DNA of 41,573 nucleotides from an archaeon (GTDB taxonomy: Archaea > EX4484-52 > WAPT01), in the NCBI GenBank assembly GCA_029258795.1, contig JAPDKB010000006.1, forward strand, positions 1-41,573. The letters run 5' to 3'. The notes beneath the pieces are model-generated. The model was not told where the DNA came from. It saw only the letters and a list, made by a program, of their open reading frames with translations, and searched no databases. Below, one piece after another: positions 1 through 41,573 of this stretch. Position numbers and translations under genes: made by a program. Numbering within the stretch: position 1 is the stretch's first letter; every line of letters begins with the position of its first letter.

Positions 1-129
1 GCAGGGATAAAGAGGATAATATACAAGGAAGGCTATCCTGATGAATTCTCAAAGGAAATACTCAAACAGGCGGGTATTGAGGTTCTCAAATACGAGGAGG
101 TTCTGGGGAAGGAATACACGGAACCCTGA
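1..129 (+). CDS. 3' end of a probable deoxycytidylate (dCMP) deaminase / ComEB-like protein (partial)
   Basis: Own translation of frame 1: AGIKRIIYKEGYPDEFSKEILKQAGIEVLKY...TEP*. This matches the typical AGIxxIxY...YPD...LxxAGI C-terminus of this family. The catalytic motifs lie outside the window. Confidence 0.7.
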   Translation, partial: AGIKRIIYKEGYPDEFSKEILKQAGIEVLKYEEVLGKEYTEP

Positions 130-135
130 CTTTGC

Positions 136-163
136 TTGACATACCCCCTCCACCCTTTATAAT
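136..163 (+). promoter_or_regulatory. sigma70-type promoter of the polysaccharide operon
   Basis: TTGACA (136-141), 16-nt spacer, TATAAT (158-163). ATG follows at 173 with no Shine-Dalgarno. Confidence 0.8.
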
Positions 164-172
164 CTCCCTGAA

Positions 173-1264
173 ATGAGAAGATTTTTTGAACTCGTAAAAA
201 AAGAACTCAAGGTCTTCCTGTGGGTGGATGGGGTGCTTTTTGCCCTTGGGCTGGCCCTCTGTTTTCTTGTGCCACATGTATACACAGCCTCCGCAACCTT
301 TACTGTTGAGGCACCAAAGGTATGGCAACTGGAAGCAACACCCTTCCTTTCTATCCCCTCCCTCATTCCACGACCTCCCACGAGTTACCTTGAGGTTTAT
401 GCAGCTGCAACCACTCCATGGGTAATGGACAGGGTGATAGAGCGTGAGAATTTAAAGGAACATTATGGGAAGAAATCCCTGGAGGACACCCGGAAGGAAT
501 ATCTTCTTCGGATGAGCATAAAGGTAAAAGATGATGGGTTTGCTATTCTGGAATACAGAGACAGAAGTCCGGAAAAGGCATGCAGGGTATGTAACCAGAT
601 TCTGAAAACCATGAACGACTTCTATTGCCAGCACAAGTCCTCCCATTATTCCGAATGCGTGGGTTTTTTGAAAAGTGCAAAAGAAAGCCTTAAAAAGGAG
701 ATAAAAATTCTGGAGGATTCATTGGACTTGATATGCACAAAATATAATTTCTTTCCGGATATATCTTCGTTGGAGGAAATAAAAGAAATCTCCAGGGAAT
801 GGAGAGAAAATATAATATGGAAAGAGCTCCGGTATCGTTATTATCTTTACAAAAATCCGAAAAGTCCTGAAACGAAAAGAGCAAAGGAAGAACTGGATTT
901 ACTTTATCGGGGATGGATTGATGTAAATCTCACAGGGATAAGACACATAAGCTGGCTATTCCCTGTCCAGGATACACTCTCTCAACTTTTCCTCCGCCTC
1001 GCAAGATTCTCTCTTTTAGAAACAATGAAAAGAGAGATTTACGCATTTATTGAAATACAACTCAACCGCGCTATCTTTCAGAAAGATAAAACCATCCCCA
1101 TGATACATGTTATAGACCCACCTGTGATACCTGAAAAAAGGTCATTCCCCAAAAGAAAACAGATGATGATGGGGTTTTTCATTATTGCAATGACCTTTAA
1201 TCTCCTCTGGCTTGGAAGAAAAGAAATCCCGGAGTGGTTCCGGCTAAACCAGGAGGAAGGATGA
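173..1264 (+). CDS. Polysaccharide chain-length determinant / co-polymerase (Wzz/GumC-like)
   Basis: N-terminal TM followed by YTASATF, central coiled coil, then C-terminal VIDPPVIPEKRSFPKR proline motif and a second TM. Confidence 0.8.
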   Translation: MRRFFELVKKELKVFLWVDGVLFALGLALCFLVPHVYTASATFTVEAPKVWQLEATPFLSIPSLIPRPPTSYLEVYAAATTPWVMDRVIERENLKEHYGKKSLEDTRKEYLLRMSIKVKDDGFAILEYRDRSPEKACRVCNQILKTMNDFYCQHKSSHYSECVGFLKSAKESLKKEIKILEDSLDLICTKYNFFPDISSLEEIKEISREWRENIIWKELRYRYYLYKNPKSPETKRAKEELDLLYRGWIDVNLTGIRHISWLFPVQDTLSQLFLRLARFSLLETMKREIYAFIEIQLNRAIFQKDKTIPMIHVIDPPVIPEKRSFPKRKQMMMGFFIIAMTFNLLWLGRKEIPEWFRLNQEEG

Positions 1265-2418
1265 GAAAGGAATTCCTTGTATTCGGGAGCCCTCTCATAG
1301 AGGAAGAGGAAATAAAGGAGGTTGTCCATTCTCTCCGCACCGCATGGCTTGGAACAGGACCAAAGGTTGAGCGTTTTGAGGAGATGTTCAGGGAGTACAA
1401 GGGCGTTAAATACGCAATGGCTCTTTACTCCTGCACTGCATGTCTGCATCTTTCGATGCGTGTTCTGGGAATAGAAAAGGGGGATGAGGTAATTGTTCCA
1501 ACCCTAACATTTGCAGCAACTGCAAATGCTGTTGTCAATGCTGGGGGGAAGCCTGTTTTTGTGGATGTTGAAAGGGATACGATGAACATATCTCCTGAGG
1601 AAATAAGGAAACATATAACCCCGAAAACAAGGGCGATAATTCCCGTCCACTTTGCCGGGCGACCGTGCAACATGGATGAGATAATGGAGATAGCAAGGGA
1701 ATACAATCTTTATGTTGTTGAGGACTGTGCACATGCAATAGAAGGTGAATATCACGGAAAAAAAACAGGAACTTTTGGGGATATAGGATGCTTCAGTTTT
1801 TACGCAACCAAGAACATAACCACCGGAGAAGGCGGTATGGCAATAACCAGCAATGAGGAATACGCAAATAAGATAAAGGTTCTTGCAATTCACGGATTGA
1901 GCAAACATGCATGGAGAAGGTTCAAGGACGAAGGATACAGGCACTACTATGTGGTTGAGGCAGGATTTAAATACAACATGATGGACATCCAGGCGGCAAT
2001 AGGAATCCATCAACTTCCCAGGATAGAGAAATACTGGAGAAGAAGAAAGGAAATATGGGAAAGATACAACGAGGCATTCAGGGACCTTCCTGTTATAACC
2101 CCGCTTCCCCCGGAACCGGATACAAAACACTCTTTTCACCTCTACACACTCCTTCTAAAACTTGAGGATATATCCATAAACAGGGACGAATTCTTACAGG
2201 AGATGACCAGAAGAAACATAGGTGTGGGAGTGCATTACATAGCCCTTCACCTTCATCCCTATTATCAGCGTGAGTTTGGATATAAAAAGGGACAGTTTCC
2301 AAATGCGGAGTGGATATCCGAGAGAACGGTCTCAATCCCCCTTTCTCCAAAACTAACGGATGAGGATGTTGAGGATGTGATATGGGCGGTAAGGGATATA
2401 CTGGAGAAAAAGGGATAA
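1261..2418 (+). CDS. DegT/DnrJ/EryC1/StrS family PLP-dependent nucleotide-sugar aminotransferase
   Basis: Motifs EDCAHA, CFSFYATKNITTGEGG (PLP lysine) and GFKYNM. ATG 1261 forms an ATGA overlap with the upstream stop and follows AGGAGG. Confidence 0.95.
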   Translation: MRKEFLVFGSPLIEEEEIKEVVHSLRTAWLGTGPKVERFEEMFREYKGVKYAMALYSCTACLHLSMRVLGIEKGDEVIVPTLTFAATANAVVNAGGKPVFVDVERDTMNISPEEIRKHITPKTRAIIPVHFAGRPCNMDEIMEIAREYNLYVVEDCAHAIEGEYHGKKTGTFGDIGCFSFYATKNITTGEGGMAITSNEEYANKIKVLAIHGLSKHAWRRFKDEGYRHYYVVEAGFKYNMMDIQAAIGIHQLPRIEKYWRRRKEIWERYNEAFRDLPVITPLPPEPDTKHSFHLYTLLLKLEDISINRDEFLQEMTRRNIGVGVHYIALHLHPYYQREFGYKKGQFPNAEWISERTVSIPLSPKLTDEDVEDVIWAVRDILEKKG

Positions 2419-3545
2419 AGTACGCAGCACATCTTGTTTACCGGTATCTTCCCGTGACAGAGAACTGGATTTACTCCATGGTATCCCGGATGAAGAGATA
2501 CCATGGGGTATTTCTTGCAACCCGCACCGAGAACCTGGATAAATTTCCATGGGACCCTGTTGTTGCGGTAAGAGAAAAGTCCCTACCGTATCAGGTGATT
2601 GAAAAACTGCATAAGGAATGGTTTGGATACTTCAGGCTCCATCTTCAGGCAATAGAAAAATACAGGGTTTCTCTCATCCACGCACACTTTGGAACAAGAG
2701 GCTACTATGGACTTCCACTTGCAAGAAAATCCCAACTTCCTTACCTTGTTACCTTCTATGGATATGATGTATCCGCTGTTCCGGGAAAAAGGGGCTGGAG
2801 GGAAAGATACCGGATTCTTTTTGATGAGGCAACTTTATTTTTAACAGAAGGACCGCACCTGAAAAACTGCCTTATTGAACTGGGATGTCCTGAAGAAAAG
2901 GTTGTGGTCCATCATCTCGGGGTTGACCCGGAGAAGATACCCTTTAAGGAAAGAAAACCTGAAAAAACAATAAGAATTCTCATGGCTGGAGGGTTTGTTG
3001 AAAAGAAGGGAATTCATCTTGGAATCCGCGCCTTTGATAAACTGAAGGAAAGGGACACCGAACTCTGGGTGGTGGGATGGTACCGGAAGGATGAACCCAG
3101 GCATGCAAGGGGTGCCTCCCTTATCTTTTCTGCATTTAAGGAGGCAAAAAAGAAAGACAAAATAAAGTTTCTGGGTTATTTATCCTATCAGGAATACATG
3201 CGAGTTCTTGAAAAATGCCACATCCTGCTTGCTCCAAGCCTCACGGCATCGGATGGGGATACCGAAGGGGGTGCTCCTGTGGTTCTTCTTGATGCAATGG
3301 CTTCAGGAATGCCTGTTGTTTCAACCCTTCATGCAGATATACCGGAGGTTGTCGTGGATGGTGAGACCGGATTCCTTGTTCCAGAAAAGGATGTGGATGC
3401 GCTTGTTGAGGCACTTGAAAAAATGATAAACGCTCCCTCCTTATGGAAGAAAATGGGAAAAAAGGGAAGGCAGAGGATAGAAAAGGAGTTCAATGTAAAC
3501 ATTCAGGCAGAAAGGCTTGAAAGGATCTATGATAGATACGCGTAA
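2382..3545 (+). CDS. GT4 family glycosyltransferase (WcaL-like)
   Basis: HAHFG, TFYGYD and PSLTASDGDTEGGAPVVLLDAMASGMPVVSTLHADIPE motifs. Confidence 0.9.
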   Translation: MGGKGYTGEKGIKYAAHLVYRYLPVTENWIYSMVSRMKRYHGVFLATRTENLDKFPWDPVVAVREKSLPYQVIEKLHKEWFGYFRLHLQAIEKYRVSLIHAHFGTRGYYGLPLARKSQLPYLVTFYGYDVSAVPGKRGWRERYRILFDEATLFLTEGPHLKNCLIELGCPEEKVVVHHLGVDPEKIPFKERKPEKTIRILMAGGFVEKKGIHLGIRAFDKLKERDTELWVVGWYRKDEPRHARGASLIFSAFKEAKKKDKIKFLGYLSYQEYMRVLEKCHILLAPSLTASDGDTEGGAPVVLLDAMASGMPVVSTLHADIPEVVVDGETGFLVPEKDVDALVEALEKMINAPSLWKKMGKKGRQRIEKEFNVNIQAERLERIYDRYA

Positions 3546-4533
3546 GCCCCTTCTTGTCCTTGATGTCTATGGAATAGGGGATGTGGTTATGAGCATCCCC
3601 GCACTTTACAGTATAAAAAGAGAAACAAAGGGGAAGGTTGTGGTTGCGGTGAGGGGTGAGACAGAGGGAAAGGTTTTGGGAATGTGCCGGTACCGCTGGG
3701 GAGACGGGATGGTAAAGCTGAGGGAGGGGAGAGTGAGGGCGGCTGGAAGAATAAGAAGAGAAAAAATAAACATGGTGATTTCACTCGGGATAAATCCTGC
3801 AAAAACGGTTGCCTTTTCTTTTGCATCCGGAATATTTCAGATTTACGGGGCGCATCCCTACCGCAGAAAAAAGGGACTCACTACCCTTCCCTACAAGCTT
3901 TTTCTCCCAAATCCCGGCCGTCTGCATAAGGAAGACCTTTACCTTGAACTTTTGAGAAAACTCGGTTTTAATCCCGAAATTCCCGAAAAGCCCTGGATTT
4001 CCCCACCATTTTTTGAAGACCTCCATGAATACCTGAAAAAACTCAAAAAAAAGCATAAAAGATTGATTGCCCTTCATGTTGAATCTGTAAGGAGAGAAAA
4101 GGAATGGCCTCTCCATCATCAGAGAAGATGGATTGAAATGATGAAAAAGGATTTCGGTGTGGTTCTTGTGGGAAAAGGGAAAAAGGATATCGGGAAAATT
4201 CTGGGGGTGGAGGAGGGAGACTTCGTAGATAAACTCACCCTTGAGGAGACATCATTTGTGATAAATGAGGTGGATATACTCATTGGTGGGGATACCGGGC
4301 TCATGCACATAGGTGAGGCTCTCTCAAAGCCAATGGTTGTTCTCTTTGGTCCCACCCATCCTGAGATCACAGCCCCCAGGGGAGAGAGGATAAAAATAAT
4401 AAAAAAAGACCTCCCATGCTCACCCTGCCATTATGGAAGATACACAAACTGCAGAAATCCCGTGTGCATGCAGGAAATAACCCCGGAAGAGGTGAGGGAT
4501 GCCTGCTATGAGATTGCGAATACTTTACATTGA
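3529..4533 (+). CDS. GT9 family glycosyltransferase (ADP-heptose:LPS heptosyltransferase-like)
   Basis: GIGDVV, GGDTGLMHIGEA..VVLFGPT and C-terminal CSPC...C...CMQEITPEEV motifs. Start placed at ATG 3529. Confidence 0.88.
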   Translation: MIDTRKPLLVLDVYGIGDVVMSIPALYSIKRETKGKVVVAVRGETEGKVLGMCRYRWGDGMVKLREGRVRAAGRIRREKINMVISLGINPAKTVAFSFASGIFQIYGAHPYRRKKGLTTLPYKLFLPNPGRLHKEDLYLELLRKLGFNPEIPEKPWISPPFFEDLHEYLKKLKKKHKRLIALHVESVRREKEWPLHHQRRWIEMMKKDFGVVLVGKGKKDIGKILGVEEGDFVDKLTLEETSFVINEVDILIGGDTGLMHIGEALSKPMVVLFGPTHPEITAPRGERIKIIKKDLPCSPCHYGRYTNCRNPVCMQEITPEEVRDACYEIANTLH

Positions 4534-5662
4534 CATAAATCCGGTTGTTTCATCCCCTGAAAGAAGACTGAAACTCATATTTGAGCATTTCAAAAAGCAC
4601 CATTGTGCATTTATGATTGCAAGAAAGGGAGAGGTTTCGTCTTTTTTAAAAAGCACCTTCTCCTTATCCCTTCCTCCCTTTCACTCTCTGAAGTTCAAGA
4701 GAAAAAGAGGAAGACTATGGCTTCCAGAGTTTAAAGCGTTCCTTTCACACGCACAGACATTTTTCAGGATTTACAAAACTGCGAGGAACCTTGATGTGGA
4801 TGTTATACATACAACGGGATTTTACTCTGCGATTCATGCGGCTTTGCTTGGAGGGATAAAAAAGATTCCTGTTGTATGGCATCTGGTTGACTTCTGGCCC
4901 CTGAGGGGAATTCCAAACCGTCTCGTGGTTAGGTTGCTTCTTAAGGATACAAAAAAAATAGCAATATCAGAAAGCATAAAAGGGGCTTTTGAAAGAAGTG
5001 GTTTTGGGAGGGTGGAGGTGGTTTACGGAGGAAATATTGATGGATTCTTCCCGGAGCCCAAGAAGAAAGCAAGGAAGAAATTAAACCTTCCGGATGGATT
5101 TCTTGTTGGATACTCAGGTAAGATATTCCCCGGGGACAAAAAGGGGATAAAAACCCTTCTCCATGCATTCTCCATGCTCCCTGAAAAAAGGAATGCATAT
5201 CTTGTTCTGTGCGGTGAATTTGTGGAGGGATATGAGAAAAACTTCCGGGAAGATGTGAAAGAAGCAGGGATTGATGGAAGGGTTATTCAGTTTTCTCTCC
5301 CACCGGATAAGATGAGATACTTTTTCAGTGCGGTTGATGTTACGGTTCTTGTTTCTGAAAAGGAGGAAGGCCTGGGAATGTCCCTTGTGGAATCCCTTGC
5401 GTGTGAAACTCCTGTTATAGGAAGTAAAGCAGGAGGGATTGAGGAGGTTGTGAAAGACAGAGAGACCGGAATACTTGTTCCACCAAAGGACCATGAGTCT
5501 CTGAAAAATGCATTGCTTTTCATGATGGAAAATCCTGAAAAAAGAAAAAAGATGGGGAAGAAAGGAAGGGAAGATGTTCTTTTGAGGTTTTCTCCTGAAA
5601 GGATGTTAAAAAGGATAGAGGAGATATACCATGAGGTTCTCAGTGAGAGAGGCAGGGCTTGA
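4508..5662 (+). CDS. GT4 family glycosyltransferase
   Basis: EEGLGMSLVESLACETPVIGSKAGGIEEVV (EX7E motif) and TGILVPP. Start placed at ATG 4508. Confidence 0.9.
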   Translation: MRLRILYIDINPVVSSPERRLKLIFEHFKKHHCAFMIARKGEVSSFLKSTFSLSLPPFHSLKFKRKRGRLWLPEFKAFLSHAQTFFRIYKTARNLDVDVIHTTGFYSAIHAALLGGIKKIPVVWHLVDFWPLRGIPNRLVVRLLLKDTKKIAISESIKGAFERSGFGRVEVVYGGNIDGFFPEPKKKARKKLNLPDGFLVGYSGKIFPGDKKGIKTLLHAFSMLPEKRNAYLVLCGEFVEGYEKNFREDVKEAGIDGRVIQFSLPPDKMRYFFSAVDVTVLVSEKEEGLGMSLVESLACETPVIGSKAGGIEEVVKDRETGILVPPKDHESLKNALLFMMENPEKRKKMGKKGREDVLLRFSPERMLKRIEEIYHEVLSERGRA

Positions 5663-6548
5663 GGAATGGAGAGAATTTACTGAAAAATCAGAAAAGGCAA
5701 CTTTTTTCCACACCCCGGAGTGGTTCCAGGTGTGGGGAAGATACATGGGGATAAAATCCTTTCCTGCTCTTTTTGAGTTTGACGACGGGAAGAAGATTCT
5801 TTTGCCTCTCGGAATAAGAAGAAAAAAAACATACAAACTCTTTATTTCCTCTCCAGGAGGAACATATGGAGGATGGATTTCTACCGATGAACTCTCCTCC
5901 GAGCATGTTTTTTCCATATTTGAGTGGCTGAAGAGACACTACTTTATCCTGAGATTGAATCCATACGATGAACTTCAGCACAGGATTCCCGCAGAGCATG
6001 ATATAACCCAGGTTATCCCCCTTGATGAAAGATTTGAGGATATAGAAAGAAAGTGGAGGCAGAGCATAATGAGAAAGGTAAGGAAGGCAGAGAGGGAGGG
6101 TGTTCGGGTGAAAAAAATGGAGGAAGAGAAGGGGTGGAGGGAGTATTACGGGGTTTATCTTTCTTCTCTTGAAAGATGGGGAAAGCACGCAACATCCAGA
6201 TATTCCTGGAAACTTTTTGAGATTCTGAAAGATACGCCGGGAGTGGAACTGTGGTGTGCGGAATATGATGGAAAAATTGTGGCGGGAGCTGTAGTGGTTT
6301 ATGACAGACACAGGGCAATATACTGGCATGGGGCATCCCTTTCAGAATATCTCCATTTGAGGCCCGTGAATTTGCTCATGTTTTCCCTCATTATGGATGC
6401 AAGAAAGAGAGGCAAACTCTACTTTGACTTTAATCCGAGCGGAGGGCATGAAGGGGTTTTGAGGTTCAAACGCAGTTTTTATCCGCACGAACTTCCTTCA
6501 GGGATTATAAGGAGGGAACCATGGTGGAGAAGGTTTTTAAAAGGATAA
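5631..6548 (+). CDS. GNAT-fold FemAB/FemX-like acyl- or aminoacyltransferase
   Basis: TFFHTPEW, RKVRKAEREGV, YWHGAS, RPVNLL, YFDFNPSGG and VLRFKRSF match the FemAB-related GNAT pattern seen in glycan clusters. Confidence 0.8.
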   Translation: MRFSVREAGLEEWREFTEKSEKATFFHTPEWFQVWGRYMGIKSFPALFEFDDGKKILLPLGIRRKKTYKLFISSPGGTYGGWISTDELSSEHVFSIFEWLKRHYFILRLNPYDELQHRIPAEHDITQVIPLDERFEDIERKWRQSIMRKVRKAEREGVRVKKMEEEKGWREYYGVYLSSLERWGKHATSRYSWKLFEILKDTPGVELWCAEYDGKIVAGAVVVYDRHRAIYWHGASLSEYLHLRPVNLLMFSLIMDARKRGKLYFDFNPSGGHEGVLRFKRSFYPHELPSGIIRREPWWRRFLKG

Positions 6549-7441
6549 GAAACTTTCTGAGGCTTGTTGCAGGAGTTCCTGAGGCATACCTGCTCACGAC
6601 TGCAAAGGACCCGGGTTCTCCCCAGTTTTTCATAACGGGTTTGCCAAGGACGGGAACCACCCTTGTCTATCAGTATCTTGTTCACCGACTCCATCTTGCA
6701 TATTTCACAAACGGGGCTGGAATCCCGGTATTTACCCTCTCTCCGGTCTGTGTTACCTGGTTTCAGATACACACCCATCCTCCGTATTATTCTGATTTCA
6801 AAAGCAAATTCGGGAAGGTTCGGGGCTATGTTGCTCCCAGGGAGGCGGGAGGAGTTTGGGCCAGATTTTTTGACCTTGAAAACTATGAAACCATTGATGA
6901 TATGAAATTTCATGAAATTGAGATACTCAAAAGAACGGTATGGAAACTCCAGAACATATTTGGAAACGCACCCTTTGTTAATAAAAATGTCAAGCATATG
7001 TTAAGGATAGAACCTCTTTCCCGCATCTTCCCGCAGGCTTATTTTATTGTGGTTGAGAGGGACCCTGAGGATGTTGCATTGTCCATTCTTTATGCAAGAA
7101 AAAATGCCGGAGGAATTGAGCACTGGTGGTCGGTGAGACCTCCTGATTATGAAAAAATAAAAAATTTATCCCCCCTTGAGCAGATTGCCCATCAGGTTTT
7201 ATCCCTGAGAAAAAAACTCATGGAGGATTTAGAACCAATAAAAGAAAGGATGTTTTTTATTCATTATTGTGAATTCTGTGAGGACCCTGAAAGTGTTGTT
7301 ATGTGGGTATGCAGAAAATCTCACGTAAAGGAAAAACATGGACCGGTCCAGAGGTTTGGATTCAGGAAGAGACAGCCCCGTACCGAGGAGGAAAAAGAAC
7401 TTGTGAAACTGGTCAAAGAACTGGAGGAAAGGTATGGATAA
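6521..7441 (+). CDS. PAPS-dependent sulfotransferase
   Basis: 5'-PSB loop FITGLPRTGTT and 3'-PB motif VVERDPEDVALS. Confidence 0.85.
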   Translation: MVEKVFKRIRNFLRLVAGVPEAYLLTTAKDPGSPQFFITGLPRTGTTLVYQYLVHRLHLAYFTNGAGIPVFTLSPVCVTWFQIHTHPPYYSDFKSKFGKVRGYVAPREAGGVWARFFDLENYETIDDMKFHEIEILKRTVWKLQNIFGNAPFVNKNVKHMLRIEPLSRIFPQAYFIVVERDPEDVALSILYARKNAGGIEHWWSVRPPDYEKIKNLSPLEQIAHQVLSLRKKLMEDLEPIKERMFFIHYCEFCEDPESVVMWVCRKSHVKEKHGPVQRFGFRKRQPRTEEEKELVKLVKELEERYG

Positions 7442-8096
7442 GAGAAAATATTATGCCTTTTATCCCATCTTCTCCCCTGCCTTTGCGGTTATGAGAATAG
7501 CGGGGAAGAAAATAGAGGAGTATGCGAAGCAGTATCTTGGAGGAAGAATGCTGGATGCGGGATGTGGTGATAGAAGGAAAAGTCATCTTGTGGGGAGATA
7601 TGTAAAAGAATATGTGGGAATGGATATAAAAAAGAAAAAGGTGGATGTTGCAGGTACTCTTTACTCTCTGCCTTTTAAGGAGGGGAGTTTCGATTCCGTC
7701 CTCTGCACCTCGGTTCTTGAGCATCTCAATAAGCCAGAAAAGGCACTCAGGGAAATTTACAGGGTGCTGAGGCATGGAGGAAATGCAGTATTCACCGTTC
7801 CTCTTTTCTGGCATCTTCATGAGGAGCCTCACGATTACTACCGGTTTACCCGATACGCCCTTGAGAATATCTTTAAAGACGCAGGATTTGAAATAAATAA
7901 GATAGAGCCCCTTTCCGGTTTCTGGACGACCTTCCTTTGTGAGTTTCTCTACTACCTCAAAGAGACACTTGGAGGAAAAAATCCTGTTTATTGTGTTTTT
8001 GCGTTATTTTTGAATCCCTTAATCATGTTGCTTCATCCTCTGGACCGCTCCTTCAAGTTCACCTGGCTTTATATAGTTTCGGTGAGGAAGCCATGA
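7434..8096 (+). CDS. Class I SAM-dependent methyltransferase
   Basis: LDAGCG, LPFKEGSFDSVLCTSVLEH and HEEPHDYYRFT motifs. Confidence 0.9.
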   Translation: MDKRKYYAFYPIFSPAFAVMRIAGKKIEEYAKQYLGGRMLDAGCGDRRKSHLVGRYVKEYVGMDIKKKKVDVAGTLYSLPFKEGSFDSVLCTSVLEHLNKPEKALREIYRVLRHGGNAVFTVPLFWHLHEEPHDYYRFTRYALENIFKDAGFEINKIEPLSGFWTTFLCEFLYYLKETLGGKNPVYCVFALFLNPLIMLLHPLDRSFKFTWLYIVSVRKP

Positions 8097-9550
8097 AGGA
8101 CATAAAGAAAGAGGCGATAAGAGGAATAAGGTGGAGTGCACTTTCGATGGTGGTGGGGCTTTTTCTGAGAATGGGTGCCCTTGCTGTTCTTGCAAGGGTT
8201 CTTGACCCTGCAGTTTTTGGTGTAATGAGCATGCTCATGGTTGTTGTAAGCATAATAAAGATTTTTGCAGACATGGGAATGAGCGGTGCATTCATACATT
8301 ATCAGGAGGTAACCCATGAAGAACTGTCAACATTTTTCTGGGTGAACATTATTTCTGGTTTTGTCCTCTGGATTATAAGCTTTGCAATCTCTCCCCTGGT
8401 TGCACTTTACTACCACATGGAATCCTTGAGGTTTTACCTTCCTTTGCTTGGAGTAAGTTTTATACTCTATGCTCCGGGGATTGAGTACAGGGTTCTTTTG
8501 CAGAAGGAACTGAGAATGAAGCCCATTTCTCTTATTGAGATTGCGACCGAGAGCGTAACCTATGCAATGATAATAGTGCTTGCTTTAAGAGGGTTTGGTA
8601 TATTCAGTCTCATTGCAGGGGAACTGTTCCGTGCGTTTTTCCTTTCGCTTCTTCTGTTCCTTTACGGAAAAAGGGAATGGATGCCTTCCTTCACCTTCTT
8701 CCTTCCCTCCATGGGAAGGTTTTTCCGGTTTGGTGCCTATCAGATGGGAGAGAGGACAATAAGGCTTGTGAACCAGAACCTTGACTATCTTATAATTGGT
8801 CGTTATCTTGGTGCAACCCCTCTTGGTTACTATTCTCTTGCATACAATATAATGCTTAAACCCATGCAGAGGGTAAATCCGGTAATAACAAGGGTTGCAT
8901 TTCCTGCACTCTCCAAGTTTCAGGACGACGATGCAACGATAAAAAGGTATTTTTTAAAGATGATAAATCTCATTTCATTTTACAGTTTTCCATTATATGC
9001 ATGCCTCATTGCAGTTGCACATCCTCTTGTTTTAACCCTGTACGGTCCGGGATGGGAACCCACCGCAAGGGTTCTTGTCCCTCTCTCCATGCTTGGAATG
9101 CTCTATGCAATAGGTAATCCAATGGGAAGCCTTCTGCTTGCAAAGGGAAGGGCGGATATTGGCTTCTGGCTCAACTTTTATCAAACCTTCGTGCTTATCT
9201 TCGCACTTAGAGTGGGTTCCTTCTGGGGAATAGAAGGGGTTGCATGGACGCTGTTTTTTTCAACTCTTTTTATTTTCGTTCCCGTTGGTTTCTGGGTGAG
9301 GAAAAAAGTTGTGGGGATGGGTGTCTTTGAGTACATAAAGCAAACCCTATCCCCCCTTACCTTCTCTGTAATATCCTGCCTCATCACATGGGGTGTGGGA
9401 AAATTTCTCTTTTTTTCTTCCCACCCCCTGACCCTGATTGTTCTCCTGGTGGTATTTCTTATCTCCTATTTTGTTCAGGTATTTTCGCTGGAAAGGGAAA
9501 GATTTATGGGATACGTAAAACTGTTCCTTGCTTTCAGAGAGACCTTTTAA
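8093..9550 (+). CDS. MOP-superfamily oligosaccharide flippase (WzxC-like)
   Basis: Multi-TM protein with LARVLDPAVFG, LDYLIIGRYLGATPLGYYSLAY and VAFPALSK. ATG 8093 is in an ATGA overlap. Confidence 0.9.
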   Translation: MKDIKKEAIRGIRWSALSMVVGLFLRMGALAVLARVLDPAVFGVMSMLMVVVSIIKIFADMGMSGAFIHYQEVTHEELSTFFWVNIISGFVLWIISFAISPLVALYYHMESLRFYLPLLGVSFILYAPGIEYRVLLQKELRMKPISLIEIATESVTYAMIIVLALRGFGIFSLIAGELFRAFFLSLLLFLYGKREWMPSFTFFLPSMGRFFRFGAYQMGERTIRLVNQNLDYLIIGRYLGATPLGYYSLAYNIMLKPMQRVNPVITRVAFPALSKFQDDDATIKRYFLKMINLISFYSFPLYACLIAVAHPLVLTLYGPGWEPTARVLVPLSMLGMLYAIGNPMGSLLLAKGRADIGFWLNFYQTFVLIFALRVGSFWGIEGVAWTLFFSTLFIFVPVGFWVRKKVVGMGVFEYIKQTLSPLTFSVISCLITWGVGKFLFFSSHPLTLIVLLVVFLISYFVQVFSLERERFMGYVKLFLAFRETF

Positions 9551-9648
9551 ACTGGAAGAATTGACATGAATAGAGTTAATATGCACATCCGCATCCGGGA
9601 AGGGATATCCACAGAAGACACAAAATTTTCATGGCTCCCATCTTGTGC

Positions 9649-9677
9649 TTGACATTTTGTTTTCATTCCTTTAAAAT
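9649..9677 (+). promoter_or_regulatory. sigma70-type promoter of the lyase-hydratase operon
   Basis: TTGACA, 17-nt spacer, TAAAAT. A GGAGG SD precedes ATG 9701. Confidence 0.75.
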
Positions 9678-9700
9678 TTCTCAAAAAAAGGAGGAAAGGG

Positions 9701-10591
9701 ATGAAGAAGTCAACGCTTTTGAAGAAGATGATCCTGGAAAGGAAAGGGCTTGTTGTTCCAGGAGCCCATGATTGTATATCTGCAAAACTCATTGAAAAGG
9801 CAGGATTCAAGGCACTCCAGGTAAGCGGGTTTGGTCTTTCAGCAACCTACCTCGGAAAGCCTGATGTTGGATTGCTTACCTTCACAGAGGTCCTCTGGTT
9901 CACAAAGAACATAGTTGATGCAGTGGATATTCCTGTCATGGCGGATGGGGATACAGGATATGGAAATGCACTCAACGCAAGAAGGACCATTGAGGAATTC
10001 ATAAAAATAGGTGCCGCTGGAATGAACATTGAGGACCAGGTATTCCCAAAACGCTGCGGGCATCTTGAAGGAAAACAGATAATCCCCATGGAGGAAATGG
10101 TTCTGAAAATAGAGGCAATAAAGGAGGTGAGGGACAGGCTTGACCCCGACTTTGTTATAAACGCAAGAACGGATGCAATTGCAGTTGCAGGGATAGATGA
10201 GGCAATAAAGAGGGGAAATGCATATGCAAAGGCAGGTGCAGACCTCATATTCGTTGAGGCGCCAAGAAGCGTTGAGGAGATAAGAAGGGCAGTCAAGGAG
10301 ATAGATGCCCCGGTGAGCATTAATCTTTTTGATGCGGTGAAGGGAGGGAAAACTCCGCTTGTTGCAATAGAAGAGTTGAGGGATATGGGGGTTGCCAGAA
10401 TAAGTATCCCCGTTGGTCCTCTCTTTGCATCCGTTAAAGGGCTTATGAACTATCTTGATGCGATAAAAGGAGACAAACTCGCAGAGGGAAGGTTTGACCT
10501 GGTTATTGACTTTGACGAGTTCAAGAAACTCGTTGGATTTCCCGAGTACAGGGAACTTGAAAGAAAATACCTTCCAAAGTTTGTGGAGTGA
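9701..10591 (+). CDS. Isocitrate lyase/PEP mutase superfamily C-C lyase (PrpB / 2,3-dimethylmalate lyase-like)
   Basis: PVMADGDTGYG, IEDQVFPKRCGH (catalytic Cys loop), INARTDA and AGADLIFVEA. Confidence 0.9.
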   Translation: MKKSTLLKKMILERKGLVVPGAHDCISAKLIEKAGFKALQVSGFGLSATYLGKPDVGLLTFTEVLWFTKNIVDAVDIPVMADGDTGYGNALNARRTIEEFIKIGAAGMNIEDQVFPKRCGHLEGKQIIPMEEMVLKIEAIKEVRDRLDPDFVINARTDAIAVAGIDEAIKRGNAYAKAGADLIFVEAPRSVEEIRRAVKEIDAPVSINLFDAVKGGKTPLVAIEELRDMGVARISIPVGPLFASVKGLMNYLDAIKGDKLAEGRFDLVIDFDEFKKLVGFPEYRELERKYLPKFVE

Positions 10592-10594
10592 ACC

Positions 10595-11854
10595 ATGACC
10601 ATAGCAGAAAAAATCCTTGCAAAGGCATCGGGTAAAAAGGAGGTAAATCCCGGAGAGATAGTGATTGCGAAGGTTGATGTTGCAATGTCCCATGAAAACG
10701 GGAGGATGGTGAAGAAGGCGTTTGAGAAGATAGGGATAAAGAAGGTTTGGGACCCTGAAAAGATAGTGATAATATTTGACCATCGTATTCCCGCAGAGTC
10801 CGAAAAGACCGCAAACCTTCACAAGGAAATGAGGGAGTTCGTGCGGGAGCAGGGAATAGTGAACTTCTTTGATATAAACACCGGAATATGCCATCAGGTT
10901 CTTGCGGAAAAGGGATTTTCAAGACCGGGAATAGTCCTCATAGGAACAGACTCCCACACCACAACCGCCGGAGCATTTGGGGCATTTTCAACGGGTGTTG
11001 GTGCAACGGATATGGCGGGTGTTTGGGCAACGGGGGAGATATGGCTCAGGGTTCCTTCAACCATAAAGATAGTGATAAATGGAAAACTCCCCCCGGGTGT
11101 CTCTGCAAAGGATGTTATTCTTTACATAATAGGGCAGAAGGGAATAGATGGGGCGGATTACCGCTCGGTGGAATTCCATGGGGAAACCGTGCGTGAGATG
11201 AGTATAGCATCAAGGATGGTTCTCTCCAACCTCTCCATGGAGATGGGGGCAAAGGTCGCCTTTGTTCCTCCTGACGAAAAGACCCTTGAATACGTGAAGG
11301 CAAGGACCCGGTATCCATACGAGGTTGTATTGCCCGATGAGGATGCGGAGTATGAGGATGTCTGGGAGTTTGATGTTTCAAACCTCTCTCCCCAGATTGC
11401 ATGTCCTCATACGGTTGACAATGTGAAGCCTATTGAGGAGGTTGAGGGAATAGAGGTTCATCAGGCAGTTATCGGCTCATGTACCAATGGAAGACTTGAG
11501 GATTTGAGAGTTGCGGCTGAGATACTTAAGGGAAGAAAGGTTCATAAAAATACAAGATTGCTTGTCATTCCTGCATCATGGGAGATATATAAACAGGCAA
11601 TGAAAGAAGGAATACTTGAAGTACTGATAGATGCGGGTGCGGTTATCCTCAATCCCGGATGTGGTCCATGCGTGGGTGCGCATGAGGGAATCCTCGGGAA
11701 GGGAGAGGTTGCAATCTCCTCAACAAACAGGAACTTCAGGGGAAGGATGGGAAGTCCTGAGTCCCTCATCTACCTGGGTTCACCCGCAACCGTTGCCGCA
11801 TCCGCAGTTGAGGGCAAAATAACAGACCCAAGGAAATACCTTGGAGGTAAGTGA
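10595..11854 (+). CDS. LeuC/HacA/DmdA family [4Fe-4S] hydratase/isomerase, large subunit
   Basis: MTIAEKILA, FDH, GICHQV, GTDSHT, IGSCTNGR, PGCGPC and STNRNFRGRMG. All three cluster cysteines are present. Confidence 0.93.
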   Translation: MTIAEKILAKASGKKEVNPGEIVIAKVDVAMSHENGRMVKKAFEKIGIKKVWDPEKIVIIFDHRIPAESEKTANLHKEMREFVREQGIVNFFDINTGICHQVLAEKGFSRPGIVLIGTDSHTTTAGAFGAFSTGVGATDMAGVWATGEIWLRVPSTIKIVINGKLPPGVSAKDVILYIIGQKGIDGADYRSVEFHGETVREMSIASRMVLSNLSMEMGAKVAFVPPDEKTLEYVKARTRYPYEVVLPDEDAEYEDVWEFDVSNLSPQIACPHTVDNVKPIEEVEGIEVHQAVIGSCTNGRLEDLRVAAEILKGRKVHKNTRLLVIPASWEIYKQAMKEGILEVLIDAGAVILNPGCGPCVGAHEGILGKGEVAISSTNRNFRGRMGSPESLIYLGSPATVAASAVEGKITDPRKYLGGK

Positions 11855-12360
11855 TGGAAAAGATAAGAGGAAGGGTATGGAAGTTTGGGGATAAGATAGA
11901 CACCGATGTTATATATCCTGGAAGATATTTAAAGATAACGGACCCGGAGGAGACTGCAAAGCACTGCTTTGAAACGGTCTATCCCTGGTTCATGGAGAAG
12001 GCAAAGCCCGGAGACATAATCGTTGCCGGGAAGTTCTTTGGATGCGGTTCATCAAGGGAACAGGCAGCAACGTGCCTCAAATACTTTGGAATTGGTGCAA
12101 TAGTTGCAGAGTCTTTCGCAAGGATATACTACCGGAATGCCATAAACCTGGGGCTTCCAATAGTTGTATGCCCTGGAATAACACGGCATGTTGAAGAAGG
12201 AGATATAATAGAGATAGACATGGAAAAAGGAGTGATAAAGAACGAGAGGACAGGAGAGGAGATAACCTTTACACCGCTTCCTGACTTCGTTCTTGACATC
12301 TTCAGAAAAGGAGGACTCATACCGTACCTGAGGGAGAAACTCGTTGATAAAACCCCTTGA
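11854..12360 (+). CDS. LeuD/HacB/DmdB family hydratase, small subunit
   Basis: KFGDKIDTDVIYPGRYL, FGCGSSREQA and SFARIYYRNAINLGLP. Confidence 0.93.
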   Translation: MEKIRGRVWKFGDKIDTDVIYPGRYLKITDPEETAKHCFETVYPWFMEKAKPGDIIVAGKFFGCGSSREQAATCLKYFGIGAIVAESFARIYYRNAINLGLPIVVCPGITRHVEEGDIIEIDMEKGVIKNERTGEEITFTPLPDFVLDIFRKGGLIPYLREKLVDKTP

Positions 12361-12385
12361 CAAATGAAGACTTATGTGCTATATT
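12357..12385 (+). promoter_or_regulatory. sigma70-type promoter of the pilM operon
   Basis: TTGACA, 17-nt spacer, TATATT with an upstream TGn extension. Confidence 0.7.
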
Positions 12386-12416
12386 TAAAGTAAATCTTTA
12401 AAATGGAAGGGGGAAG

Positions 12417-13454
12417 ATGTTTGGTAAAAGAAAAAGAACAAGTGTAGGTATTGATGTTGGCAGTTCCCTCATAAAGGTTGTGGAGCTGGAGGGTATACCG
12501 AAAAATCCGAAAATAGTCAGGTTTGGAATGACGTCCCTTCCCTCTCATGCGATAGTGGATGGGGATATAATGGACAGAGAGGCTGTTATAGATGCGATAA
12601 AGTCCCTCATTGAGAGTCTTGGGATTGAGGAAACCGAGGTGGTGAGTGCAGTTCCAGGAAGAGGGGTTATAGTCAAGAAAATACAGATGGACAGGATGAA
12701 GGAGAGTGAGGCAGAGGAGCAGATAAAGTGGGTTGCCGAGCAGTACATTTCATTTCCGATAGATGAGGTTGTTATAGACTTTGAGATACTCAATCCCGAG
12801 GTTGGAGAGGACCAGATGGAGGTTCTGCTTGTTGCGGCAAAGAAGGAGATGGTTGAGGGGAGGCTTTCTCTTTTGAGAGAGGCAGGACTTGAGCCTATAA
12901 TTCTTGATGTTCCCGCATTCGCCATTCAGAATGTGTATGAGTTCAACTACGAACCCGACCCTCAGGAGCTCATAGGAATGATTCATGTTGGGGCACAGTT
13001 TACAAACATAACCTTCATTCAGGGTCCTGTGAATCACTTTACAAGGGACATCCCCACTTCTTTAACCACCCTCTCCCAGAATTTGCAGCGCGAACTTGGT
13101 CTTCCCTCTGAGGAAACATTTGCTCTTATAAGGGGAGAGGGACTTGAGAATGTTGACCAGGCCTCCTTTAAGATGGCGGTGAACAACTTTTTTGAGGATA
13201 TAGCCGTGGGAATAGAAAGGGTTCTTCCCTATCTTCCGGAAGGGGTTGAAAGGGTTCAGCGTATTGTCCTGAGTGGAGGAGGAGCACTGTTACCAGAATT
13301 ACCTGAGTTCCTTAAAGAGAGGTTTGGTGCAGAGGTAGAAATTCTTGATCCTTTCAAAAAGATAGAATACGAGGAGGGAATCTTCGAGACCGAACCTGCA
13401 AAGATAGCCCCCATAGCCGCCCTTTCCATAGGACTTGCCATAAGGGGGGAGTAA
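12417..13454 (+). CDS. pilM: Type IV pilus assembly protein PilM
   Basis: VGIDVGSSLIKVVEL, VLLVAAKK and IVLSGGGA (actin-like fold). First gene of an M-N-O-P-Q order. Confidence 0.95.
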   Translation: MFGKRKRTSVGIDVGSSLIKVVELEGIPKNPKIVRFGMTSLPSHAIVDGDIMDREAVIDAIKSLIESLGIEETEVVSAVPGRGVIVKKIQMDRMKESEAEEQIKWVAEQYISFPIDEVVIDFEILNPEVGEDQMEVLLVAAKKEMVEGRLSLLREAGLEPIILDVPAFAIQNVYEFNYEPDPQELIGMIHVGAQFTNITFIQGPVNHFTRDIPTSLTTLSQNLQRELGLPSEETFALIRGEGLENVDQASFKMAVNNFFEDIAVGIERVLPYLPEGVERVQRIVLSGGGALLPELPEFLKERFGAEVEILDPFKKIEYEEGIFETEPAKIAPIAALSIGLAIRGE

Positions 13455-14066
13455 ATGGTAAGAATAAACCTCATACCAAAGGAAGAAAGGGTAAAGAGGG
13501 TAAAGAAAAGGGTTCCCACCCGGCGAAAGGTGGCAATTCCTGCGGGGATTGATGTATATGCCGGTATAGGTTTTGTAATCATTACCCTTATTATCGCAAT
13601 AGTAGGTCATGCCAGGTTAACCAGAAAGATAACAGACCTCAATAATAAAATCGCAGCGGCAAAGGAAGAGCTGAAGAAACTGAAAAAGGAAGTGCAGCTT
13701 GTAAACAATCTCACGAAGGAAAGGGAGAAGCTCATGGTGCTTGTGGATATGGTGAAGGAACTCAACAAAGAAAGGGCTCTGAGATTTTATTTCCTTCAGG
13801 AAATGTTAAGGATATTGCCTGAGTACGTATGGCTTACATCTCTTAACGAAAAGGAACGTTCAGTGAGCCTTTCCGGAATCACATTTTCCAACCTGATAGT
13901 TGCCGATTTTATGGAGCGGATGATGAAGTCTCCCTATTTTCAGGATGTGGAGCTCATTGAGTTGAAAAAAACAGAGATAGAAGGGCATGAGGTCACGAAC
14001 TTTACAATAACTGCAAAGCTTGTATTCCCGGGAATCAGAAAGGAGGAGCATGATGGCAAAACCTGA
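13455..14066 (+). CDS. pilN: Type IV pilus assembly protein PilN
   Basis: N-terminal INLIP motif, one TM, coiled coil, then LPEYVWLTSL and SPYFQDVEL. Confidence 0.9.
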   Translation: MVRINLIPKEERVKRVKKRVPTRRKVAIPAGIDVYAGIGFVIITLIIAIVGHARLTRKITDLNNKIAAAKEELKKLKKEVQLVNNLTKEREKLMVLVDMVKELNKERALRFYFLQEMLRILPEYVWLTSLNEKERSVSLSGITFSNLIVADFMERMMKSPYFQDVELIELKKTEIEGHEVTNFTITAKLVFPGIRKEEHDGKT

Positions 14067-14640
14067 TATATCCAGAAACCTTCTTATCCTTATAGGTGTG
14101 GGGGTGATTATTCTCGTGGGATATTACTTTATGGACCATTCAAAGAAAAAGAAGGAAATAAAGAGACTTGAAAAAATACACAGTGCATATGCGGAGTCCT
14201 TAAGGGTTGCAAGAGAAACTGCAGCAAGGCTTGAGGAGGTTCAGAGACAGTATGAGATTGTAAAACTCCAGCATCGGAAGGCACAGGAGATGCTGCCAAA
14301 GGAGGAGAATATACCCGATGTTCTGAGGTCCCTTACCAGGGTTGGGGCTGCATCTGGTGTTAATTTTCTTCTTTTCAAAAAGGAGCAGAAGGAATCAAAG
14401 GGAAAGTATGCGGTCATTCCCATCTCCATACAGGTTTCCGGTTCTTATCATGAGATAGCAAGGTTTCTTGCAGCTATAAACAATCTTCCCAGGATTGTAA
14501 ATGTTGAGAATCTCACCCTGGCTCCTGGAAGAGAGGGAGGGGTTACCGCCTCCTTCCTTGCAAAAACATACATTGCAACGGAGGTTACCGGTGAGAAGAA
14601 ACCCAAAAAGAAGAAGAAAAAGAAAAGGAAGAAGGGTTAG
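14050..14640 (+). CDS. pilO: Type IV pilus assembly protein PilO
   Basis: TM, coiled coil, LPKEENIPDVL and PISIQVSGSYHEIARFL...LPRIVNV. AGGAGG precedes ATG 14050/14053. Confidence 0.9.
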   Translation: MMAKPDISRNLLILIGVGVIILVGYYFMDHSKKKKEIKRLEKIHSAYAESLRVARETAARLEEVQRQYEIVKLQHRKAQEMLPKEENIPDVLRSLTRVGAASGVNFLLFKKEQKESKGKYAVIPISIQVSGSYHEIARFLAAINNLPRIVNVENLTLAPGREGGVTASFLAKTYIATEVTGEKKPKKKKKKKRKKG

Positions 14641-15193
14641 TATTTTGCTTCTCCCTCTTTTGGGGTTGCTGGTGGGCTGCGGGAATGGTGGAAAGGGGGA
14701 GAAGGTCATGGAACGCATAATCAAGGGGTTTTCTCCAACCGTTGCAGCAGAGGAAAAAGTGGGGGTGAAGGCAGAGGTTGCAGCTGTTGCAAATCCAGGA
14801 AAGAAAAAAGGTAAAAAGGAAGAGAAAAAGGAGGAGGTCCCACTGGATACCCTTGATATTGAAAGGGCTCTTCTCTGGGAGAAGGTTAGCTATAATTCTT
14901 ACGGGAAGAGGGACCCGTTTGAGCCTTTGATAAAGCCGGGTAAGGAGGAGGTTCAGACCGGGCTCAATCTTGAAGGCGCAAAACTCATAGGAATTCTGTG
15001 GGGTTCAAAAGGATATCTTGCTCTTGTAAAAGACAGGGGTGGAAAAGGATACGTTCTGAGAGAAGGGGATAAAATTCAGGGTGGATGGGTTTCCAGGATA
15101 ACCTCAAATTCCGTCACCTTTGTGGTCGTTCAGTTTGGAATAAGGTCAGAGGTAACCCTGAAATTAAAAGAAAAAGGTGAGGTGTCCCGATGA
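14591..15193 (+). CDS. pilP: Type IV pilus lipoprotein PilP
   Basis: Lipobox LLVGC, GKRDPFEP motif and LIGILWG..YLALV...GYVLREGD. Start re-assigned to GTG 14591 behind GAGG. Confidence 0.8.
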   Translation: MRRNPKRRRKRKGRRVSILLLPLLGLLVGCGNGGKGEKVMERIIKGFSPTVAAEEKVGVKAEVAAVANPGKKKGKKEEKKEEVPLDTLDIERALLWEKVSYNSYGKRDPFEPLIKPGKEEVQTGLNLEGAKLIGILWGSKGYLALVKDRGGKGYVLREGDKIQGGWVSRITSNSVTFVVVQFGIRSEVTLKLKEKGEVSR

Positions 15194-16755
15194 GAAAAAC
15201 AATACTTATCTCTTTCATCTTTCTTGCCCTCTATGGTGTGAGTCTCCAGGACATAGTGATAAAGCCGGGAGAGGAAGGGACAGAGGTGCTTCTCTCCCTT
15301 GATGGACATGTGAGTTATACCGACTTCACGATAGGTGAGAAGATAGTGCTTGACCTTCTTGAAGTTACCTCTGCATTTGATGGGGCTGCCTTTGAGGTGG
15401 GACGAGGAGGAGTAAAGACAATAACCCTTTCACCTGTTCCCTCTGCAAATCTTCTCAGGGTGGTGATTACGGGTGAGTCCGCATACACCTACACAGTGAA
15501 TATGGTTGATGGTGGGGTTCTTCTTGTTCTGAATACAGGACAGAAGGATTTTGAGGAGTGGAGGGCAAGTGGTTCTTCCTATAACCCACCTCCCCGTGAG
15601 GAGAAGGTGGCAGTTCCAGAAGATCATTCCGCACTTATATCCCTTGACCTTGAAAATGCAGACCTTCTCACAGTCCTCAGGTCCATAGCAGATTATGCAG
15701 GAATGAACCTGGTGGTGGGAGAAGGGATAAAAGGTAATGTTACCGTGAGGCTTGTGAACGTTCCATGGGAGCGTGCCCTCTCTCTTATCCTGAAATCAAA
15801 GGGCTACACCTATATCATTGAGGGAAATGTTATAAGAGTGGGAACGGGAGAGCAATTTGCAAAGGAAAGGGAGGCAAGAGAGCTTGCAGAGCCTCTTGTG
15901 AGGAAAGTTTACAGGCTGGAATTTGCAAAACCAAAGGAACTGGAAGGGATTATAAAGCCGATCCTTAGTAAGAGGGGAACGATAAATATAGACGAAAGAA
16001 CCAACTCTCTTATCGTAACCGATATTGACTCAAGGCAGCGCGAGGTGGAGGAACTCATAAGCCTTCTTGATACCGAAACACCGCAGGTTGAAATACAGGT
16101 GAAGGTGGTGGATATTGACAGGGATGTTGTTCAGGAACTTGGAATTGACTGGAGTGTTGTAAATCTTACATTTGGGGATGTAACCGGTTCTGTTGTGAGA
16201 GGAGCCCCTGTGGAGCTTGCGGAGTACTCCGGAATAGCACTCAACCTTGCGACCCTCCGTTCCTTTGCAAAACTCACATCCATAATAACCGCACTGGAAC
16301 AGGAAAACAAACTCAATGTCCTTGCAAACCCAAGGATTGTAACGACGAACAACAGAAAGGCGAGCATATTTGGTGGAAAGAGGATAGCAATTCCTGTAAC
16401 AAGTCCCCAGACCGGAGTTACCTACGAATGGACATCCGCCGGTATAAAGCTTGATGTGGTTCCTCACATAAACTCTGCAAATGAAATCCTGCTTGAACTT
16501 GTTGCAGAACTGAGTGAGATGCAGGCCACGGATGTTATAACCGAAACAAAAGCAGAGACCGAGGCGCTTGTAAAGGATGGTGAGACCCTGGTAATTGGAG
16601 GATTCATACACTACACGGAAACCATGGGGGAGGAAGGGGTTCCAATTTTAAGGAACCTTCCTCTCATAGGCAGGCTTTTCAAACGAACAACAAAGGAAAA
16701 GAAGGAAAGAGAAGTCCTCATATTCCTCACGCCCCATATAGTCAAGAGATATTGA
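15190..16755 (+). CDS. pilQ: Type IV pilus secretin PilQ
   Basis: AMIN-like N-terminus, ISLDLENADL, VPWERAL, IDERTNSLIV, and secretin C-domain VKDGETLVIGG...VPILRNLPLIGRLF...LIFLTPHIV. Confidence 0.93.
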   Translation: MRKTILISFIFLALYGVSLQDIVIKPGEEGTEVLLSLDGHVSYTDFTIGEKIVLDLLEVTSAFDGAAFEVGRGGVKTITLSPVPSANLLRVVITGESAYTYTVNMVDGGVLLVLNTGQKDFEEWRASGSSYNPPPREEKVAVPEDHSALISLDLENADLLTVLRSIADYAGMNLVVGEGIKGNVTVRLVNVPWERALSLILKSKGYTYIIEGNVIRVGTGEQFAKEREARELAEPLVRKVYRLEFAKPKELEGIIKPILSKRGTINIDERTNSLIVTDIDSRQREVEELISLLDTETPQVEIQVKVVDIDRDVVQELGIDWSVVNLTFGDVTGSVVRGAPVELAEYSGIALNLATLRSFAKLTSIITALEQENKLNVLANPRIVTTNNRKASIFGGKRIAIPVTSPQTGVTYEWTSAGIKLDVVPHINSANEILLELVAELSEMQATDVITETKAETEALVKDGETLVIGGFIHYTETMGEEGVPILRNLPLIGRLFKRTTKEKKEREVLIFLTPHIVKRY

Positions 16756-16760
16756 AATAG

Positions 16761-18953
16761 ATGCTATCACGCATCCTTTTAGGATTTTTTCTCCTTTCCT
16801 TCCTCTCTTCCTTTTACTTTCTCCTGAAGGAGGCGGGGGAGGAAAGGAGGCGTCTTTTCACAGGTATCTTTTTAGTCCTTATTTTCATCTTTCTCTTCCC
16901 ATCACAGGTTACCTTTCTTGTTTTCGAGAATCAGCCCGTCAAAAACTTTGGAGGGGTTGCAGGATACAGGGTCTCTGAGTTTTTATTTGAACAGTTTGGA
17001 TTTCCCTCTTTTCTTATTCCCTTTCTTTTTCTCCTTGGCGCGATTTCAGTCTTTCTTCGTTCCCTGAGACTTTTCTTCCACATGAGTTCTGTTTTGCTTG
17101 CCCTTTTTCTTTTTCTCCTCTTTGCTGGAAGACAGGGAGAAACAGGAAAGGGGGTTGATGAGTTTTTGAAAAACACGGCTGGATTTGTTCGCTTTCTCAT
17201 TTACCTTTTTGTTCTTTTCTCCCCTGTGCTTGTGTTTGTGAAAAAGAGAAAAGAAAGGATTCCTCCTGAGCCAGAAAAGAGGAAGGAAAAGAAGAAAAGG
17301 GAGAGAAAGAAGAGGGAGAGGAAGATAGAGGAAAAGAAGGAAGAGAAAGAAATTCCTGTGGAGGAGAAAAACCTTAGAGATGAGATACTTTCCCTGCTCC
17401 ACGACCCGGTGAGGGTTGAGGAAATTTCAAAGGAGGAAGCGGAAAGACTTGGAAAGCTCATTGAGGAGAAACTTGAGAACTTCAAGATAAGGGGGAAAAT
17501 AGTGGATTACATCTCGGGTCCCGTCATTACCCGATTTGAATACGAACCCGCTCCTGAAATAAAGGCTTCCTCTGTTATTTCCCGTGCGGACGATGTTGCA
17601 ATGGCGATAAAGGCACCGAAGGTGAGAATGTCCATGATATCGGGAAAAGGGGCGATAGGTATTGAGGTTCCGAATAAAAGAAGGGAGATAGTTTACATAA
17701 AGGAACTCTTAACCCATCCTGAATATGAAAGGGATAAGCATCCTCTTTTTATACCCCTCGGAAAGGACATAACAGGAAAACCTTACTACGAAAGAATAGA
17801 CGGAATGCCGCATCTTTTGGTTGCCGGGGCAACGGGTTCGGGTAAAAGTGTTTTTATACATTCGGTAATCACGAGCATTCTATTCCGCGCCGGATCTCAG
17901 GATGTGAAGTTTTTGCTTGTTGATCCCAAAAGAATAGAACTTTCAATCTACAACGGAATACCCCATCTTGTAAGACCTGTTGTTGTTGAGCCAAGGGAGG
18001 CGGTTGAGGTTCTCAAAGAATCAATAGAGTGGATGGAGTACCGGTACAGGGAACTCGGGAAGGCAAGTGTGAGGGATATTGAGGGTTACAATAAAAAGAT
18101 GAAGGAAAAAATGCCATACATACTCATAATCATAGACGAACTTGCCGACCTCATGATGGTTGCAGGAAGAGAGATAGAGCACTGCCTTGTAAGGCTTGCA
18201 CAGATGGCAAGGGCTGTCGGGATTCATCTTGTTGTTGCAACCCAGAGACCATCTGTGAATGTCATAACCGGATTGATAAAGGCAAACTTCCCTGCCAGAA
18301 TTTCCTTTCAGGTTGTCTCCAGGGCGGATTCAAGGACGATACTTGATGAAATAGGGGCCGAGAAACTGCTTGGAAAGGGGGATATGCTCTACCGTTCTCC
18401 CAGGGGGGATGAATTGATGAGGCTCCACGGTGCGTTCGTGTCTGTTGAGGAGGCACTTGGGATAAGGAATCTTTTTGCAGGAGAATGGTTGAAGAAACTG
18501 CTTGGTGGAAGGATAGATAAGGTAAATGAGGTTGTGAGATTGATAATTGAGGAGGACATGATAGATGTTATCTCCGACCCTGGAATTCCGGGAAGTGAGG
18601 AGAGGATAGAGGCATTCTGCAGATTTGCCGAAAATGAAGTTGGCATACCGGCAGAAGAACTGAAACAGGTGCTTGAGGAGGTGGAGTACTATCCCGGTAT
18701 AGAGGAGATGCAGCATGTGAAGAAAGAGAGGAAAGAAGGTGAGGAGGGTGAGGAGGAGGAGAGGGACCCATTGTTTGAGGAGGCGAAGAGGATTGTCATA
18801 CAGTACCAGACAGCGTCAATTTCTCTTCTGCAGCGCAAACTCAAGATAGGTTATGCACGGGCAGGCAGGCTTATAGACCAGCTGGAGAAGGCGGGAATAG
18901 TTGGACCTTACCGGGGCTCAAAGTCAAGAGAGGTTCTTATAAAGGGAGAATGA
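16761..18953 (+). CDS. ftsK: DNA translocase FtsK/SpoIIIE
   Basis: N-terminal TMs, MPHLLVAGATGSGKS, IIIDELADLMM, ARAVGIHLVVATQRPS, and gamma domain LQRKLKIGYARAGRLID. Confidence 0.96.
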   Translation: MLSRILLGFFLLSFLSSFYFLLKEAGEERRRLFTGIFLVLIFIFLFPSQVTFLVFENQPVKNFGGVAGYRVSEFLFEQFGFPSFLIPFLFLLGAISVFLRSLRLFFHMSSVLLALFLFLLFAGRQGETGKGVDEFLKNTAGFVRFLIYLFVLFSPVLVFVKKRKERIPPEPEKRKEKKKRERKKRERKIEEKKEEKEIPVEEKNLRDEILSLLHDPVRVEEISKEEAERLGKLIEEKLENFKIRGKIVDYISGPVITRFEYEPAPEIKASSVISRADDVAMAIKAPKVRMSMISGKGAIGIEVPNKRREIVYIKELLTHPEYERDKHPLFIPLGKDITGKPYYERIDGMPHLLVAGATGSGKSVFIHSVITSILFRAGSQDVKFLLVDPKRIELSIYNGIPHLVRPVVVEPREAVEVLKESIEWMEYRYRELGKASVRDIEGYNKKMKEKMPYILIIIDELADLMMVAGREIEHCLVRLAQMARAVGIHLVVATQRPSVNVITGLIKANFPARISFQVVSRADSRTILDEIGAEKLLGKGDMLYRSPRGDELMRLHGAFVSVEEALGIRNLFAGEWLKKLLGGRIDKVNEVVRLIIEEDMIDVISDPGIPGSEERIEAFCRFAENEVGIPAEELKQVLEEVEYYPGIEEMQHVKKERKEGEEGEEEERDPLFEEAKRIVIQYQTASISLLQRKLKIGYARAGRLIDQLEKAGIVGPYRGSKSREVLIKGE

Positions 18954-19420
18954 TGGTATTCTTATTTTTCCTCCTTCATGAGGTTGAGAGAAAATTTGAA
19001 AATGTAAATCTCTTCTCTGCATCCTTTGTTGAAACTGTTGACGCAACCGTATTCAGGGGGAAGTTCTGGATAGGGAGGGATTCATTCAGGGTGGATGTTT
19101 ATGAGCCCGATACCCAGTGGATATTTGGGAAGGATACGGTTTACGTTCTCTTCTCCGATGGTGAACTCCAGGCTCTTCCCGATTTTCCTTCCCTTTCCGG
19201 TATTTTTTATAACTTCAGAAAACACTTCACGGTGAGGGAAGAGAAGGACAAGCTTCTGCTTATCCCCCCTGATACCTCCTGCAGGGTTGAGGTTTATTTC
19301 TCTCCCGATTTTCTTCCCCGGAAACTTGTTGTCAAAACGGATGGAAGATACACATTTCATCTTTTTGATGTGAGGTTAAATCCAGGGAGGGTGAGGTTTA
19401 AGGTGTTGAAAAACCCCTGA
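18950..19420 (+). CDS. Short LolA-like outer-membrane lipoprotein carrier
   Basis: Lies directly after ftsK (conserved ftsK-lolA order). FSASFVET...GKFW...FRVDVYEPDTQ resembles the LolA N-terminal strands. Confidence 0.65.
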   Translation: MMVFLFFLLHEVERKFENVNLFSASFVETVDATVFRGKFWIGRDSFRVDVYEPDTQWIFGKDTVYVLFSDGELQALPDFPSLSGIFYNFRKHFTVREEKDKLLLIPPDTSCRVEVYFSPDFLPRKLVVKTDGRYTFHLFDVRLNPGRVRFKVLKNP

Positions 19421-19433
19421 ATTCCTCTATAAT
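19406..19433 (+). promoter_or_regulatory. Internal sigma70-type promoter for a leaderless alr
   Basis: TTGAAA, 16-nt spacer, TATAAT. ATG 19441 follows after a 7-nt gap. Confidence 0.65.
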
Positions 19434-19440
19434 GAACCCC

Positions 19441-20514
19441 ATGAGACCCTCTTTTATTGAGATAAACCTGAGAAACCTGAGGGAAAACGTGAGAAAAGTC
19501 AAGGAAATGACCACGAGCAAAATCCTTGCTGTGGTCAAGGCAGATGCATACGGGCATGGGGCGGTGAAGGTCTCGCAGGTCCTGGAGAAGGAGGGGATAG
19601 AGTGGTTTGGAGTGGGAATTGTTGAGGAGGGAGCCGAACTCAGGGAGAACGGGATAAAGGGAAACATAGTCCTCCTCTCCCAGGAGTTTCCCGAAAGGAT
19701 AAAGAAGATTCTGGAATACAATCTCATTCCCTGTGTATCGGACCTTTCCTTCCTTCACGACCTTGAAAGAGAGGCAAAAAAGAAGAATAAAAAAGTCCCC
19801 TTTTTCCTCTTCCTGGATACCGGAATGGGAAGATATGGTATCCTTCCTCAGGAACTTCCTTCCTTCCTTGAAAAAATCTCCTCCTTTTCCTCTGTTGAAA
19901 TGCTTGGAATTATGTCCCATTTTCCATCTGCGGATACAGACCCTGAATACACAAAAAAACAACTCTCAAAGTTCCTGGAGATAACCGAAAAATTCTCCAA
20001 TAACCTGATAAGGTGCATGGGAAACTCCTCTGCATTTTTAAAACTTCCCGAATCCCACCTTAATATGGTGAGACTTGGAATCCTGCTTTACGGAATACCT
20101 CCATTTCCCATGGAAAATCACGGGTTCAAACCGGTTATGCACATAAAGAGCAGGATAGCATTCATAAAGGAATTGCCGAAAGGCTCAGGGGTGAGTTATG
20201 GAAGAACATGCATACTTGAGAAGCCAGCAAAAATAGCGGTTGTTCCCATAGGATACGCAGATGGATACGACAGACATCTATCAAATCGTGGATGGATGAT
20301 GATAAGAGGTAAAAAGGCACCCATAAAGGGTGTTGTTACAATGGATGCAACCATGGTTGATGTTACTCACATAGAGGGGGTAAGGCCAGGAGATGAGGTA
20401 ATTGTGATGGACGATGGTATAGATGCCTGGACCCTTGCGCGCCTTGCCGGAACCGTTCCGTACGAGATAGTATCAAGGATGGGAAAGAGACTTCCCAGGA
20501 ATTACATTGAATGA
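19441..20514 (+). CDS. alr: Alanine racemase
   Basis: AVVKADAYGHG (PLP lysine), DTGMGRYG, VSYG, PIGYADGY and GTVPYEI. MRPSFIEINL is the typical N-terminus; ATG 19432 overlaps the -10 box. Confidence 0.96.
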   Translation: MRPSFIEINLRNLRENVRKVKEMTTSKILAVVKADAYGHGAVKVSQVLEKEGIEWFGVGIVEEGAELRENGIKGNIVLLSQEFPERIKKILEYNLIPCVSDLSFLHDLEREAKKKNKKVPFFLFLDTGMGRYGILPQELPSFLEKISSFSSVEMLGIMSHFPSADTDPEYTKKQLSKFLEITEKFSNNLIRCMGNSSAFLKLPESHLNMVRLGILLYGIPPFPMENHGFKPVMHIKSRIAFIKELPKGSGVSYGRTCILEKPAKIAVVPIGYADGYDRHLSNRGWMMIRGKKAPIKGVVTMDATMVDVTHIEGVRPGDEVIVMDDGIDAWTLARLAGTVPYEIVSRMGKRLPRNYIE

Positions 20515-22391
20515 TTCTCCTTTTTCTCCTCTCAGACACACTGAGTGTGAAATATAAAGCAGAGAGAATAGAATACATTGTTTCCCCAAGAAAGGTTGTC
20601 CTTACAGGTAATGCAAGGATAGACTACGGGAAACTTTATTTAACCGCAGATACCATTGTTTACCTTCCTCAGGATAAGAAACTCATAGCCTGGGGGCATC
20701 CTTTTTTGTTTGATGGAGAGAGGGAGATATACGCAGAGAGGATGGTTTACGACCTTGAGGAGAAAACAGGATGGATTTTCAATGCACGTGCTAAGGTTGA
20801 AAAGGGATACCTCTATGCAAAAAAGGCAAAGTACATAAAGGATGAGAAGGTTATAAAGATAAAGGGAGGATACTTCACAACATGTGAACTTGACCCTCCA
20901 CACTACTACTTTTACTCAACCTACATGAGAGTGAACATAAACGACATGGTCATAGCAAGACCTGTTATTTTGCTTGTTCAGGACATTCCCCTTTTCTGGC
21001 TTCCATTCTGGTATTTTCCCATTAAGAAGGAACGCTCAAGCGGGCTTTTGCCCTTCAAGATAGGGAAGTCATCAACATGTGGAAGATACCTGAAGGGCTA
21101 CTATTACCTTGTCCTGGGTCCCCATGCCGATGCAACCCTGGGGGCTGAACTTTATGAGAAGAAGGGCATTATGGGTTCCCTTGAGGCAAGGTGGCTTCTT
21201 TCAAGAGAGATACTTGATGGAAACATGAATGCAAGATATGTGAGGGAGAAAGATACGGGTAAAAGAAGGTGGGAGCTCAATCTTAATCATGCAAGCAGGT
21301 TTCTTCTGGGAGCAAGACTCAAGGCAAATGCCTCACTCAGAAGTGATAAGAAGTTTATAACCGATTATTATTCCGATACCGTTGAGGTGTTTAAAACCCA
21401 CAAAGAATGGGAGGTTTCCCTTTCAAGAAGAATAGGAAGATTTTCAGGAAACCTTGTTTTTGACTATGACGAATCACCTGAGGGTATTGTTAAAAAGAAA
21501 TTTCCAGAGTTTTTTCTTTCCATTCCCACTTATACCTTTGGCCCCATTCATATAAGTTCCTCTTTCAGATTCCTGAGAAACGAAAGTGATGAGCGCATAA
21601 CATCTTATTCAGTTTCCCCTTCCTTCACCCGTTCTTTGTTTCGCTATTTTCCTCTGAGCTTTTCAGGAGAGTATCGCGGAGAATACCATGTTTTTCAGGA
21701 TACCTCGTTCCTTAAAGACGAAAAAAGCGTGAGAGCATCCATAAGAACCACATTCTACGGGCTCTCAAACTTTGGCATTTACCCTTTTGAACGCTTCAGG
21801 TCGGTTTACACCCCTTCTGTTTCCTTCTCCTATTCCTTCCCTTCACAAACCTCACCCTGGGGAAAGAAGACATTTGGATGGTCTTTGAGGTACGTTCTTC
21901 AGGCAAAAAGGGAGGATAAAAAATACGACCTTTTAACCGCAAACTTTTCCGGAAGCTATCTTTTTGAGGACACCACATGGAGTGATATCCAGGTCTCCAT
22001 GACAACAGGGATGGAAAATCTGAGAGGAGAATTGAGTGGAAAAATAAAAAAGGGAGATTTTACCCTGCAGAAGTTTTCTTTAAGGATAAAATTCAGGGAC
22101 TGGAATGCTGACCTTTCCTGGAATCCCAAAACCCCTGCCTTCACCGGAGGTCTGTCCGGCAGGTTAAAACTCACCCCACGATGGACGGGAAACTTTACCG
22201 GAAGATATGACTTCCTTGAGGGAGAACTCGTATCCGCAAGGCTTTCTTTGACGAGGGACCTGCACTGCTGGGAACTCCGTCTCTCCTGGAATATGATGGG
22301 TGAGAACCAGAACCTTGAAATATCCCTGCATCTCAAACGCATACCCGAGATAAAGATAGAGAAAGGGATTTTTGAGGAGCTCCTTCCGTGA
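20511..22391 (+). CDS. lptD: LPS-assembly outer-membrane protein LptD family
   Basis: OstA-like jellyroll N-terminus, FTTCELDPPHY, RSSGLLP, and C-terminal LTRDLHCWEL barrel strands. Confidence 0.85.
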   Translation: MILLFLLSDTLSVKYKAERIEYIVSPRKVVLTGNARIDYGKLYLTADTIVYLPQDKKLIAWGHPFLFDGEREIYAERMVYDLEEKTGWIFNARAKVEKGYLYAKKAKYIKDEKVIKIKGGYFTTCELDPPHYYFYSTYMRVNINDMVIARPVILLVQDIPLFWLPFWYFPIKKERSSGLLPFKIGKSSTCGRYLKGYYYLVLGPHADATLGAELYEKKGIMGSLEARWLLSREILDGNMNARYVREKDTGKRRWELNLNHASRFLLGARLKANASLRSDKKFITDYYSDTVEVFKTHKEWEVSLSRRIGRFSGNLVFDYDESPEGIVKKKFPEFFLSIPTYTFGPIHISSSFRFLRNESDERITSYSVSPSFTRSLFRYFPLSFSGEYRGEYHVFQDTSFLKDEKSVRASIRTTFYGLSNFGIYPFERFRSVYTPSVSFSYSFPSQTSPWGKKTFGWSLRYVLQAKREDKKYDLLTANFSGSYLFEDTTWSDIQVSMTTGMENLRGELSGKIKKGDFTLQKFSLRIKFRDWNADLSWNPKTPAFTGGLSGRLKLTPRWTGNFTGRYDFLEGELVSARLSLTRDLHCWELRLSWNMMGENQNLEISLHLKRIPEIKIEKGIFEELLP

Positions 22392-22439
22392 TGTCTCAAT
22401 GAAAGGGGAGCTTTCCTTTGAAAAAACACAAAAAAAGAC

Positions 22440-22467
22440 TTGACAAATTCAGAAATTCTGTTAAATT
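22440..22467 (+). promoter_or_regulatory. sigma70-type promoter of the HU gene
   Basis: TTGACA, 16-nt spacer, TAAATT with TGn extension. AGGAGGTG SD lies downstream. Confidence 0.65.
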
Positions 22468-22503
22468 AAGGATAGAAAACCATAAAAGAAAGGAGGTGAA
22501 GGA

Positions 22504-22785
22504 ATGAACAAGAGAGACATGATCGATCTCGTTGCAAAGGAGGCAGGGATTACCAAAAAGCAGGCTGACAGGGCAATCACCGCATTGCTCGACGGAATCA
22601 AGAAGGCGCTGAAGAAGGGGGACAGGGTTACATTCGTCGGCTTCGGAACATTCCTCACCAGGAAGAGGGCACCGAGGAAGGCGAGGAACCCCAGAACCGG
22701 AAAAGAAATCAATATTCCTGCAAAGGTTGTTCCGGTCTTCAGAGCCGGTTCCGATCTGAAGAAGGCGGTGGCGAAGAAGAAGTAA
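22504..22785 (+). CDS. hup: DNA-binding protein HU
   Basis: MNKRDMI, GFGTF, RAPRKARNPRTG and VPVFRAG. Confidence 0.97.
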   Translation: MNKRDMIDLVAKEAGITKKQADRAITALLDGIKKALKKGDRVTFVGFGTFLTRKRAPRKARNPRTGKEINIPAKVVPVFRAGSDLKKAVAKKK

Positions 22786-22793
22786 AAGGTTTC

Positions 22794-22827
22794 AGGGGGT
22801 GGGTTTCCCCACCCCCTTTTTATTTTT
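22794..22827 (+). terminator. Rho-independent terminator after HU
   Basis: AGGGGGTGGG-tttc-CCCACCCCCT stem-loop followed by TTTTATTTTT. Confidence 0.9.
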
Positions 22828-22838
22828 GAGGAGGGATT

Positions 22839-23180
22839 ATGGTTGCAAGCCTTTTTTCCATAATTGCCGCATCCCTTGTCATAGAAAGGGTTGTTGAGCA
22901 GATTGCCGAATTTATTCCCAGAAAGAGAAGGAAGAGAATAACCTGGATAATCTCAACCATTATTGCCCTTCTTTTTACCTTTGGTGCAAAGGCAGGGATA
23001 TTTCAGGAACTCGGACTCCTTAAAGAGGGATATCCCTGGGTTCCTTACCTGGACTACTTCTTAACCGGATTGCTCATAGGAGGGGGGACTGAGCCCGTCC
23101 ACTCGGTTGTTCATGGACTTGAAAAGAAAAAGGAGGAGCTGAAATACAGGGCAGAGAGGGCAAAGAAAGATGCGTCTTGA
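22839..23180 (+). CDS. Small membrane protein of unknown function (holin-like topology)
   Basis: Three hydrophobic segments, LTGLLIGGGTEPVH and a charged C-tail. GAGG SD present. Confidence 0.7.
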   Translation: MVASLFSIIAASLVIERVVEQIAEFIPRKRRKRITWIISTIIALLFTFGAKAGIFQELGLLKEGYPWVPYLDYFLTGLLIGGGTEPVHSVVHGLEKKKEELKYRAERAKKDAS

Positions 23181-24081
23181 AGAGAGAGGGGAGAGGGGGT
23201 TAGTTGAAATTATAAAAAAACTCTGGAAGGTAAAAAGTGAATGGGTTGAGGAGGGAATAGGAGACGACTGTGCAGTTTTAAAAAACGGGTTTATTTTCAC
23301 CATGGATTCCTTTGTTGAGGGAACCCATTTTTACTATGAGGTTTATCCTCCTCATGAGCTTGGATACATGACCCTTGCCGCATCCCTTTCCGACATCGCA
23401 GCAATGGCAGGGGAGCCCCTTTGTTTCTTTTTAACCCTCTGCCTGTGGAAGGACCTTCCTGAGGAGTGGGTTACAAATCTTCTGGATGGGATGCAGGAAC
23501 TTGCAGAGAAGTATTCATGTGAACTTGCAGGCGGTGAGACGGTTGCAGGGGATGAGATAGCAATAACCATTGGTGTTCTGGGAAGAGCGGAAAAGCCCGT
23601 AAGAAGAAAGGGAAGAAGGATAGGGGATTACGTTTACGTTACAGGAATTCCAGGGCGGTCATATCTTGGCAGGCTTGCACTTTATAATGAGATAGAGACA
23701 GAACTTGTGATGTGTCACTTAAGACCTGAACCCAGGATAAGGGAGGCGAGGATGCTTGTTGAGAGATACACGATAACATCAATGATTGATGTCTCAGATG
23801 GAGTCCTCATAGACCTTTCAAGGCTTGAGGGAGAGGGAGGAATTTATCTTGAAAGTTCCCTCTTCCCCACCGATCCCGAGATTGAGAGACTCTGCGATGT
23901 ATTCCTTGAAGACCCGGTGGATGTCTTCCTTCGCGGTGGAGAGGATTACGAACTGCTCTTTACCTCCCCTGATGAGATAGGGTTTCCATGGGTTAAAAAG
24001 ATAGGGGTTGTCAGGGAGGGAGAAGGTATTTATATTGATGATAAACCCACGGAGGTGAAGGGTTATGAGCACTTCTGTTGA
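23170..24081 (+). CDS. thiL: Thiamine-monophosphate kinase
   Basis: GIGDDCAV, FVEGTHF, LSDIAAMAGEP, MIDVSDG, GGEDYELLFT and terminal GYEHF. Confidence 0.95.
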   Translation: MRLEERGERGLVEIIKKLWKVKSEWVEEGIGDDCAVLKNGFIFTMDSFVEGTHFYYEVYPPHELGYMTLAASLSDIAAMAGEPLCFFLTLCLWKDLPEEWVTNLLDGMQELAEKYSCELAGGETVAGDEIAITIGVLGRAEKPVRRKGRRIGDYVYVTGIPGRSYLGRLALYNEIETELVMCHLRPEPRIREARMLVERYTITSMIDVSDGVLIDLSRLEGEGGIYLESSLFPTDPEIERLCDVFLEDPVDVFLRGGEDYELLFTSPDEIGFPWVKKIGVVREGEGIYIDDKPTEVKGYEHFC

Positions 24082-26662
24082 GTTTGTAAGACCCCATGAG
24101 AATATATTTGAGAAATTAGAATCCCTTGATTTATCCTTCAGGGATGCCGTGGTTTTCCCCAACGAGCGTTCAAGGTTCTACTTCAGGGAATTTTACCTGA
24201 AAAAGAAGGAGGGTGTTTTACCTTCCCTTTTTACCATGGAGGAATTTCTCTCATTTCTTTCCGGGAAGGTTCCCACAGACCAGGAGAACTCCCTTGGAAT
24301 ATTGATGGATATTCATCCCTCTGGTTCCTTTTCCATTTCCCTTGCCTACGCAGAGAAGTTGCTTGAATTTTTCAATGAAATAGATGCAGGGATGGTTGGA
24401 TGGGATGAGATAGAGTGGGTTGCCGAATACGAGCCCTGGAAGAGGTTCATGGATGAGGTGAGAAAGATATATGAGGAGTATAAAAACAGAATGAGGGAGA
24501 AGGAATGGGTGGATAAGGGGGATGTTTACAGGGAGGCAATCAAGGGGGTTGAGAAGGCAAGAAGACACTTTGAAAGAATAATCTTTGTTAACCCTCTTGC
24601 ACTCACGACTGCTGAGCGAAGAATAATCCGGTCCGTTCCATCCATCATACTCCTCCAGACCCTTGTGAGTGAGGAGGATAGGATTCCGGGAAGACCGTTT
24701 CACCATCACCACCGTTTGCTGAAGTATCTCGGGAAGGAGATTCCATCCTTTGAGTTTGAGGCGAGGGCAGCCATTGAGGTTTATGAGGGGGAGGACAGGC
24801 ACGGGCTTCTTTCCATGATGGAGCATGCACTTTTATGCGCAATGGATGCCAATATACCCCCTGAGAAGGTGGGGATTATCCTTCCTGACCCCTCCTATGC
24901 GAGGGTTATTTCCGAAAGGATAATGGAAAGGTATGGAATAAAGTGCAACCTCACGATGGGACTTCCATTCATGGAAACTCCTCTTTACAGTTTGCTGGAT
25001 ACGATTTTTACTCTTGTTGAGACCGAAAAGGATGGAAAGTTAAGGAAGGACGACCTTCTGGAACTCTTTTCCCATCCCTACTTCTACGCAAGAAAGGACC
25101 TGAAGGATAGAATAGAAAAGGTGAAAAAGAACCTGGAGGAGACGTACATTCCTCCGGATGCCATAGGTGACAGTATTCTTCAGTCCGAGGTTGTTTCCGT
25201 GCTTGATTGTGTAAGAAAAAAGAGGACCCTGCGCGAACTTTACGATGGGCTTCTTTCCTTAATAACCGTTCTTGAACGCGAACTTGAAATTCCTCCTGGG
25301 TATCCCCATGCCGATGGATTCAATGTTCTTACCCGTCATCTTGTGAGGGTTAAGGATACGGAACTCGGAAGGTTCAGCGTTGAGCAGGAAAAATCTTTTG
25401 AATTTTTAAGGGAAATCCTTTCAGGTTTGAGAATCCACAAGTTTGGTGAGCCCTTTAAGGGGGTCCAGATAATGGGTGTTCTTGAGTCAAGGCTTATACC
25501 ATTTGAGGTTGTTGTTGTTCCCCTGATGAACGAGGGATACTTCCCCTCACCCAGGAAAAAAGAACTCTTCCTTCCCGATGATGCAAGGGGGAGGATAAAT
25601 GAGCGTGCAGGAGAGGATAAACTTGAACTCCAGCGCCACCGGGATTCCACCTTTTCCTATTTCTTTCATGTATGGCTTTCCGGTGCAAAAAAACTTTACC
25701 TGGGATATGTGAAGGAGGAAAAGAAGAGCACACCGAGCAGGTTTGTTGAGCAGGTTACGCTCGGGCTTTATGGGGAGGAGGTGAAGCCTGTAAAGGTGGG
25801 TTATGAGGGAGGGGAGATAAAAAAGAGGGAGAGGTTTTTTGAGAGGAGGATAATAAATCCTGATGAGTTTGAATTTTCACCAACCCGCATAGACCTCTAC
25901 TTCCAGTGCCCGTACAGATTTTATCTTGAGTATGTTCTCGGGATAAGGGAGGAAAAGGAAGAGGAGGAGCTTGAGGGGAAAGGTCTTGGAAAACTCGTCC
26001 ATGAGACACTTCAGAGGTTTTATTCAGAGATAAGAGAGGGACCTCCTGAGGATGGAAAAAGGCTGTTTGAGATATTTGAGGAACTTTTCAGGAGGGATTA
26101 TCCCGTTCCATCTGGAAGAACACTTTTGAGAAAGGAACTTGTAAAAGAGAGACTCAGGATGTTTGTTGAGGAGGAGAAAAAGAGGAAGCCCTTTAAGGTT
26201 CTTATGCTGGAGAGGAGCATCACCACCCAAACGGGAAGGTTCAGGATTAAAGGGGTTGTGGACAGGGTGGATGAGGAGGATGGGAGGTTTGTGGTTATAG
26301 ATTACAAGACCGGTTATCAGGTTAAGACTCCCCTTTCCTTCACTCCGGATGACAGAGAGGATTTGAGGAACGGGAAAAGGAGTGTTCAGCTGGATACCTA
26401 TCTTTATCTTCTTTCAAAGAGGGGTGAGGTTGACCCGGATAGAACGGAGGTGAGGTTTTACAGTTTCAGGGAGAACAAATATCTTGAAAAGAGGTTTACA
26501 AAATATGGAAGTAAGAGGGAAGTGGAACTTTTTGAAGGGTTTTTGATTTCTGTTCTTGAGGAGATAGTGGATGAAAACAATCCCTTTGAACCAAACTATG
26601 AATCAAACCTCTGTGATTCCTGTCCATATGCTGCACTTTGCAGGAGGTGGGAGTATGTATAG
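24065..26662 (+). CDS. addB: AddB-type subunit (inactive helicase fold plus PD-(D/E)XK nuclease with Fe-S cysteines)
   Basis: VVFPNERS, GVQIMGVLESR, FSPTRI..YFQCPYRFY, GVVDRVD, VIDYKTG, QLDTY and CDSCPYAALC. Confidence 0.85.
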   Translation: MSTSVEFVRPHENIFEKLESLDLSFRDAVVFPNERSRFYFREFYLKKKEGVLPSLFTMEEFLSFLSGKVPTDQENSLGILMDIHPSGSFSISLAYAEKLLEFFNEIDAGMVGWDEIEWVAEYEPWKRFMDEVRKIYEEYKNRMREKEWVDKGDVYREAIKGVEKARRHFERIIFVNPLALTTAERRIIRSVPSIILLQTLVSEEDRIPGRPFHHHHRLLKYLGKEIPSFEFEARAAIEVYEGEDRHGLLSMMEHALLCAMDANIPPEKVGIILPDPSYARVISERIMERYGIKCNLTMGLPFMETPLYSLLDTIFTLVETEKDGKLRKDDLLELFSHPYFYARKDLKDRIEKVKKNLEETYIPPDAIGDSILQSEVVSVLDCVRKKRTLRELYDGLLSLITVLERELEIPPGYPHADGFNVLTRHLVRVKDTELGRFSVEQEKSFEFLREILSGLRIHKFGEPFKGVQIMGVLESRLIPFEVVVVPLMNEGYFPSPRKKELFLPDDARGRINERAGEDKLELQRHRDSTFSYFFHVWLSGAKKLYLGYVKEEKKSTPSRFVEQVTLGLYGEEVKPVKVGYEGGEIKKRERFFERRIINPDEFEFSPTRIDLYFQCPYRFYLEYVLGIREEKEEEELEGKGLGKLVHETLQRFYSEIREGPPEDGKRLFEIFEELFRRDYPVPSGRTLLRKELVKERLRMFVEEEKKRKPFKVLMLERSITTQTGRFRIKGVVDRVDEEDGRFVVIDYKTGYQVKTPLSFTPDDREDLRNGKRSVQLDTYLYLLSKRGEVDPDRTEVRFYSFRENKYLEKRFTKYGSKREVELFEGFLISVLEEIVDENNPFEPNYESNLCDSCPYAALCRRWEYV

Positions 26663-29150
26663 GATGGCATACGAGGCATCCGCAGGAGCAGGGAAAACCA
26701 GGATTTTGACCCAGAAGTATGTTGAGACCCTGAGAAAGATAAGGGAGCACTTCCCCATCCTGGCAATAACATTCACAAACGAGGCGGCAAATGAGATGAA
26801 GGAGAGGGTTGTGAGGATTTTGAAGGAGGAGGGGGAGGATGAACTTTTGAAAAAGGTTCTTGAGGAGTATTCTTTACTGAGAATACAGACAATAGATTCC
26901 TTTCTCACCCATGCCCTTGCCGTTTTTTCACTTGAGCAGGGTATCCCTCCGGGCTTTGATATAATGGTGGAAGAGGAGGGGGCAGAGGAGAAGCAGGCTT
27001 TGTGGGATGAGTTCTTTGAGGAGGTTTTTAATAATCCGGGGTTGAGGAACGAGGTTATGGAGATTGTGAGGAGGAAGGGGGAGGAGGGAGGAAGTTTCAG
27101 GGTGGATGGGGAGATAGAAAAGGCAGTTCACGGGATAATGGAGAAAGAAATATTCTTCGGGGATGGGGAGGAGATGCTCAGAAGAATTGAGCACTGTGAG
27201 TTTGAGGGGAAGGAGAGAGAGGTTATTTTGAGGATGCTTCCTTTTATGAGAATATACCTTGAATTTTCCAGAAGGTTCAGGGAAAGAAAGAAGGAGAAGA
27301 ATCTTGTTGATTTTAACGACATAGTGAAGTGGGTGAGAGAGATACTCAAAGAAGGGGAGATTCCTTATTTCTATTACCGAATAGGCGGGAAGATAGGGTA
27401 TGTTCTCATAGATGAGTTCCAGGATACATCCCGCCTCCAGTGGGAGGCGTTGAAACCCATAGTGGAGAATGTTCTTTCTGAGGGTGGGGGATTTCTTTAT
27501 GTTGGAGACCCGAAACAGGCAATCTACGGGTTCAGAGGAGGGGAGAGCAGGCTGTTTTACGAGGTGAAGGATGAATTTCCGCACGATATCAAACACGAAT
27601 TTCTGCCTGAAAATCACCGCTCACGGAAGGAAATAGTGGAGTTTCTGAACGAACTTACAGGATACTGGTTTGAGGGAACTGACCCCCAGATTCCCCGGAG
27701 GGGGGAGGGTGGATATGTGGAGATAAATCTGGAGGATATTCCACCTGAGGAATGGCTGGTTGAGAGGATAAAGAAGGTTCATGATGAGGGCATTCCGTAT
27801 TCCTCAATCATGTGTCTTCTGAGAAATCATTCCAAAATTCGCGAGATGAGTGCGGCTCTGAGAAAAGCAGGAATTCCATGTGTGAGTGGAAAGAGCGTTT
27901 CCATACTTGAGGAGCAGGCGGTAAAAGAAATCCTTGCGCTCTTAAAGGTTATCGTTGACCCGGAAGACCGAGTAAGTGAGTCTGTATTTCTGCATTCTCC
28001 CTTTGTTAAGGGTGGAGAAGATGCAGAGGATAGGATAAAAAAGGCAAGAGATATGGAGAAGGAGAGTTCCGTTTACAGGCTCATAAGCCGTGTGCTTGAG
28101 CTCCTGAATGCAGAGGAGGTCTATCCTGAGTCAGTTCCTGCCTTCCAGAGATTGCTTGAGGCTGCTCTTGATTTTGAAAAGAGCGGTGGTTCAACCACAA
28201 GAAGGTTTATTGAGTATCTTGAGTGGCATAGAGACAAATATACTCTTCCATCCTATGTGAAAAAAGAGGGTGTAAGGATGATGACCATGCACAGTGCAAA
28301 GGGACTTGAGGCAGATGTTGTTTTTGTTGTTTTACCCTGGAAAATGGGAGGGACTCAGGAGAGGATGAAGTATATAAAGGATGAGGATATCTTCTGGTAT
28401 GGAACCAGTGGGGACTGCAGAAGTTTATATGAAAGATGGAAAAAAGAGCAGCTCGAAGAGGAGAAGAGGGTATGGTATGTTGCCTTTTCAAGGGCTCGTG
28501 AAAGGCTTTATGTGAAGGGAATTTTTGATAAGTTGAGGAAAGACGGTAAAAAAATGCGGTGTCCTTTAGTGAACGACCTTCTTAAGGATTTCATGCAGGG
28601 TGAAAAAGTGAGGGTGTGGGGCAAGGAGGTTCCCATTGAGATAGAAAAACCTGAGGAGGAGATAGTTTCTTTCAGGATAAAAGAGGTAAAAAAAGGATAT
28701 GCCGGAAGGCTTGAGGTGAGGGATGACGAACTCCTTGAACCCTCGGTAGTTGAGCGTGAACTTGAGGGTGAAAGGATACATGAGGTTTTGAGGTTCTTTA
28801 CCTTCTTAGAGGATGAGAATCCTGAAGAACTTCCATCCTGTGTAAGGGAGGTTGTGGAAAAACCCGAGCTTTCCTTCATTTTCTCAAGGGAGGGGAGGGA
28901 GAAGAGAGTTTACAATGAAAAGGAGATCTGTTATAAGAAGGGTATTCTGCGTCCTGACAGGGTTGTGTGGGATGGCGAGAGGATTTATGTTGTTGATTAC
29001 AAGACAGGAAGCATATCGGATGAGGACCGCAAAACCCTTTCCCTTTACGGAGCCACCCTTTCTTCTCTCTTCCCCGACATGAAAGTCTCCCTCTACTTCC
29101 TCCACCTCCCATCAGGAGAACTTGAAGAGTTATCCAAGGAGGAGGAATGA
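26655..29150 (+). CDS. addA: AddA-type UvrD helicase with C-terminal RecB-family nuclease
   Basis: ASAGAGKT, AITFTNEAA, IDEFQDTS, VGDPKQAIYGFRG, TMHSAKGLE, YVAFSRA and RPDR...VVDYKTG. ATG 26655 follows GGAGGTGGGAG. Confidence 0.9.
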   Translation: MYRMAYEASAGAGKTRILTQKYVETLRKIREHFPILAITFTNEAANEMKERVVRILKEEGEDELLKKVLEEYSLLRIQTIDSFLTHALAVFSLEQGIPPGFDIMVEEEGAEEKQALWDEFFEEVFNNPGLRNEVMEIVRRKGEEGGSFRVDGEIEKAVHGIMEKEIFFGDGEEMLRRIEHCEFEGKEREVILRMLPFMRIYLEFSRRFRERKKEKNLVDFNDIVKWVREILKEGEIPYFYYRIGGKIGYVLIDEFQDTSRLQWEALKPIVENVLSEGGGFLYVGDPKQAIYGFRGGESRLFYEVKDEFPHDIKHEFLPENHRSRKEIVEFLNELTGYWFEGTDPQIPRRGEGGYVEINLEDIPPEEWLVERIKKVHDEGIPYSSIMCLLRNHSKIREMSAALRKAGIPCVSGKSVSILEEQAVKEILALLKVIVDPEDRVSESVFLHSPFVKGGEDAEDRIKKARDMEKESSVYRLISRVLELLNAEEVYPESVPAFQRLLEAALDFEKSGGSTTRRFIEYLEWHRDKYTLPSYVKKEGVRMMTMHSAKGLEADVVFVVLPWKMGGTQERMKYIKDEDIFWYGTSGDCRSLYERWKKEQLEEEKRVWYVAFSRARERLYVKGIFDKLRKDGKKMRCPLVNDLLKDFMQGEKVRVWGKEVPIEIEKPEEEIVSFRIKEVKKGYAGRLEVRDDELLEPSVVERELEGERIHEVLRFFTFLEDENPEELPSCVREVVEKPELSFIFSREGREKRVYNEKEICYKKGILRPDRVVWDGERIYVVDYKTGSISDEDRKTLSLYGATLSSLFPDMKVSLYFLHLPSGELEELSKEEE

Positions 29151-29602
29151 AAGGGTTAATCAGGGATGTTTTCGATGCTCTTTTCAAGATAAAGGTGGAT
29201 GACCTGAAGGGATGGGAGGATACGCACCTGACAGACACGATGTGTGAGAGGATAAAGGAATGTCTTCCTGAAGGTATTGATGTAAGGCATACGCATATTT
29301 CCGGGTCTTCATTTTATGGTAAAGGCTTCTATCCTGACATAGTGGTGGAAAAGGATAGTATAAAAATTGCGATAGAGATAAAACTAATAAATAAATTTCA
29401 GAATCCTGCCCCTACAAGACAAATTGCGGCAGGGATTGGTCAGTGTTTGGTCTATACCTGGTGCGGGTATGACTCTGCCTTTCTTTTTGTAATAGACCAC
29501 TGCGGGGTTCTGAAACGAGAAAATCCCGAACTTTTATTTGAAAAATTCCTCTGGCATCACCACAAAATAAAGGTTGTTATAAGAAAATTTCCACATTATT
29601 AA
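29147..29602 (+). CDS. Small PD-(D/E)XK nuclease-fold protein
   Basis: YPDIVV...IAIEIK and GIGQCLVY. ATGA overlap with the addA stop and an AGGAGG SD. Confidence 0.65.
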   Translation: MKGLIRDVFDALFKIKVDDLKGWEDTHLTDTMCERIKECLPEGIDVRHTHISGSSFYGKGFYPDIVVEKDSIKIAIEIKLINKFQNPAPTRQIAAGIGQCLVYTWCGYDSAFLFVIDHCGVLKRENPELLFEKFLWHHHKIKVVIRKFPHY

Positions 29603-29947
29603 GGAGCAAATGCATCCTTTCTCACCCTAAATCGGCTCTTTGTCAAAAATGACTGACTTTGAGATGGTGTTTAACGACGTTTTTCAGGTTTTGGTGTGTT
29701 GCTTGACTTTTGATATTTGATTACTCATCCTCAATTGGGGTTGGAAAAGAGATAAAAATAATAAAAGAGGCTTAAAAATGAAATACAGAAACAATGGGTC
29801 TCTTTCTCATGAAGATATCAGGTGTAAAATTTCCAGGGTTGAGCCTGCGGGTGAGAGTTGAAAAACCCGAGCGCACCTCAGGGGGTTATCTTCTTTATGC
29901 CTGGTTTCTTTTTATGGTAATGCTTCCGAGATTGATGGGAGATGTTT

Positions 29948-30424
29948 TTATTTACCTTCCAGTTTTCTCACTCTTTCATTTAATTCTGCAATAACTTTTC
30001 TCAGGTGCATGACCTCCTTTTTCAGTCGCTCTATCTCTTCATATTCACGTCCTTCCTTATGTGTTTCTAAATGCGTCTGTTCTGATGAAGGAGGAACCTC
30101 AACATCTCCTTTTATAACCTGTTCAACAATATCTCTGATCTTGCCGTAAACACCTGCAAAAGGTCTAACACCAAGCTGGGCAAACCATTCCTGTGCCCTT
30201 GGACCCATTCCCCCTGCGAACACCATATTTGCTCCTTTACCTGCTATATACCGGGGAATTTCTCCCGGATTGTGTGATTGGGCACCAGGGTTTGGTTCAA
30301 CAAAAACATTTTTTACCTCATTTCCTTCAATTTCAACAAATGTATAGAAAGGACATCTTCCAAAATGATAACTCACAACACTATCAAGTCCTCTATCATC
30401 ATCCGATGCAAAGGCGAGTATCAT
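29948..30424 (-). CDS. NifB/NifX (dinitrogenase FeMo-cofactor-binding) family protein with C-terminal coiled coil
   Basis: VSYHFGRCPFYTFVE and AGGMGPRA. AGGAGG SD on the minus strand. Confidence 0.88.
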   Translation of the reverse strand: MILAFASDDDRGLDSVVSYHFGRCPFYTFVEIEGNEVKNVFVEPNPGAQSHNPGEIPRYIAGKGANMVFAGGMGPRAQEWFAQLGVRPFAGVYGKIRDIVEQVIKGDVEVPPSSEQTHLETHKEGREYEEIERLKKEVMHLRKVIAELNERVRKLEGK

Positions 30425-30484
30425 GATACCTCCTTTGTTTCGTTTATTTCGTTGGTCTCGTTGCTGCCAACAACCATCTTTATC

Positions 30485-30805
30485 TTAATATCTGTTTCTC
30501 TTTTTGGCAATTTTCTCGGCATCTTTAATCAGGTTCAGCACATCGTCAGAGCTCAGTCTGTAATACACCTCTGCACCTTTTTTCCTGCTTACGACCAACC
30601 CTGCCATTTGAAGAATTGCAAGGTGGCGTGAGACAACGGATGGGTGGATAGAAAACAAGGAGGCAATCTCAGAGACATTCTGTTCTCCATATTTTAATGC
30701 TTCAAGGATATGTATTCTGTGCTCACAGGCAAGCGCCTTAAAAATCACCGTCCTTGAGTCGCCAGCACCGTATTTCCAATGTTTCATATTTGCATATCTG
30801 TGCAT
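30485..30805 (-). CDS. ArsR/SmtB family transcriptional regulator
   Basis: IFKALA..HRIHIL, VSRHLAILQMAGLV and GAEVYYRL. Start is at 30805 or 30787. Confidence 0.92.
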   Translation of the reverse strand: MHRYANMKHWKYGAGDSRTVIFKALACEHRIHILEALKYGEQNVSEIASLFSIHPSVVSRHLAILQMAGLVVSRKKGAEVYYRLSSDDVLNLIKDAEKIAKKRNRY

Positions 30806-30811
30806 GTGCGT

Positions 30812-30839
30812 AATATAACATTAAATTTTGTGCTGTCAA
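30812..30839 (-). promoter_or_regulatory. sigma70-type promoter of the arsR-nifX-like operon
   Basis: Minus strand: TTGACA (30839-30834), 16-nt spacer, TATATT (30817-30812) with TGn extension. Confidence 0.7.
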
Positions 30840-31109
30840 GGGGTAATTCAGGATTATTTGGAAAAATATTTAATTCTTCGTATCCTGAATGGAGGTATTT
30901 ATCGGCTGTCCTGCTTTTATGACCTGTGGCACAGCCTCGGTTTGCTCCTTACATCTTTTTCATCTCCTTCTCTGGAGGAAGAAGATAAAGAGAGAACGCC
31001 GGTGAAAGGGTGATTGTCAGCAGTGAGACGCAAGCTGACAGCTGATTCCTCTGGGGTTTTGAGACAAACTCAGCAATCTGCCCTGAGATTCCGGTCTTTT
31101 AGGAGCCTG

Positions 31110-31214
31110 TCAGGTATAAGGTAAGCATACTCCAGAACCCATAACCCCGGAACCGCATCCACAAAAGCCCTCCTCCAACACCTTAAAGAAAAGTGATAAC
31201 AATCTCCTGCCCAT
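31110..31214 (-). CDS. Possible 34-aa peptide MGRRLLSLFFKVLEEGFCGCGSGVMGSGVCLPYT
   Basis: Own translation; divergent from the ABC exporter. An AGGAGG lies upstream but 14 nt from the ATG. Confidence 0.25.
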   Translation of the reverse strand: MGRRLLSLFFKVLEEGFCGCGSGVMGSGVCLPYT

Positions 31215-31274
31215 TTTACATTCTATGGCCTCCTTTTACTTGACTTTTTATTTGAAAGGAGGTAAGAATTAAAT

Positions 31275-32948
31275 ATGAAAATGAGAAAGAGCTTTTTATT
31301 ATTCTTAATTTTACCAGTATGTATCACCTTATTGCTTTCACGGATATATTATCTCCTCACCCCTTTATTACTTGCTTTTATTATTGATGCTTTATCCTCT
31401 TCTGATATTTCCAGTTTCCGATTATGCTTTCCCATACTTCTTTTTTCTTCCTTAATTCTTGCACTGAGTTATCCTCTTGGTTCATTCCTCTTGGGAATGT
31501 TCAGAGAAAATCTTATTTATAGCACACGCATGCAGGTAGTGAAGGTATTTTCCCGTGGAGATTTTTCTGCGGTTTCAACCTGTGGAAGCGGAAATTTTGT
31601 TTCTGTTCTCGATACGGATATCCCGGTTTTCTTTTCTTTTCTTACAGAGCGATTGTTTCAACTTCCTTTTGACCTTGCAATGTCTTTCTTTGTTATTTTT
31701 CTCTTTTTCAAAATATCCCCTTTCTTTGCAGGACTTCTTCTTTCCTTTGGCATTATCATAACGATTCTTTCCCACGTATCATCCCGGAGACTGAGGGAAA
31801 AGTCTCATGGAGCTCAGGTAGCAAAGGGGAGACTGAGGCAGTTTTTAACCGAAACTTTGAGAGGGATATGGGTAGTCAAGGCGATGTGTGCTGAAAGATG
31901 GAGAAAGAAAGGATTTGAAAAACTTCAGGAAAGAGAAACAGAGAAATCTCTGGAAAGGCACCTTTTCAGCGGGTTTGTAATGCTCTGGAATCATTCAGGA
32001 GCAAGGGTAATAGCGCTTGCCATTCTTCTTGCAGGAGGAATTGCAATGCTTGATGGAAAGATTAGTTTGGGAATGCTGTTCTTTTATCTCACGGTTGGTC
32101 CTCTTGTTTTCTCTCCCTTTTATTATTTCATTTCTCTTGTTAGGGACTACCGCATCTCCTCCGGGGCTTATCGTCGCATCTTTTCCATGCTGAATATCCC
32201 TACCGAGTTTTCTGGTTCTGGTGGTTGGGTTGGTGGGAGGATTGAATTTAAGGATATCTGGTTTTCGTATGGGGATGAGTGGGTGCTTAAGGGTGTAAGT
32301 TTTGCGGTTGAGCCTGGGGAGCATGTTGCTCTGGTTGGCAGGAGTGGGGCTGGTAAAAGTACTCTTGTCAATTTGCTTTTGAGGTTCTATGAACCTCAGA
32401 GGGGTAAGATAAGGGTTGGAGGGATGGATGTGAGGGATATAGATCTTGGGGTTTTGAGGGGCAGGATAGGCATGGTTCCTCAGGATGTTTTTATATTTTC
32501 CGGGACTTTGAGGGAGAATATTCTTATGGGGATGGATGTTGATGAGGAGAGGCTTGAGAAGGTGATAAGGATGGCGGGGATTGACAGGATACTGGAGAAG
32601 TTGCCGGAGGGCTTGGATTCTGTGGTGGGTGAGGGGGGATACGGTCTTTCTGGTGGTGAGAGGCAGAGGGTTGGTATAGCGAGGGTTTTATTGAGGGAGC
32701 CTGAGGTGGTGATATTTGATGAGGCTATGAGTGCTCTGGATTCTTATTCTGAAATGAAGATAAAAGAATTTATTGAGGATTGGGGTAAGGGCAGGACTTT
32801 TGTGGTGATAGCGCACAGGTGGTCAACGGTGAGGGATTTTCCTTCGGTTCTTTTTCTGCATGAAGGCAGGGTGATAAAAAGCACCCATGAGGAATTGATG
32901 AGAATAAAAGAATACAGAGAAATGTTCAAAGGAGAGGAGGGGAAATGA
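31275..32948 (+). CDS. ABC exporter (fused TMD-NBD, no peptidase domain)
   Basis: Hydrophobic N-half, GRSGAGKS, VPQD, LSGGERQR, VIFDEAMSALD and IAHR. Confidence 0.93.
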   Translation: MKMRKSFLLFLILPVCITLLLSRIYYLLTPLLLAFIIDALSSSDISSFRLCFPILLFSSLILALSYPLGSFLLGMFRENLIYSTRMQVVKVFSRGDFSAVSTCGSGNFVSVLDTDIPVFFSFLTERLFQLPFDLAMSFFVIFLFFKISPFFAGLLLSFGIIITILSHVSSRRLREKSHGAQVAKGRLRQFLTETLRGIWVVKAMCAERWRKKGFEKLQERETEKSLERHLFSGFVMLWNHSGARVIALAILLAGGIAMLDGKISLGMLFFYLTVGPLVFSPFYYFISLVRDYRISSGAYRRIFSMLNIPTEFSGSGGWVGGRIEFKDIWFSYGDEWVLKGVSFAVEPGEHVALVGRSGAGKSTLVNLLLRFYEPQRGKIRVGGMDVRDIDLGVLRGRIGMVPQDVFIFSGTLRENILMGMDVDEERLEKVIRMAGIDRILEKLPEGLDSVVGEGGYGLSGGERQRVGIARVLLREPEVVIFDEAMSALDSYSEMKIKEFIEDWGKGRTFVVIAHRWSTVRDFPSVLFLHEGRVIKSTHEELMRIKEYREMFKGEEGK

Positions 32949-33319
32949 AAAAGATAATGATAATATCCATGGTTCTTTTTGTTATTGTTCTTTCTCTTTC
33001 CTTTCTTTTCTTTTATCTTCTTTTCTCCATAAAAGTGGAGGAAGAGATCGAGGTAAATGCTGAGGTTAAGGAAGGCAGATTCTGGTGTGAGATCCCTGAA
33101 ACATGGAGGTTAAAAGAAGGGGATACCCTGAGGGTTGAATGTGGGAATAAAATTTTGCGAGGAATGATAGTAAAAAAGAGAGAGGCTCAAACTTTAATCT
33201 CGGTTCCACTCCCTGATACTTCACTTTCCCTAATCCTGCATTCTTCCCCCTTTCCCATTGGTAAAAAAATATTCCTTCTCTACCTCCAGCGCCTTGGGCC
33301 TCGTAAGTATTCCAGATAG
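32945..33319 (+). CDS. Single-TM hypothetical protein, possibly a minimal HlyD-like accessory
   Basis: ATGA overlap with the ABC gene and GGAGG SD. N-terminal anchor followed by a short beta-rich domain. Confidence 0.55.
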   Translation: MKKIMIISMVLFVIVLSLSFLFFYLLFSIKVEEEIEVNAEVKEGRFWCEIPETWRLKEGDTLRVECGNKILRGMIVKKREAQTLISVPLPDTSLSLILHSSPFPIGKKIFLLYLQRLGPRKYSR

Positions 33320-33519
33320 ACCGTGCATACATGAATTACACAAGATTATTCGCCTATTAATTTGGGTTTTTCTCTATGTTTTGTCAGAAATTTTTCATTT
33401 TTTCCGTAAAAATTCGGGTGTTTGCCAAGAATTATTGATGATCTTCGAGATATATGTTTTTAACATGGTTTCATCTCCTTTCTTATTCATAGCCAAGTTT
33501 GTATGAATTGAGTTTTCCC

Positions 33520-33548
33520 TTGACAAAATACGACCTGCTTGTTATATT
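33520..33548 (+). promoter_or_regulatory. sigma70-type promoter of hsdM
   Basis: TTGACA, 17-nt spacer, TATATT with TGn extension. AGGAGG precedes ATG 33615. Confidence 0.75.
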
Positions 33549-33614
33549 TAGATAAGCATTAAGTATGTAAACTTATCTTTTTGGTGGGGGAAGCGCAGGT
33601 CAAGAAAGGAGGGA

Positions 33615-35375
33615 ATGATGCTGCCGAGATGGCTTGAAAGGAGGTATGGGGTTTTGTGGGAGGAGTTTGGGGAAAGGGAGTTCAGGTTTGAGGAGGCGAA
33701 GAGGGTGTTGCTGGAGCAAATGGAGGATGATGAGGAGCAGGTGAATGCCATCCTCAATGAACTCAAAAAGAGGGGGGTGCTGGAGGTAAAGGCGGACCCG
33801 GAGGATGCGAGGAAGAAGATTTACAGATTGAAGAGCAGGGAGAAAATAGTTTCTCAATTGCTTCTTTTCAATGAGGAGAAACTCACAAGGGGAGAACTGG
33901 AGGCACTTTTAAAGAGAGCCGCAGACTTGATAAGAACCAGAGTGGATTACACGTTCATACTCGTTCTCTTATTTTACAAAAGGATTTGCGACAAGTGGAA
34001 AAAGGAATACGAGGAGGCATACCGGGAGGCACTGCAGGATGGGTTGAGTAAAGAGGAGGCGGAAAAGGAGGCAAAAAGCACCGCATACCACGATTTTGAT
34101 ATTCCAGAAGAATATCTGTGGGATAACCTGAGAAAAAATCCTGCAGAACTGCCTGAGAGATTCTCCTCTGCAATGAAAGCCCTTGCCGAGAAAAATCCGG
34201 ACCTGAGGGATGTTTTTGAGAATATTGATTTTATACAGTTCACCCAGAGCAGGGAAAATGCGGAAATTTTGAGACAACTTGTGGAACTCTTCAGTTCCCG
34301 TTCCCTTCACAATGTCTCCCCCGATATCCTGGGGGATGCATACGAGTGGATACTCCGATACTTTGCACCACAGAAGGCAAAAGAGGGGGAGGTTTACACT
34401 CCAAGAGAGGTGATAAAACTCATGGTGGAAATCCTTGACCCCATTCCCCACGAAAGGGTTTACGACCCTGCATGTGGTTCAGGAGGAATGCTTATTGTCG
34501 CGTATAAGCACGTGGAGGAGGAGAGGGGAAAGAGCGAGGCGGACAAACTCTTTCTTTACGGTGAAGAGATAAACCCGAAGACCCTTGCACTGGCAAGAAT
34601 GAACCTTTATATACACGAGATAAAAAATGCACAGTTGAGGCAGGGGGATACACTCCTCCGCCCGAAGTTTAAAGAAAAGTTTGATGTTATCATCACAAAT
34701 CCACCCTGGAACCAGAAGGGATACGATGAAAAAACACTCAAAAAGGGAGAATTCTGGAAAGAAAGATTTAAATATGGATTCCCGGCAAAGCAGTCCGCAG
34801 ACTGGGCATGGATACAGCATCTCATAGCATCTGCGAAAGAGAAAGGAAGAATAGGGGTTGTGATTGACAACGGGGCGCTTTTCAGGGGAGGGAAGGAGAA
34901 GGTTATAAGAAGCGGGGTTATTGAGGATGACCTGATTGAATGCGTGGTACTGCTTCCTGAAAAACTCTTTTACAACACGGGAGCGCCGGGAGCGATAATA
35001 ATTTTAAACATGGACAAACCCGAAGAGAGAAGGAATAAAATCCTTTTCATAAACGCAAGCAGGGAATACGAACAGCATCCTGAGGTGAGGAAGTTAAACA
35101 GACTGGGGGATAAGCACATCGAAAAAATCGTTGAGGCATACCGGAAGTTTGCAGAGATTGAGGGATTTTCAAGACCTGTCCCTGTGGAGGAAATAAAGGA
35201 GAATGATTACAACCTCAACGTAACCCTCTACGTCTTCCCGGAAGAGGATGAAGAACCCATAGACGTTTCCTCCGAATGGAAGGAACTCCAGAAACTTGAG
35301 ACCGAACTTGAAAAACTGGAAGAAAAAATCAAAAACCACCTCCACGAACTGGAATACCTGAAAGATGAGGAATGA
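33615..35375 (+). CDS. hsdM: Type I restriction-modification methyltransferase subunit M with N-terminal winged-helix extension
   Basis: AADLIR, LGDAYEWIL, GEVYTPREV, YDPACGSGG, NPPW, GALFRGG, LPEKLFYNTG and DYNLNV. Confidence 0.95.
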   Translation: MMLPRWLERRYGVLWEEFGEREFRFEEAKRVLLEQMEDDEEQVNAILNELKKRGVLEVKADPEDARKKIYRLKSREKIVSQLLLFNEEKLTRGELEALLKRAADLIRTRVDYTFILVLLFYKRICDKWKKEYEEAYREALQDGLSKEEAEKEAKSTAYHDFDIPEEYLWDNLRKNPAELPERFSSAMKALAEKNPDLRDVFENIDFIQFTQSRENAEILRQLVELFSSRSLHNVSPDILGDAYEWILRYFAPQKAKEGEVYTPREVIKLMVEILDPIPHERVYDPACGSGGMLIVAYKHVEEERGKSEADKLFLYGEEINPKTLALARMNLYIHEIKNAQLRQGDTLLRPKFKEKFDVIITNPPWNQKGYDEKTLKKGEFWKERFKYGFPAKQSADWAWIQHLIASAKEKGRIGVVIDNGALFRGGKEKVIRSGVIEDDLIECVVLLPEKLFYNTGAPGAIIILNMDKPEERRNKILFINASREYEQHPEVRKLNRLGDKHIEKIVEAYRKFAEIEGFSRPVPVEEIKENDYNLNVTLYVFPEEDEEPIDVSSEWKELQKLETELEKLEEKIKNHLHELEYLKDEE

Positions 35376-35378
35376 AAA

Positions 35379-35421
35379 ATTAGGACTTGAAATACTAAAG
35401 ATTAGGATATAAGATACTAAT
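35379..35421. repeat. Two tandem 21-bp imperfect inverted repeats (probable operators)
   Basis: ATTAGGActtgaaATACTAAa (35379-35399) and ATTAGGAtataagATACTAAt (35401-35421), period 22 bp. Confidence 0.8.
35387..35415 (+). promoter_or_regulatory. sigma70-type promoter for a leaderless nucleotidyltransferase operon
   Basis: TTGAAA, 17-nt spacer, TAAGAT. ATG 35422 follows after a 6-nt gap with no SD. Confidence 0.7.
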
Positions 35422-36015
35422 ATGAAACTGGGTAAGGAGAATGTAGATAGAATATTTAAGGCACTTGAGAGGCAGATTGAAATCCACGGGGGAAAACCGG
35501 TCTCCCTTGTGGTTATAGGTGGAACTGCGCTTGTGGTTCAGGAAGTTACTTCCCGAACTACCAGGGATGTGGACATACTGGGAGAGGCGATTGAAAAAGA
35601 GGGAAGAGTAGAAATTCGGAAAATGGAGGAGATTCCCGAATTTTTGAAAAAGGCGGCGGCTGTGGTTCAGAGAGATTTTAATCTTCCGGAGAACTGGCTC
35701 AATACCGGTCCTGCATCTCAAATAGATCTTGGGCTGCCTCCAGGATTTGAATCAAGGCTTGTGAGAAAGAAGTACGGAGATTATCTCACGGTGTATTTTG
35801 CCTCCAGGATTGATCTTATACATTTCAAACTTTTCGCTGCTGTGGATAGGGGTGGATACCATGTTGAGGATTTAAAACTGCTCAATCCTTCAGAGGAAGA
35901 AATGGAACAGGCGGCAAGATGGGTTTTAACACATGATGTCTCTCCAGAATTTCGAGAAATTCTTAAACAATGTCTCAAGGAGTTGGGATATGGAAAAGTC
36001 ACTGAAAGAATTTAA
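35422..36015 (+). CDS. Pol-beta superfamily nucleotidyltransferase (AbiEii/DUF6036-like), putative toxin
   Basis: VVIGGTAL...SRTTRDVD (GG[T/S]...RxTxDxD), WLN, KLFA and a later DL. Confidence 0.85.
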   Translation: MKLGKENVDRIFKALERQIEIHGGKPVSLVVIGGTALVVQEVTSRTTRDVDILGEAIEKEGRVEIRKMEEIPEFLKKAAAVVQRDFNLPENWLNTGPASQIDLGLPPGFESRLVRKKYGDYLTVYFASRIDLIHFKLFAAVDRGGYHVEDLKLLNPSEEEMEQAARWVLTHDVSPEFREILKQCLKELGYGKVTERI

Positions 36016-36922
36016 ATCTCGCTTTATTGACCTTCTTCTGGAGGTCATGTGGAGGCAGTGGACGGCTCTCGGGATTGCCTCCCATGTGGAACCGGAGGAT
36101 AAGTGGTTGATAGACCCTGAGGCGCTTCTTTTTGGTGTGTTTTTTGTCCGTGATAGGGACAAAAGGCTTTTTGAGGCTGTGGAGGAGTGGGTTCGTGAAA
36201 ATCACAGGTTTATAAGCACCGCGCGAATGAAAAAAATAGAGAAAAGTATTTATGGCAGGGCTTTCAGGCATGATTTTATTAGGAAATGGGAAGATGCAAA
36301 GTATATTCGTTTATATTACACTCATGTTATATCCACACAGAGAGAAAATAAAGCAAAAGAAATTCTTGCCCCTGTTTCTCTCCTTCACCCCCCTCTTCTT
36401 CGTCTCCGGTTAAGAGAAATCTTGGGCCAAAATCCACGAGTGGAAATTCTCATATACTTCTTATACCATGATACCGGAAATTCTCTCTCCATTGCAAAGG
36501 AGGTTTTTCTTGACCAGAAGTCCGTTTATAATGTGCTTGAAGCCTGGGTAAAGGTGGGGATGCTTGAAAAGGTGGGAGGGAAGAAAAAGGGATATCGTAT
36601 AAATTCAGAGGCAAGAAAAACATGGTTAAAAATACTCGGGCTCAATAGACTTCCCTCCTATCTCAACTGGGGAAGGCTTTATATTTCACTCTCAATAATC
36701 CTCAAAGCCCTTGAAACTCCTCCATGGAATAAAGATGTTTATCTTCTTTCCTCTCTATTTCGTGATCTTTATGGTGAAATTAAGGAAACAGCAGGAGAGA
36801 TATCCACTCCCCCCTCACCTGAACTTTATCAGGGAGAGGAATTTTTTGAGCCTTTCTCCCGATACCTCATCGGACTTCTGGAAGGAATTATGGGAAAGAA
36901 GAAAAAGAGAGAAAAGATATGA
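35990..36922 (+). CDS. Unknown two-domain protein with a wHTH, putative antitoxin or regulator
   Basis: Overlaps the NTase gene by 26 nt. N-domain WRQWTALG...IDPEALL...DKRLF; wHTH-like segment RVEILIYF...SLSIAKEVFLDQKSVYNVLEAWVKVGML...KKGYRI. Confidence 0.7.
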   Translation: MEKSLKEFKSRFIDLLLEVMWRQWTALGIASHVEPEDKWLIDPEALLFGVFFVRDRDKRLFEAVEEWVRENHRFISTARMKKIEKSIYGRAFRHDFIRKWEDAKYIRLYYTHVISTQRENKAKEILAPVSLLHPPLLRLRLREILGQNPRVEILIYFLYHDTGNSLSIAKEVFLDQKSVYNVLEAWVKVGMLEKVGGKKKGYRINSEARKTWLKILGLNRLPSYLNWGRLYISLSIILKALETPPWNKDVYLLSSLFRDLYGEIKETAGEISTPPSPELYQGEEFFEPFSRYLIGLLEGIMGKKKKREKI

Positions 36923-36925
36923 ATG

Positions 36926-36995
36926 CTCTAAGTCAGACTTTCCTGACTTACAGAGGGAGAAACCTTTCTAAGTCAGAGAATCCTGACTTAGAGGG
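36926..36995. repeat. Tandem 40-bp-period repeat, each unit a palindrome TAAGTCAG-N6-CTGACTTA
   Basis: tcTAAGTCAGactttcCTGACTTAcagaggg and TCTAAGTCAGagaatcCTGACTTAGAggg, read directly. Confidence 0.9.
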
Positions 36996-37029
36996 AAAGA
37001 AAACTCTGTGGAAAAACTCATGGAAAGAC

Positions 37030-37058
37030 TTGAAAGAGGTGAGGCATTCTAATAAAAT
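37030..37058 (+). promoter_or_regulatory. sigma70-type promoter of the KAP NTPase operon
   Basis: TTGAAA, 17-nt spacer, TAAAAT, ending about 30 nt upstream of ATG 37088. Confidence 0.6.
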
Positions 37059-37087
37059 TAAAAAGAAAAGTTACTGGAAGGAAAGAG

Positions 37088-38950
37088 ATGGGTAAAGAGA
37101 ATAAAAAAGTCAGATTTCTTCATGATGTACCGATAGATAGGGATGAATTAGGAGTTCATTCTCGCCTTGCGAATGTACTGAAGGAGATGATAAAAGATGT
37201 GACAGATGATTCAAAAAGACGCTCTGGAAATAGGCTTAAAAATGTCATTGGGTTATTTGGCGTATGGGGTTCTGGAAAGTCAACGTTAATTAAGATATTG
37301 GAAAATAAAATAAAAAATAAAGGCAAAATTTTTGTATTCGATTCCTGGTCACATAAAGACGAGTTTATAAAGCGGGCTTTTCTTATCAATCTGGCAGAAT
37401 TTCTCCAATTAGGGGATATTTCTTTAAAGAAATTTTTAGAATTGCAGAAAGAAAATGAAGAAGATAAAGATATTACAGTAAAAAATTATTTAATCTCAAA
37501 AATTTCTCAACAGAAAATTACAAAAAAGAACGCCCCCAAAATTTCTATCTCGCTTTTCTTGGTAATTTCTTTATTGATACTTACTTCATTGAGTAATTTA
37601 TTAGCAAATCTATGTTCTTTTGCTACTCCTAAAACAATTACTGGCATAGAAGTAGGAGTTATAATAATAACATCTATAATTTTATATGGAATCTTCCGAA
37701 GAAAAAAAGAATGCTTTTCTTCTATAATTGCACCCTTTGTGTCAGGGACATTGGACGTTGAAACTTCACAAATTACTTCACAAACGATGGAATTCACAAA
37801 CTACGAGTTTCAGAGATTGTTTAAATTCTTGATTTCGGAATATTTTAAAAAAGAATCTTTGGACTCTCTAATCATTGTTTTTGATAATTTGGATAGGGTA
37901 GATGATGAAACAGTTTTAAAATTTCTTTCAATAATACATTCATTAGTAGAAAGTAAAAAAGAGAAAGATTTTGAAAATAAAATAGTTTTTATTGTGCCTA
38001 TCGATAAACAACGTCTTCTTTCCATTTTCAATAAGATGGCAACAGAAAATGAAAAATCTACATTTGCTGAAGACTTCGTGGAGAAAATGTTTCCTTATTC
38101 TGTTGAAATTCCCAATATAAAGCAGTCAAAATGGAGAGATTTCTTCAAAAATAAATTCAAAGAGGCCTTTTATGGTGTTAAAAGAAAGCATATGGATTTA
38201 GATTTAGAAGTCATTATTCGAATATTTCTTGCAGGAATTGAGGAAAGCAACGAAAATCTTACTCCCCGAGAAATTATATATTTCATCAATCATATAGTAT
38301 CAAATTATCTTTATTGGGGAAATAAGATAGATATAAAGCATCAAGCAACGTATGTGGCACTTTGTAAATACCAACCTCAAATAATATATGAACTGCAAAG
38401 GGGAGAGAGGAGTTTTATGGAGCACAATGAAATTATTAAAAAAGTGCTGGATTATACCTCTTCGGACGCTCTATTCAAAGATCTGCTTAAACAGATCTTC
38501 AAGACAGAAAGAGTACATAGTATTCTTTACAAAGATAAATGTGCTAAATATTTTGAGGAAGGGGATATTGAAAATGCGCGAAATTTGGTTTCCAAAATTG
38601 GGGATCCCTCTTCTATAAAAGAAATATGGGAAAGCGTATTAGAAGATGCAGAAGAAGGACTAAAATCTGATATAAGAATTTTGGGGAATATAGCCTATGT
38701 TTTCTCCGTGCTTTGTGAAGAAGAAAAGGTTTGTGGAGAAGCAAAGGAAGAAAACATATTACAGATATTGAGGAGCCGATTAAAAGAACTGATAAGAAAT
38801 AGAGAGGCAATATATACGAGTCTTGATGCAACGGCAGGAAAAGGAATAAAGTGGCTGCTATTAGCAGAAGAAGAGAAAAAAATAAAAATGTTGATAGCGA
38901 AGTTGTTAGATGCTTTTATAGAAGAAGCTGAAAGAAGGGAGGCGTCATGA
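37088..38950 (+). CDS. KAP family P-loop NTPase with two inserted TM helices and a helical C-terminal region
   Basis: DVPIDRDELG, Walker A IGLFGVWGSGKST, FDSW, two hydrophobic helices, Walker B IIVFDNLDRV, FVEKMF and LTPREI. Confidence 0.9.
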   Translation: MGKENKKVRFLHDVPIDRDELGVHSRLANVLKEMIKDVTDDSKRRSGNRLKNVIGLFGVWGSGKSTLIKILENKIKNKGKIFVFDSWSHKDEFIKRAFLINLAEFLQLGDISLKKFLELQKENEEDKDITVKNYLISKISQQKITKKNAPKISISLFLVISLLILTSLSNLLANLCSFATPKTITGIEVGVIIITSIILYGIFRRKKECFSSIIAPFVSGTLDVETSQITSQTMEFTNYEFQRLFKFLISEYFKKESLDSLIIVFDNLDRVDDETVLKFLSIIHSLVESKKEKDFENKIVFIVPIDKQRLLSIFNKMATENEKSTFAEDFVEKMFPYSVEIPNIKQSKWRDFFKNKFKEAFYGVKRKHMDLDLEVIIRIFLAGIEESNENLTPREIIYFINHIVSNYLYWGNKIDIKHQATYVALCKYQPQIIYELQRGERSFMEHNEIIKKVLDYTSSDALFKDLLKQIFKTERVHSILYKDKCAKYFEEGDIENARNLVSKIGDPSSIKEIWESVLEDAEEGLKSDIRILGNIAYVFSVLCEEEKVCGEAKEENILQILRSRLKELIRNREAIYTSLDATAGKGIKWLLLAEEEKKIKMLIAKLLDAFIEEAERREAS

Positions 38951-40710
38951 GTGAAAGATTTAAAAAAATGGCCGAGGGAATAAAAGAAATTTTAAGGGAT
39001 AAGGCATTACGAGATATTTTTAAGGATGTATTAAAAGAGAAGAGAAAAAACTTGGATGATACTGTATTTGAAAAAGTGTATAAGGAATTATACTCTACTT
39101 TGGAACTTCTCGGCGATGAAGATATCTTGAGTGAAATCTTTGATGAAGAAGTGGTGAGCCGGTTTATGGATATAGTGATTAAACGAGTAAAAAATACTAC
39201 TTTACAATCATCAGAGATTGATTTTATTGATGAATACGATACAAAAATTTTATGTAATGAAAAAATTATTGAAGGGAAGGATTTTCTGGCTAAGAAATAT
39301 GACCTTTTTATAGAGACTTTTAAATCATTTATTATAAAAGAGTTGATATCTAAGATTTTTACTCTGTCACAATCTCCTGGAGCGAAAAAGTTTATTACTA
39401 ATAAGCCATTACTTGAAATACTTTATTTTGTCACATTATACTTATATTCTTTAGACAAAGTAGATTTACTAAAGAAACACAAAAATCTATATGAGTATGT
39501 TTTATTTGAACATTTTATTCTTTCTAAAAGGCTAACAGATAATAAAATAGAAAACGATGTAGCAATAATTATTTCCATCTTGTGGATTTTGTTACATAAA
39601 GAAATCGACTTAAACTTAAATGGTAATGTGGATTTACGACAAGACGGATACAGAGAGCGTACAAGATTTTCTATAAAGGCATTGCTTTCTCAGATTTTTT
39701 CTAAAGTTTTGCGGATGGAAGAAGAAAAGATAATCTATTACCTGACAAAACTCGTTGATTTGAATCTCTTATATAAATTTCTTGATGGACTGGAAAAATT
39801 TGAAATTAATGAGGAGATTAAAGAAAAATTTGCAAGATGCACGATTACGGTTTTAGAAAATATCAATACACAAAGCGCCATTTCAGATAGCCATATAGAA
39901 ATTCTTACTGATTTTCATAAATTTTTCTATAGTAAAGCAAGAGAAAAATATGAGTCTTTATTAAAAGCACTATGCGATAATAATAAATATAAACCTGTTT
40001 TTGAAAAAATCATATTAAACAATTTATTAAAAGAAGATGTCGAAATATTATGGGAAGAATCCCTGCTATTCTTACTGCGAACGAGTATTGGAAATAATTT
40101 ATTAAGTACAAAAACAATGAGAAAAGAAATAATAAAATTTTTGCAGCAAAGGGTACAGGAAATAAAAGGTCTTTTTGATGAAGAAGAGGAGCATTACATC
40201 TATTTAGTGATACAGGAATTAATAAAGAACTACAATGAAAATTTAAATTTAACATTTACAGGTTTTGGTACAAAACTATTAAAATATATTGAAGATTTTG
40301 TTATGTCTAAAACTACCACCGAAATGTGGCCTATAGTGGAGTTTGTACTTTCACATTTGGAAAATATTTTCAGCTCAAAGGATATTGAAAACTTTATTCA
40401 CCAATTTTTGGGTTTAATAACAGAAAAGTTCGACTCTTTAAACATACAGAATGTGAAACAAATATTAGAAAAAATTCAAAAATATATTTCCCGAAAAATC
40501 CTACAGGAATATTTACAAAAATTAGGAAGAAAACTGATCGCCCAAGAATTTCCTCGGGAAGGAATCAGACTTTTTAGAAAACTATTAGAAATTGCAAAAA
40601 GATTTAAAGATACTATAAATCTAAGGGGAAACCTGAAAACTTATCTGCAAAATCACCCTGAGGATGAGGAATGTCATAAACTTCTAAATATGCTGGAGAA
40701 AAAATCATGA
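38947..40710 (+). CDS. 587-aa hypothetical protein, predicted all-helical
   Basis: Long open frame in very AT-rich DNA. GGAGG SD and ATGA overlaps at both ends. L/I/K/E-rich with no recognisable catalytic motif. Confidence 0.8.
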   Translation: MSERFKKMAEGIKEILRDKALRDIFKDVLKEKRKNLDDTVFEKVYKELYSTLELLGDEDILSEIFDEEVVSRFMDIVIKRVKNTTLQSSEIDFIDEYDTKILCNEKIIEGKDFLAKKYDLFIETFKSFIIKELISKIFTLSQSPGAKKFITNKPLLEILYFVTLYLYSLDKVDLLKKHKNLYEYVLFEHFILSKRLTDNKIENDVAIIISILWILLHKEIDLNLNGNVDLRQDGYRERTRFSIKALLSQIFSKVLRMEEEKIIYYLTKLVDLNLLYKFLDGLEKFEINEEIKEKFARCTITVLENINTQSAISDSHIEILTDFHKFFYSKAREKYESLLKALCDNNKYKPVFEKIILNNLLKEDVEILWEESLLFLLRTSIGNNLLSTKTMRKEIIKFLQQRVQEIKGLFDEEEEHYIYLVIQELIKNYNENLNLTFTGFGTKLLKYIEDFVMSKTTTEMWPIVEFVLSHLENIFSSKDIENFIHQFLGLITEKFDSLNIQNVKQILEKIQKYISRKILQEYLQKLGRKLIAQEFPREGIRLFRKLLEIAKRFKDTINLRGNLKTYLQNHPEDEECHKLLNMLEKKS

Positions 40711-41573
40711 GGAATATGAGATTTGGGCCTTGGGAAAAGATAAAATTAGGAAAAATAATAGAAATTGTGAAAGGGAAAAAAGTTCGTCTTGTCTCTTGTC
40801 AACAGAATTTCGTTACCATGCCATATCTTACAACAGAGTATTTAAGAACCGGAACCCCTAATCAGTTTGTATTAAATCCTGAAGAAGGAATTATTGTGGA
40901 AAAGAAAGATATACTGCTACTATGGGACGGTTCTAATGCTGGTGAGTTTTTCTTATTCTCGGGTGAAAAAGGCATCTTATCTTCTACAATGTGCAAACTG
41001 CTTATTAAAGAAAAAGTCGAAAAGTTGTTTTTTTACTATCTTTTGAAATTTTATGTAGAAGGACGTTTAAAGTTACAAACAAAAGGTACAGGTATTCCCC
41101 ATGTGGATCGTAATACTTTTATGGAAATTCTCATCCCCCTTCCTCCTCTCCCTGAGCAAAAGAAAATTGCGGAGATACTGGGGGATGTGGATGAGGCGAT
41201 TGAGAAGGTGGAGAAGATTATTGAGAAAACGGAAAGAATTAAAAAAGGATTGATGCGCGAACTCCTGACCCGTGGAACAGGACATAAAGAGTTTAAAAAG
41301 ACAGAAATAGGAACGATACCGAAGGAGTGGAAGGTGGTGAGATTGGGGGAGGTGATAACCGATATTCTTACGGGAGCCACTCCTTTACGAACTGAAAGGA
41401 AATATTGGGTGAATGGGAAAATCCCTTGGTTGACAAATAATGAAGTGGAAGACAACAAAATCAATTATATTTACGACACACGAGAGAAAATTACTGATAT
41501 TGCTTTAAAAGAAACAAATGTAAAACTCATTCCCGAAAACTCCTTAATTCTTTCTCTTACTGCTTCGGTAGGA
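40707..41573 (+). CDS. hsdS: Type I restriction-modification specificity subunit S (partial, runs off the window)
   Basis: Own translation from ATG 40707: MRNMRFGPWEKIKLG...DILLLWDGSNAGE...GTGIPHV...IPLPPLPEQKKIAEIL...KKGLMRELLTRG.GHKEFKKTEIGTIPKEWKVVRLGE...GATP. Absent from the ORF track. Confidence 0.93.
   Translation, partial: MRNMRFGPWEKIKLGKIIEIVKGKKVRLVSCQQNFVTMPYLTTEYLRTGTPNQFVLNPEEGIIVEKKDILLLWDGSNAGEFFLFSGEKGILSSTMCKLLIKEKVEKLFFYYLLKFYVEGRLKLQTKGTGIPHVDRNTFMEILIPLPPLPEQKKIAEILGDVDEAIEKVEKIIEKTERIKKGLMRELLTRGTGHKEFKKTEIGTIPKEWKVVRLGEVITDILTGATPLRTERKYWVNGKIPWLTNNEVEDNKINYIYDTREKITDIALKETNVKLIPENSLILSLTASVG

Follow-up and report, generated by a model that had tools for sequence, protein, structure and literature searches.

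Between hsdM and hsdS of a Type I restriction-modification (R-M) system, the window (the whole 41,573-nt stretch of archaeal DNA analyzed here) carries two overlapping genes, which encode a nucleotidyltransferase (NTase) and a larger partner protein. The locus raises the question of whether the two genes form a toxin-antitoxin (TA) or abortive-infection module and, if so, which of the two proteins is the toxin and whether the pair serves the R-M system. A sequence-only reading had proposed a distinct family of the AbiE/MenAT-like kind that possibly guards the R-M system, or, alternatively, a pair with inverted roles. Few toxin and defense effectors are as abundant as MenT/AbiEii nucleotidyltransferases, whose antitoxins are known to be diverse. 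With a probability of roughly 0.6, our analyses favor an autonomous, self-repressed, toxin-first TA module of the MenT/AbiEii kind, possibly acting by abortive infection, with an antitoxin of a new family.

Gene layout and promoter region

Both genes were confirmed on the + strand (Table 1), with the motifs that the sequence-only reading had named in each protein; the start that it gave to the feature, position 35379, lies in the intergenic operator region, outside any gene. The partner ORF as listed comprises 329 aa (35933-36922, + strand), and the 310-aa form starts at an internal ATG. This start is backed by the alignment of homologs, in which relatives open with M-x-x-S-L-x-E-F-K. In 49 of 61 pairs, an ATG precedes the NTase gene end by exactly 26 nt, and the 26-nt overlap is identical in 57 of the 60 intact pairs. 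An AAGGAG sequence (35976-35981) lies just 5' of the partner ATG, and a Shine-Dalgarno-like motif was found before this ATG in 15/61 pairs, including the one in the window. We also considered a programmed +1 frameshift that would join the two reading frames but discarded it because no fused forms were seen and the partner has a separate conserved ATG. Rfam models searched over positions 33300-37300 gave nothing near any gathering score.

Table 1. Coordinates of the gene pair, its predicted control elements and its neighbors in the window
Feature	Position	Strand	Basis or remark
hsdM, Type I R-M methyltransferase	33615..35375	+	N6_Mtase 1.2e-114, HsdM_N 6e-17; immediately upstream of pair
Putative operator dyad O1, TTAGGA-N7-TACTAA	35380..35398	+	Pattern search; spans -35 element
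-35-like hexamer TTGAAA	35387..35392	+	Promoter scan; relatives have TTGACA at aligned position
Putative operator dyad O2, TTAGGA-N7-TACTAA	35402..35420	+	Spans -10 element; ends 1 nt before ATG
-10-like hexamer TAAGAT	35410..35415	+	Promoter scan
DUF6036 nucleotidyltransferase, putative toxin	35422..36015	+	PF19502 match, 197 aa
NTase key codons	T47 35560-35562; K136 35827-35829; D150 35869-35871	+	Invariant residues
Partner, putative antitoxin/autorepressor, undescribed family	35990..36922	+	310 aa; no family at curated cutoff
Overlap of NTase and partner genes	35990..36015	+	26 nt
Partner N-terminal helical domain	35990..36268	+	Residues 1-93; most conserved residues
Partner winged helix-turn-helix	36389..36604	+	Residues 134-205; TrmB/AspA/ArsR/MarR-type matches
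Partner C-terminal helical domain	36605..36892	+	Residues 206-301, from model
KAP-family NTPase	37088-38950	+	Downstream context, outside module
587-aa protein of no family	38947-40710	+	Downstream context, outside module
hsdS	40707 to window end (41573)	+	Downstream context, outside module

A promoter scan upstream of the NTase gene returned two hexamers with a spacing of 17 nt and 9/12 matches. Two putative operator dyads overlap these hexamers, and the promoter and both dyads are conserved in 21 loci by alignment; in three loci, both half-sites are altered together (TTAGTA..TACTAA). The dyads of the window itself are imperfect, with 5/6 per half-site pair. In the window, the operator pattern was found twice, both times at the promoter of the pair, and no copy was detected upstream of hsdM or the KAP gene; regulation of hsdM or the KAP block by the partner is therefore not indicated in the window. 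Inverted repeats scoring ≥7 were present in 25 of 59 upstream regions compared to 30 of 295 shuffled sequences and, among the control regions, 1 of 59 located within genes and 2 of 54 located far upstream, while the best score of the window in the same test was 5. The -10-like hexamer is placed 6 nt before the NTase ATG and, therefore, the NTase mRNA should be leaderless; a Shine-Dalgarno sequence would not fit before this ATG. The conserved promoter with two dyad operators is new here, and the partner would be expected to autoregulate the operon. For AbiEi and MenA antitoxins, autoregulation through inverted repeats is described in the accessible text of PMC7319586.

The two proteins

Of the three families that the sequence-only reading had put forward for the two proteins, only DUF6036 was matched above its cutoff; AbiEii fell short, and AbiEi was not matched. 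Specifically, the NTase matched DUF6036 (PF19502) over residues 25-150 with 40.5 bits (cutoff 23.6), and PF19502 is present in most of 120 NTase homologs among the matches listed. The match to the AbiEii family (PF08843) covered residues 28-84 only and, with 15.6 bits, remained under the cutoff of 22.5, and the PADLOC AbiEii model was matched with E=6.7e-5; in both cases, it was the AbiEii N-terminal motif that was matched. The intact GGTAL (residues 33-37) and RTTRDVD (residues 45-51) sequences represent motifs I and II of AbiEii/MenT proteins, i.e., GG/GS followed by (S/T)-x-D-x-D, and G33, G34, T47, D49, D51, K136 and D150 are invariant in all 61 of 61 pairs. In a HMMER alignment, the family profile RTTkDVDVL (RTTRDVDIL in the window) aligned with RFTRDVDIV of MenT1. 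MenT1 residues T39, D41, D43, K137 and D152, as given in PMC10435456, parallel those of the NTase, and K137 and D152 are needed for MenT1 toxicity; K136 and D150 are spaced similarly to K137 and D152 in a comparison made by position rather than by residue-level structural superposition. Beyond motifs I and II, sequence similarity to MenT1 was not significant, and a profile search of PDB sequences was likewise not significant (E 0.43-0.88). When the family profile was aligned by hhalign with one true AbiEii protein, from locus L078, the alignment was confined to motifs I and II (E=0.011). We found no NTase forms of 346 aa or more and no fusions, an absence that carries little weight.

In the fold search with the NTase model (pLDDT 93), MenT1 was among the best matches (8an4/8an5; probability 0.99, TM 0.47-0.49, E about 0.03), as were MenT3/TglT (E 0.1-0.6 for MenT3) and JHP933; no PDB match reached E≤1e-3, and the query-normalized TM stayed below 0.5 throughout. 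These data support that the NTase is a predicted AbiEii/MenT-like nucleotidyltransferase, for which the resemblance to MenT1 is the best but weak. Fold matches were also obtained to two nucleotidyltransferases that act on antibiotics, ANT(2'')-Ia (TMt up to 0.52) and LnuA. These matches would suit an alternative in which the NTase is a nontoxic enzyme that nucleotidylates a small molecule, such as an antibiotic, or a cellular metabolite, and the partner acts as a winged-helix repressor that senses a ligand, its two helical domains binding the inducer, with no TA function involved. Operons for inducible resistance or catabolism are usually arranged in this way, with the gene for a repressor that has large additional domains adjacent to that of an enzyme and with operators covering the promoter, and the MenT-type assignment is based on weak scores. 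However, MenT1 ranked above the ANT enzymes by fold, the invariant T-x-D-x-D, K and D set fits the MenT/AbiEii pattern, and the constancy of the 26-nt overlap suggests that the two proteins are made in a coupled and stoichiometric manner.

The partner matched no Pfam or NCBIfam family at its curated cutoff, and PADLOC returned a CARF model only (E=0.014). At a threshold of E≤1e-3, its family comprises 2,745 representatives, and 948 remain at E≤1e-30; in a separate homolog search, 113 homologs were close to the partner in length. The structural model (pLDDT 91, pTM 0.89) has three domains. The winged helix-turn-helix predicted by the sequence-only reading is present but occupies a central position and does not lie strictly in the C-terminal half to which it had been assigned. 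It matched TrmB with 18.7 bits, which is below the cutoff (14 of 41 family members have a TrmB match), the PDB profiles of AspA and ArsR with E about 4e-4, and the folds of AspA, MarR and ArsR with TMt 0.67-0.74. The two flanking helical domains had no match in Pfam and no structural match in PDB or BFVD, and an identification of the N-terminal domain by its structure, as envisaged earlier, was not obtained. The BFVD search with the partner gave matches of winged-helix size only, and an Atlas search with a 94%-identical homolog (P0001) gave unnamed clusters together with MarR-type winged-helix matches (TM about 0.3). All of the most conserved residues (W21, W24, G28, D42, E44, R59, W67 and R79) map to the N-terminal domain, which contains the motifs WRQWTALG (residues 21-28), IDPEALL (41-47) and DKRLF (57-61).

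We searched the partner for the AbiEi Pfam families AbiEi_1, AbiEi_3, AbiEi_3_N and AbiEi_4 and found none at E≤0.1; similarly, 0 of 41 family members had an AbiEi match at E≤0.01, hhalign with the verified AbiEi protein of locus L078 gave E=0.37, and the AbiEi structure 6y8q did not appear among the 50 PDB structures listed as matching the partner by fold. Moreover, the winged helix is N-terminal in the AbiEi fold, whereas that of the partner is central. As judged from profiles and the model, the partner is not an AbiEi protein, in agreement with the sequence-only reading.

In type VII HEPN-MNT systems, a minimal NTase gene is the first gene of a two-gene operon. There, the NTase is the antitoxin, and its partner is a HEPN RNase. 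By analogy, the partner analyzed here could be a toxin that the upstream NTase neutralizes by nucleotidylation, and the same NTase-first gene order, as well as the invariant polar residues D42, E44, R59 and R79, which could form an active site in the N-terminal domain, would fit such inverted roles. Yet we found no match to HEPN, NTase_sub_bind or another toxin domain in the partner and its family (n=41), and the partner alignment contains no invariant His as in the Rx4-6H motif. The partner instead has a predicted DNA-binding winged helix that is matched by putative operators, and the NTase carries the MenT-type motif set and resembles a toxin NTase, MenT1, including the phosphoacceptor Thr.

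Pairing, NTase decay and genomic context

To analyze the pair across genomes, loci were recruited through the partner using 15 closer sequences as the query, and the best 80 of 261 relatives were taken. In 73 of 79 loci, the partner gene is directly preceded by the NTase gene in the same orientation, which agrees with the expectation that homologs co-occur in a fixed toxin-first order, and both genes are intact in 60 of the 79. This recurrence, the DUF6036 score of the NTase and the size of the partner family go well beyond what chance would produce. The genes around the pair differ greatly between loci; other TA, Abi, R-M and mobile genes are present, among them genes for PemK, ParE, Fic, Abi_2, RhuM, ORF6N and AbiE in some loci, while many pairs are located between housekeeping genes. 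The NTase and the partner had no tblastn match in plasmid and phage collections and, therefore, mobility is shown through the variable chromosomal contexts alone. Thus, like generic TA modules, the pair is a tightly linked and conserved two-gene operon in variable contexts. Given an AbiEii/MenT-like NTase, a non-AbiEi partner and a fixed gene order, the predicted proteins form a distinct family of the AbiE/MenAT-like kind, as had been proposed. The NTase is more conserved than the partner (mean identity of 48% versus 34%). Loci with similar NTases also tend to have similar partners (Mantel r 0.84 between pairwise identities, reached by 0 of 999 permutations), a correlation that is explicable by shared host ancestry alone.

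In 16 of the 79 loci, a full-length partner gene is found beside an NTase gene that is partial (8 loci), split (3 loci) or absent (5 loci). Three of the eight partial NTases lack only C-terminal sequence and may still be functional; with these set apart, the NTase is degraded or missing beside an intact partner in 13 loci. The reverse, an intact NTase beside a broken partner, was not seen among the 79 partner-recruited loci, and in the single locus with a split partner, the NTase is broken as well. Because the partner served as the bait and the loci come from the best 80 of 261 relatives alone, this asymmetry is biased. A free toxin should not be tolerated, and the partner persists where the NTase has decayed; together with the properties of the partner itself, this makes inverted roles highly improbable. 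Decay also bears on the alternative of an antibiotic- or metabolite-modifying enzyme, for which frequent loss of the NTase beside an intact partner would be odd if the enzyme were useful cargo. The pair, moreover, recurs in Type I R-M operons and beside the toxin and Abi genes listed above, and we consider a modifying enzyme unlikely.

Locus L078 had appeared to be a case of the partner pairing with a canonical AbiEii protein. This was rejected, as the locus has a complete AbiEi-AbiEii pair, followed by an apparent remnant of a DUF6036 C-terminus, recognized by eye, and then by the partner.

The location of the pair next to hsd genes had suggested that it guards the R-M system. More precisely, a PrrC-like guard would sense inhibition of HsdMS by phage anti-restriction proteins and then release the NTase. 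In support of such a function, hsdM or hsdS was found within about 6 kb of the pair in 19 of 79 loci (phmmer), as in the window, and the usual layout in these loci is hsdM-pair-hsdS on one strand. The embedding of defense genes in Type I R-M operons is also documented, as reported for DarTG2 in the accessible part of PMC12255303 and for PrrC in that of 10.1101/2024.01.29.577857. Both resemble the pair as TA or abortive-infection cassettes between hsd genes. In the EPEC RRDM island, which is under the small repressor RptR, DarTG2 is placed between hsdS and hsdR, whereas the pair is located between hsdM and hsdS, brings a putative repressor and operators of its own, and mostly occurs at loci outside R-M operons. 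Indeed, hsdM and hsdS homologs are missing within this distance from 60 of 79 loci, and the pair keeps its own promoter and operator even when embedded in an R-M operon, with the operator pattern found nowhere else in the window. In addition, hsdM and hsdS of the window differ sharply in GC content, suggesting cassette exchange rather than a co-adapted unit. The block from the KAP NTPase gene through hsdS (37088..41573) has a low GC content, and no relatives of the KAP gene or of the gene for the 587-aa protein were found in any of the 79 loci. With 19 of 79 loci near hsdM or hsdS, the pair is therefore mobile cargo rather than an obligate R-M guard, so that guarding as a general property was not borne out and a PrrC-like function appears quite improbable. 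The site between hsdM and hsdS would, in our interpretation, be a preferred insertion site for defense cargo with no obligate functional tie.

Proposed mechanism and comparison with known systems

In the favored reading of an autonomous, self-repressed TA module, transcription from a sigma-70-type promoter would begin with the A of the NTase ATG or a nucleotide adjacent to it, so that the mRNA is leaderless. The partner would be translated from the ATG within the end of the NTase gene, so that both proteins are made together. A partner dimer would bind the dyads over the -35 and -10 elements via the central winged helix and repress the operon, while the helical domains would bind the NTase and hold it inactive. 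A possible route to inactivation is partner-driven auto-phosphorylation of T47, which precedes the D49-x-D51 metal site; this step is proposed by analogy with MenA1/MenT1, MenA3/MenT3 and AbiEi/AbiEii. If the partner were lost or displaced, be it by phage infection, loss of the element or stress, the NTase would extend tRNA 3' ends, and translation would stop. Antitoxin-induced auto-phosphorylation of NTase toxins is described in the accessible parts of PMC11375011 and of an AbiEii preprint, and the pair bears on whether this mechanism is general across NTase toxins. If the favored reading is correct, the MenT/AbiEii nucleotidyltransferases would gain, in DUF6036, a large, phylogenetically broad and so far uncharacterized branch with a fourth, structurally novel antitoxin family and a compact regulatory design that combines a leaderless toxin mRNA, a fixed overlap and twin operators. 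A function could then be given to DUF6036 and to an unnamed family of about 2,700 clusters, and tools for finding defense systems would gain a new detectable system.

A more elaborate version, which we regard as doubtful, makes the partner a three-domain sensor-antitoxin with an N-terminal pocket that drives auto-phosphorylation of T47. The partner would also repress the leaderless operon via the twin dyads, and a phage or anti-restriction factor would release a tRNA-modifying toxin, with the pair acting as an unnamed abortive-infection system that preferentially backs Type I R-M. In this version, the pocket would consist of the eight conserved residues of the N-terminal domain (W21 through R79) and engage the active site of the NTase. 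If true, the abortive-infection system would be widespread, with about 2,700 sequence clusters in many phyla.

We compared the pair with known two-gene systems, among which MenAT1 (MenA1/MenT1, Rv0078B/Rv0078A) is similar in consisting of two genes, one of them for an unrelated antitoxin. In MenAT1, the gene for MenA1 is located upstream of menT1. MenT1 (196 aa) and the NTase (197 aa) are both minimal NTases that share the T-x-D-x-D motif and have a conserved Lys and Asp at similar positions. By contrast, MenA1 has 68 aa and is unrelated to other MenA antitoxins, according to the accessible part of PMC10435456, while the partner is far larger, with three domains including a winged helix, and is encoded downstream with an overlap. 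The likeness to AbiE (AbiEi/AbiEii; DUF1814/COG2253 with COG5340) consists of the bicistronic combination of an NTase effector with a winged-helix partner, the autoregulation via promoter repeats expected of this partner, and the frequent occurrence in defense contexts. AbiE is classed as a Type IV and proposed Type VII TA or abortive-infection system. Unlike in AbiE, the partner has no AbiEi domain, the winged helix is not N-terminal and the gene order is reversed; also, the NTase is about 100-150 aa shorter than typical AbiEii proteins.

We found no mention of DUF6036 in the literature searched and, among the matches listed for literature on DUF1814 gene order, no description of this NTase-partner pair. 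The toxin-first order, which the sequence-only reading had taken as a departure from known systems, was confirmed as such but is said to have a precedent in the DUF1814 superfamily. In RlegTA, SanaTA and SdenTA, DUF1814 toxins are combined with COG5340-like antitoxins, and RlegA is described as encoded downstream of RlegT in the accessible text of 10.64898/2026.01.19.700257. The antitoxins of these systems are AbiEi-like and have 136-205 aa, whereas the partner is unrelated to them in sequence and shares with them only the winged helix in its predicted fold. Some of the RlegTA/SanaTA/SdenTA systems are reported in the same part of 10.64898/2026.01.19.700257 to protect against phage T7.

Gene layout and the NTase

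The pair consists of a gene for a DUF6036 nucleotidyltransferase (NTase) and an overlapping gene for a winged-helix protein, its partner, and all motifs quoted in the sequence-only reading were found in the two proteins. We placed the partner start at 35990 rather than at the longest-ORF start, 35933, because homologues share a start at M-x-x-S-L-x-E-F-K and because the ATG lies exactly 26 nt before the NTase gene end in 49 of 61 pairs. The rest of the window encodes glycosyltransferases, PilMNO and a secretin, FtsK, alanine racemase, LptD, and an AddAB-like pair, and this is the gene content of an ordinary diderm-bacterium chromosome. The AddB-like PD-(D/E)xK nuclease (865 aa) and UvrD/AddA-like helicase (859 aa), at 24065-29150 and a few kb upstream of the R-M island, are ordinary recombination/repair machinery.

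Features of the R-M island and domains of the partner
Feature	Position	Strand	Remark
hsdM	33615-35375	+	N6_Mtase 1.2e-114, HsdM_N
TTAGGA-N7-TACTAA dyad, first copy	35380-35398		contains −35
TTAGGA-N7-TACTAA dyad, second copy	35402-35420		contains −10
NTase, 197-aa ORF	35422-36015	+	
Partner, 310-aa ORF	35990-36922	+	
KAP-family P-loop NTPase, 620 aa	37088-38950	+	weak PifA and QatA matches
587-aa protein, no family	38947-40710	+	no match in Pfam, NCBIfam, or PADLOC
hsdS	40707 to window end	+	
Partner N-terminal helical domain	residues 1-93		predicted model
Partner linker, variable, low-confidence	residues 94-133		predicted model
Partner winged helix	residues 134-205		predicted model
Partner C-terminal helical domain	residues 206-301		predicted model

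The NTase passes the Pfam test for DUF6036 (40.5 bits versus a cut-off of 23.6) and falls below the AbiEii cut-off (15.6 versus 22.5 bits); this curated test places it outside PF08843, and its likeness to AbiEii is confined to the N-terminal motif (PADLOC AbiEii, E=6.7e-5). Leaving aside the window's own protein, the 120 homologues listed of 177 are 44-67% identical, most with PF19502. The best PDB fold matches of the predicted model (pLDDT 93, pTM 0.88) were NTase-like 5uvd, MenT1, MenT3/TglT, JHP933, ANT(2'')-Ia, and LnuA, none of them at E≤1e-3; MenT1 (8an4/8an5) matched with a probability of 0.99, a TM score of 0.47-0.49, and 18-19% identity at an E value above 1e-3. The RTTkDVDVL motif of the family profile (RTTRDVDIL in the window) aligns with RFTRDVDIV of MenT1. 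G33, G34, T47, D49, D51, K136, and D150 are invariant in all 61 of 61 intact pairs, and MenT1 has parallel residues in T39, D41, D43, K137, and D152, of which D41, K137, and D152 are reported to be required for toxicity and T39 to be the phosphoacceptor (PMC10435456; PMC11375011). The NTase is thus a putative minimal MenT-type enzyme, although it falls outside PF08843 by the curated score.

The three-domain partner

Diverse antitoxin families are already known for MenT toxins. The partner matched no Pfam or NCBIfam family at the curated cut-off; PADLOC returned only a CARF model (E=0.014), and the top Pfam match was a sub-threshold TrmB winged helix, which was matched by 14 of 41 family members. 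The suggestion that the partner is not a standard AbiEi held up, with an AbiEi-family match in 0 of the 41 members, and AbiEi 6y8q was absent among the 50 PDB fold matches listed. The family comprises 113 near-length homologues, with 2745 representatives at E≤1e-3 and 948 at E≤1e-30. In the predicted model (pLDDT 91, pTM 0.89), the winged helix has PDB fold matches in AspA, MarR, and ArsR and is also matched in PDB sequences, BFVD, and the Atlas, the last compared through a 94%-identical homologue (P0001); the protein outside it had no match in any of these four. Conservation peaks in two places, the N-domain and helix 1 of the winged helix, and W21, W24, G28, D42, R59, W67, R142, and G146 are invariant in 61/61 pairs. 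New is the association of the DUF6036 branch with a large three-domain partner that has no name and is structurally novel, and DUF6036 was not named in the literature searched.

A few long homologues (P0246, P0310, P0029, and P0030) have a C-terminal DUF5677, Schlafen AlbA_2, or weak Cas4-like PD-(D/E)xK region; these could be genuine fusions or could reflect the merging of separate genes at annotation. At one related locus (L005), a separate AlbA_2/HATPase_c_4 protein is encoded two genes downstream of the pair.

Pairing, predicted control, and decay of the pair

A partner-based genome scan gave 285 pattern matches and 261 relatives, the best 80 of which were kept and yielded 79 loci spanning many phyla. 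In these, the two genes co-occur as anticipated: in 73 of the 79, the gene immediately preceding the partner on its strand is hit by the NTase HMM, and both genes are full-length in 60. Also new is the fixed 26-nt overlap, which is identical to the window's in 57 of these 60 intact pairs. Because only 15 of 61 pairs, the window among them (AAGGAG), have a Shine-Dalgarno-like motif ahead of the partner ATG, translation of the partner is likely coupled to that of the NTase. Loci that are similar in one protein tend to be similar in the other (pairwise identities, Mantel r 0.84; 0/999 permutations as high), for which shared ancestry could by itself be enough; the NTase is more conserved (mean identity, 48% versus 34%). 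Homologue searches found no NTase-partner fusions. At one locus (L037, 5091-8460), two module copies lie tail to tail on opposite strands, one with an N-terminally truncated NTase.

The 46 nt from the hsdM stop to the NTase ATG contain a promoter and dyads that the sequence-only reading did not mention. The two TTAGGA-N7-TACTAA copies, 22 nt apart, were the only matches to this pattern in the window, and a promoter scan gave TTGAAA, 17 nt, and TAAGAT, with the −10 ending 6 nt before the ATG and leaving no space for a leader or Shine-Dalgarno. The same layout aligns in 20 related loci (consensus, ATTAGGACTTGAnAnCCTAATnATTAGGnnTTAAAATCCTAAnTATG); both half-sites are altered together to TTAGTA and TACTAA in 3 loci. 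In more distant clades the palindromes differ, being longer and terminating immediately ahead of the ATG. Inverted repeats scoring at least 7 occurred in 25/59 regions upstream of the NTase, and in 30/295 shuffles, 1/59 in-gene windows, and 2/54 far-upstream windows used as controls. We infer that the operon is leaderless and self-repressed, the winged helix of the partner recognizing the predicted operators; autoregulation through inverted repeats has been reported for AbiEi and MenA antitoxins (PMC7319586). This conserved, apparently leaderless promoter with its predicted operator is the third new feature. A rival reading, in which the NTase is a non-toxic, ligand-induced modifying enzyme and the partner its repressor, we consider unlikely.

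Among the same 79 loci (best 80 of 261 relatives), 16 have a full-length partner with an NTase that is partial (8), split (3), or absent (5), three of the partial ones (L019, L053, and L068) being shortened at the C-terminus only. Both genes are broken in 1 locus, contig ends cut 2, and none of the 79 combines an intact NTase with a broken partner. This asymmetry fits the NTase as the harmful gene and the partner as its antidote, and is suggestive, not decisive, because the partner was the basis on which loci were recruited and ranked. An inversion of roles as in HEPN-MNT systems, with the partner as the harmful protein, is very improbable.

We estimate a probability of roughly 0.6 that the pair is a toxin-first, MenT-like TA or abortive-infection module, and such a module is readily testable. 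For the mechanism, we infer every biochemical step: the partner would repress the operon and neutralize the NTase, with induced auto-phosphorylation of T47 as a possible route, and NTase set free would lengthen tRNAs at their 3' ends. Antitoxin-induced auto-phosphorylation has been reported for MenA1/MenT1 and MenA3/MenT3 (PMC11375011), and likewise for AbiEi/AbiEii (preprint 10.64898/2026.01.19.700257). The toxin-first order is not unprecedented, because RlegTA is described as a DUF1814 toxin with its antitoxin encoded downstream (same preprint).

Genomic setting and the R-M link

An hsdM or hsdS homologue lies within about 6 kb in 19 of the 79 loci (phmmer; best 80 of 261 relatives), usually as hsdM-pair-hsdS. 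A Pfam scan of 139 immediate-neighbour proteins placed HsdM immediately before the pair in 11 loci and immediately after it in a further one (L061), and HsdS immediately after it in 11. Other neighbours include PemK, ParE, ORF6N, Fic, RhuM, Abi_2, KilA-N, YhcG nuclease, integrase, and IS200 transposase, and some are plain housekeeping proteins (GDP-mannose dehydratase with Hsp33, cysteine desulfurase, and BamA). Judging by these variable neighbours and by hsd genes in 19/79 loci, the pair behaves as mobile cargo and often settles in the gap between hsdM and hsdS, a reported site of embedded defence genes (PMC12255303; preprint 10.1101/2024.01.29.577857). The proposal that it guards the R-M system thus does not hold as an obligate role, and guarding as an added layer is improbable. 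Neither protein had a match in plasmid or phage collections. At one locus (L078, 3837-6838), a complete AbiEi (AbiEi_3, AbiEi_3_N)-AbiEii pair lies directly upstream of an orphan partner homologue, with an apparent (by eye) C-terminal remnant of a DUF6036 gene in between; two NTase-type systems are stacked at this site.

GC content is 0.42-0.47 across hsdM, NTase, and partner (33615-37000) and about 0.28-0.33 across the KAP gene, the 587-aa gene, and hsdS (about 37000-41573). Because GC falls between hsdM/pair and the hsdS block, hsdM and hsdS of one operon appear to differ in history, which suggests cassette replacement of the R-M specificity end. Two tandem hairpins, TAAGTCAGA-N3-TCCTGACTTA, 40 nt apart, coincide with this boundary just past the partner stop codon (36929-36990). 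Their folding is much more stable than that of shuffled sequences (-36.5 kcal/mol, z -5.3), and they had no match in Rfam or elsewhere in the window; they may serve as a terminator or an insulator, or be the scar of a recombination event. Upstream of hsdM, 33520-33548 strongly matches a sigma-70-like promoter (11 of 12; TTGACA, 17 nt, TATATT, extended TG), as does 37030-37058 (10 of 12) upstream of the KAP gene; the region may comprise three transcription units. Relatives of the KAP and 587-aa genes were found in 0/79 loci (best 80 of 261 relatives). These two genes (37088-40710) overlap by 4 nt, as do the 587-aa gene and hsdS. They have the appearance of another two-gene cargo, unrelated to the NTase-partner pair, within this Type I R-M operon and could be a candidate defence pair.
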